64,000 bases of DNA from Balanoglossus misakiensis. Its lineage: Eukaryota > Animalia > Hemichordata. The DNA is taken from assembly GCA_040954595.2 (NCBI GenBank), contig CM082588.2, positions 12,289,398 to 12,353,397 of the forward strand, written 5' to 3'. Positions 1 through 64,000 of the stretch are shown here, piece by piece. The position numbers and the translations under genes were made by a program. How positions within the stretch are numbered: position 1 is the first letter of the stretch; every line of letters begins with the position of its first letter. The notes under the pieces were generated by a model that searched no databases, was not told the origin of the DNA, and saw only the letters and a program-made list of their open reading frames with translations.

Positions 1-217
1 GTTAAATTTGTCCTCCCCAACATACCGGTAGTTGAGTTAATTTGCTTTTGCCGGGTTCATTAAAATGCAGCTTTGAGCTCTGTATTTTATAAAATTTTCT
101 TACGTGGGAGGGGGATACCCCCTCCCAATCCCACTCCCTTCAATTCTCGGTTTACAATGTCTCCCAACACAGAATACAAATACTTAAAAAAAAAAAACAA
201 TGTTCATTGAGGGGGTA

Positions 218-466
218 CATCAGTTTCAAATTCTCTTCATGGGAGCGCTGTTTTTTTCTTTTTTTACAAGATAGATAGGTGATGTGTTTTGCTCTGTGAA
301 AGAAAATGGGTGGGGGGATTTCAAAATTTTGGCAGTTCGGAAGGGGGGGGGGGATTTGAAAATATTTCGGGTTGTGTACGGGGGGCATGTGAAAATTAGC
401 GGTAAAAAAAATTGGATTCTCCCGTCCCCCCCCCCCTCTCCAGAGGCGTTTGTGAATGCGGCCTAA
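218..466. repeat. Dispersed repeat (probable MITE fragment); second copy at ~47999-48235 in the same orientation
   Basis: catcagtttcaaattct...gtttgtgaatgc(g/a)gccta recurs nearly identically at 47999-48235. Confidence 0.75.
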
Positions 467-1062
467 CAAGATCAGGCAGACAATGCACTACTTGGAAATC
501 AAGGAACTATGTAGAACTATGTTGATTATGTGGTATGTCGAACATACACCAATATCTGACAAAGTTTGATAAGTTTAATCCGGTGGATAAACTTTTTTTT
601 TTTGGGGGGGGGTCACATTTTACAATTGAAGAATTTAGGGGGGACACATTTTAGAAAAGTAATTTCGAGGGGGGTTGCCTTTTACATTTAGTCGGCGACT
701 CAAATTCCACCGGCCCCCCCTCCCTGTAAAAAATGAATGCTCCCTAGGATTTGAGACAGCTCAATCTGCATGTTATCAACAACTATATCCTGTTGTTATA
801 TCCAGGATTGTTGTTGCTACCCCTATTTATATCCCTATAAATAGGGGTAGCCAAATGGCTGCGTTCATTGTGTAATTGACTCTGAAGGAGGCAACACGCG
901 GACACACGCTCCCGAGAATGCATGGTTTTCGACCACAAAATCCTTCACAATGCATACAAATTCCACCATGAATATGTATCCTACCGATTTATGGCGTAAA
1001 TTCCCCAGAGAGACGAAAATCAGGGGCGATTTTCAGCATTTCTTGGCGTCGACGGTAACCGC

Positions 1063-1375
1063 TTAAAGCCCCCAGAGCTGCCAAATTTCATGGATTTTCT
1101 TCCACAGTAAAACACTTCAAATATATTCCCTATCCTCTAAAATCCTCACCATTAAGCCATATTACTTGCATTTGCATCAGTTTGTCATCTCTTGGTGATG
1201 CATACCACGATAGCTGCGTACTGTTTGTATGGAGGCTGATTAAACCGTTTTAATACATAGCATTTTCAAATCGCTACATACAGCCATAATCGGGCATCAG
1301 TAAAGTGTTCACATATACCTCAGTAAAATAAAATTGTGAAAATAATGCAAAATGTGGCAGCTATAGAGGCTTTAT
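1063..1375. mobile_element. Kolobok-type non-autonomous element (TTAA target); inverted sibling at 17303-17649
   Basis: ttaaAGCCcccagagctgcca ... tggcagctatagaGGCTttat termini; body is the reverse complement of 17460-17649. Confidence 0.65.
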
Positions 1376-1611
1376 TGTATTTCCCCATGTTTTAGGTCTC
1401 CATTTTGATTCACAATTTCATGTCAACAAGTTCACATTCTACCACCACATCACATCTACACATCAACTATCACTGTGATAGAAGCTACCATTTTCAAGTT
1501 AAAGATATACAGTCACCGCAAATTTACATACACCCATATATGGCTGAAATAGATTATTTGCGGGTTCTAAATAACATATGGCGGCGCTCTTTTTTTTCGC
1601 ATGTGCCGCCC

Positions 1612-3089
1612 TACGGCGCGCCAAGTGTTTCAAAATTATTTATCATTATTTTATAGAAAATTGATGTCTTTTAACAAAAAAATACGTAAAAACAGAAAAA
1701 ACTGATTGGTGGTTTAAAAAACGAGTGTAAAAAGTAATCCATCGTGGAGTAAAAAAAACAACAACAACAACAACAAAAAACTAACACACAGAGAAGAAAA
1801 TCTCACCTGTTGTCAAAAAAAACCCACCAAGCTTACCAAAAAAACGTCCACAAGGCAGTTGCAAAAAAAAAAAATCACTAATTTGTCACAAAAAAAACAC
1901 GCGCACATTTTTCACGAAAAACGCACACTTCACAAAAAATACACACAAAGTATTAAAAAGAACACTCTTTGAAAAAAAAGAGAGACTACAACTTTTAAAA
2001 ATGCACACCCCCAGAACAAACAACACAGGCAAACATAGAAAAAACACGAACATGTTAGCCATAAAAAACGGAGATATTTGTCACCGAAAAAAAACCCCGC
2101 ACTCATGTCACCCAAAAACTAACGGGCCACTTTAAAAAACGCAGATGCACTGAGGTTGCAAAAATAAGCACATTTTTAATCCCCCGAAAAAAAAAACAGG
2201 CAATTTGAAAAAAAAACACACAGCAATTTGCAAAAAAAAAAAAAAAAAAAAGGAACATTTGTCACCCCCCAAAAAACATGCAATTTGAAAAAAAAACGCA
2301 GAGCAATTTACCAAAAAAAAAAAATATAGGAACATTTGTCACCCAAAAAAACCAGGCAATTTGAAAAAAAAAACGCAGAGCAATTTGCAAAAAAAAATAT
2401 AGGAACATTTGTCACCCAAAAAAAAAACAAGCAATTTAAAAAAAAAAAAACGCAGAGCAATTTGCAAAAAAAAAAAATATAGGAACATTTGTCACCCAAA
2501 AAAAAAAAACAGGCAATTTGAAAAAAAAACGCAGAGCAATTAGCAAAAAAAAGAAAATATAGGAACATTTGTCACCCCAAAAAACATGCAATTTGAAAAA
2601 AAAAACGCAGAGCAATTTGCAAAAAAAAAATAATAGGAACATTTGTCACCCAAAAAACAGGCAATTTGAAAAAAAAAACACGATATAAAATTTGAAAAAA
2701 AAAATATATAGGCACATTTGTCTCCCAAAATATTCAGGCAGATCCAAGTTGTAAAAAATGGTATATTTGTCATCCAAAAAATAAAATAAGCGTGTTTAAA
2801 AAAACGAGCATTCAGTTGTAAAAATAAATAATAGTCTTTAACAACTTGAAAAAAAAAAACGGACGCATTTGAAAGAATAGCGTATGCGCATGCGCCGAAA
2901 AAAAAAATGAGTGAGAAATCCTGGGGAATAAATGCGCATGCGCAAAAAAAAAAAAAGTGAACAATCCTGGCTGAAAAAAAAAAGTGAGAGATTTCGGTAG
3001 AGGAGTCTGGGTAATATTTGAAAAAAAAAAAACGGAGTCTGAAAAAAAGTTGAATTGAAGAAGAGAAAAGAAAGGGGAAACGCACAAAC
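1612..3089 (+). repeat. Left terminal inverted repeat (~1.48 kb) with internal ~77-bp A-rich tandem array
   Basis: Colinear reverse complement of 20662-22274; aggaacatttgtcacc recurs at ~2251, 2328, 2401, 2481, 2561, 2635. Confidence 0.93.
2885..2944 (+). promoter_or_regulatory. Two NRF1-type motifs (TGCGCATGCGCA) at inner end of left TIR; candidate promoter of cargo genes
   Basis: tgcgcatgcgcc at 2885-2896 and perfect palindrome tgcgcatgcgca at 2933-2944. Confidence 0.5.
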
Positions 3090-3569
3090 AACTGCTAGGT
3101 GTCGAGATACGTGGGAGTGAACTCCGAAGCATCTTTTGGGCATCATCGTTATCAATCGACATCCACAAAAGGTGTGTATCATCTGTATGTTATATTTAAG
3201 TTTATTTTAACCGTGGATAGCTGCAGTGCATGACAAGTCGTTATTTTGCATGGATTGCATCATGTTTAAAAAATCATGTTATCGAGTGAACTTTCTTATT
3301 CTACTATTTCCGAAGTATAAAAGTTCAGTTGTGTCTTTTCGCATCGTTTCGCATATAGTTAGCTCTGCGTGACAGGGCTGTGTGACGAAGATCGACGCAC
3401 GTTTTGAGTTCGGAATCGGCCGTTTTTGGTAAGGAAACCATACCGCAACAAATCCGTTGAGTTTCGCCAGGTTTGGCTATGTAGCTTAGCAGGGCTGTGA
3501 TTGGAGGCGTAGCCGTTAACAACACACAGCCCTGGTAGCTAAATTCCCACCGCTGGAGTGATGTAACAG

Positions 3570-3606
3570 CACAGGGGACTCTCCCTCCGCGATTTTGTTT
3601 GTTTGT

Positions 3607-3638
<32 letters not shown>

Positions 3639-3796
3639 GATGATGATAATACCCTAACACTTACATGTCAACAAACCATATTTATTAATAAAGAAATATG
3701 TATTTGTTTATTATGCCAAAAATCACCATCATCATCATCATCAACAACAACAACAACAAACAAACAGACAAAATTGCGGAGGGAGAGTCCCCTGTG
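3570..3796. mobile_element. Palindromic MITE with CA...TG ends and 7-bp TSD (P-element-like)
   Basis: gtaacag|cacaggggactctccctccgc ... gcggagggagagtcccctgtg|gtaacag; arms contain mirrored (GTT)n/(AAC)n tracts. Confidence 0.75.
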
Positions 3797-4022
3797 GTAA
3801 CAGGGCAATGTGTTGCTTTGCGGCTTGCTGCCAACCGCCAGCGGTTGATGATAGTTTACCAAGACAATTAACTTACATTCTTGAATTGTATGTAGTATTT
3901 CACATAGAGATGCATGGCATATTTTCATGTGTTACATTTTAACATACAGTTATTCCTCATTATGGTCTTTGTGAAATAATGTTTCATATATTTTTCATAT
4001 CTTCTTTCCAAAAGTCATCAGA

Positions 4023-7000
4023 ATGGATAATACACAAAGGTCAGAAATACAAAGAACATTGGACTCAATGGACACACTTGAAGTAAGAACAGCCGTAAAC
4101 AATTTATTTAGGGGAAGAAGGCAGCCAGCTCAAGTACAACAATTACACAACACACCACATAACACCAGCCGCGCACAAAATCCTAGGACACATCAAGAAA
4201 AACTGCTGTATTTCCTCGATCCACAGCTGTATATTTACCCAAATCAAGAATGTACCATATGAAACTGTGTGTCCTAAAATATGACGAAGCAGTCATGATT
4301 GACACAACAGGAACTGTACATAACTGTGATGGAGACTGGCTTTTCAAAGGTGACATTTGCTTAGAAAGTAAATGGAATGATATACAGGTGGAGCGAGAAA
4401 TACAGAACATGATAAGCCTTGCATATCCAAACTATATGGAAAAATTCAAGTTTGTGGATGTTCCACGCAAGGGTTCAGTCCAGTTACGAATCGTTTCCCG
4501 CTCATTCAAATATACGGCAAAAGCAGTATGGGATACAAGGAGTTTGAATAAAACCATCTATGTCATGCTTGATTCAGAACATGACCACACCCAGGAAACT
4601 GCCAGCATTCAGCATTATCAGAGGTGTTCAAATGTTGTAGATACATATAACAGTACAGTGACTGCAGACGCGTCCCTCCAGTCCCCATCCATGGTACTTG
4701 ATGAAGTCACCACTGAGATTGAAGGAAATACTACTACTTTGCAAAGCCATGATGATGAAAGATATGCATGCACTACCGTTGTCCAACCTCTTCAAACAGA
4801 AAATGATACAACTATACAGCCTTTAAGTTTCACATCTAATCGGGCCATTGAAGACACTGTGCCATCTCCAACAAGTGAATCAATAAGATTAACAAGTACA
4901 ATACATGATGATACAACAATGCAGCTAGTGCCTTTAAGTTTCCCAGACAGTGTATCCAATCAGGCGAGTGAAGACAGGCCATCTCCATCAAGTGAACCAA
5001 TGGGATTAACAAGTACAACTCATGACACCCTATGCAATGGACCTCAATCAACCACTGGACAGAGTCCAATTGGTAGACAACACCACCAAATGGAAAGTAC
5101 TGCCAAGAGACATAAAGGAAATCCAAAGAATGTAAGTATCCTGCTCAATAAGTCTTCTCATGTTGTTTAGTTTCAATAAGAGAGCTGTGCTCAGGCTGAT
5201 GACGTGCTTGTGAGTGAGTGAGTGAGTATGTTTATGTTTGATCAACTGTACGCATCACAATTTTTTAATACAGCTGCTTCAATTCAAAATTTATGAAAGA
5301 TAAAAATGAAAATATGGAAACTATTTCTTTGAATATTGTCCTGCCCCCCCCCCTGACAAATTCCTAGGGGGTGCTAACATGTCAACAGGTGAACCCCTTT
5401 GGTCGAATTGTGTTAACATACAAGTGACATTGACAAAAGTCACATAAAGACAATTAATGCCATGATTTTCTTATTTGTAGGAGTGCACACTGAGAGACAT
5501 GATTTGTACTGATGGTGCAGAGCAGCTTGTAGATTACGGTAATGTGAACCTAAGTACTTATTCAGCAAAGACACATTCATCCTTGTCAGAAAAAGTAAAC
5601 ATGCATGATCAAGGGAGATGTAGTCTGATGTAGATTGAGTCATGACTTTTGAATATAAAAAAATGACGTTCTTGCCCTCAGTAAAATTTACTTGAATTTG
5701 CAAGATAAGATCAGTTGGTGCACATGCATATATTGTTCAAATGTCCATTATGTACTAGAATCCAAATAGTAGTTTAGCTGTGCCGATCTTCAATAAAATA
5801 AAACCTAAGGTTTGATAGCACTCTGAGATCCCCTAATTTCTTATGTTCCAGCATAAATCAGTTGATCTCAGTGTGATCAAATCCTTAATACTTACCAGAT
5901 TATGACCCCTCAACTTCTGACCTTTAGCCATTCTGCCATTACATGTAATTTCAATCATGCACTCTTGGCTTGTTAGAAATGTCTGTGCCCTTCTTTCCAA
6001 GAAAACAAGAAACTTTAAAAGGATGGTGACGGGGATATTGCCTTGTTGATAATTGAAACAAATTACTAGCTTCCACTATATGTAGTGTGTTTCTCACAAC
6101 AGGTCTACCAAACCCTGGCAATTACTGTGCAGTCAATGCGGTGATACACCTTCTTGCATGCATAAAACCAATTATGGAATGTTTATCTGAGGTGGTTTCT
6201 GGTGGTCCATGTATTGAAGCTGTCATTGAGGTATGTCAAACTTTTCATTTCAAGTTATGCAAATTGTCTTTAGGTATTGCAGACTAAATGGGCATTACGA
6301 TGACCTACTGAGTCATATGATTAGGTCCCATTGGTATAGGCATATATACCATGGGACCTTATGGGATCGGTTGCGTCTGTATGTATGTATGGATGGATGG
6401 ATGGATGGATGTATGGATGTATGTCTGTATGTCCGTCCACATCAAAAACTTGAAAACCGCTGCGCGTATCACCTCAATATTTGGTGTGTAGGTGCAGGCT
6501 GGGCTTTAGATGGGAGTTTGTCCAAACGAAGTTGCCAGGCCCAAAAATATGCAAAATAGCTGGAAAAATGTGAAATTTATCAAAACTCTGAAAGTCAACA
6601 ACTACTTGTCAGATTGCTTTAAAAATTGGTATGCATGTACCACATGTCAACTTCACATCGACCTGTAAGTGTTAAGTTAATATAATGGATGTTTTATTTT
6701 TTATGAATTTTTTAGTCTTTTTATTAAATTTATACCTTTACTTATATCTCTATGGTTAAGCTATGTCCACGTCTTATTGTGGAATTCTGGTCTGTGCAAT
6801 AGTCCTGTAATGTGACTGTCTATTGGTCAGTGAGCACAATGGGGCCAAAATAAAAGGCAAAATTTTGGGCTCACCTGTAACACCTGCTTAACATATTAAT
6901 TATGTGCTTGCCTAATTCCGGGCTAACTAATAGGGCTAGAGGTTTCGTTCTTGTGGGACATGGACCAGTATAGGGTCAAAATTTCTTGCCAAAATTTTGG

Positions 7001-10000
7001 GTGACCTCAGGTGACCTTTGACCTACTTTCCTATATCTCGGCATCCAGAGCAGGTACAGACTTGGCGTTTGGAGGGTTGGGACTAAAATTGAAAAGCCAA
7101 CATATTGGTCACCTGTGACACCTGCATATCTCATTTATTATGTGCATACCTAATTCCAGGCTAACCAATAGGGCTATAGGTTTGGTTTTTGTTGAACATG
7201 GACCAGTATAAGATCAAAATTTATTGCCCAAATTTTGCATGACCTCAGGTGACCTTTGACCTACTGTATCATATCTTGGCATCCAGAGCAGGTACAGACT
7301 TGGCGTTTGGAAGGTTGGGACTAAAATTGAAAAGCCAAAATTGGGGGTCACCTGTGACACCTGCATATCTCATGAATTATGTGCATACCTAATTCCAGGC
7401 TAACCAATAGGGATATAGGTTTGGTTTTTGTTGAACATAGACCAGTATAAGGTCAAAATTTATTGCCCAAATTTTGCATGACCTCAGGTGACCTTTGACC
7501 TACTTTATCATATCTTGGCATCCAGAGAAGGTACAGACTTGGCATTTGGAAGGTTGGGACTAAAATTGAAAAGCCAAAATTTGGGGTCACCTGTGACACC
7601 TGCATATCTCATTAATTATGTGCATACCTAATTCCAGGCTAACCAATAGGGCTATAGGTTTGGTTTTTGTTGAACATGGACCAGTATATTTGTCACCTGT
7701 GACACCTGCATATCACATTAATTATGTGCATACCTAATTCCAGGCTAACCAATAGCGCTATAGGTTTGGTTTTTGTTGAACCTGGACCAGTATAGGGTCA
7801 AAATTTCTTGCCCAAATTTTGCATAACCTCAGGTGACCTTTGACCTTCTTTTCCATATCTTGGCATCCAGAGCAGATATGCTTATTGCTATGTTGCTATG
7901 TGCTATGTTGGCTTGGGCCCGCTGCTTGCAGATCTGCTTGCAATGTCACCTGTAATTTTTATTCTGGTGTGTCACTGTTTCCACATAATCCTCAAATGGG
8001 ACCACAGTGTCCTTGACGCTATTTTTTTATAATTGTTTTCGCAATTTTCATGATAATTCATTATTTGTTATTATTCTTGACGTTATGTTTCTGTCAGTAC
8101 ATGCAGTGAATTGGTTTGTATTCATTCAAGGTAATATGTCACCTTTGACAGGTATTTTGATGTATTATACTTTTTTTCATATAATTACAATTACAAAATT
8201 AACTTAACAAATACTCTCCATTACAAAAGATTAAAGCTTATGACTGTATTCTTTAAAAAATAGTTATTGTGTGCAGTCATAGCTTCTCACTTCTAATTTT
8301 ACTGAAGTGAGCAAAGTTGTCTCTCACAGCATATAACAATTTACCTTCTTCTATGCCATAGGATGGGTTATATACTTGATATCAGTATATGGTAGTGTCA
8401 ACATTATTAAGCCAAAAATATAATATCAGGAATTTTCATAAAACACTTTTTCATCTATCATTCCCATTTAAATCTAGATGATATCTTTGATTGGTGAAGA
8501 GGATTGTTTGGCAGAATACGAAACAGCAGTAAGCCATTTCCTCAAGTGTATGCCACGGGATATGGCTGGCGGTGGGTATGACCCTGCAGAAGTGTTGGAC
8601 GAAACCTTGAAAGTGTTGTGTACAGAAAATGAGGTACAGTATTTTCAATCTTGTCTGTGTTAATTGATTTTAGGTCAGTCTTACATTTGTTCTGATAATG
8701 TAACTGTGTCAAGTTTGTCGGACATGAACCAGCAAAAATTTATTTAAAAAGTTTTTGGTTACCTTAGGTGACCTTGACCATCTTTCTGATATCTCATTAT
8801 CTGGCTCAGATACAGCTTTGGAATTCCGTGGGAACCACTTGGGCCCCACAAACCATGCCTGTAGATTTAGATTTTAGGTCCAATTTGATTTATATGTACA
8901 TATATACCATGGGACCTTATGGGATTGGTTGCGTCTGTATGTATGTATGTATGTATGTATGGATGAATGTATGTCTGTCCACATCAAAAACTTGAAAACC
9001 GCTGCGTGTATCACCTTGATATTTGGTGTGCAGATGCAGGCTGGGCTGAAATGGGAGTTTGTTCAAATGAAAAATTTGAATTTGGTCAAAACTCAGTGAC
9101 TCAAGAACTACTGGTCAGATTGCTTTGCAAAGTGTGTGTATTTACTTTATTGAGTTCTTTGTAATTAGGCAGGAACCCCCTCCTGATATTTATACACACA
9201 GCAAATTCCTGCATGATAACATAACTGGCTAAGTTTTAAAGATGCCAGCTGTTCTATTTAGTGTATGTACAGTACATATGCCATTGGCAGCTTATGGGTC
9301 AGTCAGTGTTTGCTCTTTGATCTCTCTCTTTCTCTATGTGTGTGTGTGTCTGTCTGTCTGTCTGTATATGGCCATGTACTCTGGTGTAGACATTTTCTGG
9401 TGTAATCCCTCAATGGGACCACCGTGTCCTTGACGCGATTTTTTTTCTTCCAATTGATAGATTTTTTCATTCGTTTCATGTTTTATAGCATTTAGCACAG
9501 GTAATCCAGACAACTTTGGCAGGTACACGGAGACGGATCTGGATTTACGAGGATGAGGAATTTGAAGACGACAGTTATCGTCATATCCTTTGTTTGACCC
9601 TGCTGTTATAAGGGATTTAAGCTGTAACTGTTTGCTCTATTTTCAGTATTTTTGATCAGTGAATCAATTGCAGTTTTGTGGTCCTCTAACAACAGCATGC
9701 CATTTCTAGTACTGCACTAATAAACATAGGCTGTATGTGTGTAACGTAACATTGACCATTGTTATTGTTGACAAATAAATTCTTGTCCAGACTTTAATTA
9801 CATTTTTGAATGTGGGGCATTTCTTCATACTATAAGGATTTGAACAAAAAACTGCAGGAGATAAACAAACCAAAATTACCTGTACTGAAAACATCGAAAA
9901 GTTACAGCTAATTTCCTGACTTAAGTATATATTTTTGTAACAAACTAGATTCTTCATGTTGACGAGACCAGTGTTCAAGTGCATATATATCCATAAATAC

Positions 10001-11781
10001 TGTTGTACACAAACTCAGAAACTATGAATGGTTGTATGGTGATTTTATCACGCATATATAAAGTAAAAAGGTTGCTGCCCTGTGGTAGTAACTAACAGAT
10101 GGTGAGATAATGTGTTTTCAAGAAGTAGGGGTGGGCATTAATTTGAAACTAAATTGGGCAGACCTTTTCAGGGTGTGATCATTTTATAGGGAAAAATATA
10201 ACAAATGATACTGACATCATTGATTTTGCTGATGATTGTCAATTTAATATTCAGTTTTCCTATACATTACCTTGATACACCCCTGGTACGTTCTTCAACT
10301 AAACCCAGGATCATCAATTGACAGTATGCTAAATCATTTTCTCACAGAGAGAATGATTTATTGTTGGCGAGACATTCCTTCTAATGTGAAAGTCCAAATC
10401 AAAGACAGCATAGACGGAGCACCTGAACCTTCTGAACGTATGTTTTTTTATTTATTTGATTATACATGTACACTTAGTTACTTTGCTATATGTTTCACTG
10501 TTACAAATATAGAACTGAAAATATAGTTAATTTTCATAATTTCTCTTTGAGGGGTCACTGTATAAATATTGACATTGTCACGGTATCAATTTACCCCCAG
10601 AGATACTACAGAAGTAGAAACCCTTAAATGAAAAAGTGATTGTCATTTACTCTACTTTAGGGAGAAGGGAGGAAAAGGAACATCATTTTGTTTGTTTTCT
10701 TCATTATAGATGACAGCGTAAAGCATGTTGACTTCTGGGTAACAGAACCCAATTTAATATGTTTGGGGATTCACAGAAATGATGGTTATGGCAATAAGGT
10801 AGGTTTCATACTTTCTGTAGACTGATCATAAAAATGTTAATTATCAAGAGAAAGTGAAGTATAATTCATTGCACCACAACATGTGACTTTTGCTGTAGTT
10901 GCTATAGGGCATAAGCTCCAGGTCATGAATGATTTGACAACTGAGATGAGACACAAGGATGCTGATCAATGCACATACAGTAGCTGGGGCCAGTGCAGTA
11001 TTGTCTTCTACATTTTTCTAAATACAGTCAACCAAAAGAATAAGTAGCTTCTTTTATCCTAGGTAGAGCAAATGATTTAGGATAAATTTAAATTGTATAC
11101 TATTAGTCTTTGAAAAGTTTGATGCTTTTGTGATATTACAGGACAATAGGAGTATAAAAATTCCGAGGTCGATGACTGCTGAAGCACTGTTGTCTCCACA
11201 AGATTTCCCTGCATTCTGGTCACCCCCTGATATGGAAGTCACTGCCATAGTTGTGCATTCTGAAATAAGGGGCCATATAATGTTGTTAGTAAAGAAGGAG
11301 GCAGATACATGGTAAATATAGTCTGTTTGCTATGTTCTTCTTTGTCATCATTTCGTGTGTAAAGCTGTTAAATACTGAAAAGAATGAATAATCAATAACA
11401 GATCAGTTTTAGTGAAATTTAGTCTGTGAAGCCTCTTAATTGATGGTGCTCATGAGAACATGTATGTAATTGACTGCAGAAAAGTGATAATTGATATAAT
11501 TTTACAATTTCTTTCTTTGACAAATTACAATTAAAGATAAAGTTTGAGTCTCTATGCATGTTATATTAATGTGTTAAAACTTATCAAATTCCCTGCTATT
11601 GTTAACACATCTCATTTGTTTTTGTCTGTTCAGGGTCATGTATGATGATGACCATGTAACTGAATTTATCATGACTTCTGCCATTCTGAAGTATCTACAA
11701 GGAGGCAATCAACAAGACAGTGTCAATATCCTTTTTCTCTTGAAACCAGAACAGACGCACGTTTCTTGTTACTTCATGTAA
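4023..11781 (+). CDS. Multi-exon USP (peptidase C19) deubiquitinase-like gene; probable frameshift near 4180-4250
   Basis: Phase-compatible GT-AG exons 4023/4250-5131, 5481-5538, 6103-6230, 8478-8633, 9489-9579, 10255-10437, 10710-10798, 11142-11311, 11634-11781 give Cys box YGLPNPGNYCAVNAVIHLL, QQD-like box GGYDPAEVL, PNLICLGIHR, His box AIVVHSEIRGH, WVMYDDDHVTE and terminal NILFL. Confidence 0.82.
6321..8028 (+). mobile_element. Helentron-associated (HINE/DINE-1-like) non-autonomous element with ~240-bp central tandem repeats, in a USP intron
   Basis: 5' ttaggtcccattgg plus inverted copy ccatgggacctta, GTAT/GGAT microsatellite, central repeats (cacctgtgacacctgc at ~7110, 7349, 7588), 3' aatgggacc plus stem-loop gtgtccttgacgc and T-run. 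Confidence 0.65.
8874..9446 (+). mobile_element. Second, shorter HINE/DINE-1-like copy in a USP intron
   Basis: Same 5' module (ttaggtccaat...ataccatgggaccttatggg, GTAT repeat) and 3' module (aatgggaccaccgtgtccttgacgcgattttt) as 6321-8028. Confidence 0.65.
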
Positions 11782-12092
11782 CATGTTACAAAAAACTGTT
11801 GATTTTATAGTGGATAAAGTGATCAGTACACAATAATTTTTTGATGTATTTCACAAGTGTCTCAGTGCAGTCCATTTTAGAAATTGATACAAGCTCTGCA
11901 GTTAATGTCTGTTTGTAGGTGATCACTATTACACAGTCCTTGTGTAAACATTAAACTACCGTACACTTTGAAAATAAATAGAATATCAGTACTTTCAAAG
12001 AAAACTTTAAAGGCTGTAAAAGTGATGAACATGTAGTCATTCTAAAATGGAAAATAGAGTTTTGTTTGTCTTCCTTAATTACTCACTAATAG

Positions 12093-15000
12093 CTGTGTAC
12101 TCAAAGGCCGAAATGTTCAGTCCTTACCCTTCAAAGCTGAGTGATGCTGTGAGGATATCTGCTAAAGAAAGGTATTTTCCTGGTGACAAAACATCCAAAC
12201 AAAAGTTTTAGTTGTATGCAAAAGGACAGAACATAACATCTTTCATTTTTTTGCACATTCTATGTAATCAGGCAATATGTGTTTACTGTATCAAATATTC
12301 TCATTCGACATTGTCTAGCATTCTAATATGTTACCACAGATCTGTATGTGTGAAGACTTTTCATGATATGTCCAATGTTTTTCTTCATTCTGGCAAGAGG
12401 TAAAGGTTATTGTCGTAATCAAAGCCTCATAATGTCACTGAGTGTGTACATGTACTATTGTACCACTTTTTTCTTTTATTTTCCCTGCAGACTTCAGGAT
12501 TCTGTTGACTTGAGACAAATAAGTTGTGGATTAGGTAAATATTTATCATATGATAACAAACCATTTTTGTCCTTGCTGTTGAAAATGGAGGGATAAATGG
12601 CTTGTTTCTCATGGAAAAATGATAATATGTGACTTCTATATTTGATGTTGTTAATTTAGAAGATTTCCCTTCTGTACTGCTTAGGGACAGAGTTGATATG
12701 ACAGGACGTGTTTTTTTTTCCTTTTAAAAGAGTTGAATAGAGAATTGGTCAGAAGACGAGTTGGGAGAAGACTAAAATCTGTTGTTGGGATGGAGGATAT
12801 TAAGAAGAAAGTAGAAAAGCTTGCCATCTGCGCAATAAACAACAAAGCCCGGAGTACAATTAAGAAACAAGAAGAGGAGCCCCTAAATTTATTATTTTAT
12901 GGGCCACCAGGCACAGGCAAAACTATGTTTGCTAGGTTGCTGGCAGGTATGTTTCTTTTTGTGTCCATTCAATCTGTTACAATGTATAGAACTCATTAAA
13001 CTTTAAAGCTGTAAATTTGTTTTCAATATTAAAGCTTCAGTATTTCTCGTTTTCGCATAAATTTTGTTTGAAACGGCATCTTCAATTTCTAAAAGTACAT
13101 GATAATTGATTCTGAATCTAACAGTTATCATGCCCAGCTCTGTTCATAAACACATACAATTTACAATATAACGAGTGAAGAATGACTTTCTGTCCGGACA
13201 GAAAGTCAGGCTCTGTGGACACACGTGACTACTGCGCATGCGCACTCAAATGTGAATCTATGCGGAAGAGGTTTGGTCGCCCCAAATCTAGCGCCTCAGC
13301 GAAGAAATGCGCACTAATTCGGCGAAATTCTGGGAAGATAACTATATGGGAGAAATCAGTCGATGGAACCAGATCAAATCTGAAAATGGTCTGACATCAA
13401 ATATCAAAGTGGCACGTTTGCTGATCGAGATGTACAACATTTCCGTTGTAAACAAACCCGCGCATCATTTCAAGTGTTACGGGCAATATTTACAGCTTGC
13501 ATATAGCTACAGTTGCCCAAACCTTTCTTATATCTTCATTATGTAGTATTCCATGATGAATGTACAGGAAAAACGGGCATTTTTCGATGATGAAAAATGG
13601 ATACACACGAGAAATACTGGGGCTTTAACCTATAATTCTCAAATGTTTCAAAAAACACAATGCAAAAGTCAACACCCTTCGTAATTTAATGGTACAGTTT
13701 TCATTTCACAGAGTACCACTTTCACAGAACTGTGAGAAAATTAGTTTTACCTTCATTTTTATTACTTAATATTTTGTTCCAGGTGCAATATAAAGGATGA
13801 TACCATAATAGGAAATCAAGTTTTATTCAATGTATAAATAGAGAGTTTAGGGAGTATTCCTAGTTTCTTTCCACTTTGCATAGGCTGTACATGGTTATCT
13901 TATACCATAGGATTGTGTGTAAAAATGCAAGAAACCACCGATAAAATATTGTCATTTTCTTGAAATTGTCAGAAATAATTCAGAATGAGAATCAAAATCA
14001 ATATCTGCAAAAATAAAATTTATGTCAGACCAGCTTGAGTCTTGGAGTCAGCTCATCTAAAAACTCCTACCATGAAGATCTAAAGTGGGGAGAAGGGATG
14101 ACTCAGCAATTTCCTTTTTTTGGGGGGTCATAAAATTGTCGCTAAAATTACCATTGCTTCTCCAATAATTTCCATGTTTGTCTTTGAATCCACACGCACA
14201 ATTGTCATATAACTAGATGAAATGTACACAGTGAAGTGGTGAGGGGGGGGGGGGGTATTTCCATATCATGTAAGTCAAAACCTAGTCTGGTAATTTCTAT
14301 ATTCTAGATACAGCAATCGGTGCAGTAAATTCAAAAGCATTTTTAGTCATGGTTCTACTTTGTGCTTTGCCATTTCAGGATGCTTATATGATGTTGGTAT
14401 ATTAAAGGAAGAGAAAGTTGTTGAAGTACAGAGAGATAATGTTGTTGCTCAGTATCTGGGAGAATCAGAGAAGAAAATGAAGAAAAAGATCGAAGAGGCA
14501 GCTGGTGGATTGCTGTTTATTGATGAGGCATACTCACTATATAAAGGCAAATCTACGAAGGACTTTGGAGTTGACATAATAAACACCCTTATGCACTATC
14601 TCACTGGTGACTGTATGAGAGATACCCCAGTATTTGTTCTTGCAGGATATAAGATGGAAATGGAGAAGTTGCTGTCAGCTAATGAGGGTCTCTTAAGAAG
14701 GTTCAGGGAACCATGGATCTTCCAGCCATACACATCTGAAGATCTGAAACAAATAGTGTGCAACAAGTTGCTAATGCAGGGGTTCCAGTTTGAAAGTGGT
14801 ACTGATGGTGAGATCCTGGCCCTGATAGAGGCTGTACCGCCTGGATTGCGTGTGAAGTTAAATGCAGGACTTTGTGGTCGCATTATCGACTACATGAAGG
14901 ATAGCATCGATGATCGGGTTTGTAATCCATCCAACACGACAGAACTGTTACTTGTAAAGCTAGAAGACATACACAGTGTCAAAGAACAGCTGAGTGGGCA

Positions 15001-15241
15001 GTGGGTTGATGATCCCAAAACACACACAACCATTGGGATACAGACTGATCATGTGGAACTGACAGATAGTACTACAGAGATGATATCTATGAAATGCGTG
15101 AATGTCAATACACAGACAACTGGCCATGTGGAAACTGCACATACACATGCACAGACTGTGATGTTGGGTTCTCTGAACAAAGAGACGCAGACTGACCGAC
15201 TGGCGAAACTGATGATCAAGGGACACAGACATATCATGTAA
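12093..15241 (+). CDS. Spliced CbbX/CfxQ/SpoVK-family AAA+ ATPase (start uncertain; in-frame ATG at ~12113)
   Basis: Exons 12093-12171, 12491-12534, 12731-12946, 14379-15241 join in frame: VVGMEDIKKKV, Walker A FYGPPGTGKT, VEVQRDNVVAQYLGES, Walker B GGLLFIDEAYSL, LAGY, Arg finger NEGLLRRF. Confidence 0.88.
13029..13628 (+). mobile_element. 600-bp Kolobok-type element (possible KolobokP solo terminal repeat) in the ATPase intron
   Basis: ttaa-agcttcagtatttctcgt ... acgagaaatactggggct-ttaa; frameshifted ORF remnant RPKSS...RRNSGKITI/GEISRWNQIKSENGLTSNIKVARLLIE. Confidence 0.7.
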
Positions 15242-15317
15242 AACTGAGGTCAACAATGGGACAGAGACTAGTTTGACTTTCTATTATGTCTCACCAGACA
15301 GGTACAATTATCAAGAG

Positions 15318-16188
15318 CAATCTGATTAAAATTAGATGTAGTGTTGGGCGCCATATTTACTTTTGCTGATTCTTGGCTGTTCTGTTAAAAAGAGACGCCC
15401 ACACTACATCTAAACCTATGCCATAGAAGATCTCAATCAGAGCGGTAGTCTCGGTTACCCAGACGCCTTTGCTCTTCCGATGCTCTCCAGAAAAGGGTCT
15501 GGGGAAATACTATTGAAAGCTTTGTAAAACAAAATGGCCGATGTCAGGATTTTGATCATCGCCTGCTTGGCTGAGCTGTCAGTATGACCTTGGTCACTGA
15601 TTCTCGACAATGTGTGATTATTTGTCATATCTTCATATCAAGAGACCGGTACTTGTTGGTTGATGCGAAAGGCAAAAGGCGTCCTCTGTTAGCATTGTTG
15701 GAGAAATTATACGAAATATCTTTAGTAGACGATTGTCGAAACTATTGCAGTGACCCGGGTCATACTGACAGCTCAGCCAATCAGGCGATGATCAAAATCC
15801 TGACATCGGCCATTTTGTTTTACAAAGCTTTCAATAGTATTTCCCCAGACCCTTTTCTGGAGAGCATCGGAAGAGCAAAGGCGTCTGGGTAACCGAGACT
15901 ATCAGAGCGGTTGTTTAGAAAACTGGAGGTGTGGAAAAACAAACAAACTTGAACAATAGAAGTTAGTTTCCAGCGCGTGGCCAGTTCCGAAGTGTTAGGA
16001 AAGCCGCTCTGTGATTGGTCGAATGGATCCATTTGCCAAAACTAGATGTTCTATGGCATAGGTTCAGAATGATGTAGTGTGGCACGTACACCAAGAACAG
16101 CCACGGCAGAGAACAGAACAGCCAAGTCAAAGACAGAGAACAGAACAGCCAAAGACAATGCCAAACTTATCTGATTTTAACCAGATTG
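15318..16188. mobile_element. Non-autonomous TIR element with ~9-bp TSD, hosting a nested MITE
   Basis: caatctgattaaaatt ... attttaaccagattg termini; flanks tatcaagag / catcaagag; inner IR aacctatgccatagaa / ttctatggcataggtt. Confidence 0.6.
15446..15901. mobile_element. Palindromic MITE with TAG...CTA ends and perfect 9-bp TSD (AcademH-like)
   Basis: tcagagcgg|tagtctcggttacccagacgcc ... ggcgtctgggtaaccgagacta|tcagagcgg; ~150-bp near-perfect arms. Confidence 0.8.
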
Positions 16189-16215
16189 CATCAAGAGCAG
16201 AGAGGTGGTGAACAA

Positions 16216-16306
16216 TTATCCCTTTCACCTCTCTGGTGCCGTCCAAATCCATTGTTCTCTATGGTAAGGTTGGACCTCTAGAGGGAACTGGGGGTGAAAG
16301 GGTTAA
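16216..16306. mobile_element. ~90-bp piggyBac-like miniature element
   Basis: ttat-ccctttcacc ... ggtgaaaggg-ttaa (CCC...GGG ends, TTAA-like target). Confidence 0.5.
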
Positions 16307-17302
16307 GGTCATATTGTAATTCACTTACAAGCATTTAAATATTCTTATATGAAAATGAGTATTATTCTTATATGCAAAAATAGCTCTATACTATTATAGC
16401 TCCTATCACAGCCGTTTTAGTGATCTTTTTCACTCGTTTTTTTGTTTCAAAGCTGTTTTATTATTCCTTAAATCATGCTAGAAATAGGTGATCATTTTAA
16501 TGTGGATGTAATTTTGTTGATTAAAGCACCACATGGTTCTGACTCAGAAAAAGGTTTTTCTTTGGTTACTTGAATAGCTGTAACTTTTGACGTTTTTTTT
16601 TAAATTATTTAGCTTACCAATGCAACATTGACGTGTATACAGAAGCATTATTATTATAAATTGCATTCAACTTGGGACACAAAAGCATTTATCAAAAATA
16701 ACATCGGTCATTACACATGCACTGGCTATGTTGACAACCAGAACACGGCCATATGTAGTAGAACAAGAATCTGGTAATACACAGAAGCAGAATACGGATA
16801 AAACAGTAAAATGTTACTACTAATGTTGCTTTAAAATGGCATAAAGTACTGACCTGTGGTAGGGGAAAAAATTGGCATTTTCTGAAACCTTGGTGTAAAT
16901 GGATTGATAAAGGCACTACTTGTACACACCAGTGGACTTTAGTATTTCCATTTATTGACAAAAATCTTCAAACCAGGTCAAAATGTAGGTGTCAATCTAA
17001 ACACTGTCCCTGTTATTTTTTTATGTACAAGAAAACAAAGTAACTGCTACCTATATGATTTTGTGGAATACCAAGTCTGACATCAATAAATGTTTACAAG
17101 TTTTTTCTATGGTGTATTGAGCCATTAATAAAGTGTGTTTTTTTTTTTTGCAATGATGTCTTGTTGCTGTAATCAGAGCACATTCTTCAGTTCAGCATTG
17201 CCAGTTAAAAAGATACATTAAAATGTCAATGAATAATAACAATGTCGCAAACATTTTCATTTCTTCTTATCTCTTTGATAAATGGCCAAAGTACATTACA
17301 TG

Positions 17303-17649
17303 TTAAAGCCTCTGGAGCTGCCACTTTTGCATTATTTTCATGAATTAATTTAAATTGGTCCATCAAAATAAGCTTGCTGTTAGGTATAAACAAACATCTT
17401 ATCCATGCCTGATCATGGCTGTATATAGCGATCTGAAAACGCCATGTATGAAAACGGTGCCGCACCGATTTAATCAGCTTCCATACAAACAGTACGAGGC
17501 TATATTTGTATATGTCGCCAAGAGATGACAAACTGATGCAAATGCAAGTAATATGGCTTAATGGTGAGGATTTTAGAGGATAGGGAATATATTTGAAGTA
17601 TTTTACTGTGGAAAAAATATGCAAAATTTGGCAGCTATAGGGGCTTTAA
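17303..17649. mobile_element. Kolobok-type non-autonomous element, sibling of 1063-1375
   Basis: ttaa-agcctctggagctgcca ... tggcagctataggggct-ttaa. Confidence 0.7.
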
Positions 17650-17860
17650 AGGTATACAGTCTCCGATGCAAATTAAGCCACATGTACCAGCATGGAAAGT
17701 GGAAATTTAGCCACTAATATCTCTTGTTTTCAGTAGGTAGCCATGTGAAAAGAAGTGTGCCACTTCATCATGGTTATCAAAAGATTTATACACACCCTTG
17801 TAACCATACATGGGTAACCGGTATGTGTAAATTGGAGGTGATTGTATTTCTTTATGGATA

Positions 17861-20636
17861 TTAAAATGACATTTGTCTGATTAAGGAACATGCTCTAGTG
17901 TAAATATCAATACCCTTTTCATCACTTGCTGCTAATGGATCTATCCTTTCCTGTAGAGTCTGAAAACATTGCTCATAATTTGACAATTCAAATGTTGGTG
18001 ATAGCATTTCATTATTTGATTCTTCATCACTGTTGACAGTGATGTATTCTTCATCACTGTTGACAGTGATGTCAGTTTCCACTCCATAAGTGGCATAATC
18101 TATGTTCTCTGGATCTAACAGTTCTCTGATAGCAGTTTTATCAGAATTTTTGAATGCAGTAACACTTTGCAGCCACAGCTGATTCGGACTCAAATTGTGT
18201 TCTGTTTGCAATCTATGTTCATTCCAGCCTTTCCTAAAAACTGTCAGTGAATAATTTATACGAGGAAGAAAAACAAAATGAAGACACAGTATCTCTATAG
18301 GATTATCAGGATTTAAAAGACCCTGGCATTCCATCTGTAGAAAAACATCACGATAGTATTCCAAACAACATTTAAATGTATCTTGATGTAATCGTTCAAT
18401 TCTTTGATTATAAATTGATGATCCAACAATGTGTGAACCTCTGTTGTCTCCACGGTGTGCCAGCATGAAAGCTGCAACCGTTGTATTTTCCATCCCATAA
18501 TCAGATCTGACACGGGACGGAATGCCATATTCTTGCACTGCACCAAGGAAACCATCTAAAACAGTTGATGCCATCTTGTTGTTGGCAGCAATGAGGTAGA
18601 CAACTACTCTAGAATACCCATCTATTCCACCATGAACATATAGTCCCCATCTTTGTAATTTTTCCAGGCCATCTGCAAAAAATGAAATATGTATTAAGCC
18701 TTATGAAACTCTTGATAAATGTACACGTAGATCAATTCTATTGGCAAGGAGGACTATACATCACACACTTATTAATTAAGTTCAATATTCAGAAAAGCAG
18801 CAATCCACATACATAATTATGGTAAATGTTTCACTAAGAAATAAAATCAACATGGAAAAACAGCATCATGGCAATGATGCTTAAGCTAGCTTCAGATTTA
18901 GTTTGGCATTCAGTTTTGGTTTCGTGGGATGCAGGCCCACTTCATAAAACTGCATTTCCAGCTTCCTCACCCAAATTAGTCTTAAGTATAAAAAGAATAT
19001 GCTGAAAGACGAGTACACATGATCAATTGCTCAATGTATGACATGTACAACATTTTAGCACTTTAAAGTTATATTTAGATGTGGAAAATTATTTTTTTTA
19101 TCACATCAAATATGTACCTCAGAAGTGCATAATTGATTGGAATGTAAATTAAATATGAACACGGCCAAATGTGATCAAAATATTTTTCATTCTAAATAGG
19201 GTTTCCTAAACTACAACTATACAAATCAGCTCTTGATGCACAATTACTCTCCGTTACTCGAAACCGAAGATGTATCTGTATCAGACTGAGTCTAACTTAA
19301 GCATCTTTATGACAACTGTTCAATATTGAGTATTATATTATACCAGTATATTGATGGTGTAAATCACGCTATTTGATTGGTCGAGACACGACACGTGACC
19401 ATGGTATATTAGCCATATACCACAGTCATATATCTTAGTCAAAGAAAATGCCTTTTTAAAATGTTTTATGCAAAGTTTCAATATACTGGCATAATATAAT
19501 AGCAATAAAACACCCCCAGCCATGGTATACCACGAGATTTTGACCAGTTCGTGCGTATATGTCGTGAACTGGTCAAAATCTCGTGGTATACCATGGCTGG
19601 GGGTGTTTTATTGCTTAAATACAATAGTTCCATTTGAAAACATGCAGTGGTTTTAAGATTTCACTGACACGCATACACCTACATAGATAGATAAATACAT
19701 AAATAGATACATGATACATACATATTTACATGCATGCATGCATGCATGCATGCATACATACATACATACATACATACATACATACATACATACATACATT
19801 ACATGCATGTACGTACATACTATCTATCATAATAACTTTGTGTAATGTAAACTCTTACCAATATGCCATAAACTTTGTGCTGCCGCCACATTGTACACAC
19901 CATGCCTTTTACTTTTCATTCTCAAGAGTGGCCAACGCAGGGCTCGTTCAAAAGGTTCAATCCTCTGGAGACTTTCTCTTATTCGCTGTCTTTGAACGGA
20001 AACTTTCATAGATCTCAGAATACCTTCCACGATTCTTTCTCCGCAATGCTTAAAAGTCGATTCCTTGATTCTGCGTATGTGCATGTCAAGATCTGCATCA
20101 CTAATGGGATTGTACTTATCTGTGAAATCATACCCTAATGATTTCAATCTTCTCCATAATGTTTGACGAGATATTTGGAGCATTTCTGAGATATCTTTCA
20201 TTTTGAACCCGTATTCGATAAATAATTGTACCTTGTCATCAATATCATATGGTGGACGTCCAGGTTCACCAGTTCGAATAGTTTCAGTCTCAGATAGTCC
20301 ACAGTTCACATCACGAGACGTATTAACATTCCCAATCGTAACTCAAGAGCGAGGACTGTTTCCAGAGTTAGAGCTCCATATTTCCAAAACAGATTGCAAC
20401 GCAATATGTACAGAGTTCAAGCAATCCAGTAACAAATGAATGTCCTGCACAGAAACGGCCATTACATGGTGCTGCACCGCTTCTCTTATGTTCAGTGTGT
20501 AACGTATCATAGAGACAGTTCTCTCGACCATGTTACACACCACTCGCCGGTCATTTAGACCAGACGGTAACCTGTTTCTGTGGTCTGGAACAAGTATCTT
20601 CACTTCCTTCACGAAGGAATCCCATAACGGCGCCAT
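17861..20636 (-). CDS. IS3EU-type DDE transposase (HTH + integrase core), two exons, one in-frame premature TGA at 20343-20345
   Basis: Exon1 20636-19859 (GRPPYDI...ISEMLQISRQTLWRRL HTH, GERIVEGILRSMKVSVQRQRIRESLQRIEP), phase-1 intron, exon2 18672-17861; joined WHIDGLEKLQRWGLYVHGGIDGYSR, PSRVRSDYGMEN, NQRIERL, WNEHRL. Confidence 0.9.
19326..19618 (-). mobile_element. Double-inverted-repeat non-autonomous element (Crypton-like candidate) in the transposase intron
   Basis: Long palindrome agcaataaaacacccccagccatggtatacc...ggtataccatggctgggggtgttttattgct plus a second IR pair; other copies at 50498-51125 and 53079-53399. Confidence 0.6.
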
Positions 20637-20661
20637 GTTTGCTTCTCTTCGACCCTTATCG

Positions 20662-22098
20662 GTTTGTGTGTTTCCCCTTTCTTTTCTCAACTTATTTTCA
20701 GACTCCGTTTTTTTTTTCAAATATTACCCAGACTCCTCTACCGAAATCTCTCACTTTTTTTTTTCAGCCAGGATTGTTCACTTTTTTTTTTGCGCATGCG
20801 CATTTATTCCCCAGGATTTCTCACTCAATTTTTTTTTCGGCGCATGCGCATACGCTATTCTTTCAAATGCGTCCGGGGTTTTTTCAAGTTGTTAAAGACT
20901 ATTATTTATTTTTACAACTGAATGTTCGTTTTTTTAAACACGCTTGTTTTATTTTTTGGATGACAAATATACCATTTTTTACAACTTGGATCTGATGGAA
21001 TATTTTGGGTGACAAATGTGCCTATATAATTTTTCTTTTTCAAATTTTATATCGTGTTTTTTTTTCAAATTGCCCGTTTTTTGGGGGTGACAAGTGTTCC
21101 TATGTTTTTTTTTTTTTCAAATTGCCTGTTTTTTTTGGGGTGACAAATGTTCCTATATTTTTTTTTTTTGCAAATTGCTCTGCGTTTTTTTTTTAATTGC
21201 CTGGTTCTATTTTTTTTTTTTTGCAAATTGCTCTGCGTTTTTTTTTTTAAATTGCCTGTTTTTTTGGGTGACAAATGTTCCTATTATTTTTTTTTTGCAA
21301 ATTGCTCTGCGTTTTTTTTTTAAATTGCCTGGTTCTATTTTTTTTTTTTTTTTTTTTGCAAATTGCTCTGCGTTTTTTTTTTTAAATTGCCTGTTTTTTT
21401 GGGTGACAAATGTTCCTATTATTTTTTTTTGCAAATTGCTCTGCGTTTTTTTTTTTTTAAATTGCCTGTTTTTTTGGGTGACAAATGTTCCTATTATTTT
21501 TTTTTGCAAATTGCTCTGCGTTTTTTTTTTAAATTGCCTGGTTCTATTTTTTTTTTTTTTTTGCAAATTGCTCTGCGTTTTTTTTTAATTGCCTGTTTTT
21601 TTGGGTGACAAATGTTCCTATTATTTTTTTTTGCAAATGCTGTGCGTTTTTTTTTTCAAATTGCCTGTGTTTTTTTTTCGGTGGATTAAAATGTGATTAT
21701 TTTTGCAACCTCAGTGCATCTGCGTTTTTTTTTAAGTGGCCCGTTAGTTTTGGGGTGACATGAGTGCGGGTTTTTTCGGTGACAAATATCTCCGTTTTTT
21801 ATGGCTAACATGTTCGTGTTTTTTCTACGTTTGCCTGTGTTGTTTGTTCTGGGGGTGTGCATTTTTTTCAAGTTGTAGTCTCTCTCTCTCTCTTTTTTTT
21901 TTACAAAGAGTTTTCTTTTTAATACTTTGTGTGTATTTTTTGTGGGGGTGAAGTGTGCGTTTTTCGTGAAAAATGTGCGCGTGTTTTTTTTGTGACAAAT
22001 AAGTGATTTTTTTTGCAACTGCCTTGTGGACGTTTTTTTTTTGGTAAGCTTGGTGGGTTTTTTTTTTGACAACAGGTGAGATTTTCTTCTGTGTGTGT

Positions 22099-22132
<34 letters not shown>

Positions 22133-22274
22133 CCACGATGGATTACTTTTTACCCTCGTTATTTTTTAAACCACCAATCAGTTTTTTGTATTTTTTTACG
22201 TATTTTTTTTGTTAAAAGACATCAATTTTCTATAAAATAATGATAAATAATTTTGAAACACTTGGCGCGCCGTA
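20662..22274 (-). repeat. Right terminal inverted repeat (~1.61 kb) with internal T-rich tandem array
   Basis: Reverse complement of 1612-3089; NRF1-type motifs at 20791-20802 and 20839-20850. Confidence 0.93.
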
Positions 22275-23409
22275 GCCACCCACTGAAAATCCGTGATTGG
22301 CTAGATCTCAAGTTAACGTGGTAACTGTAGCTAAATTTCCATAGGTGACCGTATACCTTCTCTACACGTACTGTTGACTGACACACACAATCCCCTAACT
22401 CTCAACACATACATACAAAGACCCAACCCACTCCACGTGTAGTCTCCATGGCCATGCCACCTAGCCCGCAGGCTACCACATCCAAAAGCATACACACACA
22501 CAATACATGTCAATTTTACATGAGGAGCGGCTCATGTTCTTTATTCTAAACTTGAATGATATATAAACTGAAAATTTACCCCGCACCAAAACCCAGAGAT
22601 AAAACCCTTTTTTCAGGATAAGGGGAAAAAACTCTGGGAAAGCGTAGGTAATTCACCAACTTTACAAAAAATTCTATTTCTAAATTCATGCCTCTTTCTG
22701 CCTCACAGAAAGAAAATGTTGGAAGTTTTACAATACCAAGCAAAATTTGGTATTGTAGGTCTAAACTAAAACTGACAAAAATTAATATTTCATCTCTGAA
22801 TGAATAAAGTGTTCTCAATAAATCATAATAGGTTTGGTGTTACACTGTTCTAAATGTAGCATTTACAATTAAAGGGCAACTACCTGTAATTTTTGGTACA
22901 GAATTGTTAATATTGACAAATGCATTCAATTGACTTGAATACAATTGTTAACAATAACAATGCTGATTATGCATACCAGAAATCGTGGTGCATACATAGA
23001 CCAAAATTACGTACTGAAAAATTTATCAAATGTAACACATAGTGGACCTTAATGTCTATAAGAATGAATCTCAAACAATGTCACGTGAACGTAAAATATT
23101 AAATTTCATATTAAAATACAAAAAGAATAAAGTCATACTATTGAACACTGCACACAGCAGTTGAGTCTAAAGTGACTAATGTACTGGGGGCGATCCCAAA
23201 CAGAAACGGGTCATATAGTCATAAATATCCCCCACCCTTATAAAGACCCCTTTCTCCTTGGGATGGCTCCTGTGATAAAATGAAACTGTGCTAGACTTGA
23301 AGAGATATACGCAGGAAACCTCATCAGTTACAGCCACTGCGAAGACTTCATTGATGATCCCCCCAAATTGGGGGGGGGGGGGGGGGGGGGAATGTAGATG
23401 AATGTTGAA

Positions 23410-25100
23410 ATCTTCAAAAGCAAATTGAAAGTGTTTTACTGTCAAAAAAGTGTAAATAATGTGTTGCCTGTAAGCCATGATGCATGATCTCCATGCCATT
23501 CAATTTATTAGCGAATTTACTGATTTACTACCCTCCCCCCGAAATACAAACAAAACAAAACAATTATGAATATATGGCTTCTGCAAACACATTATTTAGC
23601 AAATTAAAATCTTATCTGATAAAGTCACTTGAAAAGTTGAAAGACCCTCTTAAATTGAGGAAAAAGAGGAATGTTAAAATGTAAAATAACTGAAAACTGA
23701 ATGTGTATAAAACTTCTTAAAAAGAAGTATATCATTGTAAATAATGTGTTGCCTGTAAGCCATGATGCATGATCTCCATGCCATTCAATTTATGAGCAAA
23801 TTTACTGATTTACTACCCTCCCCCCGAAATACAAACATAACAATTATGAATATATGGCTTCTGCAAACACATTATTTAGCAAATTAAAATCTTATCTGAT
23901 AAAGTCACTTGAAAATGTGAAAGACCCTCTTAAATTAAGGAAAACAAAGAATGTTCAAATGTAAAATAACTGAAAACTAAATGTGTATAAAATAGAGAAA
24001 ACTTCTTGAAAAGAAGTATATCATTGTAAATAATGTGTTGCCTGTAAGCCATGATGCATGATCTCCATGCCATTCAATTTATGAGCAAATTTACTGATTT
24101 ACTACCCTCCCCCCGAAATACAAACAAAATGGCTTCTGCAAACACATTATTTAGCAAATTAAAATCTTATCTGATAAAGTCACTTGAAAATGTGAAAGAC
24201 CCTCTTAAATTAAAGGGAAAAAAGAATTTTCAAATGTAAAATAACTGAAAACTAAATGTGTATAAAATAGAGAAAACTTCTTGAAAAGAAGTATATCATT
24301 GTAAATAATGTGTTGCCTGTAAGCCATGATGCATGATCTCCATGCCATTCAATTTATGAGCAAATTTACTGATTTACTACCCTCCCCCCGAAATACAAAC
24401 AAAATGGCTTCTGCAAACACATTATTTAGCAAATTAAAATCTTATCTGATAAAGTCACTTGAAAATGTGAAAGACCCTCTCAAATTGAGGAAAAAGAGGA
24501 ATGTTAAAATGTAAAATAACTGAAAACTGAATGTGTATAAAACTTCTTAAACAGAAGTATATCATTGTAAATAATGTGTTGCCTGTAAGCCACGATGCAT
24601 GATCTCCATGCCATTCAATTTTTTAGCGAATTTACTGCCCCCCCCCCAAAAAAAATACAATCAAAACAAAACAATTATGAATACATGGCTTCTGCAAACA
24701 CATTATTTATGTTCTTATAAAGGAAATTTTCATCAATAAAATCAAAGGACTGCAAACACTCAGACGATGCATAAATACTTGGCAATGTCAAGCCAAAGCA
24801 AATTACCTCGTCTGATACAGCCATTGGAAAAAAGTTCATTAAAGACCCTCGAACATTGAGGAAAAAGGCTAAAGACGTGCGTTTAAATAACTCAAAACTG
24901 TGTATAAAATAAAGAAAACTCCACAATGTGAAGTTTTTTTATTGTCCACAAAGTTTAAATAATGTGTTGCCTGTAAGCCATGTTGCATAGGCTCAATGCT
25001 ATTCAATTTAAGAGCAAATTCACCAATATATTCCCCCCCCCCCTGCCAAAAAAAAAAACAATTATGCCTATATGGCTACTGCAAACACATTATTTATGTA
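23410..25100. repeat. Tandem array, ~270-290-bp unit, ~5-6 copies, degenerate at the edges
   Basis: aaataatgtgttgcctgtaagcca recurs at ~23454, 23739, 24028, 24303, 24569, 24957. Confidence 0.9.
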
Positions 25101-25859
25101 TTTAAAAAGAAAAAAAATCATCAAAAATCAAAGCACTATAAACCTAGTAATCACACAATGCATATACATGCAACGATGCAAATGCATTAAAAGTGTGATA
25201 TAAAAATACGTAATTATGTCAAGTAAAGGCAAAATCATTAAGGTAATATTAAAGAACCTACTTGTGCACTGAGTCTGTTGATTGGGGCCGTCGTTGTGTG
25301 GGACTCGCTAGCAATGTGGGGAAAATCTATTGATTATCGACAGACTCAGTGGGCAAGACGTGACCATAAAATAGATATACCAACATATCAAACTGTTGAA
25401 TACTACGCAAAAAAAAAAACAACTAATGAAATGATCCCAGGAAACTACACTGGACTTGAAGGATCTATTGCAAGTTTTAGTGGACTTGAAGTATTTATTG
25501 AAATATTTTTCTCATCATGAAATTAAGTTAGTCATGCTAAACTATGGTATTATAAAAACATATTGCAATTGAAACCTTCTCATCTGTTATAGCCATTGGA
25601 AAAATTCATTAAAGACATACCCTAAAAAATAGGAAAAAGAACACAGACAGATAATAAAATCCTAAAAATTTAAAAATGCACACACATACATACCGTATTC
25701 TTTATTTATAATATGGGAAAGTACAACGGAGCAAGCGACAGACGCGCGCGCGCGCGCAAAAACATAAATTGCTTGAAGACGGACTGCAATCTTGGGATTC
25801 TTGGGATCTTGTAGAGAACCAGCTTCATCAGATGACCAAAAACATCCTAGGTGCGGAAA

Positions 25860-26872
25860 GAACACAACCACGGCAAACACAGAGTCCAGAATGTGACGAG
25901 AGAGTAGTCACAGACACCCAAAAATGTGGACAATTCGAATAAGAATTCGAAAACACAACCACGGCAAACACAGAGGCCAGAATGTGACGAGAGAGTAGTC
26001 ACAGACACCAAAAATGTTGACAATTCGAATATGAATTCGAAAACACAACCACGGCAAACACAGAGGCCAAAATGTGATGAGATGTAGTCACAGACACCCA
26101 AAAATGTTGACAATTCGAATAAGAATTCGAAAACACAACCACGGCTAACACAGAGGCCAAAATGTTACGAGATGTAGTCACAGACACCCAAAAATGTTGA
26201 CAATTCGAATATGAATTCGAAAACACAACCACGGCAAACACAGAGGCCAAAATGTGACGAGAGAGTAGTCACAGACACCCAAAAATGTTGACAATTCGAA
26301 TATGAATTCGAAAACACAACCACGGCAAATACAGAGGCCAAAATGTGACGAGAGAGTAGTCACAGACACCCAAAAATGTTGACAATTCGAATAAGAATTC
26401 GAAAACACAACCACGGCCAACACAGAGGCCAGAATGTGACGAGAGAGTGGTCACAGACACCCAAAAATGTTGACAATTCGAATAAAAATTCGAAAACACA
26501 ACCACGGCAAACACAGAGGCCAGAATGTGACAAAAGAGTAGTCACAGACACCCAAAAATGTCAACAATTCGAATAAGAATTCGAAAAAACAACCACGGCA
26601 AACACAGAGGCCAGAATGTGACGAGAGAGTAGTCACAGAAACCCAAAAATGTTGACAATTCGAATATGAATTCGAAAACACAACCACGGCAAACACAGAG
26701 GCCAGAATGTGATGAAAGAGTAGTCACAGACACCCAAAAATGTCGACAATTCGAATACGAATTCGAAAACACAACTACAGCAAACACAGAGGCCAGAATG
26801 TGATGAGAGAGTAGTCACAGACACCCAAAAATGTCGACAATTCGAATAGGAATTTGAAAACACAACACAGAG
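25860..26872. repeat. Tandem array, 90-91-bp unit, ~11 copies
   Basis: aaacacaaccacggcaaacacagaggcca...gtcacagacacccaaaaatgttgacaattcgaata repeated head to tail. Confidence 0.95.
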
Positions 26873-26907
26873 AGTACTCCGAGACATCCAACAATTTTGA
26901 AAATATT

Positions 26908-27212
26908 CATACATGCATACATACATACATACATACAGACAGACAGACATACATACATACAGACAGACAGACATACATACAAGACAGATAGACAGACATA
27001 CATACATACATATATATATATACAATACATACATACATACATACATGCATACACACACACACACACGGGTACATGCAAACATACAACGACACAAATAAAT
27101 ATATAAATAAATGAATGAATGAACGAGTGAATGAATAAATGTATGTATGTATGTATGTATGCATGTATGTATGTATGTATGTATGAATGAATGGATGGAT
27201 GGATGAATGAAT
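26908..27212. repeat. Compound microsatellite (TACA/CAGA/GTAT/GGAT)
   Basis: Direct reading. Confidence 0.9.
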
Positions 27213-28599
27213 GTTCAATACTACAATCATGCCTATATCCAGTGCATTCTGGAAAAATGACTGTCCAAGTTTATAGAGAGAGAGAGAGAGAGCCAGTCAA
27301 ACAATTTTCAATGTTGGTCAACTGTTCATTGTCATATTTGCTTTCTGTATCAATACAGGACTAATGCTGTAAACCCTTTGTATTCTGTTTACCATTCGGC
27401 TTTAATATCTTAACTTGACTTTTTCTTTATATGTGGGTGCAATTATGCTACAAAGCTAAACAGTAAACACCTGAAGGATGCTGTACCCTGTGCAATTAAC
27501 GTAAATTTACACTAAGTGCTTGCTACATGCAATGCTTATTGTGCCTATAGGATTCAACAACCTTCAGGTTATGCTGAATAAATCATGGTGATAATTTAGC
27601 AGTGTTGGCAAACTGAAGTGTACAATTTAGTTTTAACCTACTTAAACCCTCTCTCTCTCTCTGACACAATGACAAAAAATGCTATCAGAATAATACATTT
27701 GTAATACAGATCATATAAATGAGGAAGGGATTGATCAATGTTCAATTTCGTCCTGTGGGAGAAGTTCTATTCTTGGAATGACGATGGAATCAAAGTCAGT
27801 AAAATAAAGTCATCCTGTCCTTGGAAGGAAACTTCTCTGCATCCGATTCACTGGGGCTTCTGCATTCATACATGTATCCTCTTATTGCCTATGCACAGAA
27901 AGACGACATAACACTCACCTTGTATTGATTGATTGATTACAGCAAATAAGAGACATTCAACATTCACACAGAAACGAAAATATGCTCCTGTCAAACACTG
28001 AACATGGGTAAAAAAGGGGCCCAGGATGTGACAACATCTGATCAGGTCACTTCTTGATCACTATGTAATATGGTGGTAGAACACACTTGGGCCCCACTTT
28101 TGTATTTTTGTCTGGCGTGACACTCCCTTAAAACTCTACCAAATGAAGATAAGCCCGCGTCAAAAGAGTGAATTGAAGTCCGCGAAACTACAAGTTAAAG
28201 AATCTGATGTTTTTCATCAGGCAATGAACTGGTTGAATGCATATTGGAAGAGAAAGCAATAGGATGAATTGGACATCAGTTACAGTATTCCGAGTATGCC
28301 GTTGACTCCTCTCTCTGTACAGTGATTATGAATAAGTGGAAAGACCAGCTCTGGGCATAAATGCTATAAAATCAGACCCAGTTCATCATGCATTGCTGGA
28401 TGAATATTTATCCCGACTGGAGCACACAGTATATACCGACCATGTGCACTTCCAGTGTTTTTATATAATATGGATGTGTATAGGAGCATTTAAGGGGGTG
28501 GGGTGGGGGGGTTTGCTATCAAGTAGGGGGGGGGCTTGCTATCAAGTAAAATGAAGGAATGCATCGACTTTTATTATCAGTGGCCCGTAAGGTTAATGC

Positions 28600-29625
28600 T
28601 ATGTTACCTTTGAAGTGCTTGGCGGCTATACCGGTACAAGCATGCACAGATTTATGTTGATAGACGTTACTCATCACAGGGACCAGTGACTGTTATCTGC
28701 AAAAATGAAAAATATGCCAATAAGTATTTCTGTGTCAAACAGCACGGCAAAATGTATCTATGGACAGAGATGATCTCCTGTCTTCATGAACAATACAATA
28801 CGTTGTACAGGGGCCTCCAAATGAGAAATTAAATTCTATGCTGTCATCCATGGCGTCTAGGAAATCTTTAAGAGAATAAGAATTATCTTATGTTACCCTC
28901 AGACACCACTTGGCTGCAATACAGGCATGTACACACATCCAGTTAGACAGATCAATGTTGATCACCAGAGAGAAACCATTATCTGCAAAAATGGAAAATA
29001 TGACAAAGTATTTTAGTGTAAAAAAACATGACAGTAAAATGTGTGGACAGATGATCTCCTGGATGGACAATACAATAAGTCACACACTGACCTCCAAAAT
29101 GAGCAATTAAATTATATACATTCATCTATGGGGTCTAGGAAATCTTTAGGAGAAAAATAATTATCTTATATGTTACCCTCAGACACCAATTGGCTGCAAT
29201 ACAGGCATGTACACACATCCAGTTCAACAGATCAATGTTGATCACCAGAGAGAAACTATTATCTACAAAAATGGAAAATATGACAAAGTATTTTAGTGTC
29301 AAAAAATAAGGCAGTAAAGTGTAAGGATAATCTCCTGGATGGACAATACAATAAGTCACACACTGCCCTCCAAAATGAGCAATTCAATTCTATGCTATCA
29401 TCTATGGGGTAAAGGAAATCTTAGAAGAACAATAATTATCTTATGTTACCCTTGCAAACTACTGTACTGCTTTACAGGCTTGAATATACATCTAGTTTGG
29501 CAGATTTTGATCAACAGCTAGATACCCCTTTCTGCAAAAAATGGAAAATATGCCAATAAGTATTTCTGTGTCAAACAACATAATGGTAAAATATATCTAT
29601 GGACAGAGATGATCTCCTGTCTTCA
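28600..29625. repeat. Diverged tandem array, ~278-bp unit, ~3.5 copies
   Basis: aggaaatctt...ttatcttatgttaccct at ~28860, 29137, 29413. Confidence 0.8.
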
Positions 29626-29659
29626 TGAATGTAATGTACTTCAATGGCTGGTTACTGAA

Positions 29660-31200
29660 ATTTAATTTGCATACTCACACCACAGGAATAATGTTACCTG
29701 GTTACCAACTTGGCATCTGGACAGGAGGATATTGGGCATTATGGAAATCTGAAACTAATGAGAAAAAATTGTGTAAATATACAATTATAGCTGACTGCTA
29801 TGAACTTCAACTTGGCTCCAATCCATAATTATTTCTCGTTGGGTGCTCAGTTGTTTCTGGTTCAAAGGCGACTAGTGCAAAGTGTCCAGGAAAACACAAG
29901 AGACACGGAGATGTCACATGACTGCAAGCCATGAGCCATTATTTTGCATACTCACACCATAGGAATCATGTTACCTGGTTACCAACTTGGCATCTGGACA
30001 GGAGTATATTAGGCATCATGGAAATCTGAAACTAATGAGAAAAAATTGTGTAAATAGACAATTATAACTGACTGCTATGAACTTCAACTTGGCTCCAATC
30101 CATAATTATTTCTCGTTGGGTGCTCAGTTGTTTCTGGTTCAAAGGCGACTAGTGCAAAGTGTCCAGGAAAACACATGAGACACGGAGATGTCACATGACT
30201 GCAAGCCATGAGCCATTTATTTGCATACTCACACCATAGGAATCATGTTACCTGGTTACCAACTTGGCATCTGGACAGGAGGATATTGGGCATCATGGTA
30301 ATCTGAAACTAATGAGAAAATTTGTGTAAATAGACAATTATAACTGACTGCTATGAACTTCAACTTGGCTCCAATCTATAATTATTTCTCGTTGGGTGCT
30401 CAGTCGTTTCTAGTTTCAAGGCGACTAGGGCAAAGTGTCAAGGAAATCACAAGAGACACTAAGATGTCACATGACTGCAAGCCATGTACCATTAATTTGC
30501 ATATACTCACACCATAGGAATCATGTTACCTGGTTACCAACTTGGCATCTGGACAGGAGGATATTGGGCATCATGGAAATCTGAAACTAATGAGAAAAAT
30601 TGTGTAAATAGACAATTAAAACTGACTGCTATGAACTTCAACTTGGCTCCAATTCATAATTATTTCTCGTTGGTTGCTCAGTTGTTTCTGGTTTCAAGGC
30701 GACTAGGGCAAAGTGTCCAGGAAATCACATGAGACACGGAGATGTCACATGACTGCAAGCCATGAGCCATTATTTTGCATACTCACACCACAGGAATCAT
30801 GTTACCTGGTTACCAACTTGGCATCTGGACAGGAGGATATTGGGCATCATGGAAATCTGAAACTAATGAGAAAAAAATGTGTAAATAGACAATTTAAACT
30901 GACTGCTATGAACTTCAACTTTTCTCCAATTCATAATTATTTCTCGTTGGGTGCTCAGTTGTTTCTGGTTTCAAGGTGACTAGGGCAAAGTGTCCAGGAA
31001 ATCACAAGAGACACGGAGATGTCACATGACTGCAAGCCATGAGCCATTAATTTGCATACTCACACCATAGGAATCATGTTACCTGGTTACCAACTTGGCA
31101 TCTGGACAGGAGGATATTGGGCATCATGGAAATCTGAAACTAATGAGAAAAAATGTGTAAATAGACAATTATAACTAACTGCTATGAACTCCAACTTGGC
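29660..31200. repeat. Homogeneous tandem array, ~277-279-bp unit, ~5.5 copies
   Basis: ttgcatactcacacca...atgttacctggttaccaacttggcatctggacagg at ~29667, 29944, 30221, 30496, 30775, 31052. Confidence 0.95.
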
Positions 31201-31807
31201 TGCTAACAATCCCCAACACCTGCAACAAATAATAAATAGTAAATATTAATTTATTATCATAGACTGGTTGAGTTTAATGTTACCTATGGTACACTTACAT
31301 TGTATTTTCCCTTTTAATCTGGTGGGTAGTTAGCTATCTGATGTACATTAACCATTGTAAAACTCTAGGATCTGATAAACTTATTTATTTATCCAATAGA
31401 CTTACAAAATGTGAAAATATTTCTATTTCTATGGGAGAAACATGGACCGGTACTCAGTCAACTAATAATTATGGGGGAATAAAATTTCAACAAATTTAAA
31501 ATTATTCCTGTAATTATCACCTGTCTATATTATGTACATTGTAATTGCTAAACTATACCATTCACTGGGTTTAGCTCCTTACTGGAAAATTGCCATTACA
31601 ATTTATGCCCAGTTGTGGGTTTAAGAAAAATACACAGTGATAAAAACTGCAAAATTATTAATGGAGTTTTCAAAAGTTATTCCCTAAAATCATCAGACAT
31701 AAGTACTAAATTATCACTTAAAGCTAAGCCTACTAATCAATACAAATTCAGCAGAATATTTAAGCTCCACAGCTGAGGGTTAATGAGAAAACAACACATT
31801 TCTTATT

Positions 31808-31985
31808 TATCATTATCATCATCATCATCATCATAATCATCATCATCATCACCATCATTGCCATCATCATCACCATCATCATCACCATCACAACCGTCAT
31901 CAACATCAGTACAACCATCAATGCCATCACCATAACAACTAGCAATAATAATTAACATCAAAACTGCCAACACCATCACCAACAT
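31808..31985. repeat. (ATC/ACC)n microsatellite
   Basis: Direct reading. Confidence 0.85.
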
Positions 31986-32504
31986 TAACAGGAATAAAAT
32001 CAAAATGTTGAATGACCCATGAAAATCAGAAACTGTCAACCAACAGCATTCTACAAAGTCACTAGTTTATTAATCTAGCTGAGGTAATTGTATTATACTC
32101 TAAAATATTATAGGTTTATTATTATCAGTTTGTAAATTTTTAAGTCTAAGAATATTATAATATTAAAATTTCAAATGGCAATTTTTTATACGCATAGCTG
32201 ACATTATACACCAGTAATTCTGAATGTTCATTTACTAAATTATTGCAATTTCCAAAACAGCCATGTTATGTAAATTATTTTCCAATTTTCAAACGAGTGC
32301 TAACTTCACTGATGAAAAGGGGGAATTTAGACAAAGAGCTGTTGGTGAAACTGACTGGATGGTATTAAAACACAATTAAATACAGATCTGGAACATAAAT
32401 GTTATACAATGCAATGTTAAATCATATTATTTAATCTGGAAAGAAATCATGCATTTGCGACAAATCAATTGTGATCACAATTACCGGTTCAATGCAAACA
32501 CTGT

Positions 32505-35500
32505 CTGGAAGTTTTCATATCAAGCTACAGTACCTGAAACAAAAATTTGTAATCACTGACACCCCCATCATTATGAATCGCTGACACCCCCACCCCCATC
32601 ATTATGAACACCTTGGTTCACACAGGTTATTTGTTTACGATTGTGAAACACTGTTCACTTAAGAACACAAGCATAGTCAACTTATTAACGATAAAACACA
32701 TTATGGTGCAGCATTTTAATACTGCAGATTAGTTGAAGGTTTTCATATCAAGCTACAGTACCTGAAACAAAAAATAGTAATCACTGACACCCTCCACCCC
32801 TGACAACCCCCACCCCCGATCATTACCAATTAGAACACCATGGATTCACACAGGTTGTTTGTTTACGATTGTGAAACACTGTTCACTTAAAGGCGGAACT
32901 CCCGTATAAAAGCGCGAGAGCACGCGAGAGTTGGCATAATGGTGGGAGATTCAAACTCACTAACAACAGAACGGACGTTGTCCATAAAAGACAGTAAATT
33001 TAGGTCTACCGATGATTTTTTTGTCTCTAAATTAAGAAAGGAGTGCATGAGTTTATTCAGCACAACATCCGCGGTTTCTGGTGCAATACAATTTGAAAAT
33101 ACTTTCGAAAACCGAAGATGAAATCAGTTTGTCCCCAAGATATGACCGGTATATCGGTACGATGTTCAGTTTGAATCTGCGTGATTGACATATTATGCAA
33201 ATCAAAATTGGGCACCATTGATACATTTTGGCGTTGATTGCAAAGTGTGCGTGACCTGAAAATGGGGATATGATCATACCAAATTTATCACACATGAACA
33301 TGCACACATCCATAAAATCGGTAGTTCTCTTCTTGGAAATTGTGTTGGTCCTGAAAAGGACCGTTTGTATTTGTGCACCAACCGTACAAAGTGAAGAGGG
33401 GAAAGCCTCATCAGTGCCATATTCATGCCCAACGTAAGAAACACCGGGTAAATTCGGGTAGAGACCACGGACTAGCCAAGACTGCCTATGTGTGGTAACA
33501 CATGGCGAACAAAAACAAAATTCACAGGAGTTGACCGAATCTCCGGAAGCCGATGTGCTCATGGACACGGTGTTTACTTCGACGGCTGCTGCATCCGATA
33601 GACCGGCAGTGTCCCCCGCATCAAACTCGCCGGTAGCCGATACCACGCACGGTACTAACCCCCGCGGTCGCAGCAGGTGAACTTATGTGCCCCCGCCGGT
33701 CGATGACCGAAAGCTCGGCAGAGAAAATTGCCAGTCTCTCTCCTGCTCTTCAGTGACCGCTATCTTGATAATTCGTGTCGACATGATAGATTCAGCTGAC
33801 AACACGTTCCGCGGGTACGTAAGAACTAGCTGGATCGCGTGGGTATAGAAATGTGTTTGCTTTTGGCGGGCGCGGGATGCCCATTTGAGGTCAATTGTTG
33901 TAACAATATATAGTGGCGTCAGAGCTTTAGCCACGCCCACATTTTATTGATTTTTGCTCGGTAGGGCCCTACCGAGCGTTCCGCCTTTAATTAACACAAG
34001 CATAGTAAAATTATTAATGATAAAACACATCATGGTGCAGCAATTTAATACTGTAGATTAGTTCAAGGTTTTCATATCAAGCTACAGTACCTGAAACAAA
34101 AAATTGTAATCACTGACACCCTCCACCCCTGACAACCCCCACACCCGATCATTACCAATTAGAACACATTGGTTTCACGTTGGTTGCTTGTTTACGATCG
34201 TGAAACACTGTTCACTTAATTAACACAAGCATAGTAGAATTATTAATGATAAAACACATCATGGTGCAGCAATTTAATACTGTAGATTAGTTCAAAGTTT
34301 TCAAATCAAGCTACAGTACCTGAAACAAAAATTTGTAATCACTGACACCCCCCTCCCCTGACACCCACCCCCCCACCCCCGATCAGGATGAACACATTGG
34401 TTCACACAGGTTGTTTGTTTACGATTGCAAAACACTGTTTACTTAATAACACAAGCATAGTAAAATTATTAATGATTATAAAACACATCATGGTGCAGCA
34501 TTTTATTAATACTGCAGGTTAGTTCAAAGTTTTCAAATCAAGCTACAGTACCTGAAACAAAAATTTGTAATCACTGACACCCCCCTCCCCTGACACCCCC
34601 CCCACCCCCGATCAGGATGAACACATTGGTTCACACAGGTTGTTTGTTTACGATTGTGAAACACTGTTCACTTAAGAACACAAGCATAGTCAAATTATTA
34701 ATGATAAAACACATTATGGTGCAGCATTTTAATACTGCAGATTAGTTCAAGGTTTTCATATCAAGCTACAGTACCTGAAACAAAAATTTATTATGGCTGA
34801 CACCCCCCTCCCCCCATCATTATCAATTTGAACACTTGGTTTCACACAGGTTGTTTGTTTACAATTGTGAAACACTGTTCACTTAATTAACACAAGCATA
34901 GTAAAATTTTTAATGATAAAACACATCATGGTTCAGCATTTAATACTGCAGATTAGTTTCAAGGTTTTCATATCAAGCTACAGTACCTGAAACAAAAATT
35001 TGTAATCACAGACACCCCCCACCCCTGACAACCCAACCCCGATCATTACCAATTAGAACACATTGGTTTCACACAGATTGTTTGTTTATGATCGTGAAAC
35101 ACTGTTTACTTAATAACACAAGCATAGCAAAATTATTAATGATAAAACTCATCATAGTGCAGCAATTTAATACTGCAGATTAGTTCAAGGTTTTCACATC
35201 AAGCTACAGTACCTGAAACAAAAAATTGTAATCAGTTACACCCCCCAACCCTGACACCCCCCACACCCGATCATTACCAATTAGAACACCTTGGTTTCAC
35301 GTTGGTTGCTTGTTTACGATCGTGAAACACTGTTCACTTAATTAACACAAGCATAGTAAAATTTTTAATGATAAAACACATCATGGTTCAGCATTTAATA
35401 CTGCAGATTAGTTTCAAGGTTTTCATATCAAGCTACAGTACCTGAAACAAAAATTTGTAATCACAGACACCCCCCACCCCTGACAACCCAACCCCGATCA

Positions 35501-38300
35501 TTACCAATTAGAACACATTGGTTTCACACAGATTGTTTGTTTATGATCGTGAAACACTGTTTACTTAATAACACAAGCATAGCAAAATTATTAATGATAA
35601 AACTCATCATAGTGCAGCAATTTAATACTGCAGATTAGTTCAAGGTTTTCACATCAAGCTACAGTACCTGAAACAAAAAATTGTAATCAGTTACACCCCC
35701 CAACCCTGACACCCCCCACACCCGATCATTACCAATTAGAACACCTTGGTTTCACGTTGGTTGCTTGTTTACGATCGTGAAACACTGTTCACTTAATTAA
35801 CACAAGCATAGTAGATTTATTAATGATAAAACACATCATGGTGCAGAAATTTAATACTGCAGATTAGTTCAAAGTTTTCATATCAAGCTACAGTACCTGA
35901 AACAAAAAATTTGTAATCACTGACACCCCTCACCCCTGACAACCCCACCCCAATCATTACCAATTAGAACACATTGGTTTCACACAGATTGTTTGTTTAT
36001 GATCGTGAAACACTGTTTACTTAATAACACAAGCATGGCAAAATTATTAATGATAAAACACATCATGGTGCAGCAATTTAATACTGCAGATTAGTTCAAA
36101 GTTTTCATATCAAGCTACAGTACCTGAAACAAAAATTTGTAATCACTGACACCCCCCACCCCTGACAACCCCCACCCCCGATCATTACCAATTAGAACAC
36201 ATTGGTTTCACACGGATTGTTTGTTTACGATTATGAAACACTGTTTACGTAATAACACAAGCATAGTATAATTATTAATGATTATAAAACACATCATGGT
36301 GCAGCATTTTATTAATACTGCAGGTTAGTTCAAAGTTTTCATATCAAGCTACAGTACCTGAAACAAAAAGTTGTAATCGCTGACACCCCCCACCCCTGAC
36401 ACCCCTCATCATTATCAATTAGAACACTTGGCTTCACACTGGTTGTTTGTTTACGATTGTGAAAGACTGTTCGCTTAATATGGTGCAGCATTTTAATACT
36501 GCAGGTTAGTTTAAAGTTTTCATATCAAGCTACAGTACCTGACACAAAAATTTGTGATCACTGACATCCCCCTCCCCCCATCATTATCAATTAGAACACT
36601 TGGTTTCACACAGGTTGTTTGTTTACGATTGTGAAACACTGTTCACTTAATATGGTGCAGCATTTTAATACTGCAGGTTAGTTTAAAGTTTTCATATCAA
36701 GCTACAGTACCTGACACAAAAATGTGTGATCACTGACATCCCCCTCCCCCCATCATTATCAATTAGAACACTTGGTTTCACACAGGTTGTTTGTTTACGA
36801 TTGTGAAACACTGTTCACTAAATATGGTGCAGCATTTTAATACTGCAAGTTAGTTCAAAGTTTTCATATCAAGCCACAGTACCTGAAACAAAAATTTGTA
36901 ATCACTGACACCCCCCTCCCCTGAGACCCCCCAACCCCGATCATGATGAACACCTTGGTTCACACAGGTTGTTTGTTTACGATTGTGAAACACTGTTCAC
37001 TTAAGAACACAAGCATAGTCAACTTATTAATGATAAAACACATTATGGTGCAGCATTTTAATACTGCAGATTAGTTGAAGGTTTTCATATCAAGCTACAG
37101 TACCTGAAACAAAAAATTGTAATCACTGACACCCTCCACCCCTGACAACCCCCACCCCTGATCATTACCAATTAGAACACCATGGATTCACACAGGTTGT
37201 TTGTTTACGATTGTGAAACACTGTTCACTTAATTAACACAAGCATAGTAAAATTATTAATGATAAAACACATCATGGTGCAGCAATTTAATACTGTAGAT
37301 TAGTTCAAGGTTTTCATATCAAGCTACAGTACCTGAAACAAAAAATTGTAATCACTGACACCCTCCACCCCTGACAACCCCCACACCCGATCATTACCAA
37401 TTTGAACACATTGGTTTCACGTTGGTTGCTTGTTTACGATCGTGAAACACTGTTCACTTAATTAACACAAGCATAGTAGAATTATTAATGATAAAACACA
37501 TCATGGTGCAGCAATTTAATACTGTAGATTAGTTCAAAGTTTTCATATTAAGCTACAGTACCTGAATCAAAAATTTGTAATCACTGACACCCCCCCCCCA
37601 CACCCGATCATTACCAATTAGAACACATTGGTTTCACACAGATTGTTTGTTTATGATCGTGAAACACTGTTTACTTAATAACACAAGCATAGCAAAATTA
37701 TTAATGATAAAACACATCATGGTGCAGCAATTTAATACTGCACATTAGTTCAAAGTTGTCATATCAAGCTACAGTACCTGAAACAAAAATTTGTAATCGC
37801 TGACACCCCCCACCCCTGACAACCCCCACCCCCGATCATTACCACACTGGCTGTTTGTTTACGATTGTGAAATACTGTTCACTTAATAACACAAGCTTGG
37901 TAAAATTATTAATGAAATTAATCACATCATGGTGCAGCATTTTAATACTGCAGGTTAGTTCAAAGTTTTCATATCAAGCTACAGTACCTGAAACAACAAT
38001 TTGTAATCGCTGACACCCCCTACCCCATTATTATGAACACATCGGTTCACACAGGTTGTTTGTTTACGATTGTGAAACACTGTTCACTTAAGAACACATG
38101 CTTGATAAAATTATTAATGAAATTAATCACATCATGGTGCAGCATTTTAATACTGCAGGTTAGTTTAAAGTTCTCATATCAAGCTACAGTACCTGACACA
38201 AAAATTTGTAATCACTGACAACCCCCTTCCCCCATCATTATCAATAAGAACACCTTGGTTTCACACAGGTTGTTTGTTTACAATAGTGAAACACTGTTCA
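32505..38300. repeat. Satellite array, ~225-230-bp unit (172-182-bp deletion variants at ~36350-36870), ~21-22 copies, interrupted by a Kolobok-type insertion
   Basis: aagctacagtacctgaaacaaaaa recurs throughout. Confidence 0.95.
32887..33990 (-). mobile_element. 1.1-kb Kolobok-type element with a remnant Cys-rich ORF, inserted at a TTAA of the satellite
   Basis: ttaa-aggcggaac ... gttccgcct-ttaa; removing it restores the satellite cactgttcacttaattaacacaagc; ORF with CEFCFCSPCVT and VRGLYPNLPGVSYVGH. Confidence 0.8.
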
Positions 38301-38486
38301 TGTTATAACACCACCAATTCCATAGTGTAATATTATTAACTAGTTTGATAAATCAGAAACTTCTGAGTGCGTGGTTACTTATACGGTATTTCATGTTTGA
38401 GAGTGCAAGGTTATGACATCCCCAAATCTGACTGGCAAGGTCAGAATGGGAACACCCACATGTGTGCAAGTTTTAATAAAATACAC

Positions 38487-38578
38487 CTGAGAGCATGACT
38501 GCACCCAGCAGATCACCCATTTACAAAGCTTTGTGTCATAACATGTGAGTATGATATTTTTATTTTTATAAGTATCAC

Positions 38579-38610
<32 letters not shown>

Positions 38611-38961
38611 CCATCATCATCATCAGTATCACCATCTAAACCATCATTATCACCATCTAAACCATTATTATCACCATCACCATCAGTATCACCACCATCA
38701 CCATCAGTATCACCATCATCACCATCAGTATCACCATCACTACCATTATTATCACCATCATTATCACCATCACCACCATTATTATCACCATCACCACCAC
38801 TATTATCACCATCATCATCACCATCACCACCATTATTATCACCATCATCACCATCACCACCATTATTATCTGAGAGCATGACTGCACCCAGCAGATCACC
38901 CATTTACAAAGCTTTGTGTCATAACATGAGAGTATGATATTTTTATTTTTATAAGTATCAC

Positions 38962-38996
<35 letters not shown>

Positions 38997-39351
38997 CCAT
39001 CATCATCATCAGTATCACCATCTAAACCATCATTATCACCATCTAAACCATTATTATCACCATCACCATCAGTATCACCACCATCACCATCAGTATCACC
39101 ATCATCACCATCAGTATCACCATCACTACCATTATTATCACCATCATCACCATCATTATCACCATCACCACCATTATTATCACCATCACCACCACTATTA
39201 TCACCATCATCATCACCATCACCACCATTATTATCACCATCATCACCATCACCACCATTATTATCTGAGAGCATGACTGCACCCAGCAGATCACCCATTT
39301 ACAAAGCTTTGTGTCATAACATGTGAGTATGATATTTTTATTTTTATAAGT

Positions 39352-39382
<31 letters not shown>

Positions 39383-39722
39383 CCATCATCATCATCAGTA
39401 TCACCATCTAAACCATCATTATCACCATCTAAACCATTATTATCACCATCACCATCAGTATCACCATCATCACCATCAGTATCACCATCACTACCATTAT
39501 TATCACCATCATCACCATCATTATCACTATCACCACCATTATTATCACCATCACCACCACTATTATCACCATCATCATCACCATCATCACCATTATTATC
39601 ACCATCATCACCATCACCACCATTATTATCTGAGAGCATGACTGCACCCAGCAGATCACCCATTTACAAAGCTTTGTGTCATTACATGTGAGTATGATAA
39701 TTTTATTTTTATAAGTATCACC

Positions 39723-39754
<32 letters not shown>

Positions 39755-40260
39755 CATCATCATCACCATCATCATCAGTATCACCATCTAAACCATTATT
39801 ATCACCATCACCCTCAGTATCACCACCATCACCATCAGTATCACCATCATTACCATCATTATCACCATCACCACCATTATTATCACCACCATCACCATCA
39901 GTATCACCATCATCACCATCATTATCACCATCACCACCATTATTATCATCATCATCACCATCATTATCACCATCACCACCATTATTATCACTATCATCAC
40001 CATCATTATCACCATCACCACCACTATTATCACCATCAGTATCACCATCACCACCATTATTATCACCATCATCACCATCATCATCACCATCACCACCATT
40101 ATTATCATCATCATCACCATCACCACCACTATTATCACCATCAGTATCACCATCACCACCATTATTATCACCATCATCATCACCATCACCACCATTATCT
40201 TAATCAGTATCACCAGTACCACCAGATTCACCATCATTGTCATCACTATTATCACCACCA
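38487..40260. repeat. Composite repeat: four 365-395-bp units, each a unique ~85-bp head plus a cryptic (ATC/ACC/ATT)n tract
   Basis: ctgagagcatgactgcacccagcagatcacccatttacaaagc at ~38487, 38870, 39265, 39630. Confidence 0.9.
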
Positions 40261-41132
40261 GTATTATCATATTCAACACCGCTATGTTACGGTTAAAACT
40301 GCTGTACCAGTTAGTACAGATCTCCATTTACCATGGTAACTGTACTTAAATTTGCATGCATGCATTTTGTCTGAAACACAGACGAACCCGTTACATGATA
40401 TATTTTACATGTCAAGCAAAATGGCTGCTACATTTGTACATTAAAATGATACGAGGCAATAGGGGTTCATATGAAGTGCTTTCCTAGAAAAAAGACAACT
40501 TTATTTAATTCATTTAATAACAGGCATATCAATGATACTTATCTATACCAGTCATAAATTTTCACCAACAGCTCTATGTACTAGGATCATTTTACCCTGG
40601 TTTGTACAAACACATTTGCTTTGCAAAACTCTGTACACAGAATCACAAAGTATGTAATGCCAACTTGAACTATGCATAAACATTAGGCTACCAATTCTGA
40701 CGAATATTTAAGATGAATGTGACTGATTGTCTGGATGAAAATACATCTCTGTGTAACATATATTTATGGTTAAATTAAACCTTTAGTAACATTATTATTT
40801 CTGTTATTTTATACCACTACAACCACAATGCCAAAGCTAACGCTAGTAACAGATACAACATTACAGCCATTATTCTGGAGTAAATTAAGACCACTAAGAA
40901 ACAAATATTAACCACCTATACCACTCAAGACATATTCATTCTCCAACCTATTGCGTCTCAAAGTATCCTGAAGATTCACCAAAACCAGACAATACCACAT
41001 TGACATATGCTCTGCAGAAACTACTATTATTGGTGTCTTTCTTACACAGATATAAAGAACTAATCATCATCATCATTGTTACTGTTTTTGTAACATCTTC
41101 ATCATTATCATTGTCATCATCATCCTCATTAT

Positions 41133-41167
<35 letters not shown>

Positions 41168-42205
41168 CAATCATCATCATCATTGTAGTCATTGTAGTCA
41201 TTATTTTTAGTTATTTTATTATCATCCTCCTATTATTCATCCTATTATTCCTAATCATTTTTTTTTCTCATATTACATTTGTCTTTCAATTGTCATTGAT
41301 TTTAAGAATATTACTGCTCCAATTTCAACGTGACTGGTGTGATCATCTTCTTTGCCGTAATTTGCATTTGAACATCATGAAGTTAATCCAAACTGAATAG
41401 CAGATGCCTACCATGTCGTTTTTAATCCTCCCTACCTTAAATAGGTTTTAAGCTACCTAAGTGAGTGATGAAAATCTCATAATATGATCGACACAATTTC
41501 AAGATGGCCGATTTTTGCCATGTTTAAGAAATGGGAGTTCATGAGCTAAAGTGATATTGAGTCTTTCTGAATCTTTGTAACAGAAAAAATAACAAAATGT
41601 GAAAAAAGTTTAATGAGTTTGATATGTTAAGTACAAAGACAGACATGTTTGACCAAAGGAAGTCATAACATACAGTAAACATATCATTTATTCTATCTCT
41701 TACTACAGTGAGTTGTCGACTTTTTACCCAGAATGCAATTATTATAATGTGATTTGACCCCCTAGCACAAAGTGAACACCTATTAAAGGCAGCCAGAATT
41801 CTGCACCATCTGCCAATTATGCAATATTTAAGCTGTCAAGTAAAACAATAAAGTACATCGTATACAAAATTTTACTTCCCTGCTCAAAGATCGGCTGCAA
41901 TAATGTACATCTATTTCTGTAATCTTCAACTTTTTCCCACAAGTCCTGTCATCTAGATCACATGGAAAGTTCCTCCTGCAATTTAAGAAAGTTGAAAACA
42001 ATTTTGAGCACAAAATCAAAACTTTCAAAAAATATAGAAATCATGGGTAAGAGGAACTCATATGTTTTCATCTTCAAATTTGTATACAGTTGTTTATAAA
42101 AGTGTTGCCAGTTCTCATCCACATATAAAAATGAGATAACTACAGAGCCTTATATTATAATCCTAAATTTTAAAATTTAGGAGAACATTTACTATAGTTC
42201 TAAGC

Positions 42206-42571
42206 AGGAAAGTTAAAGGACAAAGTCTCTCTTTGCTACCCTTTTCCCAATAATTATGTTTGATACAAGACACCGTTTATGTTAATGTATATGTGGATAT
42301 ATAGTGAACCAACGTTCAACCACACACAACTTCCATCCCGCTTGTAGACATGAGAGTGAAAAACTCGCCAAAATGAATAATCAGTGTCTACCATTTATTC
42401 ATTTTCGGTGAGCTTTCACTCTCATATCATACAAGTGGTATGGAATTTGTGTGTTGTTGAACGTACATTCACTACATATACAAATGTTCATTAACATAAA
42501 CAGTGTGTTGTATCAAACCTAATTAATGGGAAAAGGGCAGGGAGAGAGAGACTTTGTCCGTTTAACTTCCT
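42206..42571. mobile_element. Fully palindromic (foldback) MITE, diverged arms
   Basis: aggaaagttaaaggacaaagtctctct...tttatgttaatg mirrored by cattaacataaa...agagagactttgtccgtttaacttcct. Confidence 0.75.
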
Positions 42572-43899
42572 AGGCTGTGAATACTGAAATACTTGAATAG
42601 ACGCAGACATGGTCAATTGTCAATAGTCTCCTCAGTAAAAGTCCAGAAAATGTTACCACAGGCAGTTCAACATTAAGATGATACAGTTGGTGTTTGAATC
42701 AAGGGTGCTATTCTTTTGAACTTTATGCAAATGTGCAATTCAGATCATTGACTCAGAACAGCAGCTCACATTGTAAAATATTGGAAAATGCTTCACAAAT
42801 CATCATTGATAATCATGATCACACCGAAAAAAGATTAGATAGCACAATTTTATTCCTACACTTTACATGGGGTGTAGTAAGTTGCAGTGCAGTGTACAGA
42901 CTAAAACTGCAATGGAATTCTCTGCAATTCTTACTCTCAATCTTGCCTTACTTGATGAATATTTTGTATACTAGTATGATTGTCATAATGGCAACAGAAA
43001 AAATGTCCCTCTCATTATCAAAAGGCCCTTAAAGTGGAGACCACCGGCAAAAATGACCTCAAATCTCTGATCCTAGATTCACCACTGCACAAACACACAT
43101 TGTGTCCGCTGTGGAAAAATCATATTGACAGGCTAAAAATATTGTGTATGGAGACATTTACATAACCAAAACAAAAAAGTCCCACTATTTATACAAAGTA
43201 TGTTTATCAGTGACCAGATGTGTTTGCCAACCTTTATATGCCAAGATTCAGAAGCGCAGCTGCAGCTGTTTCTGAGATCTAGGTGAACAAAAAATTATAA
43301 TGACTCAAGAAAAAAGAAGAAAAAACTCCAGTAATTACAGTAGGGACCCAAGCGCCCCTTAAGACCCAAAACACCAAAAATTGCCCTAAGAACACAAATT
43401 TCACCAACACTTTTCATTACCTACTTGAGTTCCCACATGATAATTCCCACAAAATGTCACAGCAATATTGCTTCAAAAGTGGTAAAAACACAAGAATGCA
43501 AGTATCACCAGAATTGTACAATGTCTTACTTCAATCACCATAAGGAATGTGCCTACAAAATTCAAAGCAATCTGACAAACGGTTTCATAGAAAACAATTT
43601 TTTGTGCAAAATCCCCCCAAATTGCCCCAAGAACACGAATATGGAAATTTCACCAACAAGGTATGTACGACAGCTTACTTGGGTTATCCCTAGGAACATG
43701 CCTACCAAAATCCTAATGATTCTGGACAAGAGGTTTCAGAGAAATGATTTTTTAACAAAAATCATAAAAATTACCCAAAAATTACAAATATGCAAATTAT
43801 GCAACAAACTGGAAAAAATGACTTAGATTACCTATTGGAAGCTTCATAATAAATTTTAAAGCAATCAACCCATGATTGTTTACAGTCTATAATATAAAA

Positions 43900-44172
43900 A
43901 AAAGACTAAAATCTTCATAAAAATAGAAAATTCATGATATTAACTAAAATTTTGAGGACTGTGTGAGGTTCAGTGGTTGACATAAGGTACATCCATACCA
44001 ATTTTCAAAGCAATTTGCCCAATAGTTGTTGAGTTTCAGAGTTTTGACCAATTTCACATTTTCAAGCTAATTTGCATATTTTTGAGAATGACAACTTCGT
44101 TTATATCAAGGTGATATGCCAAGTGGTTTCCAAGTTTTTATTTGGATTGACATACATACCATGGGACCTAAA
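43900..44172 (-). mobile_element. 5' part of a third HINE/DINE-1-like copy
   Basis: Reverse complement begins ttaggtcccatggtatgtatg and matches ~6430-6640. Confidence 0.6.
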
Positions 44173-47100
44173 CACAACGTTTCAGTCAACTTTATGAGCG
44201 TTGCTAGTCTAGTGAAATTCAAGTTGTAATTGCTCGGATAGAAATTTGTCTAGTCATGCTTTATATGGATAGTTTTGGTTTGCTATGGAACTACTGACTA
44301 TTTGGCTTGTTGTATGAATACGACTATGAGTAAACATTCATACAAACTCGTTATTATGATATAAAAAGCCTAAAAATGCATCTGAAACCCAATTTTTCGC
44401 TTACTATGAATATGTGTAATAAAATTGAATCCTTCGTCAATGCTGGCCGGGGTCACAAATTATGTCACGGCATGTTTTTTCGTAAACACGATATTAAATT
44501 TAATTAAATAGGACCTAATGTACTCACTGAAACGTTCAAGTCGACCAACGATATTCCATGCACACTGTGTAACATCTTCAGAGGGACTCCAGCATAAAAT
44601 TTGGATTCAAACGCGCACACAAATCATAATATACTATTCTTCGTGTTCAGTGACGGCATCCATCCCGAATATTCTCGTCAGAGAGATAAAGTGCGCCATG
44701 ACACCTTTGTGACGCAATCGTGTAAAATTCCATTACGTTGGACAACTTCCACTGCCTGCGCTAGAAATACACAAGAAACTTGAACTGTTCATGATAAAAC
44801 TTGCACCTGGACCTCTGGCGAATACTTGGAACCAGTATTTCAGGAATAATATTCCATTTTGAGGGCTTCGCGATCCATTCAATCCGAGCGATGGAAGTCA
44901 GAGATTCAAATCGCTACGCCATGACACCACGACTATACAGCGCCCCCAAGGCCATGTTTTGTTTTTGTCAGCTGGCTCCAAGTACGAGTGTTCATTGCAA
45001 GCCGTGTAATATATAAGGCCAGATGGCCCAGACTGCTATGAAAGTTTCCCCGGGCAGTGTATCTAATACAGCGGATGTTATATAGCGATTCCCTTTCGCT
45101 ACAGTCACGGTGACCAGCAAAGCCATCCTTTCCTTTTAGCATATAGCGCAGTCAGCGTGGGAATGGGCGGGGGAACAGACCAGTACTGGAAAGTAAAACT
45201 GTAAAAGTAAAACGTCTTTTCATATTTTAATAGACGAACTCTGCAAAAGTTTTATTCCCAAACATGAATTTTGAGATATTTAAAACTTGTATTTAATAGC
45301 AATTTAGGCCTACACTGGCCTACATAATCAACATTTTTTCACACCGAGTAGGCTCGGATGCGTAACATTATGTACCGATCATGCCGATTTTGGAGAGAAA
45401 ATTGTCCCCAAATGGCAAATATTTCCCTCAGCCCATAATTGGTGGGATAAATTCGTAGAGTCTGGTCGGAATGTCGGTTGATGAAGAGACGGGAACACGA
45501 GTAGAGTAGATTTAAACGCCAATGATAGGCCCATGACTTTATTTCAAAAAGGATCAACCGTGGATATACTGGACAAGGCCTGTAGTCCAGGCTGGACCCC
45601 ACTCTGGAACGAACTCCTTTAGTGTAGAACAGGGTGTAGAATGAACTGAAATGTGTTGGAACCCCCTGACTTTAGGAGCTGAAATCCACTCCTTTGTATA
45701 TGCTGTAAAAGACAATAAATTTTCGCGAAATACGCGCAAGCCAAAATAGCGTGAAAATAAAAAGTCGCGTAATTTTTTTTAAGATGACGACGCAGTGAAT
45801 GAAATAAGAGAACGCGAATATTAAAACTCGGGAATTAAAACAGTGGCCTCTCTCGATATCGCGAAAATTTCAACTCGCGAAAATAAAGTGTTTAGGCCTA
45901 ACAGTAGTCATGGTAGCCTGAGGTTCTCCCATCCCATTTCCCGTTAGATTCTGCATTAATTCGGCATATCAACTCAACTCTAATGTACCAATTTACACAA
46001 AGCGTTACATAACAGAGTCAGTTTGTTGATTTTTTTCTTTCTTTTCGTTAAAATTCAGCAATTGCAGGTTATTAGTTACAATTACTTCATGAAATCTAGA
46101 ATGGTGCGACCTTTATAATCGACCTATTTCGCTCTCATCTGTGTTTTCAAAGATCTTTGAAATTGTCTCTTGTTTACTCAAGTTTCTTGTATACCCCAGA
46201 TAACAAGTTTGGTTACCCAGACCCCTCTGCTTCTTCCGCTGCGCTCCCGAAAAGAGTGCAGCGGAAGAAGCAGACTCACCTGCTTTTTCCGTTGGACACT
46301 CCAGAAAGAAGGATGGTCCCGCAGAATATACCCCACGAGGACGCTGTTGCTGACCTTCGACCCGTAGACTTTGACCCCGTAAAGCGTTGTAAACACATTT
46401 GAGATGCAGGCTAGCGAATCTGCCAGTTCGTTTTAATGGCACATTTTTTCTGTCGTCAACTCCAATGTCGCCTTTTCTATGGACGTTACTTGGCCAGTGT
46501 TCGTTACACATCCAGGACAGTGTCAATATTTCTGTGAAAGAATAGCGGAAAACATGCGAAGCCAAGGAGCGAGCAACCAGCTGTTTCATGCCCCCAACAC
46601 TGTCCACCATCATTATTCCTATATACAGATTTGGCGCAGTGAGTATTGAAACATTACAGTATTTAGTGTGTTTTAAGATATCACAGATAGTTTTCACGAC
46701 TTAATGTGTGGGTAGAATCACATTCGTCGAAATAACGCTGCTGTAGTCCCCTGATTCAGTCCGTAAACAAGGTAAGCTTGAGACATGGACGATCGACAAT
46801 CAGTTTCCGCTGTTGATTTCGACCTATCGCAACTCAGTAACTGGGGCCGAGTGATGCTCCATACATTAAAGTTCATGACTATTGACACCAATTGCAAAAT
46901 ATCAATGTTAAGGCGTGCTTTCAGAGAATATTCAACCAGAAAACCGACAACAATTGATGACCTCATGTGACCTTTACTGGTTGAATCAGGCGACCACTGC
47001 AGTGTGATTCCAACGTTTGTGGGAAGACCACAGGGAGCTCTTCCTCCTTGTTTGTAGTGTGTGTGTGTGTCTTTGTTTAATATAATAATGTGTGACAAAA

Positions 47101-48883
47101 ATATTTATGTTTACAAATATGGTCATGATTGTTTGTTTGTTGAGCGGTTAAGGGGAGTAACCCTTTCTGTGGAATATACCCACAAAGGTGAACAAATTTG
47201 TAAACAAACATTTTTCACAGAGTTGTTTTATTATATCCGCATTGCATCCAGCATGATCGCAGAAAACATCACCAATAATCCAAAATTGGAGTTGATGGCT
47301 TTATTTGGGACTATCATTATTTGGTTATAGTCCACGGGCCAGAGACCGACAAACTCCCCCCCCCCCCCTGCACCCAAGGAGTTTTTTTGCAGACATAAAT
47401 TTTGGGAAAGCCTGTTTATCCAGCTGTCAGAATGAGGTTAAAAATAAAATATTTCAGGATCTGAGAAAGCTAGAGATAAAATTCAAACATTCAGTCTTAT
47501 AAAGTATGGTACAGGCTATCCAATGATTACATGACTGACAAGGTCAGAGGTCAAGTTCAAACTTTGGGTCAAAATGAAAATTTCTCTATTTGCATATTGA
47601 TCATACATAGTTTTGATTTACCTGAATACGGTTTGCTCGAAGAAGCTGTAAATTGGTCATCAGGGTCACCAAAATTGTAAGGGTTATCTCCTTGTTTTAC
47701 CACTCATACTGATGGCTAAAATCTTTCATTGAATGTTTAATGTAGTCTGCCTGCAGTTGACAAGAATCTAACTAGTCAAAAACAAAAGAGAACTTTCCTA
47801 AAATAAAATAATTATGAAGAAAGGTACAACGATAGAGAGTGTGACTTAAAATTGCTAATCTCATATACAGTCAATTCAAATTACAGGTTGTTATTTTCGT
47901 TCCTGACACACTTCCTAATAGACCCCTTAACTTCTCCCGATTAGAACATGGTTATCATAGTCAGTCAAGAGATAACAATATTCTTCATGGAATTTGAAAC
48001 ATCAGTTTCAAATTCTTTTCATGGGAGCGCTGTTTTTCTTTTTTACAAGATAGATAGGTGATGTGTTTGGTCTGTGAAAGACAATGGGGGGATTTCAAAT
48101 TTTTGGCAGTTCGGAAGGGGGGATTTGAAAATATTTCGGGTTGTGTACGGTGGGCATGTGAAATTTAGCGGTAAAAAAATTGAATTCTCTTGCCCCCCCC
48201 CCCCCCCCTCCAGAGGTGTTTGTGAATGCAGCCTACAGGAGGTGGAGACTTCGGGGTCAACCCCTCTACTGTCTATGCCCCACACCCTATCTTATCAGTT
48301 GTAAATCTAGAATGCAAGCTATCAAATTTCCAATAAATATGGTTATGTAGAGAGAGACTTTGTCCTTTTAATTCAAATTTATTTACACAAAACTTGAGTT
48401 TACAAGGAAATATTAAGGAATACTTTATTTTTGTTTTCCAGGGTCTGGCCCTACAGCTATTTCTTAGTTCGGGAAATAACAAATTAACACAATTTTCGTA
48501 TGTTCAGATGTCAAAATTTATTCAATCGAGGTGAACTGGCAACGCGGGGCAACAGCTAGCTCTGCGTACAGGTCTGTGTGTTCCTGGCGTTACACGGCCT
48601 CCACGCCAAGAACACTGTACGCAGAGCTGGGCTATACCATAGCAAGGCTGGCGATTACACCAACTGGTAGTGGTTTTGAGTGGTTTGACTAGAAAATTCT
48701 GTCTGTAGACCAAAACTCGTTCACCGATCGCCGTTTTGGAGCACACCGCATTTATATTAGACAGCAAATCGCCCCAAAACGTCTCACAACTTGTACAACA
48801 GCCCCTTTTTGAACTTTATGCAGCGAGAAAGACATGCTCAGCCGCCGCCATCTTGATTTACGCGGAAAGGATTGTAAGGGCAA

Positions 48884-49050
48884 TATTAATTCGACACAAC
48901 GTAAAATAATTCGACACAACACGTGAAATTAATTTGACCAAACAGGTGATATTAATTCGACACTACACGTGAAATTAATTCGACACAACACGTAAAATTA
49001 ATTCGACACTACACCTGTAATTAATTCGATTGTACACGTAAAAATAATTT
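48884..49050. repeat. Minisatellite of ~22-bp units (aattaattcgacacaacacgt)
   Basis: Direct reading; decays rightward. Confidence 0.75.
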
Positions 49051-49708
49051 GAGATATTGTTGGCAAAATTATTTCTAACAAAGATAAGCTAAAATATTTA
49101 TTTAGAACACATAAAATGATTTCTGCATGACTACAAAAAATAATTAAAGCACATAAAAAATAATTCTACATACTGGTAAAATTAATTCCAGGCTCTATAC
49201 AATTAATTCTAACATGTTTTAGTAATAAACTACAATTTTGACCAGAACGAGCCCAAATAGATACCGGTAGTACATGTTACTTTGGGTGTTTTTCTCAATG
49301 TTTATAATGTGTTTTCATTGCCTGTTCTACTTGTGTCTGAACATATTTCAAGCTTCATTAGCTGTACAACTTTGTTTTCAATATTTTTGTTTTAAGTATT
49401 TACTGCAGTGTCTTCTTCAGAAAATGGGACTTCAAGAGTTGCAAGTTCAACATCGAATTAAAAATTGGAAGTCATGAATTAAAAATGGTGGTTTGAATAC
49501 TGGCCTTGATAATGCTCCATATTAACTAGGTTTGTTACTCTTTTTGGACAGGCAATTTCACCACCAAAGATGACTTCCCAGCAGGCACCAGCTGCTGCAC
49601 TGAAAGCCGTAGAAGGTGTCATGCAAATGGCAAATTGCTGATGTGAATCCTATCAACTCCAAGCCCTAGAGATGGTCAGGTACTGATTCACAGCCACAAA
49701 GAGGTAGG

Positions 49709-49874
49709 TACAGTCAAACCTGTCTATACTGGCCAGTCAAGGGACTTTCCTAAACTGGCATTTATAGACAGGTGGCTTCTATAGACGGGTCAATTAATGT
49801 GCAATGTACATGTACATGAACTGAAACAAAGTGGCCACTATATAGTGGTGGAAACAAACACAGATTTGACTGTC
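49709..49874. mobile_element. Tc1/pogo-type MITE
   Basis: ta-cagtcaaacctgt ... acagatttgactg-t termini. Confidence 0.55.
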
Positions 49875-50497
49875 AAATATGTTATGTTGCCACTGCAGTC
49901 ATTTCGATTGGTTTGATTATACTTTGCCAAAACCTGAGGAAAAAATATTCAAATTCCCCTTTTCATATTCTCCTATCAATGGTATAATACGCCAATGTCT
50001 TGGTAAAATTTTGGTGACATTTTCTGCTAACTGCTAAAGGCAAATTAACATTTGTTTTTTTCAGTATTTTTCACTGATAGAATTAACCCTAGTTTCTTGT
50101 TCAGCTCTGGATAGCTTTATGAAATGTTCAGTCTTTAGCTTTTCAACAGAACTTGTACATGAGTAATGGGCAGTGTGAATATTAAATGAACTCAGAATTT
50201 ATTTTTCAACAATAACAATGTTTAACAATATGTAGAACACCATTGTTTGAAAACCAAACTCTGAGTACCTTGATCGTGCCATCTGTTCGACCGTGTCATT
50301 AGTTCGACCTTCCACTATTCTTTCGATAATTAATTATTTTATAACCTCAAAGTGTTGGACCAGTGCGTAATTGCCTACTGTGAATTTCCAGCCATTTGTT
50401 TCTGGTTGAATTATTGGCGTGATTACGGTAATTCTTAATGTTTTACAGAGTAGAATAAGACATCACGGCTGATATCCAAAGTTAATGTTGGAGTTAT

Positions 50498-51125
50498 TTA
50501 AGCAATAAAACACCCCCAGCCATGGTATATCACGAGATTTTGACCAGTTCACGACATATACGCACGAGCGATAGCGAGTGCGTATATGGAGTTGAACTGG
50601 TCAAAATCAAGTGGTATACCATGGCTGGAGGTGTTTTATTGCTATTATATTATGCCAGTATATTGAAACTTTCCATAAAACATTTTAAAAAGGCATTTTC
50701 TTTAACTATGATATATGACTGTGGTATATGGCTAATATATCACGGTCACGTGTCGTGTCTCGACCAATCAAATAGCGTGATTTACACCATCAATATACTG
50801 GTATAATATAATTAAGCAATAAAACACCCCCAGCCATGGTATACCACGAGATTTTGACCAGTTCACTTCATATACGCACGAGTGATAGCGAGTGCGTATA
50901 TGGAGTTGAACAGGTCAAAATCTCGTGGTATACCATGGCTGGGGGTGTTTTATTGCTATTATATCATGCCAGTATATTGAAACTTTGCATAAAACATTTT
51001 AAAAATGCATTTTCTTTGACTATGATAAATGACTGTGGTATATGACTAATATATCACAGTCACGTGTCGTGTCTCGACCAATAAAATAGCGTGATTTACA
51101 CCATCAATATACTGGTATACTATAA
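50498..51125 (+). mobile_element. Head-to-tail dimer of the double-inverted-repeat (Crypton-like candidate) element
   Basis: Two ~313-bp copies start ttaagcaataaaacacccccagccatgg at ~50498 and ~50812. Confidence 0.7.
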
Positions 51126-51202
51126 TAACGATTTAATACTACTGTGTTTACTTATGCAGTCATCGATGCAAACAGGAGTGCAGTCAACACAACCGACAGT
51201 AT

Positions 51203-51506
51203 ACACATGATGACTGACAATGAGGGCAACAGTGTATTTTGATGACCGAGGGTGCTGCTAGTCACAACTAAAACAGTCTTGTTTTCCCGAGGGCATAGCC
51301 CGAGGGAAAACAGACTGTTTTGGTGTGACTGGCAGTCCCGAGGTCATTAAAAATACACTGTTGCCCGAATATGTCAGCCATCATGTGTTTTATAACACAC
51401 CAAACCGATCGAACTGATGCCCCAGGCAACAGTTCGAAATGACTAAGGTCACGTGATGTCTTAATGACGAATCACGATCGAGGGTTCGCTGCATGGTGTG
51501 TTATAA
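51203..51506. mobile_element. Second family with the same long-palindrome + short-IR architecture
   Basis: acacatgatgactgaca...cccgagggcatagcccgaggg...tgtcagccatcatgtgt followed by tataacacacca ... tggtgtgttata. Confidence 0.6.
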
Positions 51507-52061
51507 TACCTAATGTGAGCTGCAGCAAGAATCCACCTGTCACCACTGGCACCAATGTTGTTCGAACTCTGACACAGCCACAAGTACATGTACAAAACCA
51601 GTCATTGGTATGTTATGTTATGAACTGAGTTATAATACCCATCTATCCCTTTTGCCTGGCAAGTGACATTTTATCACTTTTCAGTATTTTAATAGAACTG
51701 CATTTGGATAATTTGTTACCTAACATGACATCAGAAGATGGCAGCTTGATGTCTTAACTGAGGACATTGGATGACCAGTAGATAAAGATTTTCTTTGATA
51801 TCAATGACATCAGACGCAGTTCCGTTGGCATTCAAATTTCCAGCTAACGGGGAATTTCAGCAATGTGGTGCAAATGACGACTGTGCAGACGAATGCCAAG
51901 ATGCTGTTGAGGCACCATGACTGATACATGTTACCTGTCTGGTGGTTCTAAAGTATAAACACATATGGAAAAATAGTATACGGGATACCACAATATTGTT
52001 TTCCCATTACCTGGAAATGACAATGCTTTGGGTCACATGGCCAGATCATGTGATTGATATT

Positions 52062-52587
52062 TAAGGGTGACCCTTTTTTTTATTTGTTTCTCATCTCCAG
52101 AGGAATAGTCAGGCAGGACGGGCGGGCGAAATAAAAAAAAACGTGAACCAAAAAAAAAAACCTGTTTCAGTTCCATGTTTTATCCATTACAAACAAATGT
52201 GTAGGCCTATTTGTTTCTGTTCAATGTTCTGGCTGTTCAGTCATTGCAATTTCTTATCTTTCAGTCCAGTGTTTTGTGCTCTCTGTCCTTTTAGTCACTA
52301 TAATTTCTTGTCTTTCTCTTTAATGCTCTGTCCTTTCATTCTCTACAATTTCTTCCCTTTCCTCCGGCCTCGATGGCTTCAGCCATGGTCCGACACGACC
52401 GCCATGATGAATATGACGTCATATTTGCAAAATCTCACAATTAGCCGTTGGGGGCGCTGTTGCTAGGATGATCGCCTCAGGCTCAGAGTCGGCGCAAATA
52501 AAACAGTTTTTTTTATTTTCATGTCGGAGCTGAAATTTACGGTCGGTCGGGAGATGAGAATCACAGAAAATAAAAACGTCGCCCTAA
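52062..52587. mobile_element. Harbinger-like MITE (TAA-type target)
   Basis: taagggtgac...tctcatctcc mirrored by ggagatgaga...gtcgccctaa. Confidence 0.5.
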
Positions 52588-53078
52588 GCAATAACCCCCA
52601 CCGAAGGCGGGTATACGCGATATTTGGGTACAATTCGAGACATATAGCACAAGCCGTCAGGCGAGTGCTATATGGAGGGAATTGTACCCAAATCAAGTGT
52701 ATACCCGACTGAGGCGGGGGTTATTGCTATTATATTATATCAACAATTGTTTTTGTGGCATATCAGTGTCATTTTCTTACTGAAACGGCGTCAGAAAGAG
52801 AAATTACGATCGTGAACCAACATGGCGACGATGAATGTAAACACGAGCGGCCGGGATCGAGCATTAAACATGAAGCAGATGACAAAAAGTGACAAGACGG
52901 GCATCGCGCGTGACAAAGTGACAAATATTTTCACAGAGCAGTTCCAAAATGAAACATCTGTTCATTCAACAGTATTTTTGTTTTATTTATTTGATTTAAA
53001 CACGCGCGACTGTGGTTTAACCGCACATTTTTGCTGCCGTATGCTAGTTCAGCGGCCCGTTTTAGCAGTGCATTATTA

Positions 53079-53399
53079 TTGAGTATTATATTATACCAGT
53101 ATATTGATGGTGTAAATCACACTATTTGATTGGTCGAGACAGGACACGTGACCGTGATATATTAGCCATATACCACAGTCATATATCATAGTCAAAGAAA
53201 ATGCCTTTTTAAAATGTTTTATGCAAAGTTTCAATATACTGGCATAATATAATAGCAATAAAACACCCCCAGCCATGGTATACCACTCGATTTTGACCAG
53301 TTCAACTCCACATACGCACTCGCTATCGCTTGTGCGTATATGTTGTGAACTGGTCAAAATCTCGTGGTATAACATGGCTGGGGATGTTTTATTGCTTAA
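53079..53399 (-). mobile_element. Fourth copy of the double-inverted-repeat element
   Basis: Near-identical to 19326-19618 and reverse complement of 50498-50811. Confidence 0.7.
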
Positions 53400-53849
53400 T
53401 TTTAGCATCGCTGTATTGAGCTCTCGTCCAATCAGAATTGTGGACGGTAGCATGATATAATATAATACAGAATTATTTACAGTCATGATTTGTATGTGTT
53501 ATTACAGGCTAATACCAGTACTTCACTACCGATGGATCTGGACATACCAGTGCCCTCTACAGCTCAAGTGCATCAAGTTGACTCACCAGCAGCAAGTTGA
53601 TCCACAACAACAAAAACAACAACAACAACTGAAAAGTGTTGTTTGGCATGGAGCCTTGGAATGGCAAGAGGTGTGTACAGCTCACATACAAATAACTAAT
53701 TAAAACAATTGACTGTAGGTCAATGGGGTTATTGTGTTTGGATCATGTTGGATAGTGAGCATTTTTCGATAAACGATTTGATTTTTAGGGTGCTTCCAGA
53801 TGTATCTTTGGAGGGTACACATTACATAAATTATGAGCTTGGCTGAACA

Positions 53850-54121
53850 ATGTGTGGTAGTACCCATCAAGGAAGTACACAGATTGGTCTTTCATCCAGA
53901 GGCACACAGTGTACATGCAATGCAATAATTTCCCTTTGTATGTCTTAACAAAGCAACCTTATACGACAGGAGCAGATTTAGATAAAAAATTTCATCTGGG
54001 TGATAAACTATATAAGTCCACTGTTACTTGGGATTTGAAACTCAATGATAATTTTGTTAGTGACATTCTCATGTTGGATGACCTACAACACTTTGTATTC
54101 ATTAATTCATTGCATAAGTAG
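53850..54121 (+). pseudogene. Frameshifted peptidase C76 (herpes-tegument-type deubiquitinase) domain remnant, probably from a Helitron/Helentron
   Basis: CGSTHQGSTQIGLSSRGTQCTCNAIISL, then after a frameshift TGADLDKKFHLGDKLY...ILMLDDL; fits the GSxHQG...GxQCxxN...DLDxIxxxGDxLY pattern recalled for this family. Confidence 0.62.
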
Positions 54122-54590
54122 AGGTGAAATATTTAAATAATAACACATGTTAGCGAGGGCAATATCATGATCTTTGGCCTGCACAAGGGATGGTGATTGG
54201 AGTCAATTTTTTCCCCACAGCAATCACTTGGTGCCATGTTTCAAAACTCACGCACTGTGGAGTTCCAGTTTATGAATAACAGCCAGGAAGCATACATATC
54301 TCTCTTCAGAATAATGTCTGGAGGATTTGTAAGTATTATCTTATAATTGCACTGTAAAATTAAAGGATCATGTCAATTGTACTGCCATGCACCTGCAACT
54401 GACACTTTACATATTAAAGGCCATTTTCTCAATCCCAGGGCAGAACAATGAAGACAAATAAGAAATCCTTTGTGTTCCGAACACAGTAAAAGGACAAAGG
54501 CACTTCACACGCAATAACAATGCCTTGACCTTACAAGTCATTTCACATTTAAATGCTCGACTTTGCATCACAAAGAATGAGTCAACGTAC

Positions 54591-54850
54591 CTGTAGGTTT
54601 CAAATAAATCTGTTTGAAAGACCAACCACACCGTCTCTGGGCAATTCCCTAACAAGAAACGCTGCACTTCGTCCACAGAAGTGTTAGCCGTCAGTGGACT
54701 GAAACTTGACAGTCTCACATTGTTGTATAAAGGAAAGTGATTACGTGACTGAAACTTTTATCACGTGACCCTATTTGGCGGGAAATGATCCTCCCTTGGG
54801 ACAGCATATCACATGACTATCACATGGTTTATTTTGTAAACCGGGTTACA
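54591..54850 (-). repeat. Truncated 3' LTR (U3 end only); polypurine tract ggaggggaatg at 54851-54861
   Basis: Matches 62124-62412 apart from one short replaced segment; no match left of 54591. Confidence 0.85.
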
Positions 54851-54998
54851 CATTCCCCTCCAAAGCTTACACACTCTGGGTGTAAGTATCAATTGGGCAG
54901 TGGTACATTCAAACAAATGTTAAATATAACTGCAGAACACTTTCAAACTACTTAACAAGAATACTTTCAAAGGGACTTTTTGCACAATTCCCCATCCC

Positions 54999-57900
54999 TC
55001 ACCATGGGCGCCACAAATTCATGTTATTGTATGACATTGGTGCCTGTTTGGTTTCAAAACTTACAAGGGCATTATTGGCTAGCACACCCCCTCGGTCATA
55101 GGTCAATCGTTCAGCAGGTTTTCCGGCAGTTCGTCGCTTGGATCTTCTGACTGGAACAGGGGCTACGGGTGCTGTGTTACTCTCATCAACCAGGGCATCT
55201 TCTGGGGCAGTGACTGGATCTGGCAGCTCAGGTTCAAGCACACTTGGGACATCAGTTTCACATTTGTGTACAGATTCATGTACTTCTGCTACATCAGTGT
55301 CCTCTTTGAACAACTGAGAAATACATCCATCATCAGGTTCTGAATCTGATTCTAACTGTGTTGTCGCAATGGCTCTCTCCTTGGCATATCTCCTGGTCAC
55401 TGGTCTTCATAGTTCTGGTTCGGCTTCTACTGGCTCAGGTGCAGACAAATACCCAACAGGAAGCAGCATATTCCTGTGCAATGTCCGTTGGCTACCTTCC
55501 CCAGTTTCAGGCTTCACCACGTACACTGGCAGTTTCTCATCGTTTTTCTTCATCACAATATAGACATCAGGCTTCCATCGGTCAGCCAACTTGTGTTTGC
55601 CTATCAATCCAACATTGCGTACAAGAACTCTATCACCCACAAGGAGATCACTACTGCCACGGACTTTACTGTCATATCTCCGCTTGTTGGCAGCAGCGGA
55701 CTTCTGGGCTTCACTTTCTGCCATCTTGTAGGCTCCTTTCAATCTCTGCTTCAAGTCCTCAACATACTGAAGGTAATCTTGGTGAGAATGCTCGTCTGGA
55801 CTCACGCCAAAACACAGGTCAATGGGAAGTCTGGCTTCTCTCCCAAACATCAGGTAATATGGTGAGAACTGCGTGGATTCATTCTTTGTGCAATTGTAAG
55901 CATGCACGAGGAAACTGATATGTTTGCTCCAATGCTGCTTCTCCTTAGCATCCAAAGTGCCAAGTAGGTTAAGGAGAACTCTGTTAAACCTCTCTGGCTG
56001 TGGGTTACCTTGAGGATGGTAGGGTGTTGTCCTAGACTTGCGTATGCCTGCCACTTTCAAGAGTTCTTTGATGAGTCGGCTTTCAAAACATCGACCTTGG
56101 TCACTATGGATACGGGCTGGTAGACCATAGTGAACGAAAAACTTCTCCCATAGTACCTTGGCAACTGTCTTCGATTCTTGGTCTTTTGTCGTGTAGGCTT
56201 GGGCGTATCTGGTGTAGTGATCGGTAACTACTCGCACATTCTGGACATTGTGTCTATCAGCCTCAATAGTGAGGAAATCAATGCATACTAGTTCCATAGG
56301 CGCACTGGAGAAAATGTTGACCAGTGGTGCAGTTCGCTGGGGTAACTGTTTTCGACGTACGCACTGGCTGCAAGTCTGGCATTTCTTCTCAACATCGGTT
56401 CTCATTCTAGGCCAGTAAAATCTTGCTCTCATCAATTCAAATGTCTTGTCAATACCCATGTGACCCATGTCATCATGCAGTGCGCTCAACGCCTGGTCAC
56501 AGTATTCGGTTGGTAATACCAGCTGGAAAGTCTCTAAACCTTGGCTGTCTCTTGTCTTGCGGTACAAAACTCTATCCATCAGGAAAAGTTTGCGTCGCTG
56601 TCTCAACAGAATTCGTACTTCATTTGGGAGTGATTTGAAGTCAGTCACTTTCTTCCCCGATTCCAAGTAGTCAATAACTCCTGCCAGGGTCTTATCCTCC
56701 CTCTGTAGCATGAACCAATCCTTGGACTTTGCCATGGTGGACAAATCAGTTCCTGGTGGGTATTCTTGGTAATATTCTTTCAGCTCATATGGCTCTGGGA
56801 TGGCGGCAGCTGAGGTAGCAATGGTCTCGATCAACACTGGGAATCTTGCTGGTCTCTGGCTGTCTTTGTTTGTAGTTCCTGATGAGGCAGTGCAGCCACA
56901 CGAAAGTGCACTATGCTTACAAATGACATGTTGGGGGTATTCAATCACACCATGACTCATAGCGATGGCTCTGATCACGTCCCTAGTCATAACTTCATCA
57001 GGCTTCTGCACATCTCCATGTATCCAATCTTTCAGCTCTTGTGTCCTCTGTTCAATACGTCGTGACTCCTGGTCATCTGGGGCCTCCGCATGTGGACGTC
57101 GGGACAGTGCATCCGCATCAATGTTGGCTCGGCCACTACGATACTGCAGGGTGAAATCATACGCTGCAAGGGCTGCCAGCCAACGATGTCCAGCTGCATC
57201 CAGTTTGGCGGTCGTCAGGACATACGTCAACGGGTTTTTATCGGTGACAACTTTGAATTTTGCGCCATATAGGTAGTAGTGAAACTTGTCTGTCACACAC
57301 CACTTCAGAGCTAGGTATTCTAACTTGTGTACAGGATATCTCTTCTCACTCTTCGTAAGACCTCTACTGGCGTAGGCCACTGGCTTCAGCAGGTCTCCAT
57401 GTTGCTGATACAACACGCCACCAAGTCCATCCAGACTAGCATCTGTATGTAATACAAAGGGTAGGGACAAATCGGCAAAGGCCAATACTGGTGCGTGAGT
57501 CAACAGGTCAATGATCCGATCCATGGCTTGTTGGCATTCCGGCGTCCATTTGCTCCCAAACGGCTCTGTAGCACTTCGGTATGGTATGCCATTGTCGTCC
57601 CTGTACTTTCCAAATTTCTTCCTCAACTTTGGGGGTACATATCCTGCAGTCAGATCATTCAAGGGTCTAACTATTTGTGCATAGTTCTCCACAAAGCGTC
57701 GGTAGTAACCGGTGAATCCCAAGAAAGTTTTCAATTCTTTGATATTCTTTGGGGTGGGCCATGTCTTCAGGGCTTCTATTTTTGTAGGGTCTGGACTCAC
57801 TCCATTCTCGTCTACCTTGTGGCCAATATAGGTGACTGTCTTCTGGAAAAGTTGGCATTTCTCAGGGGATAATTTCAACCCATACTCGCTTAATCTGTCC

Positions 57901-59594
57901 AGCACTTTCATAAGCCGGTCCCCAGCTTCATTCAAGTCACGGCCAAATATGATCAGGTCATCAAAATAAATCAACAGCTCGATCAGGTGCATGTCACTCA
58001 TACACTTTTCCATCAATCTCTGGAACGTGGCGGGTGCACCAGTAATCCCCTGGGGCATCCGTTCAAATTGATAGAAACCCAGTGGACATATGAAAGCAGT
58101 TTTGTCCTTGTCTTCCTCAGCCATGGGGATCTGGTAGTAACCGGATTTCAGATCCAACACATGGAACCACGAGCATCCATTTAGGCAGTCTAACGCCTCC
58201 TGGATCTTGGGCACAGTGTACTGATCGGGTATGGTTCGGGCATTCAAGGTCCGGTAGTCCACACACATCCGTATGGAACCATTCTTCTTCCGCACTAGTA
58301 CTATGGGGGACGCATATGGGCTTTTTGACTCACTGATAATTCCAGCCTCCAACAGTTCCTGTATGTGGCGCTTGGCATCATAGAAATCAGAAGGGGTTAT
58401 ACGTCTGGACCTCTCTCGGAATGGGGTTGCATCGCTCAGTGGAATGTGGTGTTCAACTGCAGGCGTACAACCAACGTCCCAATCATGCTGAGAGAACACG
58501 TGCATTCGTTTCTTCAGTTTCTCGTTTATCCTGACCTTGTCTTCGTACGTAAGCGGTGAGTCACCAAAGTCCACAACAAATTCACTATCCCCACTACCGT
58601 CTGTAGCCACTTCAGCATCTCTGGCTTGTACTGGGCAACTTCGGCACTGGCTATTCCCCTCCAAACTGTCATCTTCCTCTTGCTTTGGTTTGAGTTCATC
58701 CGGTTGCATGGGTCTCACCCATTCAGGCAAGTACAAGTCAGCCACTACTCGCTTCGGTCTCAGGGTTATATGATGTCCTGTCTCATTGTGCACAATCACT
58801 TTCACTCTTCTGCGACCTCTGGGGTTAAACGTGGTGACACTGCTCTTGACTATCAGTCCTCCTGGTAACTGGTTTTCCAGTGGAGGTTCAACCAAAACTG
58901 TCGTTTCGGGTAGTCCTGGCCTTCCCCATCCTATACATCTAATAGACATTGTCTGTCCACTGGGAATAGTGATGGGCTTCCCGCCAGCCACTCGCACCGA
59001 GGTGATCCGGCCGTCCACACCACACTTCTCAACAGCCTCTATTCTCCGGTAAGCTTCAGCAAAATGGCTGTTTATTGTCAATTTCTTCACATAATTTCTT
59101 CCGGTTTCTGAATACACTGGTATTGGTTCCACAAATTACTGGAAGCTTTTTGCTTTGTTCACGGTCGGGTTAATCAGTGCTAATGCCTCACAAGTCTCCT
59201 CCACTCCAGCCACTTCTCTTGGGAAACACACAGACACTTGAATGTATCCATAGTATGGAACCACTTGATCACCAGCACCTCGTACTACCAAATCATCGAT
59301 TGAGTTGAGTTTGCAATGTGACAAATGTTCCTTGTAGAAAGAATGGGTAATGAGTGTGACCTGCGAGCCACTATCCAGCAGGCAGTTGCATCTGACACCT
59401 CCAACGAAAACTTCAGCAGTCATACTTTCTCCCACAAGCCCATCTGGTAATGGTTTGTCTGCTGCTGATGGGTTCGTCTCTAAAACATGTCCCTCCTTCT
59501 CTTTCTTTTCTTCTATCGTATTCCTATCAGATTTCCTTTGGGGGCTATTCTCAGTATGGACACCCTCTACTGGGGGTGTCCCTGGTAGTTTCCC
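54999..59594 (-). pseudogene. pol: Gypsy pol (protease, RT, RNase H, integrase) with lesions near 59100-59150 and a TGA at 55407-55409
   Basis: LLDSGSQVT, SPYASPIVLVRKKNGSIRMCVDYR, YFDD, TDASLDGLGGVL, HDDMGH...CSQC, CIDF/HSDQG/PERFNR. Confidence 0.95.
59558..59594 (-). promoter_or_regulatory. -1 ribosomal frameshift signal at the gag-pol junction
   Basis: Slippery G GGA AAC (59594-59588) followed 6 nt later by stem GGACACCC/GGGTGTCC; the -1 frame is open into the protease. Confidence 0.8.
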
Positions 59595-61357
59595 TTCAAC
59601 TCAAAAAACAGTTTGGCAAACTTCTGCTTGACAAATTGTAAGTTAGGGCTGCTTTTATTCGGACATCGCTTCTCTGGGTGTCCATCTTGACCGCAAGTGA
59701 AACAAAAAGAGGCGCCCTGGAGTGTAGCTTTTATAGATGATGGCGAGTTGGTTGTTTCCATGGCAACAGGGGTAGTTTCAGGTGTCGGCTGAGTGGGCTG
59801 GCTCACTACAACACTCTGTTGTGGTCTACGGTTTCTATCTCTCCTCCTTGGTTCCCTATTTGACACTGGGGCAGTGGCGACTGGTGGAGTACTGGGTTGG
59901 CTGGCTGCTGCGGGGACGGCCACATGCTGCATTAGCTTATCCATCTTCTGTAATAGCTGCTGTATCAGTGGACTTTCTGTAGCGGGTGTCGTACCAGTGG
60001 TCATACTGGCATTGGCCTCAAAACCTTGAAGCATATTCATCTGGCTATCAACGGTGTTTCTCACTGTTTTCTGTGCCCGTTTCTGTGCTTTTCTTGCTTG
60101 TCGTGCCTCCTCCTGTCTAACCTCTTGAATCAGTTCAACAAAGCTTGGAGGGTTGGTCAGTCGATCTCTGAGCTGCAATGATGACAAGTGGTCTTCATTG
60201 TAAAGTACTCCCTTCAGAAACTGGTCAAGGCAATAATAATCGGCCTTCTCTGTATCTATGCTCCCCTTCAGTACTGCTCGACGAAGCAACTTCTGCAGTC
60301 TTCGTAAGTACTCTGAATGGGACCACGTTTCTTCCTGTGTGAATTTTCGGAATGAATGCAGTGCTTCATCTGGTGTTTCCGTGGAGCCAAACACACTTTC
60401 CAATGCACGGAGGTAATCTTTGGCAGTGCTCTCTCCCTGTGGCAATGCACGGATTGTGCTGAGAGCATCCCCGGACAAACTCTCCGCAATTCGTTTCTTT
60501 TTCTCACTTTCTGTACAGTCCCACTCTGCAATCATCTGGTCAGCTTGCTCTGCCCAACTTTCATAGTCGTCCTCATTGGATTGCACAGGCTGTTTCCCTG
60601 AGAATGACTTCAGCTTACGGTATCTAGTGTTCTCTGTGGGTTTTGTCTGCAGGTTGGCCAGCAAACGTTCCATCATTTGTACGTATGCAGTGTCACCTTC
60701 ACCTTGGGATGGAGTATTAGGTGGCGTGGCGCTCTCAAACACTGGTGGAGTTCCCATGTTTGGCGGTATAGTCGGCGCAACATACGGTGACTGTGGACTT
60801 CTCAGGTGTGTGCTCTTACCCTTGCTGTGAGATCCAACAGTTGGCGGTAACGACATGGTGTCTCCTTTGGTGGCGCGTTAGTCCTCAATCTCTTTTGCCA
60901 ACACATCCCTCATTCTGCTTCCCCTTCCACTGTGTCTTCGGTCGGTTGTCAAAGATCTGCCCCTCATACCAAGGCAAGTGGCTCCCAGGGAAATATCTTC
61001 ATCCACCTGTTGAGGGCGCTGCTTCCGCTTGACCTTGACCGAAAGGGTTGACTTTGCTTTGGGTAACAAGGCAGGCAAAATGATAGTATAACTAGACCCA
61101 GCGTTAAATTCAAACATATGAAATGCTGTATCAATCTTCCCATAACCAATGGGGCACCCCAGCATCATGACTGTGGGCTCTTGCAAAATATCAACAATAT
61201 GAATTTCAGTGATACAATTTTTGAAATCCTTTTCTACAATGTCAACCAATTCAGATAATGCATATTTCCCTTTGTTGGAAAATCGGATAATCACCGCATT
61301 CTCCAAATCAATTCTGTTTTCCCGACACCAAGCGTGAAAATCCTCCCTACTTTCCAT
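59567..61357 (-). CDS. gag: PNMA-type Gag with zinc knuckle; in-frame TAA at 60878-60880 separates the N-terminal 159 aa
   Basis: AWCRENRIDLENAVII (PNMA-like N-terminus), YRKLKSFSG...EDDYESW, CFTCGQDGHPEKRC; ORFs 61357 and 60856 share a frame. Confidence 0.9.
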
Positions 61358-61568
61358 GCTTGTAAAGTCTTAGGGATGGATGAAAAACAATTACCCAGAA
61401 TGCAATACAATGCTAATAATAATGAGGTTGGTCTTTCACTTTTAAACTTTTACCAAAGTCAAAATATTTATCTACATACAGGTACAATAGCAATACACTG
61501 CATAAATTTGCGCGATATCCAATCCACAAAGTATAGTATGTATGTATATTAACACACAACCACACCAC

Positions 61569-61586
61569 ATCCCGGACGAGCCCCCA
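61569..61586 (-). promoter_or_regulatory. Primer-binding site for tRNA-Pro
   Basis: TGGGGGCTCGTCCGGGAT, 4 nt inside the 5' LTR; this is the canonical tRNA-Pro PBS. Confidence 0.92.
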
Positions 61587-61590
61587 CTTT

Positions 61591-62412
61591 TGTAACCCAG
61601 AGTTTGATTTGGTTATTCACAACACAAGTCAACACTACGCGGACCGAGTTCATTCAAGGTCAACAACAAGAACAGATATCGCACAAATTGTTAGCAGTCA
61701 ACGGTATTGCTATTTTATTGTTATAATAACTAGAGAACTATCTAACTGAAATATTGGTCGCTTTACAATGATCGAAACACTGAATAAATGACTTGCATAG
61801 AAATCCACTAGTCCACAGTGTTATCACTGAATTACTAGTAAGTCCAGTGTTCATCAAAACAGAAACCCTACAGTCTATTCAACTTAGCTGTTCCGCTAAA
61901 CTGCGAATAAGCGATGATACGGAGCTGGCTGTGTCAACGTCGTAAATCGGTCCCTGGCAACCGGCGAGTCCTGGCCTGTGTTGTCATGATCTACGTTGCA
62001 GACGAGTATCCCTCCACACACGCAACGGGTATTTTCCTATACACACGCACGCATCTAGGGCTTCCCACTCGGGCTTGCAATAGTGTACAATCCACAGTTC
62101 CGAATTCAACACTCAGCACAGTTCTGTAGGTTTCAAATAAATCTGTTTGAAAGACATCTCATTTTGTAAACAAACATGAGAAGGCTAGGGCAAGTCCCTA
62201 GGGCAAGTCCCTAACAAGAAACGCTGCACTTCGTCCACAGAAGTGTTAGCCGTCAGTGGACTGAAACTTGACAGTCTCACATTGTTGTATAAAGGAAAGT
62301 CATTACGTGACTGAAACTTTTATCACGTGACCCTATTTGGCGGGAAATGATCATCCCTTGGGACAGCATATCACATGACTATCACATGGTTTATTTTGTA
62401 AACCGGGTTACA
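61591..62412 (-). repeat. 5' LTR (822 bp)
   Basis: tgtaaccc ... gggttaca terminal inverted repeats adjacent to the PBS. Confidence 0.9.
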
Positions 62413-62465
62413 TAAAGTTTGGTTGAACTCAAACGCCTCAAGTCCAGTTGACCATCTCACACTTC

Positions 62466-62538
62466 TGGCACTGGTGGGATTCAAACCAACTCCATCAAAA
62501 TGACTGCAGGTGCCTAAAACCGCTTGACTGTAGGACAT
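62466..62538 (-). pseudogene. Decayed tRNA-Leu-like sequence (SINE head or tRNA pseudogene)
   Basis: tggcactggtgggattcaaacc...gactgcaggtgcctaaaacc resembles the reverse complement of tRNA-Leu (B box, long variable arm, TAG anticodon); D arm damaged. Confidence 0.5.
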
Positions 62539-62745
62539 AAATGCCTGACAGTGATATAACTATGTTATAATGTTACATCGACAATATATATTAAGTTTGG
62601 GGATATTTTGTCTCAAATGATTATCCCCATCTTGTTATAAATCTGAGCCCAGGTGTCTTTGGTGTGAGATTCCAGTAGTCAGAGTAGGCTTATCTTGAAT
62701 AATGTAATGCTTGTAAATAATTTCTAATTTCTTCTTACCCTCCAG

Positions 62746-62868
62746 ATATGAATGAATGTCACAGTGGTGGAAATGCATGTCAACACTGTTGTCAGAATAC
62801 CCATGGTAGTTATCTCTGCGCTTGCAGACCAGGATTCTATCTGCTGGAAGATGGCCATGCATGTGGCG
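62746..62868 (+). CDS. Single calcium-binding EGF-domain exon of a host gene (fibulin/fibrillin/hemicentin-like)
   Basis: ccag|...|gtatgt phase 1-1 exon of 123 nt: (D)MNECHSGGNACQHCCQNTHGSYLCACRPGFYLLEDGHACG. Confidence 0.85.
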
Positions 62869-62886
62869 GTATGTAACTGTGGATTT

Positions 62887-63143
62887 TGGTCTCTTCTGTG
62901 GCTACATTGTTTGGGGATTGTATATTGCTATGGTTACAATCAGCTAAACATTGGTCTCTTCTGTGGCTACATTGTTTGGGGATTGTATATTGCTATGGTT
63001 ACAATCAGCTAAACATTGGTCTCTTCTGTGGCTACATTGTTTGGGGATTGTATATTGCTATGGTTACAATCAGCTAAACATTGGTCTCTTCTGTGGCTAC
63101 ACTGTTTGGGGATTGCATATTGCTATGGTTACAATCAGCTAAA
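62887..63143. repeat. 65-bp tandem repeat, 4 copies
   Basis: tggtctcttctgtggctacattgtttggggattgtatattgctatggttacaatcagctaaacat repeated. Confidence 0.95.
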
Positions 63144-64000
63144 CACACATCCTGTCTTTCCATTGCACACATTTTAAAATTTGAAATCAACCGCACACTC
63201 GTACTGAACACATGTTTGTTGAAATTGTATCTTAGAATTTTTCCAATTACAATTATGCATAATATAAACAAATTAACAAATGTGAAAACTTATCTTTGAA
63301 AATGTGTTTGCAAGGGTGAAAAAGTAATCTGTATTTCAAAAATCAGACAGAGTTTTGCTGACAGGGTACACAAGTTTCAGGGGATTTTGGAGAGAGTGTT
63401 AAAATTCCTAGGAAGAGATTGCCATGGATATTGAGGACTTTGGTGTAAACACAATTAATTGATCAAGAAATATGTGGTTAAGAATATGTGTCATCAACCT
63501 CACACGACACTATAAGACTGTCTGATATATTCATGTACAAGTATTTTCACTACTTATTTGCATAATTCAATGAAATTAACATAAATTATCAACCTATAGC
63601 TAAGTAAATTACCTCTGCAAAGAATAAATATGCACTTAGAAAATTCATATAGTTTTCATCTCATTTTAAAGACATTACAAAATGCTTCTCTGAGGGTACA
63701 GTAATTTTTAACGGGCATATTCTTGATAACTCATCACCATGAATGATCATTTCAAAACTTAACAAGGCATATGGCTAAAGAGGATTCAGTGTTTGTGCAC
63801 CTTCTATCCACAATGCTGGATCTATTGACAGTTTTCAAAGGGGTTTTTAAGACTCGTCCTTTTATTCAGCACTATTTCATTCCATTGCTTTTTTGGTTTA
63901 TAGGGATTGTCTTTCAGAACTGTTTCTGTTTGTTTGGGGTTTTTAAGTGTAATTTTTATCCTTTAAGCTTTCACTTGTTTTCTAATTTTATTATTTTCTG

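Follow-up and report, generated by a model that had tools for sequence, protein, structure and literature searches.

The closest described relatives of the element reported here are the IS3EU/GingerRoot transposons, for which TA..TA termini and a target site duplication (TSD) of usually 6 bp are described (PMC10045372, PMC6839031), with a 7 bp TSD given for five of 77 GingerRoots and captured gene fragments with introns for 22 of the 77 (PMC6839031). The ancestral IS3EU layout is reported to encode two proteins, and degenerate copies of the IS3EU-related Styx are reported to have been mobilised in trans (PMC10853768), while TET/JBP genes are described as presumed anti-silencing cargo in other IS3EU elements (PMC12730594). 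Proteases of the Ulp1, OTU and C19 types turn up repeatedly in unrelated transposons; the Ulp1/OTU proteases of Ginger1, Mutator and Helitron elements and the transposase-peptidase C19 fusion of Trichomonas, for which a role in transposition has been proposed, are mostly fused to the transposase and have no ATPase (PMC2836005), whereas the predicted protease described below is encoded by a separate gene and is fused to an AAA+ ATPase.

In this work a window of 64,000 nucleotides from the hemichordate Balanoglossus misakiensis (contig CM082588.2, positions 12,289,398 to 12,353,397) was analysed. Positions 1612-22274 (20.7 kb) are a real transposon with terminal inverted repeats (TIRs), TAC...GTA ends, a TSD, matching flanks and a DDE transposase. 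The element has in common with IS3EU/GingerRoot the TA..TA termini, TIRs, GC-rich target, integrase-like DDE core and two proteins; it differs in having TIRs of ~1.5 kb where 100-150 bp are described, a length of 20.7 kb where the mean given for Selaginella is ~8.6-8.9 kb, and a second gene predicted to encode a ubiquitin-like domain (UBL), a USP and an AAA+ ATPase. The features of the ends, target site and transposase gene are as follows.

1605-1611: left TSD copy, GCCGCCC, 7 bp (sequence; empty-site paralog)
1612-3089, plus strand: left TIR, ~1.48 kb, starting with TAC (TIR alignment)
2886-2943: two GCGCATGCGC palindromes in the CpG-rich inner left TIR (motif count)
17640-17870, minus strand: uninterrupted paralog of the host repeat hit by the insertion (in-silico empty-site alignment)
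17861-20636, minus strand: IS3EU transposase, 529 codons, exons 20636-19859 and 18672-17861 (profile match, sequence)
20662-22274, minus strand: right TIR, ~1.61 kb, ending in GTA (TIR alignment)
22275-22281: right TSD copy, GCCACCC (sequence)

A first-pass annotation, made from the sequence alone, had called ~1.5 kb TIRs, TAC...GTA termini and a TSD, and all three were borne out, the last as a 7 bp duplication with one CpG-type mismatch, read from a single insertion, where 6 bp is usual for IS3EU. The outermost 72 nt of the TIRs are 100% complementary, substitutions between the two TIRs number 14 in 479 positions of the outer part, 23 in 600 of the tandem part and 8 in 331 of the inner part, and there are many homopolymer indels; the tandem part of the left TIR is an ~80 bp A-rich array at 2187-2730. 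An empty site was built in silico: with the element removed, the flanks align through the junction with the paralogous repeat at 17640-17870 within the window (left flank score 60 against a maximum of 36 in 500 shuffles, right flank 64 against 31), and the best overlap was 7 bp, by the small margin of 113 against 106-110 for overlaps of 0-6, 8 and 9 bp. The clean TIR ends, the TSD and the uninterrupted target-site paralog thus indicate a transposition event.

The transposase, whose ATG lies 26 bp downstream of the inner end of the right TIR, has the catalytic spacing D-56-D-34-E and matches Pfam rva_4 with an E value of 8.8e-67, in agreement with the integrase-like DDE enzyme first proposed. 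Its N-terminus gave HTH matches and no zinc-finger match in Pfam, the sequence being without HHCC, and its DDE core is nearest to IS3EU-1_SK1p, IS3EU-4_DR1p and IS3EU-1_CVi_1p when the Repbase cores are compared by eye. The earlier assignment to IS3EU therefore stands on the TA..TA termini with TIRs, the DDE core and the HTH N-terminus. The window copy is defective and cannot be autonomous, since its transposase ORF is interrupted by an in-frame TGA at codon 98 (20345-20343); the same TGA is present in the dominant contig (run X1), and an intact transposase was seen neither in the window copy nor in that contig. No convincing candidate for an intron excising this stop was found by eye, and a U12 donor is absent from the minus strand. 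The cargo gene of the window copy has in addition a 1 bp frameshift in exon 1, near 4190; the dominant contig has one extra nucleotide within 3771-4221 relative to the window, and its cargo frame appears open. It should be noted that the first-pass annotation was silent on both lesions. The dominant contig differs from the window by 14 substitutions in 13,653 bp, and depth over its interior stays flat, at 264-354 in run X1, over every gene, which suggests a young family of roughly 10-17 copies, a figure derived from depth with an assumed single-copy baseline. No further complete copy flanked by a TSD of its own was seen.

The GCGCATGCGC palindrome, which we take to be an NRF1-like site, occurs five times in the window (expected 0.01) with four of the five matches within the TIRs, those of the right TIR being at 20792 and 20840. 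The CpG observed/expected ratio is 1.41 in the inner left TIR and the coding exons are CpG-depleted; an inward promoter for the cargo gene is predicted in the inner left TIR. That each TIR carries an inward promoter and that copies whose transposase is dead are mobile in trans is, taken as one joint claim, somewhat more probable than its negation.

The cargo is predicted to be a single gene of 13 exons and ~1,087 aa, which faces the transposase gene as the earlier annotation had it. Its order of domains is a ubiquitin-like N-domain, a linker, a USP deubiquitinase and a CbbX/EccA-type AAA+ ATPase, encoded as follows.

4023-5131, plus strand: exon 1, with the ATG, a short helix, a beta-grasp at ~4241-4582 and an S/T-rich linker (similarity, structure matches)
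5481-5538, plus strand: exon 2 (similarity to Ptychodera flava protein P0122)
6103-6230, plus strand: exon 3, with the USP Cys box GLPNPGNYC (weak UCH match)
8478-8633, plus strand: exon 4, USP, with the motif YDPAEVL (sequence)
9489-9582, plus strand: exon 5, USP (frame join)
9583-10278, plus strand: probable U12-type intron within the USP (donor signal)
10279-11725, plus strand: exons 6-9 (10279-10437, 10710-10798, 11142-11311, 11634-11725), USP C-terminal half
11726-12086, plus strand: U12-type AT-AC intron at the USP to ATPase junction, splicing predicted (signals, homology)
12087-12534, plus strand: exons 10-11 (12087-12171, 12491-12534), last USP strand and bridge
12731-15241, plus strand: exons 12-13 (12731-12946, 14379-15241), CbbX/SpoVK/EccA-type AAA+

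The counterpart of exon 1 in P. flava is a single ORF, and downstream of the exon 1 frameshift the exons join in a single open frame that ends at a TAA (15239-15241) and matches two fused P. flava proteins; the two unrelated cargo genes of the earlier reading were accordingly not recovered. In these proteins, P0123 (XP_070533303) and P0126 (XP_070564563), the same USP runs into the AAA domain in one chain, and P0126, a diverged paralog with 42% identity, exceeds the Pfam cut-offs for UCH (38.1 bits, E 1.7e-9) and also for AAA. Across the USP-ATPase junction the window model and P0123 are identical at 220 of 302 positions (73%), and over exons 6-9 at 110 of 163; compared with P. flava, the AAA core is 89-90% identical, the C-terminal half of the USP 67%, the N-domain 63% and the linker 30%. 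P0121 and P0123 are identical at 104 of 104 positions and lie on different contigs, and the P. flava copies are found on three separate chromosome-scale contigs. This dispersal and the flat depth over the genes support the earlier proposal of a co-mobilised protein-remodelling module, which is tighter than first proposed because the USP and ATPase are predicted to form one polypeptide with a ubiquitin-like N-domain.

The consensus of U12 introns is described as a [G/A]TATCCTT donor and a TTCCTT[G/A]AC branch site near the 3' end, and these introns are described as typically ancient and seldom gained (10.1101/2020.10.12.336362). Judged by its signals, the intron at 11726-12086 is of the U12 AT-AC type, having a ATATCCTTT donor (8/8 consensus), a branch site TTCCTTAAT at 12071 (8/9) and a CAC acceptor; if it is retained the frame ends at a TAA at 11779-11781. 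Its AT-AC join ranked first by homology among 44 in-frame joins (314 against 271 for the best GT/GC-AG join), and GT/GC-AG joins were ruled out by this lower score. The intron at 9583-10278 is probably also U12-type: its ATATCCTTT donor is perfect, its branch site is weaker than that of 11726-12086, and its acceptor is likely the AC at 10278, with an AG at 10254 as an in-frame alternative and homology fitting both. That the USP and AAA+ parts are one protein, fused by way of the AT-AC intron, is predicted with high confidence. This single-chain architecture is unusual, and the fusion with its U12 introns may explain the fragmented, "EccA1-like" database models. Our literature search turned up neither this USP-AAA+ fusion nor any transposon gene with U12 introns; either may be described in Repbase, Dfam or bioRxiv supplements.

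The USP part is predicted to be a deubiquitinase with Cys, His and Asp intact: its Cys box, His box (RGH) and Asp (YDDD), the latter two in exons 6-9, occur in the expected order, and YDPAEVL in exon 4 is presumably a USP-like motif. The usual USP His box context is GHY, which the cargo lacks. The sole Pfam match of exon 3 is to UCH (profile positions 1-30, E 0.03-0.08, under the cut-off), no USP was found with this exon among PDB sequences, and the USP half of the P0126 model has a pLDDT <50, the matches listed by the fold search all being AAA. The AAA+ part carries Walker A GPPGTGKT, pore loop QYLG, Walker B FIDEAY and Arg finger LLRRF in exons 12-13, and its best sequence and fold matches are CbbX/SpoVK/EccA (PDB 3syk, 3zuh, 9lur), the nearest solved relative being CbbX, a protein-remodelling AAA+. 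It differs from these ATPases in having NAG and not Arg at the sensor-2 position, in its fusion to a USP and in being animal-borne; P0121 and the window exon scored 121-153 bits, below all three NCBIfam equivalog cut-offs (423-467). No animal relative of the ATPase was evident among the best 120 of 249 longer-protein matches, which were multi-AAA proteins with the named ones bacterial or algal, and an Atlas feature search with P0126 listed AAA clusters only (<=0.77, some giant-virus) and no UCH+AAA cluster. Viral contigs gave no match for the transposase, P0123 or P0126, and six 16-mer matches to the TIR tip, none of which extended; beside 19 metagenome relatives of the transposase, on contigs of 1.3-9 kb, no USP or ATPase was found (best tblastn E 0.04).

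The convergent ORFs of IS3EU relatives matched a HECT ubiquitin ligase in five of the six scanned (L001, L005, L013, L014 and L017), one of them above the cut-off. These elements likewise have head-to-head genes with a ubiquitin-system enzyme in the second gene; it is a ligase there and a predicted deubiquitinase with an ATPase here. As the cargo occupies this very slot, we read it as a variant second gene of the element itself and not as two passengers. The N-terminal beta-grasp is probably common to both types, judging from predicted structure: among the best Atlas matches of the N-domain is a chordate cluster in which 27% of members carry HECT (TM 0.66), the model being of low confidence (pLDDT 48, best Z 5.8), and profile comparison with three HECT-linked N-domains was not significant (P 0.1; score 14.6, with the 95th percentile of shuffles at 16.1). 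Since a HECT gene fills the slot in related elements, we consider it likely that a ubiquitin writer was swapped there for an eraser and motor, i.e., that USP-AAA+ replaced the HECT domain of the usual second gene and the ubiquitin-like N-domain was kept.

Cellular p97/Cdc48 with Otu1/YOD1 couples an AAA+ unfoldase to ubiquitin editing, and the AAA+ ClpX dismantles the transpososome of MuA. Both resemble the cargo in presumed functional logic; they differ in being encoded by the host, in having several subunits and in belonging to other AAA+ clades. Our leading but tentative reading is that the locus is a defective IS3EU/GingerRoot copy whose UBL-USP-AAA+ protein might act as the element's own segregase; by likeness to p97/Otu1 and ClpX/MuA its substrate could be the post-integration transposase complex. 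The motor would pull ubiquitin-tagged transposase off the DNA after insertion, the USP would remove the tag and the transposase would be recycled, while the slow splicing of the minor intron would govern how much truncated, USP-only product is made relative to the full fusion. Complex prediction of P0122 residues 1-185 with three transposase pieces, run without alignments, was uninformative (score 0.00). Most IS3EU elements transpose without a USP-AAA+ module, which is therefore inessential to transposition as such.

An unlikely alternative is that the protein is a counter-defence enzyme which strips ubiquitin from histones or from host proteins of silencing or innate immunity and pulls these out of the chromatin of the element, the transposase not being its substrate. 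The TET/JBP cargo and recurrent proteases cited above and the CpG-rich TIRs, as against CpG-depleted exons, would suit such a role, whereas a slot and probable N-domain in common with a ligase of opposite chemistry better fit the tuning of one element-linked substrate, and the Pfam searches found no chromatin-reader domain. We regard as improbable a captured passenger, in which a host USP-AAA gene, its old U12 introns included, was acquired in the Pack manner and is carried along without benefit to transposition: the rarity of U12 intron gain does point to a host-gene origin, GingerRoots do take up fragments with introns and P0126 could be the parental gene, yet the whole gene is kept with domain-specific conservation between two species, it fills the conserved second-gene slot, and a search of 1.84 billion representatives found relatives in P. 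flava alone (four matches, two real). A gene that works for the host, perhaps in immunity, and whose copies arose through segmental duplication or hitch-hiked on a dead element is quite improbable; the cargo frame of the dominant contig appears open despite the transposase stop and the copy number is a depth estimate, but the ends, TSD and target-site paralog argue for transposition. Finally, separate USP and ATPase genes are very improbable, for although unspliced exon 9 stops at the TAA noted above, an ATG is present at 12112 and RefSeq holds an ATPase-only model (P0121), the fused P. flava proteins, the gap-free alignment given by the AT-AC join and the protein-level conservation upstream of that ATG all speak against them.

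Returning to the segregase reading, its broadest form is doubtful: the second gene of animal IS3EU elements would be modular, with one ubiquitin-like targeting domain and interchangeable ubiquitin enzymes, and the acorn-worm form would be a transpososome-dismantling mini-p97 with a CbbX-type motor, gated by two minor introns. The probable exchange of a ligase for a deubiquitinase and motor in the same slot offers a natural comparative test. Because U12 introns are ancient and seldom gained, their presence in a transposon-borne gene would be either the record of an old host gene capture or a sign of transposons spreading minor introns. If the segregase reading is true, this would be a eukaryotic transposon with its own disassembly machine, dependent on the U12 spliceosome, and it would bear on two open questions: how eukaryotic transpososomes are disassembled once strand transfer is complete, and why ubiquitin and SUMO enzymes have been gained repeatedly by unrelated transposons.

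The element is 20,663 bp long (1612-22274), and BLAST of the window against itself delimits its terminal inverted repeats (TIRs):

1612-3089, left TIR
20662-22274, right TIR

The outer 72 nt of the TIRs match perfectly, with 2.4-3.8% substitutions further in, and the TIRs carry a tandem array with a unit of ~80 bp. The termini read TAC (left) and GTA (right) and the flanks form a 7-bp target site duplication (TSD; GCCGCCC/GCCACCC) with one CpG-type mismatch, so that the ~1.5-kb TIRs, the termini and the TSD proposed in the first-pass annotation are borne out. The in-silico excision product aligns through the junction to the paralogous repeat 17640-17870; each flank's alignment to this repeat outscores 500/500 shuffles, and an overlap of 7 bp gives the top-scoring empty-site alignment, by a small margin. 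The left flank is high-copy in reads. The element is a genuine insertion within a host repeat. Short inverted-repeat inserts lie inside it at 3570-3796, 13033-13624 and 15447-15900, flanked by direct repeats of 7 bp, 4 bp (TTAA) and 11 bp respectively, and at 19324-19621, with further copies at 50.5-53.4 kb; dominant contigs break at several of these inserts. Two other features were found in the window:

54639-62412, minus strand, LTR retrotransposon, Gypsy/Ty3-type by eye from motifs (212-bp LTRs, 98.6% identical; pol ORF of 1,242 aa at 55407-59135)
38391-40349, array of low-complexity sequence with several units of ~380 bp, in which CAT/CAC triplets are abundant

The transposase (minus strand, two exons, 529 codons) matches HTH profiles and Pfam rva_4 (E 8.8e-67), has the catalytic spacing D-56-D-34-E and, compared by eye, agrees in its core with IS3EU cores in the PMC10045372 supplement, which upholds its earlier assignment as an IS3EU-type DDE transposase. 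In PMC10045372, which merges it with GingerRoot, IS3EU is defined by termini of the form TA..TA and a TSD that is usually 6 bp; PMC6839031 reports 7-bp TSDs in 5 of 77 GingerRoot elements and GC-rich targets. This copy is broken by an in-frame TGA at codon 98. The stop is present as well in the dominant contig spanning 19829-20737, since the one base at which that contig differs lies elsewhere.

The cargo had been described as two unrelated genes, a ubiquitin-specific protease (USP) and an AAA+ ATPase, which is not borne out: the exons very probably form one gene. In a model of 13 exons the frame stays open from 4187 until a stop at 15241 and encodes 1,032 aa, to which about 55 further residues upstream are added. 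For each of the three cargo regions, the nearest relatives found are proteins of Ptychodera flava, so the host is probably an acorn worm. A search of 1.84 billion representatives with the His-box exon gave four matches, two of them repeat-rich noise; in the two real ones, XP_070533303 (P0123) and XP_070564563 (P0126), the USP likewise runs directly into the ATPase in one chain. P0126 exceeds the Pfam cut-offs for both UCH and AAA, and the model is identical to P0123 at 220 of 302 positions across the junction. RefSeq breaks the P. flava gene into fragments (XP_070533300, XP_070533303, XP_070556525, XP_070564563), two of them labelled "ESX-1 secretion system protein EccA1-like". Near 4190 a 1-bp frameshift interrupts exon 1, whereas the P. 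flava protein P0122 keeps a single frame there; a contig covering 3771-4221 has an additional base somewhere in that interval, and the frameshift is possibly an assembly error.

In order, the predicted protein has a beta-grasp domain, a linker rich in S/T, a USP in which Cys, His and Asp are present, and an AAA+ of CbbX/SpoVK/EccA type; the AAA+ has Walker A and B motifs, a pore-loop Tyr and an Arg finger, but motif inspection found no sensor-2 Arg in it. The beta-grasp assignment is putative, coming from a low-confidence model, whose top structural matches are ubiquitin-like (Z up to 5.8), and from Atlas structure matches. The AAA core is 89-90% identical to P. flava, the USP C-half 67% and the N-domain 63%, against 30% for the linker, as purifying selection would lead one to expect. 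At window position 12829 this copy alone carries a CpG-type change, reading Cys where both the dominant contig and P. flava read Arg, and a high-copy 239-bp tandem array occupies 6852-7878 in intron 3.

Among 19 metagenome loci with related transposases neither USP nor ATPase was found, though these loci are short; convergent ORFs scanned at six of them gave HECT, a ubiquitin ligase domain, at five, one above cut-off. By predicted structure the P0122 N-domain resembles a chordate cluster (TM 0.66) in which 27% of members carry HECT; a profile comparison of N-domains, three versus two sequences, was not significant. These observations suggest that a ligase was likely swapped for an eraser in the second-gene slot. 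At locus L018 a YqaJ-like exonuclease gene (5555-6202) lies directly outside the inverted repeat bounding an IS3EU-HECT element. Each TIR is predicted, likely, to drive the gene adjoining it, because two NRF1-like GCGCATGCGC palindromes lie near each CpG-rich inner end (four of five window matches are in the TIRs; 0.01 expected). MuDR offers an analogy.

The N-domain, USP, ATPase and transposase are all covered at even depth by contigs from two DNA runs of one sample; in run X1 each interior contig has a depth of 264-354, and the contigs depart from the window by 14 substitutions over 13,653 bp. Taking the lowest-depth contigs (mostly 20-35) as baseline would give roughly 10-17 copies, depth not being copy number. 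Depth in the unique parts of the TIRs rises to 1,300-1,545, over twice that of the interior, which suggests additional TIR-bearing relatives. A diverged N-domain exon relative (4238-4598, X1 record 4; depth 19.6, 43 substitutions, 16 gaps) comes from the same sample and represents either an old copy or a different family. In P. flava the matches sit on three contigs (40.3, 48.2 and 63.0 Mb); the ATPase-only model P0121 is identical to P0123 at 104 of 104 positions on a different contig, and P0122 and P0123 are adjoining accessions on one contig.

We tentatively favor a predicted role of the fusion as a segregase for the transposase, because its motor is a protein-remodelling AAA+, joined to a deubiquitinase, in the element's conserved second-gene slot; following strand transfer it would pull the transposase out and deubiquitinate it. 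Counter-defence is a less probable role, a captured passenger is unlikely and copies serving the host more so, while separate USP and ATPase genes are highly improbable. Transposon-borne Ulp1, OTU and one C19 protease are already known (PMC2836005), as are TET/JBP and kinase cargoes in IS3EU elements (PMC12730594). The literature searched gave no report of a USP-AAA+ fusion in a transposon or of a transposon gene with U12 introns. Where its transposase is dead, a copy would be mobilized in trans, as is reported for Styx (PMC10853768).

The intron joining USP to ATPase is a predicted AT-AC intron (11726-12086) whose donor ATATCCTTT and branch site TTCCTTAAT fit the U12 consensus given in 10.1101/2020.10.12.336362. 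By homology alone this join tops 44 stop-free joins, scoring 314 versus 271 for the best GT/GC-AG join, which was rejected. ATATCCTTT occurs once more in the window, at 9583, the end of exon 5; since chance alone predicts about 0.7 of these 9-mers on each strand, the evidence is their positions and not their count. Homology leaves the acceptor of this second candidate U12 intron unfixed. Both USP-bearing P. flava models start near the first U12 intron. If the junction intron were retained, translation would stop at 11781.

Follow-up and report, generated by a model that had tools for sequence, protein, structure and literature searches.

The window, that is, the whole 64-kb stretch of Balanoglossus misakiensis DNA analysed here, contains a 20.7-kb DNA transposon of the IS3EU/GingerRoot type, and the second gene of this element is predicted to encode a USP deubiquitinase half, an AAA+ module of the CbbX clade and a TQT tail. 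We propose, with about even confidence, that the product is a motor that de-tags and remodels a protein needed by the element, most likely its own transposase complex. A literature search returned no account of a CbbX-clade protein in any animal or transposon, and none of a USP fused to a CbbX-clade AAA module, although such a fusion may be mentioned in Repbase reports or in the Kojima review of 2019. The element class is already known, the window copy has decayed, and only two species besides that of the window have yielded members of the family to date. Within this scope, the gene places a CbbX-clade ATPase in animals via a mobile element, and a single-chain USP-AAA protein kept in two deeply split subfamilies offers a concrete handle on the role of the IS3EU second gene.

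The element and its transposase

The preliminary description had placed the AAA+ gene inside a DNA transposon, and TIRs and a PF24764 transposase indeed surround it. The element comprises the following features.

1612-22274: whole IS3EU/GingerRoot-type DNA transposon, 20.7 kb, termini TACGG..CCGTA
1605-1611, plus strand: left copy of a likely 7-bp TSD, matching 22275-22281 at 6/7 bases
1612-3030, plus strand: left TIR (1.4-kb class) with an internal tandem array of ~80 bp
17861-18672, minus strand: second transposase exon, encoding the DDE core, with one D at the splice join, the other at 18502 and E at 18397
19859-20636, minus strand: first transposase exon, covering the HTH region and interrupted in frame by a stop codon (20345-20343)
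20708-22274, minus strand: right TIR
22275-22281, plus strand: right copy of the likely TSD

The terminal 16-mer of the element occurs once per strand in the 64-kb window. Of the 1365 columns in which the two TIRs can be paired, 43 (3.2%) are mismatched, and the alignment contains 40 gap runs. The flanks agree at 6/7 bases when read as a 7-bp TSD, with one mismatch, and at 3/6 when read as a 6-bp TSD. A 7-bp TSD is reported for 5/77 GingerRoot copies (PMC6839031), and the IS3EU definition in PMC10045372 gives TA..TA ends with a TSD that is usually 6 bp and in a minority 7-8 bp. The transposase is encoded on the minus strand in two exons of 529 codons in total and matches PF24764 (rva_4) with an E value of 8.8e-67. 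Compared by eye, its DDE-core motifs agree with the IS3EU rows in the PMC10045372 supplement, a table in which rows for IS3EU-1_SK and IS3EU-2_SK are present. The element also shows the TA..TA termini and TIRs of the group. Judged by the sequence of its ends and its transposase, it belongs to IS3EU/GingerRoot.

The resemblance extends to the TAYGG..CCRTA form of the ends, an integrase-like DDE core with the same motifs, a second gene in the opposite orientation and a likely short TSD. Fungal IS3EU elements share these ends, and their second gene, facing the transposase, encodes an alpha-kinase (PMC12730594). The partner gene on the plus strand and the transposase on the minus strand converge between the TIRs, so that the partner gene occupies the slot of the fungal alpha-kinase, although its USP-AAA-TQT content is different. 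Size also sets the element apart, with 20.7 kb and 1.4-kb TIRs compared with 3.9-12.9 kb and 100-150-bp TIRs in GingerRoot (PMC6839031), as does its likely 7-bp TSD compared with the usual 6 bp of IS3EU. IS3EU is presented as a two-protein element in PMC10853768. PMC11934779 counts acorn-worm families within the first ten IS3EU in Repbase and describes the group as widespread, with structure and function largely unexplored.

The copy in the window is decayed and probably dead: a stop codon interrupts the transposase in frame, and exon 1 of the partner gene contains a frameshift. A possible non-coding first exon lies just inside the left TIR (3085-3171 and 4015). Both genes start near the inner end of a TIR, and the repeats may hold both promoters.

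The partner gene forms one USP-AAA reading frame

The 12 exons between 5481 and 15241 on the plus strand form a single open frame of 713 codons, in which the USP Cys box, His box and Asp box are followed by a linker, the AAA module and the tail. All features below are on the plus strand.

4023-5131: likely first coding exon, with an N-terminal domain at ~4187-4588 and then a Ser/Thr-rich linker
5481-5538, 6103-6230, 8478-8633, 9501-9582: USP N-terminal half, predicted catalytic Cys at 6126-6128
9583-10278: likely AT-AC (minor spliceosome) intron with a perfect donor 8-mer
10279-10437, 10710-10798, 11142-11311, 11634-11725: USP C-terminal half, predicted His at 11274-11276 and Asp at 11644-11646
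11726-12086: AT-AC intron whose donor and branch point fit the minor-intron consensus
12087-12171, 12491-12534: exons of the USP end and the linker, separated by GT-AG intron 12172-12490
12731-12946: AAA N-terminal exon, Walker A Lys at 12919-12921, preceded by GT-AG intron 12535-12730
12947-14378: GT-AG intron dividing the AAA module
14379-15019: AAA core and lid, with pore-loop Tyr 14453-14455, Walker B 14522-14527, sensor 1 at 14642 and Arg finger at 14699
15020-15241: tail predicted to bind LC8 through four xQT motifs, whose Gln codons lie at 15041, 15113, 15152 and 15188
16614-17043: Cys/Trp-rich coding-like segments in shifting frames, possibly a broken last exon

The AAA module had initially been described as a separate gene starting at 12093 and as a partner distinct from the USP. 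Neither statement holds, because the gene reaches upstream to at least 5481 in one open frame and both parts lie in one polypeptide. The exon in question most likely starts at 12087, directly after an AT-AC intron, instead of at 12093. By contrast, the gene was correctly recognised as a real spliced animal gene, and its three GT-AG introns (12172-12490, 12535-12730 and 12947-14378) are the top-scoring joins among 29, 27 and 69 in-frame alternatives, respectively, when scored against acorn-worm homologues. The splice support consists of RefSeq protein models of relatives, and it is from these models that we infer the splicing of the partner gene.

The AT-AC intron at 11726-12086 is the best of 26 in-frame joins against 3/3 homologues, and scores 211 against P0143 compared with 185 for the best GT-AG join. 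Its donor 8-mer occurs twice on the plus strand of the window, where 2.2 occurrences are expected by chance, and both lie exactly at exon ends. For intron 9583-10278, AT-AC and GT-AG alternatives score alike among 30 joins and the branch point is imperfect; the similarity of P0352 begins at the junction codon of this intron, which may be a hint of the boundary. The gene sequence thus contains one well-supported minor intron (11726-12086) and one likely minor intron (9583-10278), and this transposon gene appears to depend on the minor spliceosome. A literature search for minor introns in USP genes gave nothing usable. A candidate exon at 12341-12400 was dropped, since the join that omits it fits P0143 and P0122 best.

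At the 5´ end, the ATG frame of exon 4023-5131 stops at 4260. Another frame is open from 4187 and continues in phase into exon 2; the frameshift lies between 4187 and 4260. The N-terminal domain at ~4187-4588 has Atlas feature matches of 0.90-0.91 to unnamed cnidarian and basidiomycete clusters, which we treat as a lead only, and its structure prediction has a pLDDT of 36. This domain may resemble the ubiquitin-like region at the N terminus of G2E3-like HECT proteins. At the 3´ end, the gene may genuinely finish at the stop 15239-15241, or this stop may lie downstream of a frameshift. A Pfam scan of the segment 16810-17040 gave no match.

The USP half and its fusion to the AAA module

Catalytic Cys, His and Asp boxes occur in the window protein in the order typical of USP enzymes, and deubiquitinase activity is predicted from this motif order. 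The His and the Asp are conserved in P0143, P0317 and P0352. The Cys box is visible in the window copy only, and none of the homologue models covers exons 5481-9582; against the PDB, the Cys-box exon gave no USP among its matches. P0352 exceeds the Pfam cut-offs for both UCH (38.1 bits, cut-off 23.9) and AAA. P0143 and the window exons, which were scanned singly, fall below the UCH (PF00443) cut-off, and exon 6102-6230 has a weak, below-cut-off match to positions 2-30 of this profile (E 0.076). All eight Atlas structure neighbours of P0143 are UCH-bearing clusters, including USP7-like clusters, at TM values of 0.41-0.49 by query for a model with a pLDDT of 0.57; the USP half of P0352 is poorly modelled (pLDDT <50). 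Compared with the USP deubiquitinases of PF00443, with which it shares the three boxes in order, the window USP is highly diverged and is joined directly to an AAA module.

The continuity of the chain is supported by relatives. P0143 of Ptychodera flava reproduces seven joins of the window gene at 73% identity with one 1-residue gap, and for P0317 of Saccoglossus kowalevskii the alignment begins at the USP His box, crosses the AAA module and extends into the tail. At the level of the gene sequence, USP and AAA are one polypeptide, of which the AAA module is the C-terminal half.

The AAA+ module belongs to the CbbX/SpoVK/EccA clade

The initial assignment of the module to the CbbX/CfxQ/SpoVK/EccA clade agrees with its best profile and PDB matches. 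Exon 14381-15010 matches the profiles T7SS_EccA (E 1.5e-31), spore_V_K (1.8e-28) and cbbX_cfxQ (7.1e-26), and spore_V_K is the best profile match of exon 12727-12945. EccA1 and CbbX are the best PDB sequence matches, and a fold search with the predicted model of P0352 returned its best matches within the same clade. Scanned exon by exon, the window sums of 113, 138 and 139 bits are far below the NCBIfam cut-offs for CbbX (459), SpoVK (423) and EccA (467). On this sequence evidence, the module is a member of the CbbX/SpoVK/EccA clade, yet it is none of these three proteins in the strict sense.

Walker A, Walker B, sensor 1, the Arg finger and the pore-loop aromatic residue are all kept in the window copy, and the Walker A Lys, the Walker B Asp-Glu and the Arg finger are conserved in 6/6 animal tree rows. 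In the Rhodobacter (R. sphaeroides) CbbX numbering given in PMC4580454, the pore-loop Tyr (14453-14455) aligns with Tyr114 and the Arg finger corresponds to Arg194. The same paper describes the His198 sensor as unique to CbbX; the corresponding residue is Pro at 14711-14713 in the window and Pro in 6/6 animal rows. The sensor-2 Arg position, where the lid alignment is less certain, holds Gly in the window; those animal rows that extend this far have either Gly or Ser. Retention of the pore-loop Tyr, as originally noted, is true of the window subfamily but not of the second one: 4/7 homologues (P0278, P0317, P0351 and P0352, forming subfamily B in both species) have His in the pore loop, together with Cys before the Walker A Lys. 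Because of these two replacements and the absence of the sensor-2 Arg throughout, the strength of threading is uncertain.

The closest sequence and fold matches are the red-type Rubisco activase CbbX (PDB 3syk/3zuh), SpoVK and EccA1 (PDB 9lur), with which the module shares Walker A/B, the pore-loop position, sensor 1 and the Arg finger. In contrast to these proteins, it has neither His198 nor the sensor-2 Arg, falls below the family cut-offs, is fused to a USP and stands outside any Rubisco, sporulation or secretion context.

The tail carries an xQT array

Arrays of xQT motifs follow the AAA module in 4/6 sequences examined, with 4 motifs in the window, 11 in P0278, 5 in P0317 and 16 in P0351; the short tails of P0121 and P0122, as annotated, contain none. 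The background in 429 other proteins is 0.07 per 100 aa. The four motifs of the window lie within 80 aa, compared with a shuffle mean of 0.46, and 1/2000 shuffles reached this number, a test that tandem expansion inflates. LC8 binds TQT anchors and dimerises its clients, according to PMC7861614. The window tail has the TQT-type anchors and low complexity of an LC8 client, and LC8 binding is predicted from its sequence. Panoramix and ASCIZ, multivalent LC8 clients in PMC7861614, likewise present several TQT-type anchors in a low-complexity tail; here, the array sits instead on a transposon-encoded enzyme, and its binding is a prediction.

Homologues form two subfamilies in two acorn worms

Seven named animal homologues were found among the matches listed, five from Ptychodera flava and two from Saccoglossus kowalevskii (XP_070556525.1, XP_070533303.1, XP_070559078.1, XP_070559511.1, XP_070564563.1, XP_002741888.2 and XP_077864566.1), and animals other than these two acorn worms are absent from those matches. 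The matches listed are the best 120 of 348, 150 of 16,027 and 120 of 3,102; they are crowded by multi-module proteins, behind which others may be hidden, and 23 proteins were looked up by name. The homologues divide into two subfamilies of ~40% identity, each with members in both species, and in the tree they group by subfamily and not by species. The USP-AAA join is present in both subfamilies and both species. P0121 and P0122, as annotated, are models that contain no USP, and P0278 diverges upstream of the linker.

P0121 and P0143 are identical over 104 aa and lie on P. flava contigs of 48.2 and 40.3 Mb; P0351 and P0352 are identical over 147 aa and lie on contigs of 47.3 and 63.0 Mb. Such identity on different large contigs suggests recent dispersal, as transposition would give. 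The association with a transposase is seen in one of eight sequences, the window copy, and the homologues are presumed mobile from their sequences. Among the matches listed, there is no sign that the family nests within a vertically inherited, transposon-independent animal family, the placement that would have contradicted the first description; all of its named members come from two hemichordates. Among viral, metagenome and prokaryote contigs, the matches listed reach 27-45% identity only and include no animal-type locus. Contamination is ruled out by the introns, the surrounding animal repeats and the RefSeq animal homologues.

Origin of the AAA module

From 1489 modules, thinned to 436, mixture-model trees of 73, 55, 59 and 66 rows were built. 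P0143 and P0352 were omitted as short, two degenerate EF-family modules were left out of all four trees and seven long rows out of the last three. The animal clade is supported at 100/99-100 in all four trees. In the three trees that include it, the sister of this clade is an unnamed EF-hand 5xAAA family (98/88; 98/97 without viruses; 95/73 with added bacterial modules and thinning), in a setting where three stems are long, bootstraps are unsettled in the 98/88 tree and in the tree without the EF-hand rows, and deep branches are poorly resolved. The 678-row FastTree gives the same sister at 0.81, with one long bacterial module inside. The family is represented by P0001, P0167 and P0176, unnamed proteins of ~1650 aa, each of which contains five modules of the CbbX type and ends in a pair resembling EF-hands (27.3 bits, below the cut-off of 30); our guess is that these proteins are eukaryotic.

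Giant-virus modules join next, at 98/95 in the 98/88-sister tree and 93/92 in the tree with added bacteria. A giant-virus origin is not claimed, as the adjacency is unsupported when the EF-hand rows are removed and is absent from the 678-row FastTree. Giant-virus MAG contigs with CbbX-type AAA modules (GVMAG names, L009-L074) account for 31 of 80 viral loci among the matches listed, and those included in the tree cluster in a single clade (100/100).

Because of its narrow range in animals, the module is likely of foreign origin. The label 'bacterial-type' is apt for the clade as a whole, but the trees point to no bacterial donor, with a named bacterial module as sister in 0/4 mixture-model trees; the phylogeny that had been recommended as a check gives no support for direct bacterial transfer.

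Proposed mechanism and alternative readings

In the reading that we favour, the AAA+ module would form a hexameric ring motor, as CbbX does, and would pull its substrate through while the tethered USP domains strip ubiquitin. The 26S proteasome, with its Rpt ring and deubiquitinases, and Cdc48/p97, with its cofactor deubiquitinases, similarly pair a threading motor with ubiquitin removal, and IstB, TnsC, MuB and the action of ClpX on Mu are examples of ATPases that aid DDE transposases. These machines consist of separate subunits from other AAA clades, and the comparison is a functional analogy, not one of membership. LC8 would cross-link the tails and thereby dimerise the protein (by analogy with PMC7861614). 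The transposase complex of the element is favoured as the target because the gene occupies the partner slot of a two-gene element. The predicted ATPase, deubiquitinase and LC8-binding functions can each be assayed and each removed by a point change.

The same element-owned fusion could instead act on the host. Its TQT array would sequester LC8 or attach itself to it, and USP and motor would clear ubiquitin marks and dislodge silencing proteins from element chromatin. This reading draws on Drosophila, where co-transcriptional silencing of transposons guided by piRNA requires LC8 to bind TQT motifs (PMC7861614), on the TET/JBP enzymes carried by fungal IS3EU and proposed to evade silencing (PMC12730594) and on xQT arrays of up to 11-16 motifs. 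The LC8-dependent complex, however, is known from flies, so that a hemichordate counterpart would have to be assumed by analogy, and domain profile scans of the fusion found no chromatin- or DNA-binding domain; we regard an anti-silencing role as unlikely. A hemichordate gene family might also have been captured as a passenger by this one element. GingerRoot elements are reported to take up pieces of genomic genes, introns included (PMC6839031), eleven introns, one or two of them minor-type, resemble those of an old host gene, and the presence of both subfamilies in both species is compatible with vertical descent of two paralogues. Yet the captured pieces measure 84-1654 bp in the same paper, compared with a whole 11-kb gene in the partner slot here. 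Both subfamilies show identical stretches on different large contigs, the matches listed include no other animal, and look-alikes of the N-terminal domain occur in two groups with IS3EU elements, the cnidarians and the basidiomycetes (a lead only). Capture of a host family seems improbable to us.

Direct acquisition of an independent CbbX-like gene from a bacterium, with introns gained later and the product acting as a separate remodeller, has only a slim chance of being correct. The clade is mostly bacterial among the named matches listed, and the best identity of the window module is 37.9% to a GTDB module compared with 35.6% to the EF-hand family, in a tree with poorly resolved deep branches. 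Against such an acquisition stand the fusion to a USP, the tree placement and the NCBIfam sums given above.

A bolder form of the element-owned motor, put forward tentatively and with more doubt than belief, is a single-chain 'deubiquitinate and unfold' machine that combines a USP taken from a host gene, minor introns included, a CbbX-clade motor from a protist or giant virus and an LC8-binding array. If this were true, the second-gene slot of IS3EU would be a swappable toolbox of ubiquitin and phospho-signalling functions, transposition would be under minor-spliceosome control, and host degradation or silencing would be countered.

Neighbouring DNA

Several other repeats lie within the element and around it. 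A MITE-like insert at 15446-15901 has 154-bp arms that are 98% complementary, and the partner-gene introns hold a repeat with a 239-bp tandem array (6341-7875 and 8899-9071). The transposase intron contains a repeat (19324-19621) that is 95-97% identical to several copies at 50495-53416. Between the two genes, 17405-17661 forms an 85% inverted match with 1051-1297, which lies beyond the left end of the element; the two are likely copies of a dispersed repeat unrelated to it. To the right of the element, 23400-40400 is occupied by satellite arrays with units of ~91, 172, 228 and 277 bp and a long ATC-rich array. An ORF on the plus strand at 43344-43826, with a weak Arrestin_N match below the cut-off (E 0.004), is possibly a host exon. 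The minus strand at 55407-61369 carries the coding region of a Gypsy-type LTR retrotransposon, with a PNMA/gag ORF and a 1242-aa RT-RNase H-integrase ORF.
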